Below are positions 1 through 64,000 of a stretch of DNA of 64,000 bases, piece after piece. The DNA lies in the NCBI GenBank assembly GCA_026396065.1, contig JAPLXO010000006.1, forward strand, positions 1,525 to 65,524, read 5' to 3'. A program made the translations under genes and the position numbers. Each line of letters opens with the position of its first letter. Position 1 is the stretch's first letter. Source of the stretch: Candidatus Nomurabacteria bacterium (GTDB taxonomy: Bacteria; Patescibacteriota; Minisyncoccia; Phycocordibacterales; UBA9973). Under the pieces are notes generated by a model. It did not search any database. It was not told the DNA's origin and saw nothing but the letters and a program-made list of their open reading frames with translations.

Positions 1-40
1 TAGCTTACTTAATAGGTTACGATCTTTTGGAAAAAGATAA

Positions 41-1066
41 TCAAAGACTAAACTTTGAAATATTATAAAGCTCAGCTTCATCTTCTTGTTCATCTGCTTT
101 AGAGCTGTCGTCGAGTGGTGTGCCCGTCTCTGATAAAATATCGCCTGATACAGGCGCTTCTGCAGAAGAAATTTCGTCAGAAATTTCTTCTGCTTTATTA
201 GCTATAAAATTCTCCATCATTTCTGTACCGTTTTTATTATTTTCTATTTTTCCTAGCATATCCAAAATACTTCGAAGATCATCTGAAGAAAAATAATCTA
301 TTTTAATTTGTCCACCATTTTCTTTTCTCTCAATATGTACGCGAGTACCGAGTTTTTCCTGAAATTCTTCTTCTAAGTCACTGATTTCTGGATCAGGCAT
401 AAATTCTTTCTTGCGAACTCTGTCATAAGCAATCTTACGAGCAATTTTTTCTGCTTCACGCACTGTGAGCTTCTTATATAAAATTTCCTTAAATAAAACT
501 ATCTGCTCTTCTGGTCTATCAGCGAGCATGAGTATTGGGCGTGTATGCCCTTCTGAAATTTTTCCTTCAGACAAAGCATTCAAAATTTCTTCAGGTAAAG
601 TCAAAATACGCAAAGTATTGGAAACATGTTCACGACTTTTTCCGACTTTCATACCCACTTGTGCATGAGTAAATTTAAATTCTTCAATCAAACGAAAAAA
701 GGCTCGAGCACGATCGACAGAATTTAAATCTTCACGTTGTAAGTTTTCAATAATAGCGAGTTCGAGTTTCATCATAGAAGTATCACCTACACGAATGATA
801 GTAGGTACTTGGGATACTCCGGCTAACTTCGAAGCACGAAGTCGGCGTTCACCTGCAATGAGCTCGTATTCAGTGACTAACCCTCCATCTTCTTTTTCTA
901 CTTCAACACGAGAAACTGTAAGAGGTTGAAGTACTCCATATTGGCGAATAGAATCAGCGAGGTCACGAAGTCTTGCATCATCGAATTCTCGGCGTGGTTG
1001 ATATGGGTTTGGTTTGATTTTATCGACATCAACCCAGAAAATTGAATTGGAATATAAATTGGACAT
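41..1066 (-). CDS. parB: Chromosome partitioning protein ParB/Spo0J
   Basis: 341 aa ORF; ParB-box motif LIAGERRLRAS with conserved flanking residues and a C-terminal acidic tail. Confidence 0.85.
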   Translation of the reverse strand: MSNLYSNSIFWVDVDKIKPNPYQPRREFDDARLRDLADSIRQYGVLQPLTVSRVEVEKEDGGLVTEYELIAGERRLRASKLAGVSQVPTIIRVGDTSMMKLELAIIENLQREDLNSVDRARAFFRLIEEFKFTHAQVGMKVGKSREHVSNTLRILTLPEEILNALSEGKISEGHTRPILMLADRPEEQIVLFKEILYKKLTVREAEKIARKIAYDRVRKKEFMPDPEISDLEEEFQEKLGTRVHIERKENGGQIKIDYFSSDDLRSILDMLGKIENNKNGTEMMENFIANKAEEISDEISSAEAPVSGDILSETGTPLDDSSKADEQEDEAELYNISKFSL

Positions 1067-1153
1067 AAACCTATTCTAACATATTAGAAAATATTTATTA
1101 TATTGATTAAAGTACTGTTATTGTGTAAAATGTGTGAATTGCCTGGAATATTT

Positions 1154-1236
1154 GGCAATTGCCCCCGATCGCCTGTTCGCTTTGCTGACATCGGCGATTC
1201 TGAACTGATTGGGGGCAAAACAAAGCACTTTGTTTT
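1154..1236 (+). other. GC-rich nested inverted-repeat element plus 9-bp hairpin immediately upstream of tRNA-Leu
   Basis: 10-bp palindrome GGCAATTGCC; outer stem TTGCCCCC(1159-1166)/GGGGGCAA(1211-1218) enclosing inner stem GATCGCC/GGCGATC; then AAAACAAAG-ca-CTTTGTTTT hairpin ending at 1236. Confidence 0.4.
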
Positions 1237-1318
1237 GCCCGGGTGGCGGAATTGGTAGACGCGCACGACTCAAAATCGTGTCTCGTAAGGGGTGAGAGTT
1301 CGATTCTCTCCCCGGGCA
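1237..1318 (+). tRNA. tRNA-Leu (anticodon CAA)
   Basis: Cloverleaf by eye: acceptor GCCCGGG/CCCGGGC, anticodon loop CTCAAAA, long variable arm, T-loop GTTCGATTC. Confidence 0.85.
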
Positions 1319-1321
1319 CAT

Positions 1322-2644
1322 ATGAAAAAAATAAATACAACAATTAATTTTGAAATAAATGGAGGAAATAAACTTCATGGTTCTATTGCTACAAATGCTT
1401 CCAAAAATGGTTCCGTTGGTCTTTTGTGTGCATCTCTATTAAATAAAGGCAAAACGACACTACACAACATTGCACGAATAGAAGAAGTAAACAGAGTTAT
1501 AGAAGTATTAGAAAGTATTGGTGTAAAAATAAAATGGATCGGTCCTCAAAGTCTAATAATTACCCCACCAAAAAAATTCAAAATAGAAAATTTAGATTCA
1601 GAATCTGCTGTAAAAACAAGAAGTATTATAATGTTTGCGGGACCATTAATTCATTATTTAAAAAAATTCTCTCTACCACATGCGCAAGGGTGTAAACTAG
1701 GTAAAAGAACAGTTTCTGCTCATATTTATGGACTTCAAGAATTGGGAGTGAAAATAAAAGTTACTAATCAAAATTATGAAATCGATAGTGATAAACTAAA
1801 ACCTACAGAAATAATTATGTACGAATCTGGAGACACAGCTTGTGAAAATTTACTCACTGCGGCATCTCTTGTAGAAGGAAAAACAACAATTAAATTTACT
1901 ACTGCAAATTATATGGTACAAGAAATTTGTTTTTTCTTGGAACACTTAGGAGTAAAAATTGATGGCATTGGTTCTACTACTTTGACTATCCATGGAATAA
2001 AAGAAATAAATAAAGATATTGAATATTATAATAGTGAAGACCCGATAGAATCTATGATGTGGATCACTTCTGCTATTGCAACAAACTCTACTCTTGAAAT
2101 ACAAAAATGCCCAATAGATTTTTTGGAATTGGAATTATATAAATTAAAAAAAATGGGTTTGAAATATAAAATTTTAAAAAATTATAAGTCTAAAAACTCT
2201 CGCACAAATCTCGCAGATATAAAAATATTACCTTCAAAGTTGAAAGCATTGGAAGATAAAATAGAGGCTCGCCCTTATCCAGGGTTAAATATAGACAATT
2301 TACCATTTTTTGGCCTCATTGCTGCATGTGCAAAAGGTACTACCTTGATACATGATTGGGTTTATGAAAATAGAGCAATATATTTAACAGAATTAAATCG
2401 CCTAGGAGCTACTGTTCTTCTAGCTGACCCACACCGTGTATATATAGAAGGTCCAACTCAATTTAAACCTGCACAAATAGTTTGCCCGCCAGCACTTCGT
2501 CCTTCTGTGGTAATAATGCTTGCAATGCTTTCAGCGAAAGGTAAATCCATGTTGCGTAATGTATATATGATAAATCGTGGTTATGAAGATATCGTAAAAA
2601 GATTTCGCACTATTGGTGCAGACATAAAAGAAGTGCGTGACTAA
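1322..2644 (+). CDS. murA: UDP-N-acetylglucosamine 1-carboxyvinyltransferase MurA
   Basis: N-terminal GxxLxGxxxxxxSKNxxLxLLxASLL pattern; catalytic Cys in HAQGCKLGKRTV loop; start moved to the ATG at 1322 because the track ORF (1292) overlaps tRNA-Leu. Confidence 0.85.
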   Translation: MKKINTTINFEINGGNKLHGSIATNASKNGSVGLLCASLLNKGKTTLHNIARIEEVNRVIEVLESIGVKIKWIGPQSLIITPPKKFKIENLDSESAVKTRSIIMFAGPLIHYLKKFSLPHAQGCKLGKRTVSAHIYGLQELGVKIKVTNQNYEIDSDKLKPTEIIMYESGDTACENLLTAASLVEGKTTIKFTTANYMVQEICFFLEHLGVKIDGIGSTTLTIHGIKEINKDIEYYNSEDPIESMMWITSAIATNSTLEIQKCPIDFLELELYKLKKMGLKYKILKNYKSKNSRTNLADIKILPSKLKALEDKIEARPYPGLNIDNLPFFGLIAACAKGTTLIHDWVYENRAIYLTELNRLGATVLLADPHRVYIEGPTQFKPAQIVCPPALRPSVVIMLAMLSAKGKSMLRNVYMINRGYEDIVKRFRTIGADIKEVRD

Positions 2645-2651
2645 TTTAGAT

Positions 2652-3554
2652 ATGCAAAAAGAAAAAGTAATTGTCATTCTCGGGCAAACAGCTACAGGTA
2701 AAAGTAATTTTGCTGTAAAAATTGCAAAGCAAATTAATGGTGAAATAATTTCTGCTGACTCAAGGCAAATATATAAAGGTCTTGAAATTGGTTCTGGAAA
2801 AGTCACAGAGCGTGAAATGAAAGGTATACCTCATCACATACTAGACTTTGTAAATCCTAAGAAAAAATTCACAGTAGCACAATACAAAACTCTCGCTGAT
2901 AAAAAAATTAAAGAAATATTATTTAAAGGTAAAACTCCAATCGTTTGCGGTGGTACAGGATTTTACATCGATGCTGTGGTGAATAACATAGTTCTACCAG
3001 AGGTGAAACCAAATCTGAAACTTCGAAAAGAATTAGAAAAGAAATCAGCTGTCGAGCTTTTTAAGATACTTAAAAAGCTCGACAGCACACGTGCAAAAAA
3101 TATCGATGCGAAGAACAAGGTCCGTCTAATTCGTGCTATAGAAATAGCTCAAACTATCGGTAAAGTGCCAAAAATAAAAAAGTCCCCTGCCTTGTATAAT
3201 TTTACAAAAATAGGACTCTACGCTCCAAATGATTTTCTAGAAAATAAAATAACTAAACGCATTAAAAAAATGTTTGATAAAAAAAATAATGGTGGACTCG
3301 TAAATGAAGTAAAAAAACTTAAAAAATCTGGTCTTTCAGATAAAAGAATTACTGAGCTTGGTTTTGAATATTTCTACCCTCTCCTATTTATAAATAAAAA
3401 AATCACAGAGCATGAAATGATAGAGCGGACTATTTTAGGTAATATTCAATACGCTAAACGCCAAATGACGTGGTTCAAACGCGACCCAGAAATACAATGG
3501 ATTAATGTCAGCGAGCCTTTTAGCATAGAGAAAGTTAAAAAATCCAATAATTAA
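2652..3554 (+). CDS. miaA: tRNA dimethylallyltransferase MiaA
   Basis: P-loop ILGQTATGKS followed by EIISADSRQIYKGLEIGSGK, typical of MiaA; the track uses an alternative GTG start at 2637. Confidence 0.85.
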   Translation: MQKEKVIVILGQTATGKSNFAVKIAKQINGEIISADSRQIYKGLEIGSGKVTEREMKGIPHHILDFVNPKKKFTVAQYKTLADKKIKEILFKGKTPIVCGGTGFYIDAVVNNIVLPEVKPNLKLRKELEKKSAVELFKILKKLDSTRAKNIDAKNKVRLIRAIEIAQTIGKVPKIKKSPALYNFTKIGLYAPNDFLENKITKRIKKMFDKKNNGGLVNEVKKLKKSGLSDKRITELGFEYFYPLLFINKKITEHEMIERTILGNIQYAKRQMTWFKRDPEIQWINVSEPFSIEKVKKSNN

Positions 3555-3783
3555 TTACTCCCCACAGTAAAACAAGTGTGATAATAAGAGTATTAATAAA
3601 AATACCAATTTGGTTTGCATTTTTCCAAGCTTTGTAAGAACTATAAATCCAAAATACTTGGGATACCAAATTAAAAACTAGACCATATTGAGGAAGTTTT
3701 AATGAAGTAAGTAAAAATCCCAATAACGTAAAAAGAACTAAGCCAATTTGAGCGAAATTATTAATAGTGAAATTTTTTTTCAT
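3535..3783 (-). CDS. small hypothetical membrane protein (2 TM)
   Basis: 82 aa, two hydrophobic helices; no recognisable motif. Confidence 0.35.
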   Translation of the reverse strand: MKKNFTINNFAQIGLVLFTLLGFLLTSLKLPQYGLVFNLVSQVFWIYSSYKAWKNANQIGIFINTLIITLVLLWGVINYWIF

Positions 3784-3895
3784 ATAATTTTTATTTCTTA
3801 TTGTCTTTTATGCGCTACACCTTAATCCATAACAGATACAAGCTATTATAGCTTATTTCTTGCTTTTTTAACACTTTTATATTAGTATTGAACAC

Positions 3896-4054
3896 ATGTC
3901 ACAAGATAGACTAATAAAACTTGCGTGCGGGACTTGCAAACGAATAAATTACTGGTCCAGTAAGAACAAAAAACTCGTCACAAAAAAGATCGAGCTCAAT
4001 AAATTTTGTCGTTGGTGCCGTAAAGGAACTAAACATAAAGAAATTAAGAAGTAA
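3896..4054 (+). CDS. rpmG: 50S ribosomal protein L33
   Basis: 52 aa ORF absent from the ORF track (below its length cutoff): MSQDRLIKLACGTCKRINYW...ELNKFCRWCRKGTKHKEIKK with the L33 zinc-ribbon CxxC...CxxC; lies upstream of tRNA-Trp as in the conserved rpmG-tRNATrp arrangement. Confidence 0.8.
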   Translation: MSQDRLIKLACGTCKRINYWSSKNKKLVTKKIELNKFCRWCRKGTKHKEIKK

Positions 4055-4210
4055 TTTTCTCATTTCTAAACCTTTATGTTATACTTGTTTTGGCAGTAAA
4101 AGTTTACTGCTTGTTCTTTATATTTAGGTTATATCTTCGGGTATTTCCTATTAAGGACGTAACAATTATTTATTCTTATGTCCTCACCCTCCCCGTTTTA
4201 CGGGGAGCGT

Positions 4211-4281
4211 GGGCGATTAGTTTAGTGGTAGAACGAAGGTCTCCAAAACCTTTGGTGGGGGTTCGATTCCCTCATCGCCCG
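4211..4281 (+). tRNA. tRNA-Trp (anticodon CCA)
   Basis: Acceptor GGGCGAT/ATCGCCC, anticodon stem AAGGT/ACCTT with loop CTCCAAA, T-loop GTTCGATTC. Confidence 0.85.
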
Positions 4282-4285
4282 CAAT

Positions 4286-4324
4286 GATACGAAAAGAGAG
4301 CCTGAATGGCTCTCTTTTCGTATC
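4286..4324 (+). other. perfect 17-bp stem-loop directly 3' of tRNA-Trp
   Basis: GATACGAAAAGAGAGCC-tgaat-GGCTCTCTTTTCGTATC; no T-run follows, so it is not a canonical terminator. Confidence 0.6.
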
Positions 4325-4330
4325 ATCATT

Positions 4331-4427
4331 GAGTGGCTATTAGGGAAGCGAAAGCCGGAGCGCGTCGGCGCGAGGCGGGGTAGCGGAATTTTTCAGCAGA
4401 AAAATATCCGTGACCGATTCCCTAATC
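4331..4427 (+). repeat. tRNA-associated GC-rich structured repeat, copy A (candidate ncRNA)
   Basis: Closed by 9-bp stem ATTAGGGAA(4339-47)/TTCCCTAAT(4418-26); core GCCGGAGCGCGTCGGCGCGAGGC (4354-4376) and AT hairpin ATTTTTC-agca-GAAAAAT (4388-4405); ~90% identical over ~55 nt to copy B at 48823-48876. Confidence 0.5.
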
Positions 4428-4452
4428 TTTAAAGCTTTAGTATAATTAAATT

Positions 4453-4794
4453 ATGAAAAAATTTAAGATTATCAATATTAAAGATGTTCCCTTAGAAGGA
4501 ACACACGATCTTCCTAATTCACGAAAAACATTAGCAACTTCAGAAGATGTAGAAACAAACAATCTCGATGCTTTAACAAAAGGATTTCTTGAAAAAGGAA
4601 AGATATGGGATTGGCATAATCATGCTGGTCACGATGAATTTTGTATTGTTCTTAAAGGAAAAGGTGAATTTCATTGGGAATATGAAATGTCAGAATATAA
4701 ATTAGAAGATGTAATAATCATTCCAGCAAAGGGTAAACACAAGATAGTGGCAATTGAGGATTCCGAGTTTTATTTTGTCCGAATTGCAATTTGA
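4453..4794 (+). CDS. cupin-domain protein
   Basis: 113 aa; HNHAGHDEFCIVLKGKGEF and IIIPAKGKHKIVA resemble the two cupin beta-barrel motifs. Confidence 0.55.
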   Translation: MKKFKIINIKDVPLEGTHDLPNSRKTLATSEDVETNNLDALTKGFLEKGKIWDWHNHAGHDEFCIVLKGKGEFHWEYEMSEYKLEDVIIIPAKGKHKIVAIEDSEFYFVRIAI

Positions 4795-5022
4795 TTATTT
4801 TAATCCTTACTCCACAACAACTCAGTTCCAACAGCCAATACAATACCCGTATCTATTGCTTTTTAAGCTAAAATATTGTAATATAAAAATAATTTTGTAC
4901 TTTGAAAGTATGTTTTTTATTTGTAAAAAAATACAAGATTGGTATTTTGGACGTTATTATTTTAATTTCTAAAATATCGGTCTTGTATAACATGTAAAAT
5001 TTCCGATATAAAAAAATAAAAA

Positions 5023-5358
5023 ATGTCAGTAGGTATAGATTTATTCAGAACAGGTAGTGATATCAATATAAAAGTAGTTAATCTTGATGATATCACTCTA
5101 AACAAAAAGGATTTCGAAGCTCTTTTAGGTGTAACACTATTAGCAACGCCAATGGCACAATTTTACTTTGAAACTGTTGGTGAAGCAAAAGTTCCACACG
5201 GTGAAGCACTTGGTGGAAAACATCATTATTCATTTAAAGTACAAGAAGCAGTAAATGCTTTAGAAAAAGAAGGAAAAGATTCTAGTTTATGGAAAAAACT
5301 CGACCCAAAGCTAGAAGCACTTCTTATTGCTTCTGCCTGTGAAGTACAAACAAATTAA
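5023..5358 (+). CDS. hypothetical protein
   Basis: 111 aa ORF with a terminator just downstream; no recognisable motif. Confidence 0.35.
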   Translation: MSVGIDLFRTGSDINIKVVNLDDITLNKKDFEALLGVTLLATPMAQFYFETVGEAKVPHGEALGGKHHYSFKVQEAVNALEKEGKDSSLWKKLDPKLEALLIASACEVQTN

Positions 5359-5384
5359 TTGGCAAGAAAAAATCTTACCAAAAC

Positions 5385-5419
5385 AAAAAGCCAATTCCGA
5401 ACTCGGAATTGGCTTTTTT
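5385..5419. terminator. bidirectional rho-independent terminator
   Basis: AAAAAGCCAATTCCG-aact-CGGAATTGGCTTTTTT sits between convergent genes. Confidence 0.65.
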
Positions 5420-6560
5420 AAATAACAACCCTTGGTAGTAACGCACTCAAATGAGCTACTACTTCATAATTAATTGTTCCAATTTTTTCGGCAAGATCTT
5501 CTGCAGTTATTTCTAGTTTATTTTGCTTACCAATAATTACAACTTTATCTTCGGCACAGAGATCTTTGAGATGATTTACATCAACAACAAACATATTCAT
5601 CATAACGCGGCCGAGTATTTTACATCGTGTTCCACCAATAAGCACTTCCCCTTTATTTGAAAGTCTACGATCAAGACCGTCCGCATATCCTTGTGGAATC
5701 ACCGCGACCTTAGTTTCTTTTTTTGTTTTATAAGTAAGTCCATAGCCAACAGTACTTCCCTTTGAGAGTGTTTTTACTTGTGCAATTTTTGTTTTCCAAG
5801 AAAGCACTGGGAGTAAATTGAATTTTGGATGAATCTTTTTAAAAGTATTTTTTAATTCTTCTGATGGCCATAAACCATACAAACCGATACCGATCCGAAC
5901 AAGTGGATGTGCGTTCTCTTTTATTTCATAAGCCATCACACCTGAAGTAGCCGAGATGTGTGTTTGCAGGTTTTTGAAACCATATTCCTTTGCCAAATTC
6001 ACCGCCATACGATGTGTAGCAATTTGCTTATTTGCATGAGAAAAATCCGTAGTATCTTCTATGTTTGCAAAATGTGCATATATGCCAGTCAATTTTATAT
6101 ATTTTGATTTTTTTATTTCTGTAAATATTTCTGGTAGTTCAGTAAACAAAACCCCCTCTCGTCCAAGGTGCGCATCGACAGCCAAATGCACCTCTTGCAC
6201 TTTGTTAAGTTTTTTTCCGATAGCAGAGATGTTTAACAAATGCTCTCGTGAAAAAACTGATAGTACACAATCGAGCTTCATAGCTTTTGCCAAATCACTT
6301 TCCATAACATAACCCAAAACAAAAGTTTTCTTTTTTGTTTGTTTACGGAGCATTTCTAATTCTTCAAAACTATTTATCATAAAAGCATCAGTATATGATG
6401 CTAAAATATCTATAACTTCCTTTTGCCCATGACCGTATGCATTTGCCTTAATCGCAGAAATTATTTGTGTCTCTTTTTTCACCAAACTTCTAAATTGCTT
6501 AATATTGTGTATTAAGTTTTCTTTCGATATTTCTATATGTGATAAATAATTATTTTTCAT
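5418..6560 (-). CDS. alr: alanine racemase
   Basis: PLP-lysine motif AIKANAYGHG near the N-terminus; length 380 aa. Confidence 0.85.
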   Translation of the reverse strand: MKNNYLSHIEISKENLIHNIKQFRSLVKKETQIISAIKANAYGHGQKEVIDILASYTDAFMINSFEELEMLRKQTKKKTFVLGYVMESDLAKAMKLDCVLSVFSREHLLNISAIGKKLNKVQEVHLAVDAHLGREGVLFTELPEIFTEIKKSKYIKLTGIYAHFANIEDTTDFSHANKQIATHRMAVNLAKEYGFKNLQTHISATSGVMAYEIKENAHPLVRIGIGLYGLWPSEELKNTFKKIHPKFNLLPVLSWKTKIAQVKTLSKGSTVGYGLTYKTKKETKVAVIPQGYADGLDRRLSNKGEVLIGGTRCKILGRVMMNMFVVDVNHLKDLCAEDKVVIIGKQNKLEITAEDLAEKIGTINYEVVAHLSALLPRVVI

Positions 6561-6762
6561 TAGTATCCTTTATTTTATAGAGTAAAAAGTTAAAAGTCAA
6601 AATAGATGAGAGCTATTGAAAATTTAGATTAAGTATGGTAATGTGTGAAAAAGTAAAGTACCTTGAAAAAATGATTTTTATAGTTTTTGTTAGTTAATTT
6701 TCCGAGTTCCATATTTGGGCTTCAGAAAATTAACTAATACTAACAAAATAAAAAAACAAAAG

Positions 6763-7611
6763 ATGAAAAAAATAATTCTAACATTAGGTACCGTGATCAT
6801 GATCATTGGTGCTACGTTTGCAGATGATGTACACAAAAACACAGAACAAAAAGGTAAAGTAATAATTATCTACAATCTTCCATTGCCTGATAGTACAAAA
6901 GATGCAATGCAAGAAATAATAACAAAGTACAACAAAAGTTTTCCTTTAAATGACACACTGAGAATAGATTCAATGCCTTTGTTATATGAAGGTCAAAATT
7001 TTCAAGAAGTGGGTCCTGTTTTTGGAAAACCTGGAGGATTACTAATAGACAACGAACAATTACAAAAACTAAACTCAAGGGAAGTAAAAAGTTTTATAGC
7101 CGGTCAATTATTCCAAACATTAAGCCCAGTGGAGATTGATACTATTTTTACAAACTTTGAATTAGACTCAGGCATGACTGCAATTGGTTTTTCTGGACTA
7201 GCTACGCAAATTCACATTTCTAATTTTATAAGCTTTCTTACCCCAATGGAAACTGGAGCTGCGGAAGCATTCGCAAGAAAAGTATGTAAGGGATTTTATG
7301 TTGAAAGAGATTTAGATAGTTCCTATTTTAGATTAGGACATCTTATGACTTTTATCTTAGGTAATGGTTGGTTAACTGCAAAAGACTTAATTGATGCAGA
7401 AAAAACTAATAATGTACCAAGAATTGTCTCTTTGATATTAAAAAAGGAAGTTGAAAAAATTGATACAGATGATATCTATCTTATAATTAAATTATTTGAT
7501 GATATTTGTTTTAGTAAGAAAGAAGAATCATTGCAAGATTTACAATATGTATTTGAAGAAAGAAAAAAAAATGGAGATAATACTCCATACACAATTAAAT
7601 TAAAGAAATAA
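6763..7611 (+). CDS. hypothetical secreted protein
   Basis: Signal peptide MKKIILTLGTVIMIIGATFA; the track ORF starts at 6715, but the internal Met followed by the signal peptide is more plausible. Confidence 0.4.
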   Translation: MKKIILTLGTVIMIIGATFADDVHKNTEQKGKVIIIYNLPLPDSTKDAMQEIITKYNKSFPLNDTLRIDSMPLLYEGQNFQEVGPVFGKPGGLLIDNEQLQKLNSREVKSFIAGQLFQTLSPVEIDTIFTNFELDSGMTAIGFSGLATQIHISNFISFLTPMETGAAEAFARKVCKGFYVERDLDSSYFRLGHLMTFILGNGWLTAKDLIDAEKTNNVPRIVSLILKKEVEKIDTDDIYLIIKLFDDICFSKKEESLQDLQYVFEERKKNGDNTPYTIKLKK

Positions 7612-7653
7612 AAAAAGTCGTTCTTGGGTTTTCACTTAAGAACGACTTTTTTG
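7611..7653. terminator. bidirectional terminator
   Basis: AAAAAAGTCGTTCTT-(12 nt)-AAGAACGACTTTTTT between the 6715 ORF and tRNA-Tyr. Confidence 0.65.
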
Positions 7654-7657
7654 TTTG

Positions 7658-7740
7658 TGCGTCGGGAAGGATTCGAACCTTCGTAGACCGAAGTCGACAG
7701 ATTTACAGTCTGTTGTGATTGACCACTCCACCACCGACGC
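7658..7740 (-). tRNA. tRNA-Tyr (anticodon GTA)
   Basis: Reverse complement folds as acceptor GCGTCGG, anticodon loop CTGTAAA and long variable arm CGACTTCGGTCTAC; 83 nt. Confidence 0.85.
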
Positions 7741-7798
7741 GTAAATATAAAATAGCATAAAATGTCTTTTTTTGCATCTTTTGTATATTTTATTTTAC

Positions 7799-10459
7799 TT
7801 ATTTTTTCTCTACTTTGGCTTTTGATATAAAAGGACTTTTAATTTTTCCTTTTTTAGTTTCGATGAGTAGTTCGTTGTTTTTTACAGTTACAAAAACCTT
7901 ATCTCCTTTCTTAACACCTTTGGAAATAATATATGTCGCTACAGGATTAAGTATTTTTGTTTGAATAAGTCTATTTATAGGACGTGCACCGAAATGTGGA
8001 TCATAGCCTTCTTTTGCTAGATAATCTAATGCTTGCTCTGAAATTTCAAAACCAATTTCTTTTGCTTTCAATCTCTCAGCAACAACTTGAATTCTCAAAT
8101 TTACAATCTCGCGAATTGCTTCTGGAGATAAAATATCAAAAACAATAGTTTCATCTAGGCGATTCAAGAATTCTGGAGAAAAATGATCTTTCAAACTTTC
8201 CATTACCTTGTCTTTTGTTTGAGAATAATTTTCTACAGCAGAATTATTTGAGAATCCGATTGATTCCATTTTCTCTACAAATTGTGAACCGATATTTGAA
8301 GTGAGGATAATAATTGTGTTTTTAAAATTCACAATCCTACCCTTTCCATCTGTAAGGCGTCCTTCATCTAGAACTTGTAAAAGCATATTGAAAACTTCTG
8401 GATGAGCTTTTTCAATTTCATCAAAAAGAATCACAGAGTAGGGACGATGACGAACTGATTCTGTGAGCTGTCCAGCTTCTTCATAGCCGACGTATCCTGG
8501 TGGAGAACCTATAAGCTTTGAGACACTATGTCTCTCCATGAATTCCGACATATCTACGCGAATCAAAGCTTTATCATCGTTAAACATAAATTGAGCTAAA
8601 GACTTCGTAAGCTCTGTCTTTCCGACACCAGTAGGACCAAGAAATATAAAAGAGCCAATTGGTCTGTTTGGATCTGAAATACCAGCGCGGGAACGGCGTA
8701 TAACGTCTGCTACGCGAGTAATTGCTTCCTTTTGACCGACTACGCGTTTCGCCAATTCTTCTTCCATTCTGGCTAATTTTGCACGCTCCTCTTCAAGCAT
8801 TTTCATGAGTGGAATTCCTGTCCAACGAGCGACTACTTCTGCTATATCTTCAGCTGTAATTTCTTCTTTCAATATTCGGCGAGATTTTTGTAATTTTTTT
8901 AAACGAAGTAATTTTACTTCCAATTCTTTTTTTAATTCTGGAATTTTTCCATAACGAATTTCGGCAGCACGAGAAAGATCTGCGCGCATTTCTGCATTCT
9001 CTGCTTCCACACGAAAAGTTTCCAATTCTTTTTTAATTGCACGAATTTCAACTACAGTTCCTTTTTCATTTTTCCATTTTAATTCAAGTTCTTTTGTTTT
9101 CTCTTGCAAATTGCCGATAGCATTATCAATTTCTTTCACGCGACTTTTTGGATCATTTTCTTTTTTTAAGGCCTCTTTTTCGATTTCTAAACGCATTATT
9201 TTTCTATGTGCATCTTCAAGTTCTTGAGGTTTATTTTCTAAGGCAATTTTAAGTGATGAAGAAGCTTCATCTATCAAGTCGATAGCTTTGTCAGGGAGAA
9301 ATCTGTTGGTGATATATCGCGCACTCAAATTCACCGCAGACAAAATAGCATCATCTGTAATACGTACACCATGGAAAAGTTCATATCTTTCTTTGAGTCC
9401 TCGAAGAATTGCAATTGCATCTTCGGTATTTGGCTCATCAACATATACAGGCTGAAAACGTCTAGCCAATGCTGGATCTTTTTCAATATGTTTTTGATAT
9501 TCTTTTAAAGTCGTCGCGCCAATAGCACGAAGCTCTCCACGAGAAAGAGCCGGCTTTAGCATATTTGAAGCATCAAGAGTTCCTTCTGCCCCTCCTGCGC
9601 CGACGATAGTGTGTATTTCGTCAATAAACAAAATAATTTTCCCTTCTGCTCTTTCTATTTCTTTCATTAATCCATTCAAACGTTCTTCGAATTCTCCTCG
9701 ATATTTTGTTCCAGCAATGAGCGAACCTAAATCAAGGGAAACAATTTCTTTATCACGAAGAGATTCAGAAACATCGCCTTTTGCAATCCTATTTGCTAAA
9801 CCTTCTACTACAGCAGTCTTTCCTGTGCCAGCTTCACCGATAAGTATTGGATTATTTTTTGTACGACGAGAAAGAATTTGCATTATGCGCATAATTTCTG
9901 TATCGCGACCAATCACAGGATCAAGCTTGTCTTCACGGGCAAGCTTAGTAAGATTACGGGTATATTTATTTAGTAATTTATTTTTCTTTGGAGTAGAGAC
10001 ACTACCTTCACCATTTACACGAAGATCTTCTAATACTTTCAAAACATTTTCTTTAAATATTTTAAAGCGAGACAAAATTTCTCTAGCTTCACCTTGAATT
10101 TCTAAAATTGCAATAAAAAGATGCTCAGTCGATACAAATTCATCTTTTAAGATTTCAGCAATTTTTGCAGATTGTTCTAAAGTAGATGCCATGTCTGGAG
10201 TAAGATATATTTGATATGCAGGAGAAAGAGTAGAACGAGTTTCAGGAATTTCTATAGCTTCTAAAACAGAGTCTGTTAAAAGCATTGTGTCGATTTCCAA
10301 TTTATCTAAAATAGAAAGAACAATACTTTCGTCTTGTAAAAGTAAAGATGACAATAGATGTAAAGAAGAAACATGGTTTTGGCCACGTTCAATAGCTAGC
10401 TCGTGTGCTTTTTTAATTGCCTCTTTAGCTTTAGTTGTAAAACGATTTAATGGTGGCAT
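7799..10459 (-). CDS. clpB: ATP-dependent chaperone ClpB
   Basis: 886 aa; Clp N-domain, two AAA+ modules (GEAGTGKTA and GPTGVGKTE Walker A) and a long middle coiled coil. Confidence 0.9.
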
Positions 10460-10505
10460 ATAAGTTTATATATTAAAGAATAACACTAATTAAAAATAAG
10501 TCAAG

Positions 10506-11039
10506 CTACTGAACAACTGCTGGAATAATTGTATTGGTATCAGTATTTCCTGATCCCGATGTGGATGCAGTATCCACTGGAGAAAGTTCAACTACAGTAA
10601 AATCTTTATCCACTGTAAGTTTTGAAATTTTTTGTTCACCTAAAACACTTTTTACAACATATACTTCACCATCCTTAGGTTCAGAAATTACAGAAGCTAT
10701 TATTACTTTATCATTTCCTAAAAACAAACCTGTACCTAAAATTTTATCTTCTATTTTTTTATCTTTATCCCCCTTTAAAAACAAAGATACTGTAAGTGGC
10801 TGTATTGCTTTTAAATTTTCTAGAAGTTGTTGCTGATCTTGTGATAATGCTTCTTTATTGTCAGCTGGTACAATTTTTTCAATTGTTTGTTTTACAATAC
10901 GAGTAATAGGAGTGGTTACTGAAGATGGAGCTTGTTGCATTAATGTGACAGTCGAAATACCAGTAGCAATTGACGTCACAAAAGAAATCAGTAATGCAAG
11001 CAAAATAAGCTGTGATTTATTTAATTCTTTTATATCCAT
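10506..11039 (-). CDS. hypothetical membrane-anchored protein
   Basis: 177 aa, single N-terminal TM. Confidence 0.35.
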   Translation of the reverse strand: MDIKELNKSQLILLALLISFVTSIATGISTVTLMQQAPSSVTTPITRIVKQTIEKIVPADNKEALSQDQQQLLENLKAIQPLTVSLFLKGDKDKKIEDKILGTGLFLGNDKVIIASVISEPKDGEVYVVKSVLGEQKISKLTVDKDFTVVELSPVDTASTSGSGNTDTNTIIPAVVQ

Positions 11040-11042
11040 AAC

Positions 11043-12227
11043 TTAAGTATACCATTTTTTTAATTTAGACAAAATTTGAGCGAGAGATTTTAAAGTAAAG
11101 TCAATATCTTGTTTTGTAGTCTCACGTCCCATAGAAAAACGTATTGATCCATCCACTTCTTTATTTATTAATTTACCACCATATTCTGCTTCACGAATAG
11201 CCTGAATCACATGTGAAGCTTTTTCGTCGCCTGATTTGCAAGCACTTTTGGAAGAAACCATTATTCCCCTAGCTGAAAGCTCTATCACAAGTAAATCACT
11301 CGGTATTTTAGGAATAGTGACATTTATATTATTTGGTAGTCTTTCTTTTTCATCACCATTTAATAATGTCCCTACAAACTCCAGTTTGTTAGTATGTAAT
11401 AATTGTTGTATAAAATAATCACGGAGTTTTGTTAATCTTTTATTTTCTTTCTCTTTTATTTTTTCTGTAATTTTCAAAGCCTCAGCAAAAGCTAAAATAG
11501 CTGGTAGATTTTCAGTGCCGGCACGCATTCCATTTTCTTGATCTCCACCAAAAATTATTTTTTTAATTGGAGTTCGACGACGAATGTATAAAGCTCCTAT
11601 TCCCTTTGGTCCATATATTTTTCCAGCATTGAAAGACATTAAATCTATTCCTAGCTTTTCTACATTCATATCTAAATAATTCACAGCTTGTGTAGCATCA
11701 GTATGAAATAAAATTTTTGTATTATTTGTTTTATTAAAATGACGAATTTCTTTGGCTATTTCTTTTATTGGTTGTATTGTGCCAATTTCATTGTTTGCAT
11801 ACATCACAGAAACTAATTCTGTATCCAATGTAAGTGCCTTTTTTATTTTCTTCGGATCTATTATTCCATTTGCTTCAACTCCTACAAAAAAGATGCTTCT
11901 TAAACTACTAGGTTCTAGTATCGAAGCATGCTCTATATTTGTCGTAACTATATTTTTAAAATTTTGAATTACAAGATTATTACTTTCAGTAGAACCACTA
12001 GTAAAAACTATCTCATCACTATGCATATCGAAAAATCGTGCTATATCTTTTCGAGTATTATCCAAAAGTTTCTTATTTTCGACTGCATCATCATGAATTG
12101 CGCTACAATTAGCAAAATTCTGCTTCAATGCTTTATCCATTACTTTTAGAACGCTAGCGTCTATAGGCGTAGCTGAAGCATAATCTAGGTATATTTTATT
12201 TAGTTTTTTGGTTGATTTCGACATCAA
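11043..12227 (-). CDS. cysteine desulfurase (NifS/IscS family, class V aminotransferase)
   Basis: YLDYASATP start motif; PLP-fold layout; 394 aa. Confidence 0.8.
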   Translation of the reverse strand: MMSKSTKKLNKIYLDYASATPIDASVLKVMDKALKQNFANCSAIHDDAVENKKLLDNTRKDIARFFDMHSDEIVFTSGSTESNNLVIQNFKNIVTTNIEHASILEPSSLRSIFFVGVEANGIIDPKKIKKALTLDTELVSVMYANNEIGTIQPIKEIAKEIRHFNKTNNTKILFHTDATQAVNYLDMNVEKLGIDLMSFNAGKIYGPKGIGALYIRRRTPIKKIIFGGDQENGMRAGTENLPAILAFAEALKITEKIKEKENKRLTKLRDYFIQQLLHTNKLEFVGTLLNGDEKERLPNNINVTIPKIPSDLLVIELSARGIMVSSKSACKSGDEKASHVIQAIREAEYGGKLINKEVDGSIRFSMGRETTKQDIDFTLKSLAQILSKLKKWYT

Positions 12228-12247
12228 TATAGTATATATTAAATTAT

Positions 12248-12715
12248 ATGAATATAAAGCTCGACAATATTGTTTTCTTGGCTTTTTTTGTTTTAACCCT
12301 ACTTGGTCTATTTGCTATGCTATTTTGGATAGTGAAAACAGAAAAACGTTTATCTAAATTTTTCATGGGTAAAAAAGCTAAAGACCTAGAAGATACTATA
12401 GAATCTCTAACACAAGATATCAAGGAATTAAAAAAAGCCAAAGAATATGCTGAAAACGAAATTGTAGGAATAAACAAAAAGCTAAAGCAAAGTATCCGTG
12501 GAGTGGAAACAATAAGATACAACCCTTTCCCTGATCAAGGTAGCAATCAATCTTTTGCAATAGGAATGTTAAACGAGGAAGGAAATGGCGTCGTAATTTC
12601 AAGTTTGTATTCTCGTGAGAGAATGAGTGTATTTGCAAAGCCAGTAAAAAACGGAGTTTCAGAATTTGAACTCACAAATGAAGAGAAAGAAGTTTTGAAA
12701 AAAGCAAAGATCTAA
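12248..12715 (+). CDS. hypothetical protein (N-terminal TM plus coiled coil)
   Basis: 155 aa ORF. Confidence 0.35.
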   Translation: MNIKLDNIVFLAFFVLTLLGLFAMLFWIVKTEKRLSKFFMGKKAKDLEDTIESLTQDIKELKKAKEYAENEIVGINKKLKQSIRGVETIRYNPFPDQGSNQSFAIGMLNEEGNGVVISSLYSRERMSVFAKPVKNGVSEFELTNEEKEVLKKAKI

Positions 12716-12727
12716 TTAAAAAAAATA

Positions 12728-14230
12728 ATGGAAAATAAAAACGACAATCAAATAGAAAGACCGCCTATAGTAGCAGTGATGGGTCATATTGACCATGGTA
12801 AATCTACTATTCTTGATTATATAAGAAAGACAAATATTACAGAACGTGAAGCTGGTGGTATAACTCAACATATTTCTGCATACGAAGTAGTACACAAGGA
12901 TGAAAAAGGTAAAGACAAGAAAATTACTTTCCTAGATACTCCAGGACATGAAGCTTTTTCTAAAATGCGTGAGCGAGGTGCAAAAATTGCTGATATAGCA
13001 ATTCTAGTAGTTTCCGCTGAAGATGGAGTAAAGCCTCAGACTATTGAAGCATATAAAACAATTGTGGACAGTAAAACTCCTTGCATTGTAGCTATAAACA
13101 AAATAGATAAACCTGGAGCTGATATAGAAAAGACAAAAATGAGCTTGGCAGAAAATGAAATTTATTTGGAGGGCTACGGAGGAACTACTCCTTTTGCTCT
13201 AGTATCAGCAAAGACTGGAGCTGGTATAGATGAATTACTTACTTTGATCCTTGTTCTTGCAGAAATGGAAAGCTTCACTGGAAATGCAAATGCAGGTGCA
13301 GAAGGTTTTATTCTTGAATCAAATCTTGACTCAAAACGTGGTATACAAGCTACTTTGATAATAAAAAATGGAACTCTTAAAAAAGGAATGCTCGTAACCG
13401 TAGAAGATGCTATATGTGCTACTCGCATTATGGAAAACTTTTTAGGTAAAACAGTATCTGAAGCGACTTTCTCATCCCCTGTACGACTAGTAGGTTTCGA
13501 TAAGGTACCAAAAGTCGGTGGAGCATTTATTGGTTATCAAAATAAAAAAGAAGCAGAAGAAGCAGTAAAAAATTGGAAAAATAAAACTTCTGGAACATCT
13601 ACAGATAAAGCTGAAGATAGTGGAAAAAAGTTAATTCCGATTATTTTAAAAGCAGATGTTTCTGGCTCATTAGAAGCTATTGAAAAAGAAATTGGTAAAA
13701 TTAATACTGAAAATGCAGAGTTTAGAATCGTACAAAAAGGAGTAGGACCTATTTCAGAAAATGACTTAAAGGGTGCTGGTGGATTACAAAATATGATTAT
13801 AATTGGTTTCAACGTAAAGACTGATAAAAATGCTATCGAGTATGCAGATAGACTAGGTGTGACACTTTCAAGTTTTGATATTATTTACAAAATGACTGAT
13901 TGGCTAAAAGAAGAAATGGAAAAAAGACGACCAAAGATAGAAACAGTCCAAACTATTGGTAAAGCTAAAATATTAAAAGCTTTCAGCCAGACAAAAGAGC
14001 GCCAAATAGTAGGTGGAAAAGTTATCGAAGGAAATATTTTGATAGATCAAGTTGTAAAAATAATTCGTCGTGAAAATGAAATAGGACGTGCCCGAATCGT
14101 AAACTTAGAGAAAGGTAAAACAAAAACAAGCTCTGTAGAAGAAGGCACAGAATTCGGTATGATGATTGAATCAAAAATTGAAATCGTAGCTGGTGATGTA
14201 GTAGAGTGTTTTGCTCTTGTGCAAAAATAA
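12728..14230 (+). CDS. infB: translation initiation factor IF-2 (short form)
   Basis: G-domain [24 protein letters not shown] and NKID motifs; 500 aa (N-terminal extension absent). Confidence 0.9.
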
Positions 14231-14233
14231 AAA

Positions 14234-14557
14234 ATGACTGAACGAATAGAAAAAGTAAATAAATTAGTAAAAGGACTCACTGCGAATTTTTTAAATCGTG
14301 AGAGTACTTCGGCATCTCTAATATCTGTAACAGATGTATCAGTGTCGCCTGATTTAAAAAAGGCTAAAATACTTCTTTCTGTATTACCAGAATCACAAGA
14401 AAAAACTGCTTTACTTTTTGCCAAAAGAAAACTCGGTGAGATGAGAGATTATTTAAAACAAAATATGGAAACAAAGCACGTACCTTTTTTGGAAGTAGAG
14501 ATAGATAAAGGAGAAAAGAATCGTCAAAAGATTGACGAGTTGCTGAGGGAAAAGTAA
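14234..14557 (+). CDS. rbfA: ribosome-binding factor A
   Basis: LISVTDVSVSPDLKKAKI motif; lies immediately after infB. Confidence 0.8.
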   Translation: MTERIEKVNKLVKGLTANFLNRESTSASLISVTDVSVSPDLKKAKILLSVLPESQEKTALLFAKRKLGEMRDYLKQNMETKHVPFLEVEIDKGEKNRQKIDELLREK

Positions 14558-14592
14558 GATGGTTAGACACCTCACCCGCCTCAGTAGAGGCA

Positions 14593-14615
14593 CCCTCTCC
14601 TTATAAAGGAGAGGG
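14593..14615 (+). repeat. hairpin CCCTCTCC-ttataaa-GGAGAGGG (copy 1 of a repeated hairpin module)
   Basis: Near-identical to the terminator hairpin at 17269-17295; both are preceded by a CCTCACC motif. Confidence 0.5.
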
Positions 14616-14645
14616 TTAGGTGGAAAGCTAAAGCTTTCGATATTG

Positions 14646-14717
14646 GGCCTGGTAGCCAAGTGGTAAGGCATTCCTCTGCAAAAGGAATATACGGCGGTTC
14701 GATTCCGCCCCAGGCCT
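14646..14717 (+). tRNA. tRNA-Cys (anticodon GCA)
   Basis: Acceptor GGCCTGG/CCAGGCC, anticodon loop CTGCAAA, T-loop GTTCGATTC. Confidence 0.85.
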
Positions 14718-14764
14718 CAATTGTTAATTAAAAATATATAATTTATAATTAACAATACAAAGTT

Positions 14765-14835
14765 TGCCCGGATGGATGAAAAATAAACTGCTTTATTTTT
14801 CATCCGAGTGAAATGAGGAGGCCGCCATCCGGGCA
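14765..14835 (+). other. nested inverted-repeat element upstream of tRNA-Leu(TAA); its right arm is the reverse complement of the tRNA 5' end
   Basis: Outer arms TGCCCGGATGG / CCATCCGGGCA; inner perfect 14-bp hairpin GGATGAAAAATAAA-ctgc-TTTATTTTTCATCC; GGCCGCCATCCGGGCA complements the first 13-16 nt of the tRNA gene at 14884. Confidence 0.5.
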
Positions 14836-14883
14836 ATGATTTTGTTTACAAAATAGAAAATATGAAATATATTTTCTAAATAT

Positions 14884-14965
14884 GCCCGGATGGCGGAATT
14901 GGTATACGCGCACGACTTAAAATCGTGTCTCGTAAGGGATGTGGGTTCGACTCCCACTCCGGGCA
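14884..14965 (+). tRNA. tRNA-Leu (anticodon TAA)
   Basis: Anticodon loop CTTAAAA, long variable arm; paralog of the tRNA at 1237. Confidence 0.85.
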
Positions 14966-14993
14966 CAGTGCATTTATGCACCAATCTGATTAT

Positions 14994-15066
14994 GCGCCCA
15001 TAACTCAGCTGGTAGAGTAGCTCCCTCTTAAGGAGAATGTCGTAGGTTCGATCCCTACTGGGCGCA
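14994..15066 (+). tRNA. tRNA-Lys (anticodon CTT)
   Basis: Acceptor GCGCCCA/TGGGCGC, anticodon loop CTCTTAA. Confidence 0.85.
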
Positions 15067-15070
15067 CAAG

Positions 15071-15163
15071 ATTAAAAAGTTTACGGGGTAAAGTTTTTAA
15101 TTTGTGCGAGGCGGAGGCACGGAGGTGCCGAGCCAGGGTCGTACAAAAATTCACCAGAATTTT
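15071..15163 (+). repeat. tRNA-spacer structured element (weak third copy of the GC-core + AT-hairpin module)
   Basis: Hairpin ATTAAAAAGTTTA-cgggg-TAAAGTTTTTAAT; GC-rich GCGAGGCGGAGGCACGGAGGTGCC; AT hairpin AAAATTC-acca-GAATTTT mirrors the hairpin in copies A and B. Confidence 0.35.
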
Positions 15164-15178
15164 ATGTATGACCAGATT

Positions 15179-15260
15179 GCTGGAGTGGCGGAATTGGTAT
15201 ACGCGCTAGTCTTAGGAACTAGTCCCGCAAGGGTTGAGGGTTCGAGTCCCTCCTCCAGCA
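15179..15260 (+). tRNA. tRNA-Leu (anticodon TAG)
   Basis: Anticodon loop CTTAGGA, long variable arm. Confidence 0.85.
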
Positions 15261-15282
15261 CAAAATTTGTTATAATGGTGGA

Positions 15283-16422
15283 ATGAAAAAATTCCTTCGT
15301 TTATTTCCTGTTGAAGTATATGTCATCGTTATACCAACTATTTTATTTTTTCTTACCTTGGGCTTAAAACACCTTGACTGTTACATACAATCTGTAAATT
15401 TTTGCAATACGTTTCCACCAAAAGGTGATTACTTATCATCTCTTTTAGAAAATACGACTATTCCAGTAATAATGTCCTTCCTTTGTATATACCTAATATT
15501 CCACTTCGTTCTTTTAGTTTCAAAAAGAAGCCCGGACACCAAAGAAAAATCATTATTTAATATAAGAAGTTTTATATTTATTTTTGGATTACTTTACATT
15601 AGTGCCTTGGTAATAGCATTTGAGACAAAAACAATCTTTTTCACAGCAGATCCAATTCGCACAGCACAAGTCTCTGAACTTTTAATGCATACAGACAAAT
15701 TCTTATTTGGTTCATACGTACCATTTTCTCTCCATCATTTGATAAGCTCAAACATAGTGAGCCAAATATTTTATAATTCTTATATATATTTATTCCCTAC
15801 TATTTTTGTTATTATAATAATCTCTCTATTCTCTAATAAAAAAATATTTAGAAAATTCATGATTGCGTATTTTTTAGCTTTCTTAATTGCTTTGCCAATT
15901 TGGATACATTTTCCAGCGATTTCTCCAGATTCAATGTATCGTGCAAATATTTTGAATGCAAATATTCCTACAGAAATAAAAAAGGTAGTCGAAAATACAC
16001 CGATCTTACCAAGTATGCAAAAAAATATTTCTTAAATTGGAAAATTTTGGGTAGATCCAAAGGGTAACTCACTTGCTATAAGCACTTTCCCTAGTATGCA
16101 CGCAGCATGGGGAATAATTGCTTGTGTGGCTTTAATAGAAATTTGGGGACCGTTAGCGATCATTGCCATACCTTGGATAATTGCAGAGTTAATAGGAACA
16201 ATGTACACATTGGAACATTACGCAGTAGATGTAATATTAGGGATTATTATTGGATTTTTTGCTCTATGGATAACAAAAAGACTTTTAAAATTTGAAAAAC
16301 AATACTTTGTTGACCATTACAACCTTTTTTCTATTTTTGAACACTTAGAAAAACACTACAGAAATACAAATCAAAAAGTTAAGGAAAAAATAGATAAAAT
16401 ATCCAAAATAAGCTATAAATAA
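15283..16422 (+). pseudogene. polytopic membrane protein with a PAP2-like C-terminus, interrupted by an in-frame TAA at 16033-16035
   Basis: ORFs 15283-16035 and 16096-16422 share a reading frame. Read-through gives ...VDPKGNSLAISTFPSMHAAWG (PSGH-like) and EHYAVDVILG (HxxxD), the PAP2 motifs 2 and 3. Confidence 0.45.
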
Positions 16423-16472
16423 AGGGTTGATTCTGAGAATATGCTTCAAGGCTTAACGTACCTATTTAGGGC

Positions 16473-16501
16473 TTGACTTTTAAATTCATATATGCTATAC
16501 T
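16473..16501 (+). promoter_or_regulatory. sigma70-like promoter TTGACT-17-TATACT
   Basis: Consensus-like -35/-10 with 17-nt spacer, 7 nt upstream of the ATG at 16508 (possible leaderless mRNA). Confidence 0.5.
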
Positions 16502-16507
16502 TAAGGT

Positions 16508-17254
16508 ATGATGAATAAAATAATAAACAAAAATTCAATAATTTTAACTTTAGCAGTAATCTTGGCTTTCAGCACAATTGTGTTAATGCCAATGAAAGCA
16601 AGTGCTAATGGTAACTATGGTACATGGACATCTACTGGTGTATCTTATGGTGGTACTAATTCTGGTTCCCCTGATGGTGGTACTAACTATAATAATAATT
16701 ATAACAACAATAATTATTACACAAATCCTGTTCCAATAATTTATTCTATTACACCAAATTCTATGAAGACAGGAGATGGAATTGTACCAGTAGTTATCAC
16801 AGGAACAAACTTTGTTTCAGGATCATTGGTTCAAGTAAATGGTTCATACAAATCAACTAGTTACAATAGTTCAAATCAACTTACAGTAATGCTAAACAGT
16901 TCTGAATTACCAGCAGGAACTTATATCTTAGGTGTATTCAACCCTACACCAGGTGGAGGAAATTCAAACGGAGCATATTTAACTGTCACAAGTTCAGTAG
17001 CACCTTCAACAATTTCTACAGGAGCTACAACTACTGCTACAGCAGCAACTACAAGTGGTACAAAAGCAAAAGTTGCAAAGAAAGCTACATCAACTACAAA
17101 TAAAGACTTGACTGCAGGTGCAGGAAATGGATTCTTGCCTACAAACTTTATACAATGGTTGTTTGCAGCAATATTGATACTCTTGCTTGTAATACTATTT
17201 AGAAAACTTTATGTCACTGAAAAAGATAAACAAGCACCATTAAAACACGCTTAA
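16508..17254 (+). CDS. surface protein with IPT/TIG-like domain, N-terminal signal peptide and C-terminal TM anchor
   Basis: PIIYSITPNS...VVITGTNF...LVQVNG pattern of IPT/TIG; Asn/Tyr low-complexity linker; hydrophobic C-terminus. Confidence 0.5.
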   Translation: MMNKIINKNSIILTLAVILAFSTIVLMPMKASANGNYGTWTSTGVSYGGTNSGSPDGGTNYNNNYNNNNYYTNPVPIIYSITPNSMKTGDGIVPVVITGTNFVSGSLVQVNGSYKSTSYNSSNQLTVMLNSSELPAGTYILGVFNPTPGGGNSNGAYLTVTSSVAPSTISTGATTTATAATTSGTKAKVAKKATSTTNKDLTAGAGNGFLPTNFIQWLFAAILILLLVILFRKLYVTEKDKQAPLKHA

Positions 17255-17268
17255 GACCTCACCACCTA

Positions 17269-17299
17269 CCCCCTCTCCTTGTAAAGGAGAGGGGGTTTT
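17269..17299 (+). terminator. rho-independent terminator
   Basis: CCCCCTCTCC-ttgtaaa-GGAGAGGGGG followed by TTTT. Confidence 0.7.
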
Positions 17300-17315
17300 G
17301 GTTTCCAAATTTAGC

Positions 17316-17344
17316 TTGACTTTTTGTATTGTATATGATATACT
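17316..17344 (+). promoter_or_regulatory. sigma70-like promoter TTGACT-17-TATACT (paralog of the 16473 promoter)
   Basis: ~80% identical over 38 nt to the promoter module at 16465-16501. Confidence 0.5.
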
Positions 17345-17378
17345 TTGTGAGTAAAATGTTTTTTGAAAAAAGGTTAGG

Positions 17379-17450
17379 TTAGTTATGTTTAGCCGAGTCG
17401 CTCATCCCCTATTTTTTCTGGGAGATGAACTTTGGGCTAAACATAACTAA
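17379..17450 (+). promoter_or_regulatory. 5' leader stem-loop (perfect 16-bp inverted repeat) upstream of ORF 17490
   Basis: TTAGTTATGTTTAGCC ... GGCTAAACATAACTAA with a 40-nt internal loop containing a nested CATCCCC/GGGAGATG stem. Confidence 0.45.
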
Positions 17451-17489
17451 TAAATTAATAATTAAACTAATCAATAAAAAATAGAAATC

Positions 17490-18641
17490 ATGAACGTAAT
17501 AATAGTAAAAATCATTTGCCTCTTAGTGAGTGCATTAGCAACATTTTGTTTGTTTATTTCAATTAGAAGACCGCCACGTGGTTCAATGCAAGTAATTAGC
17601 TTAAGGGGAACATTCTACATGGTTATTTCAAACATACCCGGATATAGAATAAACAATCCTCGAACAGTAAGTTACGACCCGACTATTCCAGCTTGGGATA
17701 AAGTTCCATTAAAAAAAGGTGAAACAGGAAGATGGATTAATCTTTTCTTTTTACCAATATGGTTCTTCCAAATTGAAACGTATGAGTTCACTTATACGAA
17801 AGTAAAAAACGTAAGTAATTTAAAAGAAGATGACAAAAAAATATGGGATATCGATACAACAGAATGTATCATTGAACGTACAAATATGTCAGACCATTTC
17901 ATGCACCGCGAAGAATACGCCACTGTTACAAAAAATTTAGACCTAAGAGACCTAAAAGGTAAACTACACATGTATACCAATGTAGCAATGGAAATTTTCA
18001 ACGCAAAAGACGCATTGTATGAAACAAAAAGTTACATGCGTACTACTCGTTCCAGTTTTGATGGACAAATGGGAACTTTGGTAAGGTCAAAAAGCCTAAC
18101 ACAAGTGAACAAAATTAAATCTGAAGGAGTAGACAGTGCCTTCGAATCTTACATGGAATTAATTAACAAAAGTATTCCAGCTGTTCCAGCAGGAACAGGA
18201 ACACCTCCAACACCAGCAATAGCTGAACACATCGGCCTTGATAAATTTGGAACGAAAATTTCCAAGATAACTTTCATCGACTGGAAACCAGCAGATGAGG
18301 CTACCGAACTTTTGGCTGCAACTTATTTAAAAGTTGATAAAGCTAAACAGGACAAAAAAATCAAGATTACCGAAGCAGAAGCTACTGCAGCTGAAACAAA
18401 TTTAACAGGAGACGCAACCAATAGAATTGAGATGGAAAAATTGATCAGAACAGGTAAACTGAAGGTTGAGTTCAATGCTGATGGAAGTATTAAAAATACA
18501 ACATTAATTCCTGATGCAAACACAAAAATAACTGCTGAAAATCAAAAAGCAATAGCTGAGCAGTTAGCTAAGTTAGCAAAAGTAAAAGGTACACTTGTAC
18601 TGGGTGATGGAGTATTGAACACATTAAATTTAAAAAAGTAA
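17490..18641 (+). CDS. hypothetical membrane-anchored protein
   Basis: 383 aa, N-terminal TM helix, no recognisable motif. Confidence 0.35.
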   Translation: MNVIIVKIICLLVSALATFCLFISIRRPPRGSMQVISLRGTFYMVISNIPGYRINNPRTVSYDPTIPAWDKVPLKKGETGRWINLFFLPIWFFQIETYEFTYTKVKNVSNLKEDDKKIWDIDTTECIIERTNMSDHFMHREEYATVTKNLDLRDLKGKLHMYTNVAMEIFNAKDALYETKSYMRTTRSSFDGQMGTLVRSKSLTQVNKIKSEGVDSAFESYMELINKSIPAVPAGTGTPPTPAIAEHIGLDKFGTKISKITFIDWKPADEATELLAATYLKVDKAKQDKKIKITEAEATAAETNLTGDATNRIEMEKLIRTGKLKVEFNADGSIKNTTLIPDANTKITAENQKAIAEQLAKLAKVKGTLVLGDGVLNTLNLKK

Positions 18642-18642
18642 G

Positions 18643-19377
18643 ATGATGAAAGCAACAAGAAAAAACATCATTTTACTAAGTTCTTTAATCTTAGTACTTA
18701 TTGCGATCATTATAGTAATGTATTTTGCAGTAAGATACCATTCATGGAGTATCCCAACAATAATTTTTGTATATGGACCAATAGTAGGACTAATTATCCT
18801 ACTTATTGTTCTAGCAAAATCCAATTCGAGTTCCGGAAGGTCTAAACCGTCTTCTGGAACCACTGGAAAAAATTATTTTGCTTGGATAAAGAAAATAAAC
18901 TTTTGGATAGTTGGAATTGCACTTGGAGTATTAGCCCTTATTATTATTTTGATAATAGTATTTTCTAATAAAAGAAGTGCTGTAAATCAAAAAAGGGATA
19001 TTAATGCAACCTATGTTGCTCTAAAAATTACTACAATTTCAAAAGCACCTGTTGTAAAAACTACCCCAATCGTTATCGACTCTTTGAAAGAAGGTGACGA
19101 CACTTTGGTACTTGGTAACAAAATTATTATCTATATCGATCCTTTAAAAGGTTGGTCTAGAGCGTATATCTTACCACTAGGCGGACCTAGAAAGTTTGCT
19201 ACTGTTACATTCACTTCGGTGAGTAATCCATCACAATCATTTGATGATGATGGACATGGTACAAACATTCAAAAATGGTGGGCAATGCAAAAAGGTTACT
19301 ACATTGTAACGTTGCTTGAACCATCTAATCTAAAAATATGGTTCCGTTGGGCTGATTACAAAAAGTTCAACGACTAA
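18643..19377 (+). CDS. hypothetical membrane protein
   Basis: 244 aa, two TM segments. Confidence 0.35.
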   Translation: MMKATRKNIILLSSLILVLIAIIIVMYFAVRYHSWSIPTIIFVYGPIVGLIILLIVLAKSNSSSGRSKPSSGTTGKNYFAWIKKINFWIVGIALGVLALIIILIIVFSNKRSAVNQKRDINATYVALKITTISKAPVVKTTPIVIDSLKEGDDTLVLGNKIIIYIDPLKGWSRAYILPLGGPRKFATVTFTSVSNPSQSFDDDGHGTNIQKWWAMQKGYYIVTLLEPSNLKIWFRWADYKKFND

Positions 19378-19491
19378 CACACAAAATTTGAAGATCTATA
19401 TAATGCGGATACTTCAAAGGAACACAAAGCATTGTAAAACAAAAGCCTCTCGATTTTCATCGAGAGGCTTTTATCATTTTCAGAGTATCTT

Positions 19492-19857
19492 TTATTGTAG
19501 CAAACCTGCTGGTGGAGTAGGAGTATAAGTATTTAGGATTACTGTCCCATTTTCAGGATCTATATTAGTACCGCTAGTATTTATACCTAGTGTGTCTATA
19601 ATGACACCCATAAGCATAAACACAGCCATCATAATAACAAGACCTAAAATACCATACATCATATGCTTCTTACCTTCTGTCCTCTTTTCTTCATTTGTAG
19701 AATTTGTCAAAAATTGAAAAATTCCCCAAAGAAAATAAGCGAGAGCTAAAGCAAAAAGAAGTAAGATGAGTGGATTAATAATAAGATTATTTACCTTAAG
19801 AATAAATACATCCAAACTCTCACCTGCGTATGCTACATTTGTAAAGAATAAACTCAT
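19492..19857 (-). CDS. TrbC/VirB2-like pilin family protein
   Basis: Signal peptide, then two hydrophobic helices separated by the charged loop NEEKRTEGKKHM; typical of VirB2-like pilins abundant in CPR. Confidence 0.55.
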   Translation of the reverse strand: MSLFFTNVAYAGESLDVFILKVNNLIINPLILLLFALALAYFLWGIFQFLTNSTNEEKRTEGKKHMMYGILGLVIMMAVFMLMGVIIDTLGINTSGTNIDPENGTVILNTYTPTPPAGLLQ

Positions 19858-19870
19858 AAAAACTTTTTAA

Positions 19871-20260
19871 CTAACAAGTAACTCCAGGACTAGTGAAACA
19901 TGGAGTGTAGATATTTCCTGTACTTTGGCCAATACCAAGAGTAGTCTTCAAAATACTTACCAATCCCCAGATAGATACAATTATAACTAAAGCGATAAGA
20001 CCGTAGATAACCATGTTACGTCCTCTTTTCTTAGCTTCTTCGTCGTTTGCAATCATGTAAGTGATAACACCCCAAACGAAGTAAACGACTCCCAATGCCA
20101 CCAAAATAGGCATTATAGTAGCCAATAATACACTGATTCTACATAGAACATCTCCTAAACCAGCACTATTTCCTGTATTACAAGCACCTTGAGCTAAAGC
20201 TAAAAATGGAGTCAACGCTGCCAAACTAACTAATGGGATTAACTTTTTTACAATTTTCAT
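19871..20260 (-). CDS. TrbC/VirB2-like pilin family protein
   Basis: Same architecture: signal peptide, Cys pair, helix-charged loop (NDEEAKKRGRNM)-helix. Confidence 0.55.
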   Translation of the reverse strand: MKIVKKLIPLVSLAALTPFLALAQGACNTGNSAGLGDVLCRISVLLATIMPILVALGVVYFVWGVITYMIANDEEAKKRGRNMVIYGLIALVIIVSIWGLVSILKTTLGIGQSTGNIYTPCFTSPGVTC

Positions 20261-20385
20261 AAATAATTTTTTTAATTAATAATTAATAATAATAAATTTT
20301 TTAACGACCTTTTTTATAATTTTCCTAAATAATTAGGCAATTTAACACAGGTATATTGTATCATAAAAAACCATTGATTTGTCAA

Positions 20386-20793
20386 TTATGTGCCCTTAAC
20401 CTGTGGAATAACATACTCAATACCAAATGTATTTGCGAATATTGAAACGATACCCCAAATCGATACCATCACAGTGAGAGCAATCAATCCCCACATCATA
20501 AATTGCCTTCCCTCTTCACGCTTCTTTTCTTCATCTGAATTCATTAAATATTTAAGTACACCCCACACAAATGAAGCTACGGCCAAAGACATGACCAGAG
20601 GAATTATTGAAGAAATAATATTACAAGTCACAAAGTTTAAAAGATTTGCTACTTTTGGATGTGCAGTCAAAGTACAATTGCCTAATACGCCATGACCTAC
20701 TCCAGGATCTGGTGCTTGAGCTAAGGAAATCACTGGTATAACTGTGATAGCCAATACTGCTATAGAAAATATTATATGTTGTATTTTTGTCAT
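20386..20793 (-). CDS. TrbC/VirB2-like pilin family protein
   Basis: Paralog; loop NSDEEKKREEGRQFM between two helices. Confidence 0.55.
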   Translation of the reverse strand: MTKIQHIIFSIAVLAITVIPVISLAQAPDPGVGHGVLGNCTLTAHPKVANLLNFVTCNIISSIIPLVMSLAVASFVWGVLKYLMNSDEEKKREEGRQFMMWGLIALTVMVSIWGIVSIFANTFGIEYVIPQVKGT

Positions 20794-20809
20794 TTAATTT
20801 AAAATTATT

Positions 20810-21196
20810 TTATAATGCTAATACTGTCTCAGATATAACTTGCGCGAGTGCCCATGCACCTAGCAATATAGCTGCTCCGATAATTGTATACATAAAAGCA
20901 TCTTTTGCTTTTTTTAACTTTTCACTATTACCACTAGCTGATACAAAAAGAAAACCAGAATAAACTATTGCCAGAACAATAACTGGTATCCCGATTTTTA
21001 TTACTCCTACCAATATTGTTCTCAAAAATGCATCGAGGGTAGATGTAGAAATAGGATTACAGACTTTACCTGGTTCACAATTTGCTGGTGGATCTACAGC
21101 AAAAGTAAAAATTGGAAGTAAGAAAGAAAAAATTGATAAAGCTATTTTTGAAAAGTTTTTCTTAAAATTTATATTTAACATAGTCATATTATACAT
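20810..21196 (-). CDS. TrbC/VirB2-like pilin family protein
   Basis: Paralog; helix-SASGNSEKLKKAKDAFM-helix. Confidence 0.5.
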   Translation of the reverse strand: MYNMTMLNINFKKNFSKIALSIFSFLLPIFTFAVDPPANCEPGKVCNPISTSTLDAFLRTILVGVIKIGIPVIVLAIVYSGFLFVSASGNSEKLKKAKDAFMYTIIGAAILLGAWALAQVISETVLAL

Positions 21197-21200
21197 TATA

Positions 21201-22562
21201 TTAAAATCCTATCCAAGAACCATCATATCCCAATGTGGTTAATATTACATTAATAATGAGCCAAGCTCCCACAGCAAAGACAATACCTTTTATGACACTC
21301 ATTAAAACTTTTTTAGCTTTCGTTCTAGTATTTGCCTCGCCTCCACTAGTAATAAAAAGGAAACCGGAATAAGCAAACATCATAGCTGCTATTGGTATAA
21401 GCAGAATAAAAAGAATATAACGAACAACTTTATTTATTAAAGCCATAAGATCATTGAAGCCACAAGGATTTGTGACTTGTGAACCTACATTTACTCCGTT
21501 AATTTTTGTATCTTTTGGATATTGCTTTGTACCGCAAGGTACAAGACCACTGAAGCTGATACCGGATCCGCCTCCAGAACCGACATTACCTCCGTCACCA
21601 CCACCACCGCCTCCTCCTACTACTATTGGGTCTGTCATTAATGTCGTAAAAGAAATAGGTGCTACGGCATTTTCACCACCACCGTCAATAACATATCCTT
21701 TATAATTTCCTCCAGGTGTCAACCCAGAAAAACCAGCTTCTGCATTTCCATTAGAATCTGAAGTGACTCCACTTTGATTTTGATAATATGATGCTGTACC
21801 AGTATCACTATAAACACTAAATCCGTATTGTGAATTAGGAGTGAGTGCTGTTCCACTCAAAGTAACCAATGTAGATGTATAATCAGCACCTCCAACCCCA
21901 GTAGTAGTAGGACCTCCGGTAGGTACTGGAGGTGGATTCCCTCCACCAGATGAATTTATGGTGTAAGTGAAAGAAGCAACAGCAGAAGCTACTCCATGGG
22001 GATCACAAGCTATAGCTTTTATTGTTTTTGTAGTTGTAATTTGAAATGGATTTGTAGTGGAACCAAGAGAACAAGTAGGAGTAGACGCATCATCTACGTA
22101 CCTAAAAGATGATCCACTCGTAATACTAGAAAGAGTCACAGATTGAGTTGAAGTAAATGGACCAGCAAGAGGAGAAGGTGTTGCAGTAGGAGCAGAAGGT
22201 AATAAAGTTGTAATATCTAAAGTCGCAACAGTACCGTCAACTAAGTGTATTACTGATGCTGTATAGCTACCACCAGGAACAAGGCCAGAGAAAGGAGTAG
22301 ATGTTACAGCTGTACCTATATTATTTGAAGTTACTGATTGATTATTTGTATATGCTACAGTACCGGAATCAGAAACAAGCTTAATAGTATATTGTGTACT
22401 GACTTCTAAACCTGAAGCACTCAATGTAACGGATGTAGTTGTTATATTTAAAGTTGTAATAATTGCATCAGCAAAAACATTGTTTGCAAAACTAAAAGAA
22501 AAGAGAAATAAAAATACTATCGAAGTGAATTTCATAATAAAGTTTTGTTTTAATATTTTCAT
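21201..22562 (-). CDS. large surface protein with C-terminal VirB2-like pilin module
   Basis: 453 aa: signal peptide, Thr/Ser-rich beta-repeat region, Gly-rich linker (GGGGGGGDGG), C-terminal two-helix pilin module like its neighbours. Confidence 0.5.
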   Translation of the reverse strand: MKILKQNFIMKFTSIVFLFLFSFSFANNVFADAIITTLNITTTSVTLSASGLEVSTQYTIKLVSDSGTVAYTNNQSVTSNNIGTAVTSTPFSGLVPGGSYTASVIHLVDGTVATLDITTLLPSAPTATPSPLAGPFTSTQSVTLSSITSGSSFRYVDDASTPTCSLGSTTNPFQITTTKTIKAIACDPHGVASAVASFTYTINSSGGGNPPPVPTGGPTTTGVGGADYTSTLVTLSGTALTPNSQYGFSVYSDTGTASYYQNQSGVTSDSNGNAEAGFSGLTPGGNYKGYVIDGGGENAVAPISFTTLMTDPIVVGGGGGGGDGGNVGSGGGSGISFSGLVPCGTKQYPKDTKINGVNVGSQVTNPCGFNDLMALINKVVRYILFILLIPIAAMMFAYSGFLFITSGGEANTRTKAKKVLMSVIKGIVFAVGAWLIINVILTTLGYDGSWIGF

Positions 22563-22567
22563 AAATT

Positions 22568-23860
22568 TTATTTCTGTAGAAGAAGCCCAAGCTTAGATGA
22601 GGCATCCCCTATAGACTGATTAGATGATAAATTATTCGACAAAACATTTTCTACCATTTTTTGAAAAATAGTATTTGTCTCAGATGGTGAAGGGTCAACC
22701 CAGCTTTTCGCATATAAAGCAGAATTGTAAAAAACGGGTGCAAAAGAATTTGTAGGTTTACTTGCAAGTAAATCTCGTCTAGCTGGTGCTATGGAAAGAC
22801 TATTTGCAAACTCTTTAGCAAAATCACTAGTAGCTAAAATATTTGCAACACTAAATGCTAATGGTGCATTTTTTGTATAAGCGGAAATAGCTATAGCTTT
22901 TGTGTGCCCAAAAGTAAGTTTGAAATTTGAACTTTTAATTTGAGGAATAGCACTAACTGCAAAATTTTGATTTGGATTTTTAGCAGACAATGATGCTAGC
23001 TCGCTAGCATATCCAAAATAAAATGCTAAATTATCAGAACTAAAATAATTACGAGAATTTGGTAGAGATGCATTCCAAGAATAAAAACTATTAATTGGGT
23101 TAGAAAAGTTTGTGTAGAAATTTAAAGTCTCTTCTAAATTTCCAAAGGATAACTCACTCAAGGTTGAATAGAAGGCTTCGTTTTTTCTTAAAACAATAGG
23201 ATTTCCTGCTTGCATAAAAATGGTAGCTAGAATATCTTTCGCATGTTCTATATTGGCAAATTGTCCTAATGCAATAGTACTTTTTATTATATTTCCAGAA
23301 GAATCTTTTTTTGTTAAAGTAGGAACAAGATTACTAAGATCATCCCAATAAACTGGTGGATTTGGTATATTATTAGCATCTAAAATATTGCGATTATAAT
23401 ACATGACCATAGGGTCTATCGTTAATGGTAATGCTAGTATTCCATTATTATTTAAATATATTTCACCAGATTGTGCAAAAGTACTATTGAAAGATGAAGC
23501 CGGAAAACTAATGTAAGGTATTGGCATTATTTTGTTTTTATAATGAAAAATTAGATTATCTGGCAAAATAAACATGTCAGGGCCAGCGCTAGCAGCCAAA
23601 GCTTCTAATAATTCTTGATCAAAAGTTGTAGGATCTTTTTGTATATACTTAATAACTATGTTTGGATTATTCATAGCATAATAATTCAAAGCACTAGTTA
23701 AAACCTCTGTGGTTTCCGTACCCCACAAAACAACAGTACCTTTTAGCACAGCTTTATCTTTATTACCAATAGGTATCATTCCGGAAAAAACCAAAACACC
23801 GAAAACAGCTCCTGCAATAAATATTATTAAAACTATAAGTTGAAAATTGTTACCTTTCAT
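22568..23860 (-). CDS. extracellular solute-binding protein-like (ABC SBP family 1-like), membrane anchored
   Basis: N-terminal TM then VVLWGTE...NYYAMNNPNIVIKY...GPDMFILPDN, resembling sugar SBPs; weak. Confidence 0.4.
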   Translation of the reverse strand: MKGNNFQLIVLIIFIAGAVFGVLVFSGMIPIGNKDKAVLKGTVVLWGTETTEVLTSALNYYAMNNPNIVIKYIQKDPTTFDQELLEALAASAGPDMFILPDNLIFHYKNKIMPIPYISFPASSFNSTFAQSGEIYLNNNGILALPLTIDPMVMYYNRNILDANNIPNPPVYWDDLSNLVPTLTKKDSSGNIIKSTIALGQFANIEHAKDILATIFMQAGNPIVLRKNEAFYSTLSELSFGNLEETLNFYTNFSNPINSFYSWNASLPNSRNYFSSDNLAFYFGYASELASLSAKNPNQNFAVSAIPQIKSSNFKLTFGHTKAIAISAYTKNAPLAFSVANILATSDFAKEFANSLSIAPARRDLLASKPTNSFAPVFYNSALYAKSWVDPSPSETNTIFQKMVENVLSNNLSSNQSIGDASSKLGLLLQK

Positions 23861-23861
23861 A

Positions 23862-24386
23862 TTATTTCTTTCTAAATATCATACCATAATGATGTTCACC
23901 AGCGGAAATTTCTTTATCTAACATAAACAACTCTTCTGTAAAATGTTTGTGTGCATCTGGTTTAAGAAAAAGCATTTCAGATTTTGGACTAAAAGGAGAA
24001 GGAGTTTCAGACCAATCAATAAAAAGCACTCGCCCACCGGATTTTAAAATCCGGTGGGCTTCTTTTATGACTTTCTTTTTATTTTGTGCCATAAATAAAA
24101 CATTTGATAGTATTACAACATCTACAATATTTTCTGCAATATTAGTGCCTCCTATTTTTTCAATATCACCCCAAATAGTTTCTATATTATTAAGATTATC
24201 ACTTTCCGAATTAATTTTAATTGTAGTTAAAAAATCTTTCTGAATATCAATAGCATACACCTTACCATTTGGTACCATTTTTCCGGCATGAATAGAATAA
24301 AAACCACTCCCAGCTCCAAGATCGGCAACGATCATAGAATCAGCTAAGCCAAAGTTTTGTAAGATTTTAACTGGATCAGGAAACAT
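23862..24386 (-). CDS. class I SAM-dependent methyltransferase
   Basis: Motif I VADLGAGSGFYS, motif post-I, RVLFIDW. Confidence 0.7.
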   Translation of the reverse strand: MFPDPVKILQNFGLADSMIVADLGAGSGFYSIHAGKMVPNGKVYAIDIQKDFLTTIKINSESDNLNNIETIWGDIEKIGGTNIAENIVDVVILSNVLFMAQNKKKVIKEAHRILKSGGRVLFIDWSETPSPFSPKSEMLFLKPDAHKHFTEELFMLDKEISAGEHHYGMIFRKK

Positions 24387-24410
24387 CTATTTATTATACC
24401 ATTTTAAAAC

Positions 24411-24890
24411 TTAAACAACAGGTTTATAGCTTTTCCCAATAAACCTCCAGGATAGTTTTATACTAAATTCAGGAAATTGTTTTAGAACCCAATTTAAATA
24501 GGTATTACTATTTGGACCTCGCAGAGAATATGTTTGAGTATATGGATATAACTCTTTTGATTTCTCAATAAGTTCTAGACATTTCTGTGCAGGAGAATTT
24601 TCATCCCCTTCTAGAAATCCAAGTAAGTCTGAATCCCAATGTTTTTTTGAAAACGAAAACATTTTTACTCCTTGATATGGAGGTAATGCATTTAAATGTA
24701 AGTACCCGAAACATTTTTCAGGGCAACAATTTTTTTTATGAACGACTTCGTAACGCGAAATATTTCCTTTTTTATTTAATACAAACCACGGATGTCGAGC
24801 AAAGTTAAACGGAAAATAAGCAGGACAAGCAAAAACAAAAACCTGATATTTATCTTCTTTGATTAGTTTTTTAAATTCGTCTTGAGACAT
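24411..24890 (-). CDS. hypothetical protein
   Basis: 159 aa, Cys-rich (CCPEKC). Confidence 0.35.
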   Translation of the reverse strand: MSQDEFKKLIKEDKYQVFVFACPAYFPFNFARHPWFVLNKKGNISRYEVVHKKNCCPEKCFGYLHLNALPPYQGVKMFSFSKKHWDSDLLGFLEGDENSPAQKCLELIEKSKELYPYTQTYSLRGPNSNTYLNWVLKQFPEFSIKLSWRFIGKSYKPVV

Positions 24891-24897
24891 ATTAATT

Positions 24898-25830
24898 TTA
24901 AGATAATTTAGCTAAAGCATCCTTTAGGGTTGGAAGTAGGGCTTCCACATTTCCTTTTACATGTTCTTTATTTCTAAAAAATATTTTTCTTATTAAAACA
25001 GTTACTAAATATTTGATGACTATTGGGTCATTAGCCAATTCACCATAACCCTTTTTAAAAGCTTCTTGCTCTCTGGGATGTTGATGCGCTAAGCTTATAG
25101 CTATATCATATCGTGGATCACCAGCCATTAATGCCCCTAAATCAATAAGTCCTGAGATTTCAGTACCTTTTACAAAAAAATGTCCTCTGTGCATATCATG
25201 ATGCAATAGTGATGTCTCGTTCCCAATATTTAATAAACTAATTTCTTCATATGCTTTTTTAACTTTTTCAATATCTTCTCCTATTATATAATTCTTTTCT
25301 ACTGCAAAATCAAAAACTTTTTTACTATATTCTCCACGTGATTCATCGTATTCTTTATATGTTGAAAATTTACCAGCCAATTCTCCGTCCTCTACCTTTA
25401 AAGGACCATATCCTTTTAACTTAGTTTCATGGATTTTTTTTAACAACTTTCCTACATTTTCATAAACAATATCTTTTTCTTCTGGAGATAGCTTTAATTC
25501 AGGAATAATATTGCCTAGGGCCGAAGACATGATCATTGTCGGAAATCCTATTGATGGGGGATTTTCTTTATAAGCAATTATTTTTGGTACTGGTATTCCC
25601 TGCTCTTCAAATCTTTTATATCCGAGTAACTCTACTTCAAAAACCCTAGGGTCTTTGTTCATTCTTATGAAAACATTTTTATTTTCAAGATCTCCTTTAT
25701 AAACTTGATTAGAATATCCTTTTGTTATTTTTTCTGTATTTATAATTTCAAAACCAAAGTCATTTTTGATGGCCTTTTCTAATTCTTTACCTTCCAAGCT
25801 AGAAATATTATGATTATGTTTTTCAAACAT
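24898..25830 (-). CDS. phosphotransferase (APH/choline-kinase-like) family protein
   Basis: Brenner-type motif LLHHDMHRGHFFV and IDLGALMAGDPRYDIA. Confidence 0.55.
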   Translation of the reverse strand: MFEKHNHNISSLEGKELEKAIKNDFGFEIINTEKITKGYSNQVYKGDLENKNVFIRMNKDPRVFEVELLGYKRFEEQGIPVPKIIAYKENPPSIGFPTMIMSSALGNIIPELKLSPEEKDIVYENVGKLLKKIHETKLKGYGPLKVEDGELAGKFSTYKEYDESRGEYSKKVFDFAVEKNYIIGEDIEKVKKAYEEISLLNIGNETSLLHHDMHRGHFFVKGTEISGLIDLGALMAGDPRYDIAISLAHQHPREQEAFKKGYGELANDPIVIKYLVTVLIRKIFFRNKEHVKGNVEALLPTLKDALAKLS

Positions 25831-25848
25831 ATAATTTTCTCGAAACTT

Positions 25849-28317
25849 TTACGCGCAAGTAAGTGATGCAATACCATCGCCAGCGCGGAGGCGCATAATT
25901 GTGACACCTTGTGTTTGACGGCCGAGAGATGGAATATCTTTTAGAGCTGTGCGGATCACTTGACCCTTCTTTGACATAGCGATCAATTCTTCTTCCTCGC
26001 CAGTGATAACTTTTGCCACGATGAGCTTGCCAGTTTTTGGAGTCACTTTTGCAGTCTTAATTCCAGAGCCACCGCGATTTTGAACTTTATATTCTTTAAG
26101 TGAAGTTTTCTTACCGAGACCGTTTGCAGACATCGTGAGGAAAAATCCTTCAGATCCACCTTTTGCTTTTTTAATAACGTCGACACCTATAATAGTATCT
26201 CCTTTGCCAAGTTTCATTCCGCGCACACCTCCTGCAGTGCGACCCATTTCACGAATGTCGGATTCTTTAAATCTGATTGATTGACCTTCACTTGTAGCGA
26301 GCATGACTTCATCACCTTTTTCTACTATCAATGCTGACGCGAGTTCATCCCCTTTATCTAAACGAATAGCAATGAGTCCACTTCGGCGAACATCTTTAAA
26401 TGCTTCACCGGCCATTTTCTTTGTAGTGCCATCTTTTGTAATAAGCATTAATGAAATTGGATTCTTTTTCATTTCTTTCGGCATTGGTAAAATTGAAGTA
26501 ACTTTTTCTTCACCAGCTAGTGATAAGAAATTCATAATTGATTTTCCTTTTGTCGCACGACGGCCTTCAGGAATGTCATACATTTTTATTTGGTAAGCTT
26601 TTCCGAGATTTGTGAAGAACAATAAATCACTATGTGTAGAACCAGATACGAGCATTGTCACGAAATCTTCTTCTTTTGTTTCAAGGTCGACGACACCGAC
26701 ACCTCCACGCTTTTGTGATTTGTATTCACCTGGGTCAGTACGTTTTACATATCCGCCTGCAGTGAAAACGAGCATTGTTTCTTTTTCTGGAACGAGGTCT
26801 TCTTCGGAAATTTCTTTTACTCCGCCTTTTACTATTTTTGTTCGGCGTTCATCAGCATATTTCTCACGAATTTCTTTTAATTCATCAGATATAACTTTCA
26901 ACATTTTCTTTGGACTTGCAAGCAATTCTTTTATTGCTTTAATGAAATTTTGTTTCTCTTTCAATTCTTCTTCAATAAGTTTTCTTTCGAGACCTGCGAG
27001 CTTTTGTAATTTCATTTCCAAAATTGCTTGCGCCTGTAAATCAGAGAATTTAAATTCTTTCATCAATGCAAGCTTCGCAGTAGCTCCATCTTTTGATGCA
27101 CGAATAGTCTTGATAACTTTATCAATAAAGTCCAAAGCTTTTTTCAAACCGAGCAAAATATGCTCGCGTTCTTCAGCTTTTCGTAAATCATATAAAGACC
27201 TTCTTTTTACTACTTCTTTTCGGTGTTTTATGAATTCTGAAAGAATTGAAGTAAGTGACAAAGTTTGTGGAACACCATCTACAAGTGCAACCATATTGAA
27301 ATTAAAATTTTGTTCGAGTTGAGTATTTTTATAAATATAATTTAAAACTTTTTCTGGATATGCACCAGATTTTAAATCGATAACTACACGAATATCTTTT
27401 GTGGATTCATCACGAAGACCTTTTATACCTTCTAGTTTTTTCTCTTGCACGAGTTCAGCAATAGCCATTATCAAATTTGATTTATTTACACGGAAAGGAA
27501 TTGATGTAATTATAATTTGGAAAAGTCCACCTTTCATTTCGACAATTTCAGCTTCGCCACGACAAACGACTCCACCTCTACCTGTAGAATATGCATGAAG
27601 CATATCTTTATTTCCGAAAGCTATTCCGCCTGTTGGGAAATCGGGACCTTTTATGAATTGCATGAGGTCTTCTGTTGTTGCATCTTCATTTTCTGTGAGG
27701 TGAATTGTCGCGTCCAAAACTTCTGCGAGATTATGAGAAGGAATATTTGTCGCCATACCTACAGCAATACCAAGAGTTCCATTTAAGAGAAGTGCTGGCA
27801 CAGCGGATGGCAGAACGATTGGTTCTTTTCTTGTCTGATCGTAGTTTGGACGATAATCAACTGTTTCTTTTTCTAAATCACGAAGAAGTTCATTTGAGAT
27901 TTTAGACATTTTTGCTTCTGTATAACGCATAGCAGCAGCGTTGTCACCATCAATAGAACCAAAGTTTCCTTGACCAATAACTAACGGATAACGATAAGAA
28001 AATTCTTGCGCCATATTTACCATTGCATCATATACAGAAATATCTCCGTGTGGGTGATATTTCCCGAGCACATCTCCCACTACTGCAGCGGACTTTCTAA
28101 AACGCGCAGAAGAAGTGAGACCCATTTCATTCATAGCAAATAAAATACGACGGTGAACTGGTTTTAATCCATCACGCACATCTGGAAGTGCACGAGAAGT
28201 GATCACAGACATAGCATAAGCGAGATATGATTCTTTCATTTCCGCGACAATATTTATAGGAATTATACTTTCCCTTTTTGGTGCCTCACTTTCAACTGAA
28301 ATACTTTTTTTAGCCAT
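25849..28317 (-). CDS. gyrA: DNA gyrase subunit A
   Basis: [26 protein letters not shown] active-site region; C-terminal beta-pinwheel repeats; 822 aa. Confidence 0.9.
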
Positions 28318-28326
28318 ATAATTGGA

Positions 28327-28587
28327 TTATCTTACCACATCAGAAGATGGATTGGAAATACTTTTATATCCATCAACCATATTATCTTTTAAAACTGAAA
28401 ATGGTTGTAAACTTTTTTTAACAGAAATAGTAGTTTCTTCTTTTCCTAATCTTTGACCTAAACTACGAGCCCAAACTAAAACTAAAATAATAGTACATGC
28501 AATTATTGTGATACTTAAAATTTGCTCTCTAACCTCTTTTGGCTGTTGTCTTAATTTATGTACTGTTTTATGTATATGTTTAATCAT
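28327..28587 (-). CDS. small hypothetical membrane protein
   Basis: 86 aa, one TM. Confidence 0.3.
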   Translation of the reverse strand: MIKHIHKTVHKLRQQPKEVREQILSITIIACTIILVLVWARSLGQRLGKEETTISVKKSLQPFSVLKDNMVDGYKSISNPSSDVVR

Positions 28588-28598
28588 TTATTTTAAAA

Positions 28599-29225
28599 TT
28601 AATTAGCTTCTAAAATAACTACTTCGCCTTCTTTACCTTCTAAATCTTTTCTCTTTAATGTGAGCTTGTCTTCAGGTTTTTTATTTTCATCTCCAGCTTC
28701 TTTCAAGAATATTTTTAAAGAGTCTTTATCATAGTCCATCGGAATAATTAATTTTGGTTCTAGAGATGCTGCGAGTTTTGCTGCTGATTTTGGATCAAGC
28801 ATGTCTTTACCACCAACAGGAATAAAAAGAACATCTGGTTCATTTATAGCTTCACGAGCTTCTTTGGAAATATCAGCATTACTGAGTGCCCCGAGAAAAA
28901 CTATATTGATACCATCAATAGCCAAAGAATAAATCGTATTAATAAATTTTTTTCCAGCGATTTCAGATTCAGACATTGACCCTTTCACAAAAATTTCTTT
29001 GACTTCATAATCCCCCGGACCAGAAATAACAAATGGCTCACGCTCTCCGTGTGAAAGCTGAGCAATGCCGTTATAGTCGGGATGATTTGTCGTCACGAGT
29101 GCAATATCAGAGCCAAATTTTCCACTATTGAAAAACTTAGAATCTTTGCTGATAGGATTAAAGGCAACAGTCAAATCCCCTTGGCTTATCTTGAAAAACT
29201 GCTTTCCGAAATATGTGATTATCAT
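28599..29225 (-). CDS. metal-dependent hydrolase-like (UPF0173/MBL-fold-like)
   Basis: MIITYFGKQFFKI...VTTNHPDYNG resembles the UPF0173 N-terminus; degenerate His motif. Confidence 0.45.
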   Translation of the reverse strand: MIITYFGKQFFKISQGDLTVAFNPISKDSKFFNSGKFGSDIALVTTNHPDYNGIAQLSHGEREPFVISGPGDYEVKEIFVKGSMSESEIAGKKFINTIYSLAIDGINIVFLGALSNADISKEAREAINEPDVLFIPVGGKDMLDPKSAAKLAASLEPKLIIPMDYDKDSLKIFLKEAGDENKKPEDKLTLKRKDLEGKEGEVVILEAN

Positions 29226-29346
29226 GATCCTAGTATAACATTTTTAAGAAAATATCCAAACAAAAAATCCACCGATTTGGTGGATTTTTTGTTTGGATAT
29301 TTTACAGACTATAAAATATTATTTTCTCTATCTCAAAAAAGGGTTT

Positions 29347-30300
29347 TTACTTGGCACTATCACAATTTACCTTAGTCCAATGGGTGGGGGTTGTCTCACC
29401 TGGCTCAACATGTGTAGTCCAAGTACAATGCCAACAATCGCCAAACATACCATCTGTATCAAAATGAGAAGGCCAGATCCATTTTTTATTATTATCATAA
29501 CCACCTGCATCTCCTTCACTTATAAGAAAACCAGTATCCATACCTAACGAGATATTTCCAGTCAGAAAGTGACCTTTCTCACCATTAATATTTGTATTCT
29601 TTATGTATTTATTTGGAACTGTAAAAATATGCCCCGGTATCTTTTTACCATTAGTACTTACCCTTCCAACAAAATTTGTAGTTTTGTCTATATTATTAAT
29701 TTTAATATATTTAGCTATTTCATTATCAGCATACTTTACATAAGAATCATATTCATCTTGCGAATTATACAATGCTGCATCAAATGGCAACTGTATCTTG
29801 GAAGCAATATCACTTAATACTTTGTTCGGTAATTTCGGATTATTAGTAAGAGCTAAAAGAAATAATATTCTAGTTACTGCTACTTTTGCTCTTGTTGTCT
29901 TTGCATCAATATTTATAGTAGGAGAAGCTAATAATTTATTTAATTCAGCTACTTTTATTTTGTCGAGATTCGGAACAGTTGCTATTATTGCTTTTACTGT
30001 CGCTTCTGTTTGTGCAATTTCAATTGCATTCATAGTATCTAAACTTACAACACCAGAAAGTAGATCTACTGTACTATTAGTGACAGTACTAAGAGTTGAT
30101 ACTTTTTTTGCTATTGTGCCATTTGACGCAGATGCTGATGTAGGTTGTACGCTATTTACGATAGAAGCTGTCTGATTTTGAGTAGATACTACAGAATTCT
30201 TTGCAGAGCCGACTAAAAATATTATTGCTAAACTTACTACTACAATACCAGCACCTATTAAATACTTTGTATTTTTATTTGAATTTATATTATCTTCCAT
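29347..30300 (-). CDS. hypothetical secreted protein
   Basis: 317 aa, N-terminal TM/signal, C-terminal Cys/Trp-rich segment. Confidence 0.4.
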   Translation of the reverse strand: MEDNINSNKNTKYLIGAGIVVVSLAIIFLVGSAKNSVVSTQNQTASIVNSVQPTSASASNGTIAKKVSTLSTVTNSTVDLLSGVVSLDTMNAIEIAQTEATVKAIIATVPNLDKIKVAELNKLLASPTINIDAKTTRAKVAVTRILFLLALTNNPKLPNKVLSDIASKIQLPFDAALYNSQDEYDSYVKYADNEIAKYIKINNIDKTTNFVGRVSTNGKKIPGHIFTVPNKYIKNTNINGEKGHFLTGNISLGMDTGFLISEGDAGGYDNNKKWIWPSHFDTDGMFGDCWHCTWTTHVEPGETTPTHWTKVNCDSAK

Positions 30301-30491
30301 AAAGTTTAATTTTTAATTAAAAAATCTATTAATAAAATAAAGTATACCCCCCGACGCCACTTGGCAAGGAAAATATAAAGATTTGGTGGGGATAACTTGC
30401 ATTTTCCCCTCTTATATAGTAGTATCAAATGTATTAAAAGCACTTTTAGGTTAACACCCGAGGGAATACCCAAGGACGCCTAAATTTTAAT

Positions 30492-30517
30492 ATCCGCTTT
30501 TTGGCGGATTTTTTTCT
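30492..30517 (+). terminator. plus-strand hairpin ATCCGC-tttttg-GCGGAT plus T-run
   Basis: Stem followed by TTTTTTT; no plus-strand CDS upstream within 190 nt (possible sRNA or leader terminator upstream of rpsA). Confidence 0.5.
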
Positions 30518-30557
30518 TACTAAGGCTTGCCTTAGTTGAAAATATATAGAATAAATT

Positions 30558-31649
30558 ATGAAAAAAACAGTAGAAAAAGAAGAAGTAATAGTAGACGATT
30601 CACCATTGAAAATAATGTTGGATAAAAGTCAGAGTTGGCCAGAAATGGACGCTCTTGTAGAAGGTCCAGTTATTTTGATTCAAAAGTCTTCAGTCTATGT
30701 GGACCTTGCCCCTTTCGGTACAGGTATCATTTATGGACGTGAATTCATGAATGCAAAAGATATCATCAAGAAAATCGCTATCGGAGATATCATTAAGGCA
30801 AAAATAGTTGAAGCTGAAAATGAAGATGGTTATATTGAATTATCTTTGAAAGAAGCAAAACAAGCTCTCATCTGGAGTGATGCTGAAAAAGCAATCAAGG
30901 GCAAAACAATAATGGATTTAGAAATCAAGGACGCAAACAAAGGCGGACTTATTTTGGAATGGCAAGGTATCGCAGGATTCCTTCCTGCTTCACAATTGAA
31001 ACCTGAACATTATCCAAGAGTTGAAGATTCTGACAAAGATAAAATCTTAAAAGAATTGAAAAAATTAGTGGGTACAAAAATCTCTGTAATGATTATTTCT
31101 ACTCTTCCAAAAGAAGGTAAATTAATTTTCTCTGAAAAAGAAAACAACACAGAGGAAAAACAAGAAATCATGAACAAGTATGAACTTGGTCAAGAACTTG
31201 AATGTACTATTGCAGGACTTGTAGACTTCGGAGTGTTCTTGAAACTCGAAGAAGGTCTAGAAGGTCTCGTACACATTTCTGAACTCGACTGGGGCCTCGT
31301 AGAAGATCCTCGTACAATGTTTAAAGTTGGAGACAAAGTAAAAGCTAAAATTATTGAAATTAAAGAAGGCAAAATTTCCCTTTCAATAAAAGCCTTAAAA
31401 GAAAATCCTTGGAAAGAATTTGAAAGTAAATTAAAGAAAGGCGATATTATAAAAGGCGTAGTTATTAAATACAATAAACACGGTGCATTGGTTTCAATCA
31501 AAGAAGGTGTTGCTGGACTCGTCCACAATTCTACATTTGGTACAGAAGCAAAACTTCGTGAAAAATTGCAACTTGGAACTACTTACAATTTCCAAATTAC
31601 TCTTTTTGAACCAAAAGATCATCGAATGACTTTGACTCACTTAGAATAA
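30558..31649 (+). CDS. rpsA: 30S ribosomal protein S1 (short form with four S1 domains)
   Basis: Repeated S1 OB-fold units (GxV.G.V.....fGaFV pattern). Confidence 0.8.
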   Translation: MKKTVEKEEVIVDDSPLKIMLDKSQSWPEMDALVEGPVILIQKSSVYVDLAPFGTGIIYGREFMNAKDIIKKIAIGDIIKAKIVEAENEDGYIELSLKEAKQALIWSDAEKAIKGKTIMDLEIKDANKGGLILEWQGIAGFLPASQLKPEHYPRVEDSDKDKILKELKKLVGTKISVMIISTLPKEGKLIFSEKENNTEEKQEIMNKYELGQELECTIAGLVDFGVFLKLEEGLEGLVHISELDWGLVEDPRTMFKVGDKVKAKIIEIKEGKISLSIKALKENPWKEFESKLKKGDIIKGVVIKYNKHGALVSIKEGVAGLVHNSTFGTEAKLREKLQLGTTYNFQITLFEPKDHRMTLTHLE

Positions 31650-31660
31650 AAGTAAAATTA

Positions 31661-31687
31661 AAAAAACCTCCTTAAGGAGGTTTTTTT
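31661..31687. terminator. bidirectional terminator
   Basis: AAAAAACCTCCTTAAGGAGGTTTTTTT palindrome between rpsA and pth. Confidence 0.7.
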
Positions 31688-32270
31688 AATTATTATACAA
31701 ACTCATAGCTTTATCTTTCCCTTCTGTAAAAATCATTTGAATTGCTTCAGATATTTTTTTACTTTCTTTTTTAAGTATTACTAATTCTTCTTTTTTAAAT
31801 TCACCAAGCAAAAAATTTAATATTGCTTTCTCCCCTTTTGGTTTTTTTAATTTTCCTGTCGGAGTAATAGGACAAATACCAATTCTAATTCTCACAAATT
31901 CTTTAGATTTTAATTTTTTTATAACAGATTCTAGACCATTATGCCCACCAGAACTTCTGTTAAAAGAAAGTTTCACACTTCCAATAGGCAAATCGATATC
32001 ATCATATATGACTACAATATCTTCTAATTTCAATTTGTGTTTCTCTTTTACGTACAAAACTGCGACACCTGAATTATTCATAAATGTCATAGGTTTTATG
32101 TATTCAATAGGCTTATTACCAATCGAGTCTTTACAGAAAAGTAATTTTGTTCCTGAAGAATCTTTCCATTCAACTTTACCTAAAATAAAATCTAAAATAA
32201 TCTGCCCGGCATTATGTCGAGTCTTTTCATATTCACTTCCTGGGTTTCCAAGGCCTACGGCTAATTTCAT
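31686..32270 (-). CDS. pth: peptidyl-tRNA hydrolase
   Basis: MKLAVGLGNPGSEYEKTRHNAG N-terminal signature. Confidence 0.85.
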   Translation of the reverse strand: MKLAVGLGNPGSEYEKTRHNAGQIILDFILGKVEWKDSSGTKLLFCKDSIGNKPIEYIKPMTFMNNSGVAVLYVKEKHKLKLEDIVVIYDDIDLPIGSVKLSFNRSSGGHNGLESVIKKLKSKEFVRIRIGICPITPTGKLKKPKGEKAILNFLLGEFKKEELVILKKESKKISEAIQMIFTEGKDKAMSLYNN

Positions 32271-32375
32271 ATATCAAATAATAACATATTAATAAAAATT
32301 GCCCACTATTAATAAAATACATCCAACAACAGTAAACTCTATTGTGTCAAGGACAATGTATGTTAAAATACACAA

Positions 32376-32981
32376 ATGGAAAAAGAAACAAGTGAGGATG
32401 TTATTGTAAATAAGGACCTAGAAAAAAAACTATTATGGAAGCAATCATTCTGGGAACTCGTAAAATTTGCCATAATCGCAATTATAATAGTAATACCTAT
32501 CCGTGTATTTATAGCTCAACCATTTATAGTATCAGGATCTTCTATGATTCCTACTTTTCAAGATCGACAATATTTAATAATAGACGAAATCTCATACAGA
32601 TTTTCAGATCCAAAAAGAGGAGATGTGATTGTTTTCCATTATCCAAATGATCCATCAAAATTCTTTATAAAAAGAATAATAGGTTTACCAAATGAAAAAA
32701 TAGAACTAACAAAAGGAGAAGTCACTATTATAAACAATGATCGCCCAGAAGGTTTTAAATTAGATCAATCTTTTATAGAAAACCATTCTTACGAGACAGA
32801 TGCACCATATCAATTAAAAGACAAAGAATATTTTGTAATGGGAGACAATAGAAGTGGTAGTTATGATTCTAGAGCATGGGGTGCTGTTCCACAAAAATTA
32901 ATTACCGGACGCGTATTATTAAGACTTTTACCTTTAAATAAAATATCTACTTTCCCTGGAAATTATAAACAACTTAATTAA
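32376..32981 (+). CDS. lepB: signal peptidase I
   Basis: SGSSMIPT (Ser box), GDVIVF, GDNRSGSYDSR boxes. Confidence 0.8.
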   Translation: MEKETSEDVIVNKDLEKKLLWKQSFWELVKFAIIAIIIVIPIRVFIAQPFIVSGSSMIPTFQDRQYLIIDEISYRFSDPKRGDVIVFHYPNDPSKFFIKRIIGLPNEKIELTKGEVTIINNDRPEGFKLDQSFIENHSYETDAPYQLKDKEYFVMGDNRSGSYDSRAWGAVPQKLITGRVLLRLLPLNKISTFPGNYKQLN

Positions 32982-32996
32982 TTTGCAAAATCATAT

Positions 32997-34304
32997 ATGA
33001 CTAAAACAAATGCAGCAGCAATAAAAAAAGCAGGAAAAAATTTATCTTCTCCAAAAGGTATGCGTGATGTTATGAACGAAGAATATTACAGCTTCCAAGG
33101 CTTCTTTGAAAAAGCACAAGAAGTAGCTGTTTATTATGGCTTCAAACCAATCGAAACACCAATGATGGAACACGAAGAAACTTTCACTTCTGGAATTGGA
33201 GAAGGGACGGATATTATAGACAAAGAAATGTATACGCTTAAAACAAAAGGTGGTGACCACCTCGCTCTCCGCCCTGAACACACTGGTTCACTCATGCGTG
33301 CATATATTGAGCAAGGAATGCAGAATATGCCTCAACCTGTAATGTTCTACCAATATGGCCCAGTCTTCAGACACGACAATCCTCAAAAAGGACGTTATAG
33401 ACAATTCAATCAATTTGATCTTGATTCTCTTGGTAGTGAAAAAAGTATAATGGATGCACTAGTCATAAAAGCTGGAATGAGTATTTTAGAAGAAGCTGGT
33501 GCTACAAATCTTTCAATCGACATTAACTCAATCGGAGATAAGGAATGTCGAAATGGATATATAAAAGAATTGGTAAATTACTACAAAAAACATATGGGTG
33601 ATTTGCCTGCTATCGATCGTGAAAGATTAAAAACCAATCCACTTCGTATTCTAGATTCAAAAGATCCAAAGACAAAAGAAATAAATGAAAATGCACCTGA
33701 TGCAGTCTCATTCCTTTGTCCTGCTTGTAAAAAACATTTCAAAGAAGTATTAGAATATTTAGAAGAAATGGGAATTCAATATAATTTAAATAAATGCCTA
33801 GTACGTGGACTTTCATATTACACTCGAACAGTTTTTGAAATTATTGATGAATCAGAAAGTGAGACAAAAGGTATGGCTATTGCTGGAGGTGGTAGATATG
33901 ATTATCTTGGTAAACAATTAGGAAGTAAAAAAGATGTTCCTGCTGTAGGTATTTCTATATCTGCTGATCGTGTACTGCTTATGCCTTGGTATAAAAAATT
34001 AAATCCTCGTATTATCAAAAAACCAAAAGTATATTTCATCCAATTAGGTAGTGATGCGAAATTGAAAAGTCTAAATGTAACAGAAATGCTACGTAAGGCT
34101 CACATCCCTATGGCTCAATCTCTATCAAAAGATACATTAGGTGCACAGCTCGCAATAGCAGAAAAATTACAAATTCCTTATGCTTTAATTTTTGGATTAA
34201 AAGAAGCACTAGATAATTCTGTAATTGTACGCGACATGAGTAATCGATCACAAGAAACAGTAAAACTTTCAAAGCTACTGGAACATCTAAAAGAAATTAA
34301 ATAA
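32997..34304 (+). CDS. hisS: histidine--tRNA ligase
   Basis: Class II motifs including AGGGRYDYL; PKGMRDV start; C-terminal anticodon-binding domain. Confidence 0.9.
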   Translation: MTKTNAAAIKKAGKNLSSPKGMRDVMNEEYYSFQGFFEKAQEVAVYYGFKPIETPMMEHEETFTSGIGEGTDIIDKEMYTLKTKGGDHLALRPEHTGSLMRAYIEQGMQNMPQPVMFYQYGPVFRHDNPQKGRYRQFNQFDLDSLGSEKSIMDALVIKAGMSILEEAGATNLSIDINSIGDKECRNGYIKELVNYYKKHMGDLPAIDRERLKTNPLRILDSKDPKTKEINENAPDAVSFLCPACKKHFKEVLEYLEEMGIQYNLNKCLVRGLSYYTRTVFEIIDESESETKGMAIAGGGRYDYLGKQLGSKKDVPAVGISISADRVLLMPWYKKLNPRIIKKPKVYFIQLGSDAKLKSLNVTEMLRKAHIPMAQSLSKDTLGAQLAIAEKLQIPYALIFGLKEALDNSVIVRDMSNRSQETVKLSKLLEHLKEIK

Positions 34305-34309
34305 AAAAA

Positions 34310-34867
34310 ATGCAAAAAATTCTTCAAAAAGAAGAAAAGGTTTTAAGGCAGGTAGCTAAAGAGGTGCCTATAAAAGATATTAATACTCCTAAAATTAAAA
34401 AGGTGCTTGAAGAAATGATCTCGGCTTTAAAAAGCCAAAATGATGGTGTGGCTATAGCTGCACCACAGATTGGTCACTCATTAAGGATTTTTGTTGTAGC
34501 TGGTAAAATTTTTACTAAAGATTTTATGAAAGAAAGAGAAGATAGAATTTCAGGTAAAAAAGGAATTGGAGAAATTAATACAGAAGAAAAAATTCCTAAA
34601 AATTTAATATTCATCAACCCTAAAATTTCAAAACTTTCTCGTGATAAAAAATGGGTTCCAGAAGGTTGCCTTTCAGTTCGTTGGCTTTATGGTAAAACTC
34701 ATCGATCAAATAAGGCTACAGTAGAAGCTTATGATGAAAATGGAAAGAAGTTTGTGCGTGGTTCCAGTGGACTACTAGCTCAGATTTTCCAACATGAGAC
34801 AGATCATTTAAATGGAATTCTATTTCATGATCATGCAAAAGATTTAAAAGAAGAAGCTCCACAATAA
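34310..34867 (+). CDS. def: peptide deformylase
   Basis: GVAIAAPQIG, EGCLSV, QHETDHLNG motifs. Confidence 0.85.
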   Translation: MQKILQKEEKVLRQVAKEVPIKDINTPKIKKVLEEMISALKSQNDGVAIAAPQIGHSLRIFVVAGKIFTKDFMKEREDRISGKKGIGEINTEEKIPKNLIFINPKISKLSRDKKWVPEGCLSVRWLYGKTHRSNKATVEAYDENGKKFVRGSSGLLAQIFQHETDHLNGILFHDHAKDLKEEAPQ

Positions 34868-35700
34868 TGCAAAATAATAAAGATTTAAAATTTGTTTTTT
34901 TTGGCACACCTAGTGTTGCCAGCGAAACTTTGGAAATATTAAAACAGAGTGGTTTTTTGCCTTCACTCATAATCACCGCTCCGGATAAACCGGCTGGAAG
35001 AAAAATGATTATGACTCCGCCACTGGTAAAAACTTGGGCGATAGAAAATAATATTCCATTTATTCAACCAGAAAAAATAACTAAAGAAGAACTAAAAGGT
35101 CAATTTGATTTATTTATTGTAGTAGCATACGGAAAAATTTTATCTCAAGAAATTTTAGACATGCCAAAGTATGGCTCTATAAATATCCACTATTCTCTAC
35201 TTCCAAAATACCGTGGTGCATCCCCTGTCGAATCAGCTATTTTAAATGGGGATAAAGAGACAGGTATTGCTATTCAAAAAATGGTTTACAAAATGGATGC
35301 CGGGCCAATAATCGCTATGGAAAAAGTAGCTATAGATCCAGATGAACATACTAAAGAATTACGTAAAAAATTAATTAAAATAGGTGGTGAGCTTTTAGTT
35401 AAAACTTTAAATACAAATCCAACCCCTTATCAGGGACTTCAAATTCAAGATGAAACACAAGCTACAAACTGTAAGAAAATAAAAAAAGAAGATGGTCTTT
35501 TAAACGAAGCTGATTCTGAAGAACAAAAGTACAATAAATTTCGTGCATATTCCCTATGGCCTAGAACTTTCTTTTTTAAAAATGGAAAAAGAATAATTGT
35601 AACCGATGCTAAACTAGAAGATAGTAAATTTGTAATCAAAAAAGTACTACCTGAAGGTAAAAAAGAGATTACTTACATAGATTTTCTAAAAAATAATTAA
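34867..35700 (+). CDS. fmt: methionyl-tRNA formyltransferase
   Basis: INIHYSLLPKYRGASPV formyltransferase motif; 1-nt overlap with the def stop. Confidence 0.85.
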   Translation: MQNNKDLKFVFFGTPSVASETLEILKQSGFLPSLIITAPDKPAGRKMIMTPPLVKTWAIENNIPFIQPEKITKEELKGQFDLFIVVAYGKILSQEILDMPKYGSINIHYSLLPKYRGASPVESAILNGDKETGIAIQKMVYKMDAGPIIAMEKVAIDPDEHTKELRKKLIKIGGELLVKTLNTNPTPYQGLQIQDETQATNCKKIKKEDGLLNEADSEEQKYNKFRAYSLWPRTFFFKNGKRIIVTDAKLEDSKFVIKKVLPEGKKEITYIDFLKNN

Positions 35701-36080
35701 TATTTCGAAGTAAAAGGATTTCTTTTTGATAATCCTTTTAACATTTTTTTTACACTCGAAGCTCCTCGTTTAAATAAAGTCTGATTTCTGTCTTTTGTAG
35801 AAGTTAATGCACGGACAATTTCTTCTTTTGCTTCATCAATTGCTTTATACAAATCATCAGTCTCAGACACAGAAAAAGCTTTTGTATCTCCGGAGTCAAT
35901 TATTATTTCTGCTTTGTATACATCTCCATTTTTATGATGATTAGTTGTTTTACCAATTTCAACCTGAACAACAGCGTCTTTATTTTTTAAAAACTTTTCA
36001 ATACTAGAAAGTCTCTTATTTACATATTCTTGTAAAGAATCTACTAATTCAATATTTTTTGTTTTTATATTTATATTCAT
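35697..36080 (-). CDS. hpf: ribosome hibernation promoting factor (RaiA/HPF family)
   Basis: 127 aa; beta-alpha-beta-beta-beta-alpha pattern with VVQVEI...YKAEIII typical of YfiA/HPF. Confidence 0.7.
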   Translation of the reverse strand: MNINIKTKNIELVDSLQEYVNKRLSSIEKFLKNKDAVVQVEIGKTTNHHKNGDVYKAEIIIDSGDTKAFSVSETDDLYKAIDEAKEEIVRALTSTKDRNQTLFKRGASSVKKMLKGLSKRNPFTSKY

Positions 36081-36181
36081 AACTTAATTATAACACTAAA
36101 ATTAAGAAAAATAAAAAGAAATTTTATCCACTTTTTATAATAAAAACAATAAAACCCCGCCTGTATACACAGCGCGAGGTT

Positions 36182-37150
36182 TTATAAATGTTTAATAAAG
36201 TCTTTAATCCAGACTATTCTGGTAAGACTTTCTATGGTTCTGAATTTTACTATGTCGCCAAAACGACAAATTTCGTCTGTAAGTAGCTCTAAATCTGCAA
36301 TTTTTGCTACTGTTTTCAAATTTATACTCCCTCTTGCGTCAGCAATAACTCTGGAAGTTTTATTTAAAAAATCTATTTTTTCCAAATCATTACTATTATT
36401 ACTTCCATTTAAGGAAATAAGCCCTTCCATAACAAGTTTTTTTAAGTCAGGAATACTTTTTAAGTAATTCACACCTCTTAAATAAGAAGTGCAAATATCT
36501 AAAAGATATTTCTTGAAATTTTCATCGGAAATTTTTTTCTTTTTCTTTTTCCGATAAATAAAAATACAGATAGAAGGAATACTTGGGAATTTTTTCATGT
36601 GATTTTGTTGCCCAAACTCACTAGATTTTATTTGAAGTGGAACATTAATCCCAGCCACAAGGGAAACAAAGAGATCTACTCCTTTTATTGAATCTTGAAT
36701 TTCTGTAACTTCAATAACTCCAGAAATTATTTTTGAAAAATTTTTATCAGTTTTAATGAAATTTAATATCATATTTTTGACTTCAATTTCTACTAAAAGA
36801 GCAGATTTTCTTTGCTCAATTTCTGTTTTCAAAAAAGTTTCTATTGATTTTGGTGTACAATTTTCATTTACCAAAATCATAATTTCAAAATTACGATATA
36901 AAGCAATTTCAAAACGAGCCTCTTTTGGTGTTCTAATGGCTACCTTAAATATCACATCAAGGAACTTTTCCTTCATATACTCCACTTGATAAGCTAGAGA
37001 TTTATCAGTTTTTACTCGTTTTTTAAAACTAAGAATAACTTTTTCGTATCTTAAAGCTTTTAATATTTTATTTGCCTGAGTTTTAGAACCCAGGTCAATT
37101 GCATTGCTTACCTTGTAAGTTTCTGCAGTTTTTTGTATAACTGGGTTCAT
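36182..37150 (-). CDS. hypothetical protein
   Basis: 322 aa; internal poly-Lys run; no recognisable motif. Confidence 0.35.
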   Translation of the reverse strand: MNPVIQKTAETYKVSNAIDLGSKTQANKILKALRYEKVILSFKKRVKTDKSLAYQVEYMKEKFLDVIFKVAIRTPKEARFEIALYRNFEIMILVNENCTPKSIETFLKTEIEQRKSALLVEIEVKNMILNFIKTDKNFSKIISGVIEVTEIQDSIKGVDLFVSLVAGINVPLQIKSSEFGQQNHMKKFPSIPSICIFIYRKKKKKKISDENFKKYLLDICTSYLRGVNYLKSIPDLKKLVMEGLISLNGSNNSNDLEKIDFLNKTSRVIADARGSINLKTVAKIADLELLTDEICRFGDIVKFRTIESLTRIVWIKDFIKHL

Positions 37151-37306
37151 ATTTTCTTTTTTTTGAATTAATTTATATTAAATTTATTAGTTATCCTAAA
37201 GGTCAAAAAACCACTAGAAAAACCAATAAAGTCAATAAAATCAACCTTTTTCAAGAAACGGCCATTTGCCAAACAATAGCATATTTAATTTTAAAAGTCA
37301 AACAAA

Positions 37307-37933
37307 CTAAGTTCTATGGTCTTCTTTCTTCCATTCAATTAGCTTCCCTGCCTTACGCTCCATATTATCTGCCTTGCGAATAAATTTATTATTCTTTTTT
37401 GGAAAAATTAACTCATGTGGAGCGTCGTCTATCATTTGTGCTATATAATGTAAATTTTCTTTAGATGTAATCCATTTTGTTCCAAGTTTTTTGATATTAA
37501 AAGGTTTAGTAGAATAACTACGCAAACATTTTTTACCATTTGTATCATTAAAATATTCATGAAAATATGATAGTGCTAATTCACGAATATTTTTATAAAC
37601 TGGATCACGAAAGCGCAAAGTTGGATGATTTGTTTTACTTATAGCACCCCAGTAACCATTTCTTTTATAAATAGCTATTACATGATCAATATCACCTTCT
37701 GCTTTTAAATCTAATAACAATGGTTTTTCTCCATTTAACCAAAGTGCTACTCCTGCCAAAAGAGCACCTTCCAAGCAGTGTGCTTTTTTATTTAAAAGAA
37801 CTTCCCGTGGTGACATATATGTCTCTCCGTTTTTCTCCCAATTAATAGGTAAAGCATCTAAAAAATCTTGAATCTTTATTGGTGTTGAAAGTTTTTTAAA
37901 AATAGAAAGCTCTTTTTTTGAAAGTCCTAACAT
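37307..37933 (-). CDS. hypothetical protein (possible Cys-His-Asp hydrolase fold)
   Basis: Ordered AHCLEG...DHVIAIY...D suggests a transglutaminase-like triad; weak. Confidence 0.3.
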   Translation of the reverse strand: MLGLSKKELSIFKKLSTPIKIQDFLDALPINWEKNGETYMSPREVLLNKKAHCLEGALLAGVALWLNGEKPLLLDLKAEGDIDHVIAIYKRNGYWGAISKTNHPTLRFRDPVYKNIRELALSYFHEYFNDTNGKKCLRSYSTKPFNIKKLGTKWITSKENLHYIAQMIDDAPHELIFPKKNNKFIRKADNMERKAGKLIEWKKEDHRT

Positions 37934-38178
37934 CTTTTAATTATAACAAAAAAACCACCTGATAGTGATTTTTTTGTTATAATATTTATCTTCTTTTTTT
38001 ACTGGTTGCTTTTTTTGCAAGCATTGTTTTCTTGACAGCAATACGCTTCTTTGTCTTGTGAGAACGTCTTGATTTTGGTCTGATACTTAAGGTTGTATTT
38101 CTTTTTGCCATAAAATAAATTTGATTGATTATTAATAAGTTAAATCTATTATACTCTATATTGATTAATAATTCAATT

Positions 38179-39198
38179 CTATCTTTTTAAGATAAGAATC
38201 TTGTACATCTCTATTATTGAAATACAAAGAGATAATACTATCGGTCCAAAAATAAAACCAAGGGGCCCAAAGAATAATACTCCACCAAGAATTGAAAAAA
38301 GGATAAAGATAGGTGGTGCATCGAGTCCTTTTCCAAAAAAGTAAGCTGAGAGCATATTATCTACAAAAACCATTATTAAAACTCCAAAAATACCAAGACC
38401 AATTGCATAAAACATGCTACCACTAAGTACTAAATAAATAACAGCTGGTACAATTACAAAAGGAGTTCCAAGACCAGGAATTGCTCCTATAATAGCGGCT
38501 ATGCTTCCCCATACCATAAAATCTTGAATTCCAAATAAGTAAAATCCTACAGTAAAAAGAACCCAGCGAATCAATCCTACAAAAAGTGTACCTCTTATTA
38601 CTGAAGTAATAGCCCTATGCATTGAAGTTAAAACTTCTCTATTTTGTTCTTTTTCAAAAGGACTAAGTGCTATTAAAGAAGAAAATATTTTATCTCCATC
38701 TCGTAAAAAGAAAAAGAAGGTAAATAGAATAAAAAATATTTCAAAAAATATATAAACTGCCTGTGATAAAAACAAACCTAAATTACTTGAAATAAAATTG
38801 AGTACCATGGAAGCATAGTAAGAAATATTTAAAGTAAACGTTGGAAAGAAATTACGAATTACAGATTGTGCTGATTCTTGTATCTCTTGCATATGTTGCC
38901 CTTGACCATTTTGGATTAAAGTAAAAAAGTTTTGCATTTGTCCTAAAATTTGTACGCCAAAAAATAGGATTGGTATAATTAGAAAAACAAGAGAAATAAG
39001 AACGATCACAATAGCAAAAAAATTACTACCATTCTTATGGTGGCGCAACATTCTTTTATATAAAGGTCTAAATAATAAAGACAATATAGCAGCTAGGACT
39101 AGAATATTTAGAAATGGTTTAAAAACCAAAAAAGTTAAAATTAAAATTAATGTGCAAAGTACTAAAAATGATACTATTTCCAATCGCTTTTTTTCCAT
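38179..39198 (-). CDS. AI-2E family transporter (PerM/UPF0118)
   Basis: 339 aa; 8 predicted TM helices; the N-terminal pattern matches the family. Confidence 0.5.
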   Translation of the reverse strand: MEKKRLEIVSFLVLCTLILILTFLVFKPFLNILVLAAILSLLFRPLYKRMLRHHKNGSNFFAIVIVLISLVFLIIPILFFGVQILGQMQNFFTLIQNGQGQHMQEIQESAQSVIRNFFPTFTLNISYYASMVLNFISSNLGLFLSQAVYIFFEIFFILFTFFFFLRDGDKIFSSLIALSPFEKEQNREVLTSMHRAITSVIRGTLFVGLIRWVLFTVGFYLFGIQDFMVWGSIAAIIGAIPGLGTPFVIVPAVIYLVLSGSMFYAIGLGIFGVLIMVFVDNMLSAYFFGKGLDAPPIFILFSILGGVLFFGPLGFIFGPIVLSLCISIIEMYKILILKR

Positions 39199-39277
39199 AT
39201 ATTTATTGTACCATAAAATTTACTTTTATTAAAAATGGTATAATAAGATTGTTTAGTTTATAATTAATAAAAATATT

Positions 39278-39886
39278 ATGATACCATTTATTATCGCGCT
39301 TATTATAGGTTTAACAGGAAGCACGGCCTCTATAGCTGAAAAAGCTATACCGGGTGATTTTTTGTATGGGGTAAAAGTCCATATCAATGAACCAGTCGCT
39401 GGAATATTTTCTTTAACAAAAGAAGAGAAAACTGAATGGAAAGAACGTCTTGTAGAGCGCAGGCTCGATGAAGCTCAAAAATTAATTTCAAATAATAATT
39501 TTGATGAAAAAGTAAGAGTAGAACTTGAAAATAAAATAAATAATCAAATTGAAGATTTTAATAAAAGTGTAAGTGAATTAGCTTTACAAAAAAATAAATC
39601 TACAAATTCATCTAATTTGAATATAAGATTCCAAGCTTCTTTAGATGCTTACAATAACATATTTGGAAAATTAAATAATAAAGCAACAACAACAGAAGAA
39701 ACAAAAACAGAAACTACTAAATTGGTAAATAATATTATTATTGAAAATGTAAAGGTTCTTCCACCAGAAGAAACCAAAAAGGTAAATATACTCTCAAATG
39801 TTATAAAACGTGATGTAGAAGATGATATGGGTGAAAAACATTATGAAGATAACGATGAAAAAGATAACGAAGAATTTGACGATTAA
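39278..39886 (+). CDS. hypothetical secreted protein with acidic C-terminus
   Basis: Signal peptide, coiled-coil-like middle, DE-rich tail. Confidence 0.4.
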   Translation: MIPFIIALIIGLTGSTASIAEKAIPGDFLYGVKVHINEPVAGIFSLTKEEKTEWKERLVERRLDEAQKLISNNNFDEKVRVELENKINNQIEDFNKSVSELALQKNKSTNSSNLNIRFQASLDAYNNIFGKLNNKATTTEETKTETTKLVNNIIIENVKVLPPEETKKVNILSNVIKRDVEDDMGEKHYEDNDEKDNEEFDD

Positions 39887-39895
39887 ACATAACTT

Positions 39896-40393
39896 ATGAA
39901 AAAAATAATTTTATCTTCATTACTAATATTTAGTTTTGGCGCATATATATTACATGTGCGTATTTTAAGTTCTAACGCTCCTATCGCACTAACACAAAAA
40001 AATACTAAACCAAAAATAGATTTATCTATTCCTAAATACGATCAAATAGTAACAAATCCAATTGCACAAATTATAAAACCTACTCCTACTCCCCCACCAC
40101 CAGTAATAAATACTGGTAAATATAAAAATGGCACCTACACTGGTGATTCTGTGGACGCATCATATGGAAATGTACAAGTAAAAGTCGTCATATCTGGTGG
40201 AAAAATAGCTGATGTTCAATTTTTAGATCACCCACGAGGTGGAAATTCTACTAGAATAAATAATTATGCTATGCCCTACTTAATCAGCGAAGCTATTGCC
40301 TTACAAGACTCAAACGTCGACACTGTTTCTGGTGCATCATATACGAGTGAGGCATATCGCCAATCTTTGACTTCGGCACTAGCACAAGCTTAA
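39896..40393 (+). CDS. secreted FMN-binding domain protein (flavinylation target-like)
   Basis: Signal peptide, Pro-rich linker, FMN_bind-like core ending DTVSGASYTSEAY ([S/T]GA[S/T] flavinylation motif). Confidence 0.6.
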   Translation: MKKIILSSLLIFSFGAYILHVRILSSNAPIALTQKNTKPKIDLSIPKYDQIVTNPIAQIIKPTPTPPPPVINTGKYKNGTYTGDSVDASYGNVQVKVVISGGKIADVQFLDHPRGGNSTRINNYAMPYLISEAIALQDSNVDTVSGASYTSEAYRQSLTSALAQA

Positions 40394-40397
40394 AAAA

Positions 40398-41147
40398 ATG
40401 AGACAAGAACAAATTATAATGGGGACACCAGTTATTATTGAAATTAATGACAAAGAAGCAAGGCAAGAATTTTTTGATGAAGTTTTTGATTATTTTAAAT
40501 ATGTCGATGAAAAATTTAGCACTTATAAAGATACTAGTGAAATTACAGCAATAAATAAAAAAGAAATAGCAAAAGACACGATGAGCGATGACATGAAAAA
40601 AGTTTTTGAACTTTCAGAACAAACAAAAAAATTAACAGGTGGATATTTTGATATAGTGACGCCGGACGGATCTTATGATCCGTCCGGCCTAGTAAAAGGT
40701 TGGTCTATTTTTAATGCTAGTGAAATATTAAAAAACCACGGTGTGAAAAATTTTACAGTCGAAGCAGGTGGTGATATTCAGACTTCTGGAAAAAATGAAA
40801 ATGGTAATGTGTGGTGTATAGGCATTCAAAATCCTTTCAGTCAAAAGAAAGAAATTATAAAAAAAATATACGTCAGTGATGAAGGTATTGCTACTTCTGG
40901 AAATTATGTTCGAGGTAATCATATTTATAATCCAAAAGATAAAAATGATATAATAGAAGATATATCTAGCCTGACAGTAATTGGACCAAATATTTTTGAA
41001 GCAGATAGATTTGCTACATCGGCATATGCAATGGGAAAAGAAGGAATTTACTTTATAGAAAAGCTCGATGGTTTTGAAGCTTATATGATAGATAAAAATG
41101 GTATAGCGACAATGACGACAAATTTTAATAATTACACAAAACAATAA
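40398..41147 (+). CDS. apbE: FAD:protein FMN transferase (ApbE family)
   Basis: IMGTPV...FSTYKDTSEITAIN N-terminal signature and the GDIQ/ATSGNY region typical of ApbE. Confidence 0.7.
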   Translation: MRQEQIIMGTPVIIEINDKEARQEFFDEVFDYFKYVDEKFSTYKDTSEITAINKKEIAKDTMSDDMKKVFELSEQTKKLTGGYFDIVTPDGSYDPSGLVKGWSIFNASEILKNHGVKNFTVEAGGDIQTSGKNENGNVWCIGIQNPFSQKKEIIKKIYVSDEGIATSGNYVRGNHIYNPKDKNDIIEDISSLTVIGPNIFEADRFATSAYAMGKEGIYFIEKLDGFEAYMIDKNGIATMTTNFNNYTKQ

Positions 41148-41148
41148 T

Positions 41149-42675
41149 ATGAATTATATAGACAACTTTTTAAATAAAATAACAATGTATAGAATAGTTC
41201 TTTATGTACTAATTAGTTTTTTTGCTTTTTCTGTTGTTTTATCTATATTTAAATTTTTGCCATACACACCGATAGATCTTATTTCATCATTAATAATGAT
41301 TTTATTTATTTCATGGATATCAAATATTATTTTTGCTTATGTATATGATGCGCCAACAAACATTGAATCAGTTTATATTACTGCCTTAATTTTATTTTTT
41401 ATAATCACTCCCGCACAAGGAGGCGTATATTCAGAATTTTTACCATTCGCTTTTTGGGCTTCAGTATGGGCTATGGCTTCAAAATATATTTTTGCAATTG
41501 GCAGAAAACATCTTTTTAATCCAGCAGCTTTTGCTGTAATTTTAACAGCCTTTACAATAAATCAATTTGCCTCTTGGTGGATAGGTACACTATCAATGCT
41601 ACCGATAGTATTGATAGGTGGATTTTTAGTAATCAGAAAAATTCGTCGTGCTGATTTACTATTTAGTTTTATTATTTCAGCATTAATTACAGTGACAATA
41701 ATCACTGTATTAAAAGGCTCAAATATACAAACTGCATTATTTAAAACACTAGCAAATTCAGCTTTCTTTTTCTTTGCTTTTATTATGCTTACAGAGCCAC
41801 TCACCGCCCCTACTACTAGATGGTTACGCATAATCTTCGGAGTAATAGTAGGAGCTTTATTTACACCATCATTACATATTGGTGGAATTTATTCTTCTCC
41901 AGAGCTCGCATTGGTTGTAGGAAATATTTTTGCTTATTTAGTAAGTCCAAAAGAAAAATTATTCTTAAAATTGAAAGAACGTATCAATGTAGGCACAGAT
42001 ACTTATGATTTTATTTTTCTTAAAGATCGAAGTTTTTCTTTCCGTCCAGGGCAATATATGGAATGGACTCTAAAGCATCGTGATCCTGATTCTCGTGGTA
42101 ATAGAAGATATTTTACGTTGGCATCATCCCCTACAGAACCAGAAATACATTTAGGTGTAAAATTTTACCCAGAACCAAGTAGTTTTAAAAATCATTTATT
42201 AGTATTACCTATTGGTGGAGAAATTATTGCTGCACAAAAATCTGGTGATTTCGTATTACCGACAAATAAAGATAAAGAGCTTGTATTTATAGCTGGTGGT
42301 ATTGGTGTCACACCATTTCGAAGTATGATTCAATATTTACTCGATAAAAAACAAAAAAGGAATATCACTATACTGTATTCAAATAAAAAAGTTTCTGATA
42401 TTTCTTATAAAGAAGTTTTTGATAGAGCCAAAAAAGAACTAGGGATAAAGACAATTTATTCTATTACAGATAAAGGAGAAACAAATCTAGGTGAATCAAT
42501 GATAAGTGGAATTATTGATGCCCGCGTTATAGCAAAAGAAGTTCCTGACTATACAAATAAAGTATTTTATATATCAGGACCACATGGTATGGTAGATGCG
42601 TTTGAAAACACTCTCAAATCTATGGGTGTACCAAATAGTAATATTAAAATCGACTTCTTCCCTGGTTTTGCTTAA
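41149..42675 (+). CDS. fusion of NqrB/RnfD-like membrane domain and FNR-like FAD/NAD(P)-binding reductase domain
   Basis: ~7 TM N-terminus with HLFNPAAF and MLTEPLTAPTT (NqrB/RnfD-like TDP motif); C-terminus with RRYFTLAS (RxYS FAD site) and GGIGVTPF (NAD site). Confidence 0.6.
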   Translation: MNYIDNFLNKITMYRIVLYVLISFFAFSVVLSIFKFLPYTPIDLISSLIMILFISWISNIIFAYVYDAPTNIESVYITALILFFIITPAQGGVYSEFLPFAFWASVWAMASKYIFAIGRKHLFNPAAFAVILTAFTINQFASWWIGTLSMLPIVLIGGFLVIRKIRRADLLFSFIISALITVTIITVLKGSNIQTALFKTLANSAFFFFAFIMLTEPLTAPTTRWLRIIFGVIVGALFTPSLHIGGIYSSPELALVVGNIFAYLVSPKEKLFLKLKERINVGTDTYDFIFLKDRSFSFRPGQYMEWTLKHRDPDSRGNRRYFTLASSPTEPEIHLGVKFYPEPSSFKNHLLVLPIGGEIIAAQKSGDFVLPTNKDKELVFIAGGIGVTPFRSMIQYLLDKKQKRNITILYSNKKVSDISYKEVFDRAKKELGIKTIYSITDKGETNLGESMISGIIDARVIAKEVPDYTNKVFYISGPHGMVDAFENTLKSMGVPNSNIKIDFFPGFA

Positions 42676-42681
42676 ACTAGG

Positions 42682-43095
42682 CTATTCGAAATTAATTTTA
42701 AAACTATACATTCCCATTCCACAAACTCCTTTTAGTGGCTCGCCAGCTTTTGGTGTGCCGATGTCTATTTCTGTCTCCCCTGTTTGGGGTAACATTTTTT
42801 GATAATTAAGTGAATGAATTACGAGAGCTGAAGAACAACTAAAAGCTCCGTTTGTTTTCATAATTAATTTTGTAGGAATTCCAGCTTTGGCATTTGAAAC
42901 TGCAGGTGAATAACCATTTGTCGCATCGATTGTAATATATTGGATGCCATCTTTTACTGAAACATTTGAAACAAGTGATTGACCATATATTCCACCTTCT
43001 TCATTTTTAGATTTTGGACTTTTGGTAATGATAAAAATAATGCCGGCCAAAAGTGCGACTGTGACGACTATTGAAATAATTTTATTTGTATTCAT
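42682..43095 (-). CDS. secreted cupredoxin-like (copper-binding) protein
   Basis: N-terminal TM; Cys/His/Met-rich C-terminus (CSSALVIH ... GVCGMGMY) as in EfeO-type cupredoxin domains. Confidence 0.45.
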   Translation of the reverse strand: MNTNKIISIVVTVALLAGIIFIITKSPKSKNEEGGIYGQSLVSNVSVKDGIQYITIDATNGYSPAVSNAKAGIPTKLIMKTNGAFSCSSALVIHSLNYQKMLPQTGETEIDIGTPKAGEPLKGVCGMGMYSFKINFE

Positions 43096-43097
43096 AT

Positions 43098-44159
43098 TTA
43101 TATATTAAATAATGGATTAATAATACCAAGACCAGCCAGCCCTGCCAAGAGTGCAAAGATTCCAAGACCGAGAACAATCACACCTGCGGATTTGAAAAAG
43201 AGTGGCGCGTGTTTGGAATGTGCGAATGATACAGAACTGAAAGAAAGAAGTGCGAGCACAGGCAATGTGCCGAGGGCAAAGGCTAGCATAATTAAAAATC
43301 CAGAGGTAAAAGATCCGCTCGAGAGTGCCGAGACTTGCATTGATTGAGTGAAACCACAAGGCAAGAAAAATGTACCGATACCAATGAGAAGCGGGGCAAA
43401 AGTCGCATGTTCAGCTTTTCGAAAAAAAGAAAATATCCAACTTGGTAGTGTAAGTTTATTTTTTTTGATAATGCCGAGTAAATTTATTCCTAGTAAAATC
43501 ATCACGATAGATGCGATGAGTCCGAGGATTGCCGAGAAAATAAAATTGATGCCGATTGCTTTGCCGACGAGGCCGAGCACTCCGCCGAGTACAGCGAAGC
43601 CGAGCAATCGCCCTGCGTGGAAAAGGATAAAAGGTTTCTTTGTAGATTTTGGATTGCCTTGATCATCCTGCGCGACTTTGGCAGATAAAGAAAGGACCAA
43701 TCCGCCGACAATTGCGAGACAGCTCGAAAGCGAAGCGATAATTCCGATAATAAAACTCGTCGCTGGTGTCGTCTTTCCACCAATACCGAGATTCAAAAGT
43801 CCTGATTTTTGTAATAGAAAAAATAAAACCAAAAATACTAAGCCTATCGGTATAGCTTTCCAAATAACTTCATTATCTTCTTTTGAAGGTTTTCTTGTGG
43901 TGAGCTTGTCGAATCCATCTAGAGATAAAGTGTATTTATTTCCTTTAACTTTTTCATTTAAAATATTTACCAATTCCTCAACTGGTTTTTCACTATCAGT
44001 TTCAATCTCAACTATTTCTTTTTTCAAATCTACTTTCACACTTTTAACTAAAATTTGCTCGGCTTGTGGTGAGCTTGCCGAATCCATCAAAATATCTTCA
44101 ATCAATATCTTGCACGATGCGCAATGCGTCCCCGAAACATGTAATGTGTATTTTTTCAT
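43098..44159 (-). CDS. HMA-domain protein fused to CcdA/DsbD-like polytopic membrane domain
   Basis: N-terminal GTHCASC heavy-metal-associated motif; 6-8 TM C-terminal domain with a Cys pair. Confidence 0.55.
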   Translation of the reverse strand: MKKYTLHVSGTHCASCKILIEDILMDSASSPQAEQILVKSVKVDLKKEIVEIETDSEKPVEELVNILNEKVKGNKYTLSLDGFDKLTTRKPSKEDNEVIWKAIPIGLVFLVLFFLLQKSGLLNLGIGGKTTPATSFIIGIIASLSSCLAIVGGLVLSLSAKVAQDDQGNPKSTKKPFILFHAGRLLGFAVLGGVLGLVGKAIGINFIFSAILGLIASIVMILLGINLLGIIKKNKLTLPSWIFSFFRKAEHATFAPLLIGIGTFFLPCGFTQSMQVSALSSGSFTSGFLIMLAFALGTLPVLALLSFSSVSFAHSKHAPLFFKSAGVIVLGLGIFALLAGLAGLGIINPLFNI

Positions 44160-44166
44160 AAAATTT

Positions 44167-45030
44167 TTAATTAGTTTTTAATTTCAATAACTTTTTTTCT
44201 AAATCTTCTAAATAATAATAAGGTGCTGACTTTAATTTTATTGCCTGTCTAGTTTCTTCAAGAACTAGTTTATTGTTTTTCTTTCCAATTTTTAATAAAA
44301 ATGCAAAAAAAGTACAATTCTCATGTTTTCCTGTTTCTTTTACATTTAACATTTGAATTAAAATTGGTACTAAAATTTCCTTTGGAAACTCTAAAACTTT
44401 TGAAACAAAAACTTCGTCACTAAAAATAGTATCTCCTACATTTTTAATTTTTTCTACACTTTTTTTTAATTCAATAGCTTCTTTTTTAGAAAGTTTATCT
44501 AAATAATTTTTTATATTTATGCTTTTTTGATCAACAAATTCCTTTTCTAAAAGTACAACAACCCATTCTTTAGATAAGTTAACCAAACTATGAAAATTAC
44601 CCCAACCACTTTCTTTAACAACATAAAACCAGTTTTTCCAAGATTTTAATTGACTTTTACAGTATTTTTTAGAAAATCTAGCATAAAGAGAAGTTTTTTC
44701 TGTTGGGATGTTACGAGTTATTGCAAAGTCTAATCTTACTTCTCTGGTAATTGGTTTAAAACCTTTTTTCAACGGATTAATTTTGCCTAAAATTTTTACT
44801 CTTGCTTTTCTAGTTTCAGGATGAGGATTCAATAAATCAATTTCGTCACCAGCAAAACCATAAGGAGGAAATACAATAATTCTTTTTGTAAATTTTGTAT
44901 CTTCAACTTTTAAACGAATAAAAAAACATGCTGGTCTTACAACAATTTCAAAACTTTCTGTGCCAAGAAACTTTTTTACAGTTTCTTTAAATAAATAAGA
45001 CCCAGCAATTTGTTTAAAATTAAATTCCAT
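44167..45030 (-). CDS. hypothetical protein within copper locus
   Basis: 287 aa, no TM, no recognisable motif. Confidence 0.35.
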   Translation of the reverse strand: MEFNFKQIAGSYLFKETVKKFLGTESFEIVVRPACFFIRLKVEDTKFTKRIIVFPPYGFAGDEIDLLNPHPETRKARVKILGKINPLKKGFKPITREVRLDFAITRNIPTEKTSLYARFSKKYCKSQLKSWKNWFYVVKESGWGNFHSLVNLSKEWVVVLLEKEFVDQKSINIKNYLDKLSKKEAIELKKSVEKIKNVGDTIFSDEVFVSKVLEFPKEILVPILIQMLNVKETGKHENCTFFAFLLKIGKKNNKLVLEETRQAIKLKSAPYYYLEDLEKKLLKLKTN

Positions 45031-45033
45031 AAA

Positions 45034-47331
45034 TTATAATTTCTTAACCTTAATTCTAAGTGAATTCGACACGACACTGACACTACTAAAAGCCATTGCG
45101 AGGCCGGCGAAGACGGGGTTTAGGAGCCAGCCGAAGATCGGATAGAAAAGGCCGGCAGCGAGCGGAATGCCTACTATATTATATATGAAAGCCCAGAAAA
45201 GATTTTGTTTAATTCCGCGCATGGTGATTTTCGAAAGTTTGATCGCTTTGACGAGCTTGGAAATATCTCCGTGTAGAAGCGTAATCCCTGCCGACTCGAT
45301 AGCCACATCGGTGCCCGTGCCCATAGCGATGCCGACATCGGCTTGGGCGAGAGCGGGTGCGTCGTTCACACCGTCTCCAGCCATAGCGACGACGCGCCCG
45401 TTATTTTGCAATTCTTTTATCTTCGCGAGTTTGTCCGCAGGCATCACATGCGCCACGACTTCATCGATGCCGACGAGTGATGCCATATATTTTCCAGCTT
45501 TCTCATCATCCCCAGTGAGCATAATTACTTTGATGCCGAGTTTATGCAAATCAGTGATCGCTTGTTTCGATTCAGTTTTTATTTCATCAGCGACTGTGAG
45601 GAAACCAATTACTTCCATTTTTGTAGCGAGAATCACTGGAGTCTTTCCTTGCATTGTATATTGTTCGATTTTTGTCGCGTTAAAATTAATTCCCAAATCT
45701 TTTATCATTTTCACATTGCCGACAAAATATTCTATGCCGTTCACTGTACCCCTAATTCCCTTGCCTTCTATATTTTCAAAATTACTTATTTCTTCTATTT
45801 TTATTTTATTTTCTACTGCGTAGTTCACAATTGCATTTGCAATAGGATGCTCTGACTTTTTTTCTAATGATGCGATGATTGAAATGAATTCAATCTCTGG
45901 CTCCTCAAGGACGGTCCTTAAAGAAGTCCCAAAGGACCGTCCTTTACCCGCCAGTTCGATGTCCACCAATGTCGGCTTACCGATAGTTATCGTGCCTGTT
46001 TTGTCGACAATCACGGTATCAACTTTGTGAAGTTTCTCGAGTGTCGCTGCATCTTTAATTAAAATTCCTTCTTTTGCACCTTTACCGACGCCGACAATTA
46101 TTGCTGTCGGTGTAGCGAGCCCGAGCGCACAAGGGCAAGCGATCACCAGCACGCCAACAAAACACATGAGCCCGTATGAAAGTGCTTGTGAAAAGCCGAG
46201 CGGGCCTGAAGCAAAAAAAAGCCAAGCTCCGAGTGTGATGAATGCAATCACCAAAACAATTGGTACAAAGATTGCCGAAATTTTATCAGCGAGGGCTTGA
46301 ATCGGTGCTTTACTACTTTGTGCTTCTTCAACCATTTTAATAATTTGCGCTAGTAATGTTTCCCCTCCGACTTTTGTCGCTTTGAAATTAAAAGTGCCTG
46401 TGGTATTTATCGTCCCTGCCACGACATTATCCCCAATATTTTTCTTCGCTGGCATCGGCTCACCCGTCACCATTGATTCGTCGACAAAAGAATTCCCTTC
46501 TACAATAGTTCCGTCCACTGGAATTTTTGCTCCAGGTTTAATAATAATTATATCGCCATGCACAACTTCGTTTACAGAAATTTCAATTTCTTTTCCATCA
46601 CGAATAACGAGCGCGGTTTTTGCTTGTAAATTTAAAAGTTTTTCTATTGCATCCCCTGTTTTTAATTTCGAACGAGTTTCTAAATATTTACCAAGGGCAA
46701 TAAAAGTGATGACAATAATTGTGACGTCAAAATATGTCACGCCAACATTTGGAAAATCTTTTAATAAAGTTTCTTCAAAAGCACCTACCATGAAACTGTA
46801 AAAATAAGCGACAGAGGTTCCAAGTCCTATCAATGTATCCATATTCGCTTTACCTGTTTTTAGGAAACGATAAAAACCTTGTAGATAAGGTTTACCTACC
46901 ACAAAGAGCATATACGTCGCCATCAAAGGCAAAAGATGATGGAAAAATTCTTCCCAAACTAAAGGCATACTATACTGTGTTTTGAATTGCGCCAAAATAT
47001 CCCAAGTCATGACAAAAACACTAATTACGGCGAGTGGAATTGCTGAAATAATTTTTATCTTCATATCTCTAAGTTCTGCCAACTTTTCACTTTTACCTGT
47101 AGCAAGAACCGTTCTTGCTACAGGAATAATTAGAGAGTAGCCAAGTGACTCGAGTTTTGTATTTAAACTTTCTGGATTTGTTTTACTTTCATCATAAGAG
47201 ATTTTTGCACTTTCTGTTCCAGTGTTTACAGAGATTTCTTGCACGCCATCAATTTTCTTCACAGTTCTCTCGATAATACTAGCGCAAGATGCACAGTGCA
47301 TGCCTTTTACTTTATAAGTTTTATTTTGCAT
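45034..47331 (-). CDS. copA: copper-translocating P-type ATPase
   Basis: N-terminal HMA GMHCASC; TM CPC motif (ACPCALGLATP); DKTGTIT phosphorylation site; GDGVNDAPAL. Confidence 0.9.
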   Translation of the reverse strand: MQNKTYKVKGMHCASCASIIERTVKKIDGVQEISVNTGTESAKISYDESKTNPESLNTKLESLGYSLIIPVARTVLATGKSEKLAELRDMKIKIISAIPLAVISVFVMTWDILAQFKTQYSMPLVWEEFFHHLLPLMATYMLFVVGKPYLQGFYRFLKTGKANMDTLIGLGTSVAYFYSFMVGAFEETLLKDFPNVGVTYFDVTIIVITFIALGKYLETRSKLKTGDAIEKLLNLQAKTALVIRDGKEIEISVNEVVHGDIIIIKPGAKIPVDGTIVEGNSFVDESMVTGEPMPAKKNIGDNVVAGTINTTGTFNFKATKVGGETLLAQIIKMVEEAQSSKAPIQALADKISAIFVPIVLVIAFITLGAWLFFASGPLGFSQALSYGLMCFVGVLVIACPCALGLATPTAIIVGVGKGAKEGILIKDAATLEKLHKVDTVIVDKTGTITIGKPTLVDIELAGKGRSFGTSLRTVLEEPEIEFISIIASLEKKSEHPIANAIVNYAVENKIKIEEISNFENIEGKGIRGTVNGIEYFVGNVKMIKDLGINFNATKIEQYTMQGKTPVILATKMEVIGFLTVADEIKTESKQAITDLHKLGIKVIMLTGDDEKAGKYMASLVGIDEVVAHVMPADKLAKIKELQNNGRVVAMAGDGVNDAPALAQADVGIAMGTGTDVAIESAGITLLHGDISKLVKAIKLSKITMRGIKQNLFWAFIYNIVGIPLAAGLFYPIFGWLLNPVFAGLAMAFSSVSVVSNSLRIKVKKL

Positions 47332-47335
47332 AAAA

Positions 47336-47599
47336 TTATTTTCTTTTAAGCTGATACACTTTTAAAATTTCACCGACAGCTTTCGCTGTCTGTCCTTTTT
47401 TAATTTGATCAATAGCACAACAACCTAAATGATTTTCGAGTAATACATCTTCGATATTTGAAAGACCTTGCTTCACTGCAGAAGTTTGCGTAATCACATC
47501 AATACAATATTTATCTTTTTCTATCATATCTTGCAACCCCCTCACCTGCCCTTCAATTATTTTTAATCTACGTATTATTTTTTGTTTATCTTTATGCAT
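47336..47599 (-). CDS. csoR: CsoR/RcnR-family metal-sensing repressor
   Basis: RLKIIEGQVRGLQDMIEKDKYCIDVITQ...HLGCC with the conserved Cys/His ligand positions. Confidence 0.75.
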   Translation of the reverse strand: MHKDKQKIIRRLKIIEGQVRGLQDMIEKDKYCIDVITQTSAVKQGLSNIEDVLLENHLGCCAIDQIKKGQTAKAVGEILKVYQLKRK

Positions 47600-47608
47600 A
47601 TTTATAGT

Positions 47609-47626
47609 ATACCCCCTGGGGGGTAT
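47609..47626. promoter_or_regulatory. candidate CsoR operator (GC-rich inverted repeat)
   Basis: ATACCCCC-tg-GGGGGTAT 10 nt upstream of the csoR start; matches the TACCC..GGGTA type of known CsoR operators. Confidence 0.55.
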
Positions 47627-47710
47627 TAATGCAAGTCTATAAAAATATGGCTGTGGAAAACAAACAAAGCCGGAGATAAAATCTCCGGCTTGTTACAATT
47701 ACATTAATAA

Positions 47711-48565
47711 TTACTTCTTCCTTTTAAAATTGGAATCGTAATTAACTACAGATACCTTCCTGCTAACCTCATAAAACAATACAGCTTCCTGTTGATAATA
47801 TTCAGCTGTAAAATCCACGATTTTATTAATCTGCTTTTCAGTACAAAGAAGTTTTACAGGAATCATGCGTTCCTGATAGGTTATACCCTCTTTGTTTACC
47901 CAAGTACCACGGGTGGGATTTTCGATTGTTAATCCCTTTGTAATCTTTTGAACAAATTGGTCCCATTTTTTATGGTACTCAACTTCAACCTTCACATGAT
48001 TGTTGAAATGAGTTGGAACAAGAATTTCCCAAAGAACTTTTTCTGGCCTTCTGGAAGAAAGAAGCTTCTCGTTTAATTTTTTAAGAACAACCATAGGCAC
48101 TAAATGAGAAACAATTTTTTTCCAAGTTGGATCAATTCCAACCAAACTTTTTACAATTGAAGAGCTAATCGCCTTAAATTCAGGTAAACAGTGTACGAAA
48201 ATTGTCTCAACTTGAGGACAAATTTTTCTGTTTATTGCAGCGATTATTTCTTCATCAAGTAAATCTTTGTCACTTCTGATTCCACGGATTGTTTTCTTTG
48301 CACCTAAAGAGTAGGTGTATTTTACAGCATAATGATTTTTTAAAATTTCAACGCTGACATTAAATATGTGAGCGACAGATTTTTTAATCATATCTACCCT
48401 CTCTTCTGTGTTAAACAAAAATGTACTTTTCTTGTCCTGATTTACAGCAACAAGAATTATAAATTTATCATAACGTGGTGCCATCCTTTGTACTATATCT
48501 AAATGACCATTTGTAAAAGGATCAAAACTTCCAGTGAAAGTTGCTATTCGATTTTTAGGTTTCAT
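47711..48565 (-). CDS. coaD: phosphopantetheine adenylyltransferase (CoaD) fused to ~120-aa C-terminal domain of unknown function
   Basis: GSFDPFTNGHLDIV HxGH nucleotidyltransferase motif in the first 160 aa; an uncharacterised domain follows. Confidence 0.65.
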   Translation of the reverse strand: MKPKNRIATFTGSFDPFTNGHLDIVQRMAPRYDKFIILVAVNQDKKSTFLFNTEERVDMIKKSVAHIFNVSVEILKNHYAVKYTYSLGAKKTIRGIRSDKDLLDEEIIAAINRKICPQVETIFVHCLPEFKAISSSIVKSLVGIDPTWKKIVSHLVPMVVLKKLNEKLLSSRRPEKVLWEILVPTHFNNHVKVEVEYHKKWDQFVQKITKGLTIENPTRGTWVNKEGITYQERMIPVKLLCTEKQINKIVDFTAEYYQQEAVLFYEVSRKVSVVNYDSNFKRKK

Positions 48566-48589
48566 TATATATTAATTTAAATTTATACT

Positions 48590-48636
48590 CAGTGAATTAC
48601 TTCAATTTCCATATAGAAAAACAAAGTAATTCACTG
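48590..48636. other. perfect 13-bp inverted repeat in the coaD upstream region
   Basis: CAGTGAATTACTT-(21 nt)-AAGTAATTCACTG. Confidence 0.4.
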
Positions 48637-48771
48637 AAATACAATAAAAATCAAATACAACAAAGAACATACTATTAACAGCATAATATCATTATTATTA
48701 AAAAAGTCAATTTAAGTTAGATTAGAAAAATAGGGTTGTTTTTTATTGAAATTCTGCTAAAATAGTTTTAT

Positions 48772-48899
48772 TCGGGAGTTGGCAAGCGGTGGAGTGAGCT
48801 TGGGATGGGACCCAGGCGCAAGGCCGGAGCGCGACGGCGCGAGGCAAGGCTATAGAATTTTTCAGTAGAAAAATATCTGGAGCGTCGCCTGTTAATCTG
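48772..48899 (+). repeat. tRNA-associated GC-rich structured repeat, copy B, embedded in a degenerate tRNA-Asn-like leader
   Basis: 5' end TCGGGAGTTGGCAAGCGGTGGAG mimics the tRNA-Asn acceptor/D arm; core GCCGGAGCGCGACGGCGCGAGGC (48823-45); AT hairpin ATTTTTC-agta-GAAAAAT (48857-74); 3' end GTCGCCTGTTAA mimics the Asn anticodon arm; extended -10 TGCTAAAAT at 48755-63. Confidence 0.5.
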
Positions 48900-48919
48900 A
48901 ATAAAAAATGTAAAAACAT

Positions 48920-48991
48920 TCGGGAGTAGCTCAGCGGTAGAGCGGTCGCCTGTTAAGCGATTGGTCGTAGGTTCGATCCCTACCTCCCGAG
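48920..48991 (+). tRNA. tRNA-Asn (anticodon GTT)
   Basis: Acceptor TCGGGAG/CTCCCGA, D-arm GCTC/GAGC, anticodon loop CTGTTAA, T-loop GTTCGATC. Confidence 0.85.
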
Positions 48992-50662
48992 CATCGTAGA
49001 AAAAACAGAGTTAAACAGCTCTGTTTTTTCTTTTGAGCTTTTGTACACAACACAGTTTTTAGGTTCGAACTTCATGTTTTCTTCTTTTGCATGTTTGATA
49101 CCTTCAACGAGTTTGTTTACTGCAATACTGTTATGAATACTAAGTATTTCTTCATTCCAAACTAGGTTCGAACCAAGTTCTGATAACATTAATCTTTTTG
49201 TTTTTATTCCTCCAATTTCAAGATTTTCTTTAAGACAAGTAGTTAGATCAACAATTTTATTCATTTTAGAATACCAATCAACAGTTATCTTTTTCTCTGT
49301 GAGAGAATATCTTTTATTTAAAGATTCTAGGTCAGTTTTGTATTCTTCATTTGTAATTTGTTCGTCTCTAAGCATTGCACGAAGTCTTGTTTTTTTAGAT
49401 TCATATTCTAAATTGTCTATGGCTTCTTTTTCTTTTTTAAATACAACTTCATTTATTTCTTTATTTTTTAACTCAGTTATATATTGTCTTGACCAATCTG
49501 CTAATTCTTTAGAAAAGTTTAGATTACTGTCAACAAAACTGATTAATTCTTTAGATATAGTTACATCTGAAATAGAATTATATTTTTCTTTGTTTTTCTT
49601 TTTCTTAACATTATAGTAATAAGTAAAACTAAGATATTTAGGATTTTCTAACTCGGTAATTTTCCTTGCACATTTAGGGCAATGTGTTTTGTCTCTGTAG
49701 GCAAATTTAAATTTACAATCACATATGAGTTGAAACTTCACATCTTGTCCCATAGAGTCTTCTTTATCTGACTTTAAAAAACCTGAAAAAACTGTTTCAT
49801 GATGTTGAATCTTAGGAATGTTTTTACCAGAAAGAATTATTTTTATTTTGTTGTGTTGGTCCTCGGTAATAAGTCTAGGAAGTTTATTATCAAGCTCGTA
49901 TCTTTGTCCTCCTTGGAAGAAAAAACCAGCATATATAGGGTCTTTCAAGATTTCGTATATACGAGAAGGAGTAATTAAAGCCCCGCCAATTCTCTTTCTT
50001 TTTACAGTAGTTAATCTCATTTCTCTAACAGCGTACCTGTATAATTTTCCAGCTGAGTAGGTTCCTGTTAAAAACATATCGAAGAGTTTCTTTAGTGATT
50101 TTATTTTTACCTCATCTACCAACCAATCTCTGTTTCCTTTTTCTTCTGTTTTGTCATTTAAAAATCCTAAAGAAGCACAGCCGTGAGGAATACCCATACG
50201 TGCCTTTTTTTCTTGACCCCTTTTAACATTTATGGAAAGTTCTTTAATAAATTGTTTACCTTGACTGAATTCTATTGAAAGGACCATAACATTATCCCAA
50301 GGATAAAAAACTTTATCATGAGTAATAATTGCTTTTATAAAACCAGAACTCAAAAGATCAATTATCTTACCTCCCTCAGTCATATTTCTAGCTAATCTAT
50401 CAGCTTTCCAACAAACAATTGAATCTATTTCTCCTTTTTTTATCATTGACATCATTCGAGAGAACTCAGGTCTTATGCTTGCTGTTTTAGCTGATTTTGA
50501 TTCTTTAAATACCTCAACAAAAGGAGAAAGTTTATAATACTCTGATATTCTTTTAGCTTCATCAGTTTGAGAGTCAATAGAAAGCATTTGCTTATCTTCA
50601 GACTCTGAAGATTTACGGTTATAATTTCCTGGCTTTAATTGTGTAAAATCTATTGTATTCAT
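48980..50662 (-). CDS. large serine recombinase (phage-type serine integrase)
   Basis: N-terminal resolvase catalytic domain (LSIDSQ serine region, WKADRLARN); recombinase domain; zinc ribbon CDCKF...CPKCARK; C-terminal coiled coil; 560 aa; stop codon lies within the tRNA-Asn 3' end. Confidence 0.85.
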   Translation of the reverse strand: MNTIDFTQLKPGNYNRKSSESEDKQMLSIDSQTDEAKRISEYYKLSPFVEVFKESKSAKTASIRPEFSRMMSMIKKGEIDSIVCWKADRLARNMTEGGKIIDLLSSGFIKAIITHDKVFYPWDNVMVLSIEFSQGKQFIKELSINVKRGQEKKARMGIPHGCASLGFLNDKTEEKGNRDWLVDEVKIKSLKKLFDMFLTGTYSAGKLYRYAVREMRLTTVKRKRIGGALITPSRIYEILKDPIYAGFFFQGGQRYELDNKLPRLITEDQHNKIKIILSGKNIPKIQHHETVFSGFLKSDKEDSMGQDVKFQLICDCKFKFAYRDKTHCPKCARKITELENPKYLSFTYYYNVKKKKNKEKYNSISDVTISKELISFVDSNLNFSKELADWSRQYITELKNKEINEVVFKKEKEAIDNLEYESKKTRLRAMLRDEQITNEEYKTDLESLNKRYSLTEKKITVDWYSKMNKIVDLTTCLKENLEIGGIKTKRLMLSELGSNLVWNEEILSIHNSIAVNKLVEGIKHAKEENMKFEPKNCVVYKSSKEKTELFNSVFSTMLGR

Positions 50663-50853
50663 ATTGTTCTTCTATTTTATCATATTTTAATTTTTAAGTT
50701 TTCAGCCAAAGTATTAAGCAATAAAGATCCAATTTCGTTAATTTCTTGGTCGGAAAGAGAACTTCCAAAAACCTCTCCATATGATTTTTGGAGTGCAATT
50801 CTTAGATCTATTATTGCTTGTTTACTTAGCTGGAGAGGCATAAAGAATTTTAA

Positions 50854-53379
50854 TTAACTAGTAATTTCTTCATCCTCTTCGTCATCATCGATAGCGGCAC
50901 TTGTTCCTTCAATAACGCTTTTTAATAGGGACAGAGACTCCTTAGGGGGTACAGGGGCATTTAAAATGTTTGCAAATTCTTCAACCAAGAAATATAAGTA
51001 TGGGGCTTTTCCTGACTTATATGTCTCTAAATCTTTATAACAATCAAGTATTCCAAGTGCTTCTAATTCTTTTAGTGTTCTACGAATAGTTTTTGAAGAT
51101 TTTTTTATCTCTTTAGCAAGATCTGATGCTGAAAGACCACATTTAACTGTAAGTACTTTTAAAACTTCTGCTCGATCAACAGGCATAGTTGATAAAATAA
51201 CAGGTTTGATTGTTTTTATTTCTTCTTCAGTTATATTTTGTTGTCCATTTATAAAACACAATATTCGAAGTAAGGATTTTAATTGATTTAAAATTCTCCA
51301 AGGATGCTCTACTTGCCAGTCTTTTATTTCATAGAATTCAATTTTTTGACCCTTTTCATTTTCAAAAGTTGATTTACTGGTAATAGCAATACCACGAGCC
51401 TTACAAATAAACTGCGCAACGGAATTAATTTTATTTTGAATTTCTTTTGTTTCTGGTAGATTTTTATGTTCTTCAATCTTTTTAACTAATTGTGTTGCAT
51501 ATGAAGAAATAAGATGTCGAGTTTTTAAAACCTTTTCTTTTCGATTTGGCTCATTCCACGACTTATCAAATCCTACTGCCATTTCTTTTTCAGTTAAATC
51601 TGAAAGGCGTAAAAATAAGAATCGAGGACCAAGTTGTGTAGCGTAATTATAGTGTTTAATTAAAATAGAAGGAGTAATACATCCAATCATAGAAAAAAGA
51701 GAATGATATTCAACAAGACCTCTCGTTGCTGTGAATTTTTGGAACTTCCCGTCAAAAATACTAGTAAGATCTCCTAGAATCTTTTTTACCATTTCTTCAT
51801 TCATTGAAAACAAAGTGTTTAAGTCTTTTATGATAAAAGACTTATTATCAAGTAAAGGAAGTAAGTCTTGTGTTTCTGAACCGTCTGGAGGTACATATCC
51901 AGAACAAAAAGCATTTTCTGTAAGAGTATCTAATGTATAAACATCATCCATATCACTATAGAGTCCAACCAATTCAGTTTTAAAAGAAGATGGCACTCCT
52001 ATAAGAAATAACCAAAGTGGAGAACTAAGGCGCAACTGAGCTGATATTATTACTGCAGTTACTATTTTTAATGTTTCTTTATTTACTATCCCTATTTCCA
52101 ATACAGCATCATATGCCTCCTGGAAGTCTATGTCCCTATTAAGAATTAATGGTATTTTCTCTTCTTCTTTTTTTGCCTTTAATTGTGCTTGAAAAGATTT
52201 TATTCTTAAACTATTTACATAAGGAATATATTTTTTGGCATCTTCTTTTGTAATACCAAAATACTCTTTAATGTTGTGTCCAATAAAGATTTCTGCTGTT
52301 ATTTTATTAATCTCAATGAGTTTATTAAAAACAGGGCTAAGTACCTCCATTAATTTTAACTTTGGTGTATCTGACGGTATTTGTTTTAATATTTCCTCTA
52401 TTTGTTCTATTGAGACTGATTCTTCTTCTTTTTTAGAGATATCTTCCGGGTACATTTTTATAACAGCTTTTGCTGCGGCTTTAAAGTCCCCACTATGATT
52501 TAAAAAAGTAAATGTAGTAAATTTAGAATAACCTTTATTGGCTTGAAAAGGATGAGCGGATGTAGAAAATACATAAAACATAGAAATATCTCCATGATCT
52601 GTTGTAGCTGATATTCCTTGACCTTTTTCTTTGCCAGGTCTACGCCAATAGTTTTTACCTTCTTCTATCCATCCGTGTGGTTCTAATATCTCGTTCCAAG
52701 TAGCTTTCTTGTTAAATTTATCACCAGGACGATTCCCTGAAAGTGGCTCTCCTTGTTTCCACTCATATTCAGTTGCAGGTTCATCTTCAACTTCATTAAA
52801 GACTCTTAATAGATCAATTAATTCTTCGTGTATCTCGTCTGGTATTATAGGTAAATCTAAAAGACTTCCTTGTATAGTTGTATAACCACTTGAAGGTGGA
52901 ATAAGAGCATACCCACCATTGGCTTTTGTTTCTGCTGTTGTTACAATAATTCCTTTATTTTCTTTTTCATTAAATTCCACTCGTCGAGCAAGTTTTACTG
53001 TTGGCTGTGTTGTTTCTGTTCTATAACGTAAGTGAGTTCCTTTGTTTCTAGTAGTATTCTTGTGACACAAATCAACAAACTTTTTTTGTTCGTCTGAAAG
53101 CTTGTTATACCAGAGATCATACAATCCTGTATAATGCTTTTCGTCAAAATCCAAAGTGACTAGATTGTCGGAAACTTTACCTCCAGCAATAGCCCAAGAA
53201 GTAACACCTGCTTCAACCCATTTTTTAGCTTCTTCTTCTGTAGCTTTTGTGTATAAAAATTCATGTTCGTGATCTTTACTAAGACACACTGAATGTGGTC
53301 TCTTATCTCCTTCAGTAATTGGTATCACTGAAAGATTTGAATTAACTAATTTTATAATATATTCGTTTTGATTTTCCAT
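50854..53379 (-). CDS. replication protein: N-terminal bifunctional primase-polymerase (Prim-Pol) domain, helicase/DUF-like C-terminal region, wHTH near C-terminus
   Basis: NLVTLDFDEKHY and TRNKGTHLRYR (Prim-Pol core); RPGDKFNKKATWNEILEPHGW...WRRPGKEKGQGISATTDH (phage/plasmid primase region); 841 aa. Confidence 0.7.
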   Translation of the reverse strand: MENQNEYIIKLVNSNLSVIPITEGDKRPHSVCLSKDHEHEFLYTKATEEEAKKWVEAGVTSWAIAGGKVSDNLVTLDFDEKHYTGLYDLWYNKLSDEQKKFVDLCHKNTTRNKGTHLRYRTETTQPTVKLARRVEFNEKENKGIIVTTAETKANGGYALIPPSSGYTTIQGSLLDLPIIPDEIHEELIDLLRVFNEVEDEPATEYEWKQGEPLSGNRPGDKFNKKATWNEILEPHGWIEEGKNYWRRPGKEKGQGISATTDHGDISMFYVFSTSAHPFQANKGYSKFTTFTFLNHSGDFKAAAKAVIKMYPEDISKKEEESVSIEQIEEILKQIPSDTPKLKLMEVLSPVFNKLIEINKITAEIFIGHNIKEYFGITKEDAKKYIPYVNSLRIKSFQAQLKAKKEEEKIPLILNRDIDFQEAYDAVLEIGIVNKETLKIVTAVIISAQLRLSSPLWLFLIGVPSSFKTELVGLYSDMDDVYTLDTLTENAFCSGYVPPDGSETQDLLPLLDNKSFIIKDLNTLFSMNEEMVKKILGDLTSIFDGKFQKFTATRGLVEYHSLFSMIGCITPSILIKHYNYATQLGPRFLFLRLSDLTEKEMAVGFDKSWNEPNRKEKVLKTRHLISSYATQLVKKIEEHKNLPETKEIQNKINSVAQFICKARGIAITSKSTFENEKGQKIEFYEIKDWQVEHPWRILNQLKSLLRILCFINGQQNITEEEIKTIKPVILSTMPVDRAEVLKVLTVKCGLSASDLAKEIKKSSKTIRRTLKELEALGILDCYKDLETYKSGKAPYLYFLVEEFANILNAPVPPKESLSLLKSVIEGTSAAIDDDEEDEEITS

Positions 53380-53380
53380 A

Positions 53381-53450
53381 CCTGTTTGCTGTCTCTCATG
53401 ACGACCTCGGATAGCAAACAGGTGAGTTTTTATCCGAAGTCATCATGAAA
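53381..53450 (+). promoter_or_regulatory. overlapping inverted repeats with plus-strand terminator-like hairpin abutting the replication-gene start
   Basis: CCTGTTTGCT(53381-90)/AGCAAACAGG(53414-23) then TGAGTTTTT; alternative stems CGGATA/TATCCG and TCATGACGAC/GTCATCATGA. Confidence 0.4.
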
Positions 53451-53601
53451 AACAAATTAAATTTTTAAGCTTCTTCTGTGAAAGAATTACTTTTAATTTT
53501 AAACTTTAGGAAAATCATAAAAATATTACACTTTGTGACAAATAAAAAAATACCCCTATTTTGCAGAGTATTTTTAAGTAAACAAAATCAATATTCCCAG
53601 T

Positions 53602-54411
53602 TTATTTCTTTTTTGTGAATTGAATCATAAACCTAGGATTTAAATGATAGCCACGTTTGGGTTCATTTTTTATAAAATCATCAATGCTTGTTTTTCCTTT
53701 CACTATTAACTTTTTAATTTCGTTATTTATTGAGCTAATTCTGTTTTTTATATTTCCCATAGATGTAGCAAACTCTTTTGCTAGTATTTCTTTTTTGAAA
53801 CAATAATCCTTATCTTTCATATATTTGTAATATAAAAAGTGTATGATCTGTTTATCGGTGTTGTTAATTTTTTGTGATTTTTTTTTCTTATAGACAAGGT
53901 AATTGCCTTGTATTTTAATATCTAACGTTCTTAAATCTATTTCCTCTGTCATTTCAACCTCTTTAGTTCTATCGGAATCATTCCCTAGTAAATACTCTTC
54001 CATTGATTTACGTAAAATATCGTATTTTTCTTCTGTGTTTTCAAGTAGAGTATTTAGCTTATTTTTAAACTTCTTCCAAAGTTCTAAATTGTTCACTCGG
54101 ACATCTGGATGTAAAACTAAAAAATGATGTTTTGGGTTTACACGGAAAAAACATTCCACTATAAAAGTGTCTAGTTTATCGATCTCTTTATAAAATTTTA
54201 AGTGACCTGACATAAGATTTTTATCGTTGAAAGATAATCCGAATTTCCTTACATATTTTAAATATTCTCTTAAATAAATTAAATCATCTCCCTTTATCAT
54301 GTTTTGGTCTAGTGACGGAAATATACTTTCAGCTAATGTGTCTGGAAATAAAGCAAGAAATTTATTTATTTTTTCTTCATCTTTTTTCATACTATAAATT
54401 AAGTATATCAA
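53602..54411 (-). CDS. putative transcriptional regulator with C-terminal OmpR/PhoB-type winged helix
   Basis: C-terminal 80 aa (KQIIHFLYYKYM...ILAKEF...NIKNRISSINNEIKKL...KRGYHLN) fits the trans_reg_C pattern. Confidence 0.4.
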   Translation of the reverse strand: MIYLIYSMKKDEEKINKFLALFPDTLAESIFPSLDQNMIKGDDLIYLREYLKYVRKFGLSFNDKNLMSGHLKFYKEIDKLDTFIVECFFRVNPKHHFLVLHPDVRVNNLELWKKFKNKLNTLLENTEEKYDILRKSMEEYLLGNDSDRTKEVEMTEEIDLRTLDIKIQGNYLVYKKKKSQKINNTDKQIIHFLYYKYMKDKDYCFKKEILAKEFATSMGNIKNRISSINNEIKKLIVKGKTSIDDFIKNEPKRGYHLNPRFMIQFTKKK

Positions 54412-54522
54412 AAAAGAAGACTTTTAATCAATTTTCACAGTTTTAAAGGTAAGAGAATATTAAAAAATATCGATGTCCTTCCTTCACCCTCCCATCTAAA
54501 TGCTACTTTTCTAATATTTATA

Positions 54523-55257
54523 CTAAATATACTTACTTCGTTGTCTATTCCAATTAGAGATGATCTCTCTTTTACTGTTCCTATTCTCATGCTTTCTACG
54601 AATAGTATTAGCCTTATACTTCAGCCTTTCGATCCTAATAGCTCTTTTGGTAAGCATTCCCTTGTATAACGGCCTTTTGGTGCTCAAAATAGCATTTCTT
54701 AGCTTATTATTCAAATCCATTTCCTTTCCTAATTGGTCCACTTTGTTGTTCCTATTGAAATTAGATACCTTATATCTCAAATGCAAACATGATTTACATT
54801 TAAACTCTGTTCCATTAGAAGGAAGGAATAACTTCGCCGCCCTATAACCGCATTCACATCTAAAGAGTGTTCTTTCGCCATAGCGTAAATATACAGTAGT
54901 CAGCACTATTCTTTGTGGTTCATTATTCACTACACTTACAGTTAAAAACGTGTCAGCCTCGTATTCAGGCCAAAAGTAGACTACTGATCCCTTGTTAGTC
55001 GTAAACATATCATTTATATATTCCTTTTTACGTATTTGAGCAAAGACCCCCTTAAGCTTTTTAGAGTCTAGTATTACACAATCTTCAACGAATATTTTGT
55101 TACTTGTTGTCGGCATTATATGTGTATTATCCCATAAGTCTTTAGATTGGACCAAAATATTGAATTTTTTTAGAAAAAATTTTAGAGGGTCAACGATTTT
55201 TAAAAGGAGAATAATTCCAAATATTGGTTTTTCTTCCCAGCTAGCGATAGGTATCAT
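54523..55257 (-). CDS. hypothetical protein with Cys4 zinc-ribbon-like motif
   Basis: CECGYRAAKLF...CKSCLHLRY; basic C-terminus. Confidence 0.35.
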   Translation of the reverse strand: MIPIASWEEKPIFGIILLLKIVDPLKFFLKKFNILVQSKDLWDNTHIMPTTSNKIFVEDCVILDSKKLKGVFAQIRKKEYINDMFTTNKGSVVYFWPEYEADTFLTVSVVNNEPQRIVLTTVYLRYGERTLFRCECGYRAAKLFLPSNGTEFKCKSCLHLRYKVSNFNRNNKVDQLGKEMDLNNKLRNAILSTKRPLYKGMLTKRAIRIERLKYKANTIRRKHENRNSKREIISNWNRQRSKYI

Positions 55258-55553
55258 ACCCTAGATGGTACCTTGACTGACCTGTATTAAAAGGAACAAC
55301 CCCCCAATACCCCATATACCCACTTGTCACTTACTTCATTATCATACCAACCCAACACTAGTCATTAGTTTATTGTTATTAATATAGCCGTCATGTATAT
55401 ATAAATATTACAGTCATACTATCTAACATTATTACTACTTACTTTACTTAATTACAAAGAAAACTATTTTTTAGGATTGAAATTATACATCAATCCTTTT
55501 TAGCTTATCTAGTCCATAAGCTTTTTATTATTAACCATTATTAATTAAATCAA

Positions 55554-55871
55554 ATGCAAAGCGTAAAAGAATTTATGGAAGCCCCTGTGTCCTCATTTAC
55601 AGGATCTGAAGTAACAAAAAAGCTAATGGAAGAAGCTATTATTTCTCGATACGGAAGAGCAGAATTAAAAAATTTGGACTGCTACCATACCATGAGAACA
55701 TTCCATTCCTGGGTGAAGTTAGGTTTTAAGGTTCGTAAAGGAGAAAAAGCATTTAAATCAATTACATATATCGAGGTAAAAGATAGTGCTGGAAATGTGA
55801 TAAGGAAGATAAAGAGACCTTGCTTTCTATTTTATTACAAACAAATCGAGCCGATTTCTAAAACTGTATGA
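55554..55871 (+). CDS. hypothetical protein
   Basis: 105 aa; first gene of a 4-gene plus-strand operon with 4-nt overlaps. Confidence 0.35.
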   Translation: MQSVKEFMEAPVSSFTGSEVTKKLMEEAIISRYGRAELKNLDCYHTMRTFHSWVKLGFKVRKGEKAFKSITYIEVKDSAGNVIRKIKRPCFLFYYKQIEPISKTV

Positions 55872-56050
55872 AAACTCAAATGACAATTTCTTCTCAATAC
55901 AGAGAAAGAAAATCAAGAGACTTAGATATAGTTCCAAAGCTTGTTATAGCTAACCACTTTTTGAAAAATATCAGTGGTCTTTCGGTCTCAGATAGAATTA
56001 CAGTCGAGTATCTAAAGGAGGGTCAGATCATTATTACTAAATTAACATAA
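55868..56050 (+). CDS. small hypothetical protein (possible AbrB/MazE-like swapped-hairpin)
   Basis: 60 aa; PKLVIANHFLKNISGLSVSDRITVEYLKEGQIIITK resembles a SpoVT/AbrB-type domain; weak. Confidence 0.3.
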   Translation: MKTQMTISSQYRERKSRDLDIVPKLVIANHFLKNISGLSVSDRITVEYLKEGQIIITKLT

Positions 56051-56054
56051 ACAT

Positions 56055-56600
56055 ATGATAGATAATTATAAAAACAGTGTTCCTTCGCCTTATGGTAAAA
56101 CACAGGAGAAGAAAAGTCCTATACAAGAAGAATTAGATAAAAGTATTGGCACATTCAATCTTACAGCTATAGTAAAAGAAGATACTGACACGGCCAGTCA
56201 GCTTAGTCACATACCTGGACTAATCTCATTAATCTGTACACTTAAGCTTGGAGATAAAGTAATAGGTATTGGTAGAGGTAGTGCAACATTAAACCGCATG
56301 AATCGAGTTGTAGAGCGTGGAGTGAGATATAGCTTTGGCAATGCTTTAGTTGATGCAGTGGTCCGAGGAGTTAAAAACCTTGACACTTTATATTTCCAGT
56401 CAACTAATCAAGGAGAAAATAATTTTACTTCAAGTGGTGTTCTAGAAGACGAGCCAGCCTCTGATAAACAGAAGTCGTATTTACAGAAACTCATAACCCT
56501 AAACATTACAGATATAAAAGAACGTAATAAGTGGGAATTGGAACTCAATCAGCTAACGAAGAATCAAGCTTCAGACAAAATCAAAGCTCTTATTAATTAA
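56055..56600 (+). CDS. hypothetical protein
   Basis: 181 aa; no recognisable motif. Confidence 0.35.
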   Translation: MIDNYKNSVPSPYGKTQEKKSPIQEELDKSIGTFNLTAIVKEDTDTASQLSHIPGLISLICTLKLGDKVIGIGRGSATLNRMNRVVERGVRYSFGNALVDAVVRGVKNLDTLYFQSTNQGENNFTSSGVLEDEPASDKQKSYLQKLITLNITDIKERNKWELELNQLTKNQASDKIKALIN

Positions 56601-56610
56601 AATAATCATT

Positions 56611-56844
56611 ATGAATACAGTTATAAAAAATCGTGATAGATCTATTCGAGATTATAATTTCTTTATGGAAGATACTGATGAGCCAGGAATGGCTACAAGT
56701 ACACAAAAACGTACTCTCAAAGATTTAATAGTTCAAAATATCGACGATAGTGAAAAACAAGAGATATGCATTAACCAAATTCGAGATATTTCGCAAGACG
56801 AAGCATCTTTGTGGATAAGGGAGATGGAAAACGGTCTTTGGTAG
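56611..56844 (+). CDS. hypothetical protein
   Basis: 77 aa acidic protein. Confidence 0.3.
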   Translation: MNTVIKNRDRSIRDYNFFMEDTDEPGMATSTQKRTLKDLIVQNIDDSEKQEICINQIRDISQDEASLWIREMENGLW

Positions 56845-56846
56845 TT

Positions 56847-56899
56847 AAAAGGAAGGAAGTAATGCTAGGTACTTAGCAAAACTACCTTCCTTTTTTATT
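56847..56899 (+). terminator. rho-independent terminator of the 55554-56844 operon
   Basis: Perfect 10-bp stem AAAAGGAAGG/CCTTCCTTTT plus T-run. Confidence 0.65.
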
Positions 56900-56925
56900 T
56901 GGTCCTAAAATGCTATGCTTTAGGA

Positions 56926-57060
56926 GTACCCGCATTAAATAATGTCAGTTAAAAGTCCCTTAAATAGGGCTGAGTTTCCATTTGTGTACTGAAAGGGCAA
57001 CCTTGATGCGCATAAGTGGAAGCTTCGGCTGACATTAATGCGGGTACCATCAGGTTGCCC
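56926..57060. other. complex interleaved inverted-repeat structure (candidate ori/att site or structured RNA)
   Basis: IR1 GTACCCGCATTAA(ataa)TGTCAG (56926-48) / CTGACATTAATGCGGGTAC (57029-47); IR2 GGGCAACCTTGATG (56995-57008) / CATCAGGTTGCCC (57048-60), interleaved with IR1. Confidence 0.5.
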
Positions 57061-57104
57061 TTTTCTATGTTATCTGATGATTATTATTTTAACTAATAAT
57101 TTTC

Positions 57105-57989
57105 ATGAAAAAAAAACAATTACCGTTAGTTATTGTTATTGTTTTATTAGTTGTTCCACTAGTTGCTATAAGTGCATGGTGGAATCCTTTTCATTGGTTC
57201 AAGAAAAAAGAGATTCAAACTCCAGTAGTTCAGACCTTGGTCCCTATTGTTGTAAACGATAAGACCGTTTTAACTTCAAAAGAAAGTTCTACTATTCAGA
57301 CTGACTCAACTTTAGATTACACAACAACTACTGCATTTAAAAATTCTGTCTTTGCAGATCCTGGTATATTTCCTTTACTTGATACTACAATATATCTTTC
57401 TGGTGATGAAAGTGTTGTTAGGTCACGAGATGGACAGATAATACTACCAGTAAAATATGATTACAACCAATCAATCACAGCAATAGATACATTCTTACTA
57501 AATCAAACACTAGAGACTTTTAAAACATTTTGCAATAAAGCAAAAGAGTTACCTAGTATAGGTCAGAAGAAAGTTCTTAATGATACAAAGACGGATTTTA
57601 TTATGAAAGATAATACTTTGTATGACGATTATAATTTAGGAAAGTTATGTACTATCGCTCTTGGTCAAGATAAAAATTCATCTTATTATAAATGGACAAC
57701 ATATAGCCCCTCTTATTTTGTTACTTTTGATAATCCTAATGAGTCAGACAAAGCTAGAACACTTAAAATAAATTACAATGCTTTTTGGAAAAGTTTATCA
57801 GATTACAAATTAATAGGATTTGATATTTGGCAAAATAAAGATGCGGTTACCCCTAATCAAGTAATAGATAAAATGGTTAGTGTTAATAATGAGGCGTTAT
57901 TTTTTACCACTTTTAATAATGGCTTCTTTCTTGTGCCAGAAAAAATATTATCAAGTATCGAAGGACAGCTTAAGGTACATAATAAATAA
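57105..57989 (+). CDS. hypothetical secreted/membrane-anchored protein
   Basis: 294 aa, N-terminal signal-anchor. Confidence 0.4.
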   Translation: MKKKQLPLVIVIVLLVVPLVAISAWWNPFHWFKKKEIQTPVVQTLVPIVVNDKTVLTSKESSTIQTDSTLDYTTTTAFKNSVFADPGIFPLLDTTIYLSGDESVVRSRDGQIILPVKYDYNQSITAIDTFLLNQTLETFKTFCNKAKELPSIGQKKVLNDTKTDFIMKDNTLYDDYNLGKLCTIALGQDKNSSYYKWTTYSPSYFVTFDNPNESDKARTLKINYNAFWKSLSDYKLIGFDIWQNKDAVTPNQVIDKMVSVNNEALFFTTFNNGFFLVPEKILSSIEGQLKVHNK

Positions 57990-57994
57990 AATAT

Positions 57995-58870
57995 ATGAAA
58001 AAAATATTAATTACATTTATCGTTATTGTTTCAATATTCTCTATAACTCAAAAAGCTTCGGCTGTTCTTTTCTTCTGTCCTCCTCTGATGGATTTATCTA
58101 CATCACCTCAACAAACAGAAAGAATACAGATACAAATTCAAGGTATAGCTACAACTGATAACATTCCTTTACCTATTGGAACAACTATAAACTATAGCGC
58201 CTTACCTTTAAATTTTTCCGCATGTGGGAATAGTGACAAAGGAACAAATGGATCTTTTACTATTAATAAAGCAAATGGACAATATGGTCCAACATCAATA
58301 TCAGTTCCACTTAATACACCATATCTTTCTTTGGCACTTTACTCAATCCCTAAAGATTATTTAGCGGGTAGAGTTATTCAAGGTGATTCCTCGATGCAAT
58401 TTACAATTACACCTAGTATGGCAAACACTACAATAACTCAAAATCTTGCTTTTAAAGCAAAGTTAATAGTTCCTCCACCTATTCCACCACCATTACCTCC
58501 GTTACCATCTTTCCCAGAAGAACCACTGTACCCTAAACTCGGAGAAACATTACCACCACCAATGGATGATACAGCTAAAATTGAAATATGTAGAAATGCA
58601 AATTCTCGTTTCGATAAATTTGATAATCGTTGTACTTATTGTCCAATAGATTTTGTAGTAAGTAAGACTGGAACTAATTGTATTAAGAGCACTGGAGATG
58701 AGTATCTTAAAGTAGTAGAAATTGAGACTCCAGTTAAAACAAAAACACCAGTAATTAAAAAAGAGATTAAAAATACAGAAGTCGTAGCTCCTATTGTTTC
58801 TATCGCTAATACTCCACCAATGCAAAAACTTTCTTGGTGGAGAAGGTTTATTAATTGGATAAAAAATTAA
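57995..58870 (+). CDS. hypothetical secreted protein with Pro-rich segment and Cys-rich C-terminus
   Basis: Signal peptide; PPPIPPPLPPLP linker; CxxC pairs near the C-terminus. Confidence 0.4.
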   Translation: MKKILITFIVIVSIFSITQKASAVLFFCPPLMDLSTSPQQTERIQIQIQGIATTDNIPLPIGTTINYSALPLNFSACGNSDKGTNGSFTINKANGQYGPTSISVPLNTPYLSLALYSIPKDYLAGRVIQGDSSMQFTITPSMANTTITQNLAFKAKLIVPPPIPPPLPPLPSFPEEPLYPKLGETLPPPMDDTAKIEICRNANSRFDKFDNRCTYCPIDFVVSKTGTNCIKSTGDEYLKVVEIETPVKTKTPVIKKEIKNTEVVAPIVSIANTPPMQKLSWWRRFINWIKN

Positions 58871-59457
58871 AATATATGGAAAATAAAAAAGAAGAAGTTA
58901 CTAAAGGAAATAGTTTTAACCTTATTGTTATTATGATAATAGTATTTATAGGTTTTGCGATTTTTTTGAATCATAACGTTAAAAATTCTGACACTAAAGA
59001 TTCAACTGAGCCAAATAAAGCTCAAGTTGAAAATAAATTAAGTATTAATACAGATGAAACAAATATTAATACAAATGAAGCACAAGTAAAACCTAATTTA
59101 GAAATTACATATGATATGTATCAGAAAATTATAGATAAAATAAAATCGAGTCCAAATCAAGAAATTATTTCAGACAAATCTTTAGAGATTAGTGGAATGT
59201 CAATTGCTCTTATGTATGCTATGTATCAAAATCATTTAATTATTACAAGTACTATTACAAATAAAGAAACAGGAGTAAAAGAACCGAGTGCTAGTTTTAT
59301 TGACGAAGATTTAGATGGTTATCCTGATTCTTGGGTAGATGAAGGTAGTAATCAAAGAAATTTATTTGATAAAAATAGTCCTGAATATAATGATATTTCT
59401 CATCGTATTTGGGCTTCTTTTTTAGCATTTTTTAATAATAACATTCTTAATAATTAA
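58855..59457 (+). CDS. hypothetical membrane-anchored protein
   Basis: 200 aa, one TM. Confidence 0.35.
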   Translation: MDKKLKYMENKKEEVTKGNSFNLIVIMIIVFIGFAIFLNHNVKNSDTKDSTEPNKAQVENKLSINTDETNINTNEAQVKPNLEITYDMYQKIIDKIKSSPNQEIISDKSLEISGMSIALMYAMYQNHLIITSTITNKETGVKEPSASFIDEDLDGYPDSWVDEGSNQRNLFDKNSPEYNDISHRIWASFLAFFNNNILNN

Positions 59458-59461
59458 ATTT

Positions 59462-59683
59462 ATGCCATTATTTTATTTAGCAGGTTTAGCATTGTGTATT
59501 ATTGAACTTCATTTTTTTTATGTATGGTGGAACATTGGTTTGTTTATAGGAATTTTTCTTAGCCCAATCATAGCTCCGTTTTTTCCTTTTATATATTGGT
59601 TTAAGGAAGGAACTTTTCCAGTTTTTTATTTCATTATTTGGGGAGTAGGTATTGCAACATTTATTTTTAGTAATAGAGATTAA
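59462..59683 (+). CDS. small hypothetical membrane protein
   Basis: 73 aa, 2 TM, aromatic-rich. Confidence 0.3.
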   Translation: MPLFYLAGLALCIIELHFFYVWWNIGLFIGIFLSPIIAPFFPFIYWFKEGTFPVFYFIIWGVGIATFIFSNRD

Positions 59684-59688
59684 AAATA

Positions 59689-59910
59689 ATGAAAGAAACA
59701 TCATGCGATACACCATTCACTCAAGAAGAAATGGATAATATAATTGCATTAGGTGAAGTCTTACGTAGTATTAATAATCGGTTACTTAAGGAAGGTGTAA
59801 TTAGAAGAGAAAATTGTAAGACAGTTTGGCCGGAAAAGGCTTTGGAAGAACTTAAAACAAAGAAACGAGATGATCTCACTAAAAGAATTCAAAAAAGCAC
59901 TTCCTGCTGA
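59689..59910 (+). CDS. hypothetical protein
   Basis: 73 aa. Confidence 0.3.
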   Translation: MKETSCDTPFTQEEMDNIIALGEVLRSINNRLLKEGVIRRENCKTVWPEKALEELKTKKRDDLTKRIQKSTSC

Positions 59911-60088
59911 CTGTAATTTAACAGAAGAGGAAATATTGAAACTAAGAGAAAATCAAGATAAACACGCTGAGATTTTCTTTAACATGTGGCTTGAAGATAG
60001 AAAGAAAGGAAATATCTAACTCGTCAAGTATCATTGTATTTCTAAGGTAAAAAAGATATACTTTGTAATGTATATTTACGATAAATAA

Positions 60089-62035
60089 ATGAAAGACAAC
60101 TCACCTAAAATACAAAAAGTCTCAATGGTTTCAGAGAATATAGAGAACGAAAACTTACAGAAATTGCGAGAAGTTTTTCCTAATTTTGTGAAAGATGGAG
60201 TTATTGATTTTGATGCCTTACAATCTTTTCTTAAAAAAGACGGGGTCCTTGCAGAGGGTGAAAAATATGGTTTATCTTGGGCAGGGAAAAGTGATGCTTT
60301 TAAGGCCATTAGAACTCCAGCTACTGGCACATTAACTCCACAGGAAGACGAATCTAAGAACTGGGACAAAACAGGAAATATTTTTATCGAAGGCGATAAT
60401 TTAGAAGTATTAAAACTTCTTCAGAAGAATTATCGAGGTAAGATAAAAATGTGCTATATCGACCCCCCATACAACACTGGAAAAGATTTTGTTTATAAAG
60501 ATAACTTCACAAAAGGTGTATCAGACTACTATGAACAAACAGGACAGACTAAAGATGGAATAAAACTTACTACAAATTTTGAATCAAATGGAAGATATCA
60601 TAGTGACTGGCTTACGATGATGTACCCTAGACTTTTTCTTGCTAGAAATTTACTAAAAGAAGATGGTGTTATTTTTATTTCAATTGATGATCACGAAGTT
60701 GCAAATCTTCGTTTAATTATGGATGAGATTTTTGGTGAAGAGAACTTTATTGGAACAATTACTTGGGAAAAAAGAACGAAAGCTCAAAATACAGAAACAT
60801 CTAAAGAGCAGTTTCAGTCAAAGACAGAGTATATTATTGTATATAAAAAATCTGTTGAAAAAATTAAGTTCAATTTAGAAGTATCTGGTGAAAAAAGTTA
60901 TGACTTAAAAGATAAAAATGGAATATACAGACTAAAAGTTGTTGAAGAAATGTCTGCATTTGGAATGAGGAGTAGACAAACTATGATTTATCCAATTATG
61001 GGAATTATGCCAAAGACTGGTAATCAATGGAAAGTTGGAAAGGACTCCGTGAAGATATTTGAAGAACGTGGAGATATTGAAATTATTGAAGGTAAACCAT
61101 ATTTTAGAATGCGACCTAGCGACGAAGATGTTGAAAAATTTATTCCATTTTGGTCCCATTTTTTTGATAAAAATACTTATGGAACAGCAGAAACAGGAAA
61201 AGCAGAACTTGGAGATTTATTAGAAAAGAATAACCATGGATTTGAAACAGTTAAACCACTAAACCTTATTTTAAAACTTATTTCACATACTACGGACGTT
61301 GACGACATTGTTCTAGATTTTTTCGCTGGGTCTGGAACAACTGCACATGCTGTTATGGAACAGAATGTTAAAGATACTGGTAATAGAAAATTTATTTGTG
61401 TACAAATACCAGAAGTTCTTAATCCAGATAAAAAAGAAGATAAAGAAATGTATAACTTTTTACAATTAATAAATAGACCTACAAATATTGCAGAATTTTG
61501 CAAAGAACGCATTCTACGTGCAGGAAGGAACATAGAAGATAAAATAGATAGCGAAATGAGTAATCGTCAAATGACTGTGAATTCTGGGATGGCTGATGGA
61601 GACGAGCTTGAAATAAAAAAGGTACCTGATATTGGATTTAAAGCATTCTCTCTTTCTTCTTCTAATTACCGTAAATGGAATACTTTGACGGTAGAAGACG
61701 ATGAAAAAGCATTGTTGCAGCAAGCTAAGCTATTTACTGAAAAACCTTTGGTTGATAAATATGATAAGCAATCTGTCATTTATGAGATTCTTCTTAAAGA
61801 AGGATTTGATCTAAACGCTACAGTAATTGAAGAGATAAAGAAAAAAGAAATACCGCTTTATATAGTTACTGATTCTGAAAAGAAAATGGTTATTACTTTT
61901 GTTGATAAATTGACCAAAGAGCAGTTTGACTCATTAGAGATACAAAAAGACTATACTTTTGTTTGTTTTGATAGTGCACTAGACGACACAATAAAGGTAA
62001 ATATTATGAGAAATTTAACTGTAAAGACTATATAA
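60089..62035 (+). CDS. mod: Type III restriction-modification-like Mod DNA methyltransferase (beta-class N6A/N4C MTase)
   Basis: Motif IV CYIDPPYNTGKDF (~aa 125) precedes motif I VLDFFAGSGTTAHAV (~aa 410), with a variable region between; GNRKFICVQ after motif I; 648 aa as in Type III Mod subunits. Confidence 0.8.
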   Translation: MKDNSPKIQKVSMVSENIENENLQKLREVFPNFVKDGVIDFDALQSFLKKDGVLAEGEKYGLSWAGKSDAFKAIRTPATGTLTPQEDESKNWDKTGNIFIEGDNLEVLKLLQKNYRGKIKMCYIDPPYNTGKDFVYKDNFTKGVSDYYEQTGQTKDGIKLTTNFESNGRYHSDWLTMMYPRLFLARNLLKEDGVIFISIDDHEVANLRLIMDEIFGEENFIGTITWEKRTKAQNTETSKEQFQSKTEYIIVYKKSVEKIKFNLEVSGEKSYDLKDKNGIYRLKVVEEMSAFGMRSRQTMIYPIMGIMPKTGNQWKVGKDSVKIFEERGDIEIIEGKPYFRMRPSDEDVEKFIPFWSHFFDKNTYGTAETGKAELGDLLEKNNHGFETVKPLNLILKLISHTTDVDDIVLDFFAGSGTTAHAVMEQNVKDTGNRKFICVQIPEVLNPDKKEDKEMYNFLQLINRPTNIAEFCKERILRAGRNIEDKIDSEMSNRQMTVNSGMADGDELEIKKVPDIGFKAFSLSSSNYRKWNTLTVEDDEKALLQQAKLFTEKPLVDKYDKQSVIYEILLKEGFDLNATVIEEIKKKEIPLYIVTDSEKKMVITFVDKLTKEQFDSLEIQKDYTFVCFDSALDDTIKVNIMRNLTVKTI

Positions 62036-62039
62036 GGAC

Positions 62040-63191
62040 ATGATAAAAAATAAAAAAAATACAGAAGTATCAGATAAGTATCTTTTATACACACATACAA
62101 AAAAAATAAAAGAGAGTGATCGAGATGAAGAAAAAAAAGAAATAGATATTTTTTTGAAAGACAAATTTCAAAAATCCTTACAATCAGAAAATATTTTAAT
62201 TCTTACTGGTGCAGGTACTTCAATTGGTTTTGGTGGTAAAAGTATGCATGAATTGTGGAATAGTATAGAAAAAAATGTATCAGATTTTGCTAATATATTA
62301 AAGTCAGTAAAATACTCTGAAATTGAAAAAGAAAAGAAAAATCTTGAAAATTTATTGTCTATATTACAAATTAAAAAATTAAATATGGAAAATACATCTG
62401 GTCAAGCAAATCAAACTTCTCAATATATAGAATTGATAACAAGTAAAATATTAGAAGAGTGTAATTTTCAATATCCTTCTACTGGAACTCCCCACGAATA
62501 TTTTATAAAAAAATTATTAAAAGCACGCAAAAACTCTGATAAAAGAGTAAAAATATTTACTTTAAATTATGATACTTTGTTTGAAGAAGCTGCAGACAGA
62601 ACAGATGCTGTTCTTATTGATGGTTTTTCGTTCTCGCAAAAAAGAATTTTTAACTCTAATAATTTTAATTTAGACATAGTTCACCGAGAAAAAAGTCGTA
62701 TTCATAATGAAGAAAGTTTTTATAATAAAGTAATTCATTTATATAAAATTCATGGATCAATCAATTGGGACGACGTTGATAGTCATATATTAAAGAATGA
62801 ACATCCTAAAAAACCTGTTTTAATTTACCCCAACTCTTCAAAATACGAAAAAAGTTACGAGATGCCTTTCTTTGAAATGATGTCTCGTTTCCAAAGTTGT
62901 TTACGTGGAGAAAATTCTACATTATTAATTATAGGTTACAGTTTTAACGATGATCATATAAACAGAGTTTTAAAAGAAGCTATAAAAAATAATATCAATT
63001 TGGAAGTTTTTGTTATCAAACCTAATATTAATCGAACAACTCAAGATAGTCTAATTAATACTTTTTACAATGCTATTGATCAAGGTGTAACTGACTTACA
63101 TTTAATTTCTAGTACTTTTAATGATTTTGTTATTAAAATCCCAGAAGTAATTTTTGAAAATGATATATCTAACAGAGAGAAAATTATATGA
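62040..63191 (+). CDS. SIR2-like (SIR2_2 family) protein, partner of HerA
   Basis: LILTGAGTSIGFG Rossmann start, FTLNYDTLFEE (TTNYD.LLE-like) and YKIHGSINW motifs; 383 aa; 4-nt ATGA overlap with the downstream HerA-like gene. Confidence 0.7.
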   Translation: MIKNKKNTEVSDKYLLYTHTKKIKESDRDEEKKEIDIFLKDKFQKSLQSENILILTGAGTSIGFGGKSMHELWNSIEKNVSDFANILKSVKYSEIEKEKKNLENLLSILQIKKLNMENTSGQANQTSQYIELITSKILEECNFQYPSTGTPHEYFIKKLLKARKNSDKRVKIFTLNYDTLFEEAADRTDAVLIDGFSFSQKRIFNSNNFNLDIVHREKSRIHNEESFYNKVIHLYKIHGSINWDDVDSHILKNEHPKKPVLIYPNSSKYEKSYEMPFFEMMSRFQSCLRGENSTLLIIGYSFNDDHINRVLKEAIKNNINLEVFVIKPNINRTTQDSLINTFYNAIDQGVTDLHLISSTFNDFVIKIPEVIFENDISNREKII

Positions 63192-64000
63192 AACAATTTA
63201 GTCCGTTTGATAAAAATAAATTTATTGGTTATGTATCTAAAGTTACACCAGAACTTACAAAAATTCACTTTCCAAACTCTAAACTTTTAAAAAAGTTTTA
63301 TTACGATGGAGATGTTTTACACAGTGGTATAGTAAGAAGCTATGTTGTAATAGAGGGAGAAGGTTATGGTTTTTTAGGAAAAGTTATTTCTATTGAATTA
63401 CCAGAAAAAGAAAGAATGTTTTTAAGTGAAGCGTCTTTTCAAAATACTGATCTTCATCCAGTAGGGACTATTGAGATACAACTTTCTTTTAAAATTTTTG
63501 AAAAATTGAAAGCTCAAAAAGGACTTGATCAATATCCCCCAGTTGGAGCGAAAGTCTATGCTTGCTCACTAGATTTTTTAAAAAACTTTTTAGAAGATTT
63601 TGGTAAAGAAGATGATGAAATTGATGATCTAATAGAAATTGCTTCTTTACCACAAGATGAAAGCACAAATATAAAAATATCAGCTAACTCTTTATTTAGT
63701 AGGCACTGTGCTATTGTTGGAACTACTGGAGGTGGAAAAAGTTATACTGTAGCCAAAACAATAGAGGAACTTTTAAAAAAGAAAAAAATTATAAAAATGG
63801 TTCTCATAGATTCTACTGGTGAATTTAGTGAATTAGATCAAATTAATAGTTTTTATTTTGGTAAAAATGGATCTATATATCTCGATTATATTAATCTCAC
63901 AGAGTCAGATCTATTCGCTCTTTTTAGACCATCTGGACAAACTCAAGTTCCAGTTCTTCAAAAGGCAATAAAAAGTTTAAAACTCGCCCGAGCATTAGAA
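63188..64000 (+). CDS. herA: HerA-like ATPase/helicase (partial, truncated by window end)
   Basis: N-terminal HAS-barrel-like region (GYVSKVTPEL...YVVIEGEGYGFLGKVISIEL) then Walker A HCAIVGTTGGGKSYTV; open to the window end. Confidence 0.7.
   Translation, partial: MKQFSPFDKNKFIGYVSKVTPELTKIHFPNSKLLKKFYYDGDVLHSGIVRSYVVIEGEGYGFLGKVISIELPEKERMFLSEASFQNTDLHPVGTIEIQLSFKIFEKLKAQKGLDQYPPVGAKVYACSLDFLKNFLEDFGKEDDEIDDLIEIASLPQDESTNIKISANSLFSRHCAIVGTTGGGKSYTVAKTIEELLKKKKIIKMVLIDSTGEFSELDQINSFYFGKNGSIYLDYINLTESDLFALFRPSGQTQVPVLQKAIKSLKLARALE

Follow-up and report, generated by a model that had tools for sequence, protein, structure and literature searches.

A probable plasmid-like integrated element with a large serine recombinase at the 3′ end of tRNA-Asn in a Candidatus Nomurabacteria genome

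Insertion at tRNA ends is regarded as typical of tyrosine integrases. Tyrosine recombinases also include the SSV1-type (fusellovirus) integrases; these have attP within their own gene, which is split in two on integration. BcMCM, a PrimPol-MCM fusion of Bacillus cereus, is borne by a prophage, and phage satellites carry a hallmark set of integrase, small regulator, primase-helicase and recombination genes in 10-20 kb and hijack the capsids of helper phages. Mobile elements of the Patescibacteria (CPR) are barely charted, and genetic tools for these bacteria are few. Site-specific serine integrases usually insert in dispensable protein-coding genes and disrupt them, as summarized in a review (PMC5704250). 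Integrated elements with PrimPol replicases, such as those of the pRN1 type and of the PrimPol-PV1 supergroup, mostly integrate in tRNA genes and use tyrosine or serine recombinases (Kazlauskas et al. 2018, PMC5862659).

Here, we analysed a window of 64,000 nucleotides (the whole stretch of DNA studied) from a Candidatus Nomurabacteria MAG, in which the gene of a large serine recombinase (LSR; int) runs into a tRNA-Asn gene (Table 1). With good confidence, we read the sequence that spans 48993 to 64000 or beyond as the integrase-proximal portion of a plasmid-like integrated element, that is, a cargo-bearing genomic island inserted by the LSR into the chromosome at the tRNA-Asn 3′ end. The initial annotation had seen here a gene set typical of an integrative plasmid or small phage-like element; the gene set and the variable occupancy of the site support a plasmid-like integrative element. 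Like the PrimPol elements of Kazlauskas et al. and BcMCM, it has a primase-polymerase joined to a winged helix and to a putative ATPase of the helicase class, and like the former it uses a site-specific recombinase for integration at a tRNA gene, its other genes being mostly variable and uncharacterised. It differs from those elements in its patescibacterial host, in an ATPase that is seen by fold only, and in an LSR reading frame that runs into the tRNA. In the literature searched, we found no description of this element family.

Table 1 Features of the tRNA-Asn locus and of the region downstream of it
Feature	Position	Strand	Basis
Scar-like stretch: degenerate tRNA-Asn 5′ fragment, GC-rich structured insert, anticodon-arm-like piece	48773..48905	+	Sequence
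tRNA-Asn(GTT), intact; integration target (attB side of attL)	48920..48992	+	ARAGORN; Rfam tRNA 70.6 bits
Large serine recombinase (integrase), 560 aa	48980..50662	-	Pfam Resolvase and Recombinase; PHROG integrase
Candidate recombination core CGAGC/A (tRNA 3′ terminus, within last codons of int)	48988..48993	.	Alignability of tRNA-adjacent versus tail-variant loci ends there
15-bp hairpin followed by a U-run, within int 3′ end	48998..49031	.	Fold -23.7 kcal/mol, z = -6.6
53-aa helical protein, directly upstream of int	50680..50841	-	tblastn
841-aa replication protein: PrimPol (AEP), predicted MCM-like AAA+ ATPase, C-terminal wHTH	50854..53379	-	Pfam PF09250, wHTH families; PHROG
Intergenic region: two interleaved inverted repeats, AT-rich tandem 27-mer	53380..53601	.	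Repeat search: I1 24 nt, 83%; I2 14 nt, 93%
269-aa ORFan, possible wHTH DNA-binding protein	53602..54411	-	Motif by eye; position of homologue
244-aa ORFan with CxC...CxxC zinc-ribbon motif	54523..55257	-	Sequence; no Pfam or PHROG profile match
Putative divergent promoter region: AT-rich, C-rich tract, short repeats	55258..55553	.	Promoter-like sites on both strands
Conserved four-gene operon: 105-, 60-, 181- and 77-aa proteins	55554..56844	+	Homologous operons in relatives
Terminator hairpin, then long imperfect hairpin of ~120 nt, upstream of secreted-protein genes	56850..57085	+	Sequence; fold
Secreted/membrane ORFans: five genes (294, 291, 200/193, 73, 73 aa) and a 49-aa gene (59870-60019); probable cargo	57105..60019	+	
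Type III-like DNA methyltransferase	60089-62035	+	PADLOC MTase_III 4.8e-170; Pfam
SIR2	62040-63191	+	PADLOC SIR2 2.1e-85; Pfam
HerA, cut by the window end	from 63188	+	PADLOC HerA 3.6e-79; Pfam; homologues

The integrase and its tRNA-Asn target

The 560-aa protein is a bona fide LSR with catalytic-serine homology, as annotated initially. It matches Pfam Resolvase PF00239 (9.7e-15, 55.4 bits; cut-off 23.3), Recombinase PF07508 (2e-7, 31.6 bits; cut-off 21.1) and the PHROG integrase profile (1e-37), and the YNRKSS catalytic motif corresponds in alignment to YCRVST in a transposon recombinase of known structure (PDB 3G13). Residues Y14, R16, S18 and S19 are invariant in a 20-member alignment, as are C314, C316, C328 and C331; the Pfam model Zn_ribbon_recom did not match, and the zinc ribbon is recognized from the cysteine motif alone. 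The protein thus has the resolvase catalytic domain with its serine nucleophile, the recombinase domain and the four-cysteine zinc ribbon of the integrases of phiC31, Bxb1, A118, TP901-1, Tn4451 (TndX) and Firmicutes IMEs.

The overlap of the integrase gene with the 3′ end of tRNA-Asn was borne out and measures 13 nt: read on the opposite strand, the closing 13 nt of the tRNA gene supply the last three sense codons of int and its TAG stop. Within 48920-48992 the two sides of the acceptor stem complement each other, and the stem covaries in every related locus, which argues that the mature tRNA is wholly derived from the host. The stretch upstream of the tRNA (48773-48905) has homologues that adjoin tRNAs elsewhere, and its structure covaries. 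Similar tRNA-fragment scars were seen in other contigs.

The arrangement is a property of the family. More than 600 homologues of the integrase (57-78% identity) were found, almost wholly in Patescibacteria, and members lie tail-to-tail with tRNA-Asn in more than 20 other patescibacterial contigs. A convergent overlap of the int 3′ end with tRNA-Asn is present in about 15 genome loci; it also occurs in L172, L173, L127, L151 and L152 (related loci are designated by L and a number), at two contig ends (L015 and L023), and with the intron-bearing tRNA-Asn of L017 and L032. More distant relatives (39-50% identity) adjoin tRNA-Ser. L003 and L006 encode unrelated LSRs beside homologous PrimPol genes; the overlap there is with tRNA-Trp (66 nt) in L003 and with the 3′ end of secA in L006. 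We considered whether L017 and L032 might be attP sites that cross over within the anticodon loop and rejected this, as their flank is a group I intron at tRNA-Asn position 35/36 (Nakagawa et al. 2026, PMC13011429).

Comparison of loci places the probable crossover between GAGC and A, in a core that the int frame would read through. Four loci with a variant integrase tail (L011, L020, L021 and L029) share the sequence through GGAGC and diverge after it. In three of the four, TTCGA or TTCTGA lies 26 nt from the end of the core, compared with 21 nt in the tRNA. The zinc-ribbon motifs of LSR attachment sites are reportedly offset by 5 bp between attP and attB, as Rutherford and Van Duyne are said to have described in 2013. 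The tail-variant loci accordingly look like attP sites in which a T-loop-like motif is shifted by 5 bp; they could instead be insertions at secondary sites. The terminal-overlap test gave no sign of circularity for their contigs (7-53 kb), and Pfam searches of their flanks were uninformative. Short repeats of the tRNA end were found 5.4 kb away in L013 and 9.3 and 10.7 kb away in L044. The hairpin just inside int, with arms GAAAAAACAG...CTGTTTTTTC that are kept in all family members, probably serves as the terminator of the tRNA, as the P′ arm of the att site, or as both.

Replication genes, conserved operon and cargo

Directly upstream of int, the 53-aa gene has homologues at the same position in about 25 related loci (tblastn). 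Its product matched no Pfam or PHROG profile and is, from its position, a candidate directionality factor or regulator; searches of the small ORFs against Pfam (E ≤ 10) and PHROGs gave no support for Xis or RDF labels.

The 841-aa protein had been annotated as a Prim-Pol/primase-family replicase, with primase, DUF3987 and D5 profiles named for a check. The PrimPol part of this assignment stands: residues 12-174 match PF09250 (36.5 bits; cut-off 22.8), the protein matches PHROG 19930 (DNA polymerase/primase; 2.9e-39), and the AEP motifs LDFDEK (DxD) and NKGTH are visible. Instead of a D5 or DUF3987 helicase, it is joined to a putative MCM-like AAA+ region and a wHTH. The ATPase part matched no Pfam helicase family and no sequence profile, and moderate fold matches (TM 0.3-0.4) point to the MCM-like assignment: an AF2 model of residues 340-841 (pLDDT 74.9) gave Foldseek matches to MCM4, archaeal MCM, BchI and AAV Rep40 (E 1e-3 to 5e-2, probability ~1.0, TM ~0.4). 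A Walker-A-like VPSSxKT and a downstream D are invariant.

Structured intergenic DNA, likewise part of the initial annotation, is real. The two interleaved inverted repeats upstream of the replicase gene both fall within 53380-53454, and this intergenic region may be an origin or operator. The sequence 56900-57085 folds at -75.8 kcal/mol (z = -8.2); the hairpin region 56850-57085 matched no Rfam family and has no copy elsewhere.

The 269-aa ORF (262 aa from the ATG of the Logan gene call) has a homologue (39% identity) directly upstream of PrimPol in L006-L008. An OmpR-type wHTH had been proposed for it and was not recovered, there being no match to Trans_reg_C or any other Pfam family at E ≤ 10 and none to PHROGs. 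By eye, its C-terminus contains an OmpR-like RGYHL motif, and from this motif alone a wHTH is plausible. The 244-aa protein does have the CxC...CxxC motif by which it had been named a Zn-ribbon protein.

The divergent operon of four small genes was confirmed at its annotated position, and homologous operons are present in L003, L014/L173/L174 and L172. Its 105-aa product matches Pfam ArdcN below the cut-off (5e-4) and may be an ArdC-N-like ssDNA-binding protein. The 181-aa protein, with 190 family representatives, is a probable Rad52/Erf-type annealase, judged by moderate fold matches (TM 0.3-0.4). Its AF2 model (pLDDT 88) consists of three strands and a 33-residue helix, and Foldseek matched it with low TM to RAD52/Mgm101 (E 0.05-0.2) and to phage proteins named Erf or Rad52 (E 4.6e-4 to 3e-2); Pfam found only a DUF3072-like C-terminus. 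The AbrB/MazE-like label of the 60-aa protein was not supported by profiles, with no SpoVT-AbrB or MazE match in Pfam at E ≤ 10 and no PHROG match. Its sequence ...GLSVSDRITVEYLKEGQIIITKL resembles AbrB-type hairpins by eye only, and from this motif alone the label is plausible.

Beyond 57 kb, the secreted- and membrane-protein genes (57105-60019) matched nothing in Pfam, PHROGs or PADLOC. The L009 and L026 elements contain weak homologues of the N-terminus of the 294-aa protein, and the 49-aa product is homologous to a small gene between PrimPol and the LSR gene in L003. SIR2 and HerA are neighbours with a 4-nt overlap, and with their strong PADLOC matches they resemble SIR2-HerA anti-phage systems; the locus differs from these in the type III-like methyltransferase gene (Mod) that precedes the pair and is apparently co-transcribed with it, and in the truncation of HerA by the window end. 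Int, the small gene and the operon recur in relatives, whose middle module has been exchanged for another and which carry other defence genes at the position that matches Mod-SIR2-HerA. In L172 and L173/174, defence genes directly follow the homologous operon, which supports the earlier suggestion that the genes past 57 kb, Mod-SIR2-HerA among them, are cargo.

Site occupancy, extent and alternative origins

Occupancy of the tRNA-Asn site is variable. We collected 79 metagenome contigs with an identical tRNA-Asn 3′ 21-mer and regarded as informative the 40 with an LSR match or at least 1.5 kb downstream of the tRNA. A convergent LSR gene directly follows the tRNA in 15 of these 40 and in none of the remaining 25, and the sequence 3′ of tRNA-Asn varies widely among contigs with the identical tRNA end. 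The same gene order is thus not fixed at this tRNA. A same-species comparison with an empty site gave no result, as the left-flank genes were absent from every fetched locus. Breaks of Logan contigs at the tRNA were considered as a sign of excision heterogeneity and rejected, since the conserved tRNA core is common to many community members. The base composition of the region does not set it apart from the host, and we found no direct evidence of a circular form.

The island measures 15 kb or more, and its right end lies outside the window. The initial annotation had left this end undefined, and a search for direct repeats up to 64000 gave no right-end signature, so that 57060 is not the end of the element. 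In detail, no attR was found in the window, and the 49-64 kb region contains neither a second copy of the tRNA 3′ end (22-mer with ≤3 mismatches, 13-mer with ≤2, 9-mer with ≤1) nor a P-arm-like motif. The 9-nt CCCGAGCAT at 63986-63994, considered as a right-end repeat, lies within the HerA ORF and was judged a chance match. Because no attR was found, the mobility of the 48.9-64 kb copy is unproven, and it may be decayed or composite.

These observations would also fit a fixed, immobile defence island that is left over from one or several old integrations at a tRNA hot spot, perhaps from two tandem elements, and is kept for its useful Mod-SIR2-HerA and surface-protein cargo. The tRNA-fragment scars here and in other contigs, the tandem tRNA-end repeats in L044, and the 49-aa gene, which lies between PrimPol and the LSR gene elsewhere and far from the integrase here, would agree with such a history. 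However, none of the backbone genes is truncated, their catalytic and Walker motifs are intact, and their order is that of relatives. Furthermore, a missing repeat is to be expected even for an active element, because LSR att sites need only a few common bases; L003 has no repeat of 12 nt or more either. We therefore regard a fixed island as rather unlikely.

More improbable still is a phage satellite (PICI- or P4-like) or a cryptic provirus derived from a patescibacterial phage. The order of int, small gene, primase-helicase and wHTH and the Erf/Rad52-like annealase are phage-like, and several ORFans could hide capsid-redirecting functions. The related L172 and L173 elements even carry an S49/ClpP-class peptidase, but its NfeD-type N-terminal domain speaks for a cellular protease and against a prohead one. 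Searches of 48.9-64 kb against Pfam and PHROGs revealed no capsid, portal, terminase, tail or lysis gene, the closest relative of the integrase in IMG/VR viral contigs has only 28% identity, and we know of no helper phage. The same searches revealed no relaxase, oriT, coupling protein or type IV secretion genes in 48.9-64 kb, where ORFans remain.

Finally, the int-tRNA-Asn pairing is so widespread in Paceibacteria that the LSR might be taken for a host gene permanently tied to the tRNA (for example, a housekeeping invertase or resolvase) amid ordinary chromosomal neighbours, but this is scarcely credible and largely refuted by the many contigs that have the identical tRNA and no LSR, by neighbours that change between genomes while int and tRNA stay constant, by an architecture of phage and ICE integrases and not of small resolvases, and by the replication and defence modules with which the LSR travels.

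Proposed mechanism and relation to known systems

For the plasmid-like integrated element, we infer a cycle of crossover, excision, autonomous replication and transfer. The attP core, situated at the 3′ terminus of int, would be recombined by the LSR with the final bases of tRNA-Asn (GAGC/A). After insertion, the mature tRNA would remain intact and host-encoded and its terminator hairpin would be supplied by the element, and the integrase would gain a short tRNA-templated C-terminus (STMLGR-stop). Excision, possibly aided by the conserved 53-aa neighbour, would yield a circle replicated by its own PrimPol, MCM-like helicase and wHTH initiator, and the ArdC-N-like ssDNA binder and the Rad52/Erf-like annealase may form a module that handles ssDNA and recombination. 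Past this backbone, the element would carry its cargo of surface and secreted proteins and the Mod-SIR2-HerA anti-phage system.

The very short common att core and the apparent 5-bp outward shift of the attP half-site relative to attB would be shared with LSR systems of the phiC31/Bxb1 type. As in SSV1-type integrases, the candidate core lies inside the int ORF and integration would alter the product; unlike in these, the exchange would be limited to the final codons, and the integrated gene is complete. The family also departs from the serine integrases reviewed in PMC5704250, as its landing site is the very end of a tRNA gene and the tRNA stays intact. In its site at the tRNA 3′ end, its terminal int beside the tRNA and its distal cargo, it is similar to the islands and satellites of tyrosine integrases (P4-like, PICI, NBU1, IMEs) and to the 'tRNA-dependent lysogeny' of mycobacteriophages (PMC10865867). 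It is distinguished from them by serine chemistry and the lack of a long tRNA-derived direct repeat, and the tRNA is neither rebuilt from a copy on the element nor replaced by an element-borne tRNA.

The locus represents, in well-preserved form, a family whose integrase has more than 600 homologues, and its target, the last bases of tRNA-Asn, is present universally and can be defined precisely. It breaks the textbook split that assigns tRNA ends to tyrosine integrases and the disruption of dispensable genes to serine integrases. Backbone proteins that await characterisation also come to light here: the putative MCM-like helicase, recognized by fold only, and the family of Rad52/Erf-like annealases with its roughly 190 clusters. 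A further such find is the structured RNA/DNA element linked to tRNAs. For Paceibacteria, the locus is a candidate source of an integration system that uses one protein and has a predictable attB. Tentatively, the locus may belong to a large, undescribed patescibacterial superfamily of mobile elements whose LSRs use tRNA 3′ ends (Asn, Ser, Trp) as attB and which carry the attP core in the int ORF, so that integration rewrites the C-terminal tail. The attP form would then have 12-17 extra residues and the integrated form the short tRNA-templated tail, and this exchange might serve as a built-in switch of directionality or expression. If this is true, the family would provide ready-made tools for site-specific integration in bacteria that are largely genetically intractable.

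The serine integrase and its site at tRNA-Asn

The 560-aa protein had been proposed as a large serine recombinase (LSR), and it is one: it matches Pfam Resolvase and Recombinase, both above cut-off, and PHROG 'integrase' (1e-37), its YNRKSS can be aligned with YCRVST, the catalytic motif of a transposon recombinase of solved structure, and the four cysteines of a zinc ribbon are invariant in an alignment of 20 homologues. Over 600 homologues, nearly all in Paceibacteria/Parcubacteria, share 57-78% identity with it, and we found no close relative in IMG/VR viral contigs (best 28% identity). An invariant motif of the family, KFEPKN (49062-49078), is encoded by AAGTTCGAACCTAAAAA, which resembles tRNA T-arm/T-loop sequence and lies ~85 nt from the inferred recombination core; this likeness may be fortuitous, or may mark an auxiliary or pseudo binding site.

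The last three sense codons and the TAG stop of the integrase gene are the reverse complement of the last 13 nt of tRNA-Asn. Among the 80 genome loci that we fetched (L-numbers), about 15 showed exactly this tail-to-tail arrangement, with the junction ...TTTTCTACnnTGCTC-acceptor-gTAG|GGATCGAACC. tRNA-Asn is also occupied in L172 (73% identity), L173, L127, L151 and L152, and relatives at 39-50% identity adjoin tRNA-Ser. In L017 and L032 the integrase likewise sits on tRNA-Asn, interrupted there at 35/36 by a group I intron of a type described by Nakagawa et al. 2026 (PMC13011429), showing that the intron is no bar to occupation of the 3'-end site. Such introns were seen in L017 (11717-12002), L104 (746-1011) and L032 (Rfam 79 and 72 bits), in genomes with an LSR at that tRNA's 3' end as well.

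Several relatives' contigs stop within the tRNA, and the assembly breaks exactly at the integrase/tRNA-Asn junction in L015, L018, L023, L032, L033, L045 and the Logan contigs L001/L002. Such breaks are expected because the tRNA core is common to many community members, and they mean that such elements are systematically broken up and under-binned when MAGs are built.

To follow occupancy, JGI metagenomes were scanned for the exact tRNA-Asn 3' 21-mer, giving 79 contigs. The DNA after the tRNA was the integrase family of the window, several other LSR subfamilies (21-33% identity) recognised by the motif 'FEP' in reverse complement, a plain terminator with unrelated genes after it, or scar-like repeats. 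A convergent LSR followed in 15 of the 40 informative contigs and none in the other 25, so that the initial annotation of an integrated element, which an identical gene order without empty sites in all relatives would have contradicted, is not refuted. No contig of the window's own species was found, and so no empty allele of its site.

Features of the island and of compared loci
Feature	Position	Strand	Remarks
tRNA-Asn(GTT), intact	48920-48992	+	ARAGORN, Rfam
Putative core CGAGC|A	48988-48993		tRNA-Asn 3' end
Integrase, 560 aa	48980-50662	-	3' end inside tRNA-Asn
53-aa gene	50680-50841	-	upstream of integrase
Replicase, 841 aa	50854-53379	-	PrimPol domain, C-terminal winged helix (Pfam, PHROG)
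269-aa ORFan		-	upstream of integrase
244-aa protein		-	CxC...CxxC motif
Small operon (105, 60, 181, 77 aa)	55554-56844	+	divergent from integrase-strand genes
Long imperfect hairpin	56900-57085		between small operon's terminator and first secreted-protein gene
Five secreted/membrane ORFans			beyond small operon
49-aa ORF	59870-60019	+	overlaps 3' end of 73-aa ORF 59689-59910
Type III-like methyltransferase-SIR2-HerA defence operon	from 60089		after secreted ORFans; continues past window end
GC-rich element	48820-48905		upstream of tRNA-Asn
GC-rich element	4340-4420		downstream of tRNA-Trp
GC-rich element, L104	1473-1562		
LSR, 588 aa, L003	12880-14646		66-nt overlap with tRNA-Trp 14581-14652
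LSR, 526 aa, L006	12938-14518		4-nt overlap with secA 3' end (secA 14515-17166); likewise L007, L008

Inferred attachment sites and extent of the island

The acceptor stems covary between their 5' and 3' strands across loci, which argues that the whole mature tRNA is host DNA and that crossover takes place at its very 3' end. In six members of the family no tRNA adjoins the integrase. Four of these (L011, L020, L021, L029) are alignable to ..GGAGC and then diverge, with an integrase ORF 12-17 codons longer; in the divergent arm of the first three, TTCGA or TTCTGA begins 26 nt from the core end, versus 21 nt in the tRNA T-arm. According to Rutherford and Van Duyne (2013), attP and attB half-sites of LSRs differ in that the zinc-ribbon motif lies 5 bp farther out in attP. 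Because of the divergence after ..GGAGC and the 5-bp shift in three of them, we read these four loci as putative attP sites, and CGAGC|A as the probable core. The attP-like contigs bear no sign of circularity, and their flanking genes were uninformative. The extent of attP mimicry varies, since 13-17 nt of the tRNA recur at the far end in L013 and L044. Integration at this core would leave the tRNA unchanged, swap its trailer for the conserved hairpin (15 bp plus U-run, z = -6.6) within the integrase 3' end, and exchange the C-terminal tail of the integrase.

No second tRNA-end copy, P-arm-like motif or right-end direct repeat was found in 49-64 kb, nor any repeat of at least 12 nt in L003. 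The island is thus at least 15 kb long, its end lying beyond the window or being unrecognisable. CCCGAGCAT, the same as the tRNA-end/core junction, occurs at 63986-63994 inside the HerA ORF and was judged a chance match (~0.2 expected per window). On the host side of the site, 45034-48565 carries the copper-handling genes for CopA ATPase and CsoR, and L020, beyond its attP-like site, encodes a multicopper oxidase together with an HMA/DsbD protein at 11780-14636; this is possibly coincidence.

Replicase, module exchange and probable cargo

The gene layout described initially agrees with the tRNA, Pfam, PHROG and ORF coordinates, and the Prim-Pol assignment of the replicase with its domains; the OmpR-type label of the 269-aa protein and the AbrB-type label of the 60-aa protein are without Pfam profile support. 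Replicase and integrase are identical to proteins encoded in a Candidatus Nomurabacteria MAG, and the island DNA is also present in Logan contigs of SRR20698644. Virion, packaging, relaxase and secretion genes were not found at 48.9-64 kb with Pfam and PHROGs.

Modelled with AF2 (pLDDT 74.9), residues 340-841 of the replicase resemble MCM subunits, Mg-chelatase BchI and AAV Rep40 and end in MarR/TFIIE-type winged helices. Since Walker-type residues are also invariant in the homologues, the protein is thus predicted to be a PrimPol/MCM-like AAA+/wHTH initiator, an architecture known from mobile elements (Kazlauskas 2018, PMC5862659). In the small operon, the 105-aa protein matches ArdC-N (ssDNA-binding) below threshold, and the 181-aa protein is a member of a family of ~190 clusters that lacks annotation, with a DUF3072-like C-terminus, its AF2 model (pLDDT 88) showing weak likeness to RAD52/Mgm101 and phage Erf/Rad52 proteins.

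Replicase homologues (59-72% identity) occur in elements whose LSRs are unrelated to the window's by tblastn, at tRNA-Trp in L003 and at secA in L006-L008, and the PrimPol gene is absent from elements carrying the window's integrase family, of which ~25 loci retain the 53-aa gene. In Patescibacteria LSR elements it seems to be generally the case that the integrase ORF reaches into its target. The small operon is retained in L014/L173, L172 and L003, followed by DpnII restriction-modification and T5orf172 in L003 and by GmrSD and two C5 methylases in L172; in L006, which showed no homologue of the small operon, the replicase module is followed by GmrSD and a type I restriction-modification system. 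That relatives place defence genes there supports the earlier suggestion of cargo and is the best available evidence that the genes beyond 57 kb, Mod-SIR2-HerA included, would belong to the same island.

The 49-aa ORF (MISLKEFKKAL...EEEILKLRENQDKHAEIFFNMWLEDRKKGNI) is homologous to a 50-aa gene between PrimPol and the tRNA-Trp LSR in L003 and loosely similar to the 53-aa gene adjoining the integrase; it may be the trace of a second, decayed module, or else a recurrent small regulator. The hairpin at 56900-57085 is very stable (-75.8 kcal/mol, z = -8.2), with no second copy in the window or any fetched locus and no Rfam match.

Structured elements and scars at tRNA genes

A GC-rich structured element of 75-95 nt (~68% GC in a 31% GC genome) adjoins tRNA genes in the window, in L104 and in L141, L170, L120, L100, L012 and L027. 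The two window copies are 83% identical over 58 nt, and the consensus of six copies forms two hairpins with compensatory changes in 10 of 23 pairs; it matches no Rfam family. It could be an ncRNA not described before, or else belong to tRNA-targeting elements as a conserved terminal structure or a scar. The stretch 48773-48905, directly before the intact tRNA-Asn, contains a degenerate copy of the tRNA 5' end (TTCGGGAGT..GCGGTGGAG), the GC-rich insert and an anticodon-arm-like piece (GAGCGTCGCCTGTTAAT) without T-arm. The same order of tRNA 5' fragment, insert and intact tRNA in L104, L012 and L027 looks like the footprint of something inserting into the 5' half of tRNA genes.

Downstream of tRNA-Asn, a ~170-nt stretch ('X') lies between the tRNA and a remnant LSR 3' end in L095, L104, L113, L116, L120, L121, L134, L143, L149, L164 and L170. 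It starts with a degenerate, forward-oriented hairpin like that of the integrase 3' end plus GCTCGGGAG and closes with 15-16 nt identical to the tRNA-Asn 3' end; where the contig was long enough to tell, no LSR ORF came after it. Recombination at a hot spot probably left these stretches as stacked scars.

tRNA-integrated mobile elements with AEP primases were already known (Kazlauskas 2018, PMC5862659), and reviews treat the 3' ends of tRNA genes as targets of tyrosine integrases and describe site-specific serine integrases as disrupting genes (PMC5704250). One study of horizontal transfer in Patescibacteria catalogued islands and prophages but analysed neither integrases nor tRNAs, and our literature searches yielded no account of serine integrases at tRNA-Asn or of the present CPR family. 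The interest of the island is moderate and lies mainly in the biology of the CPR mobilome, with a possible genetic tool in addition.
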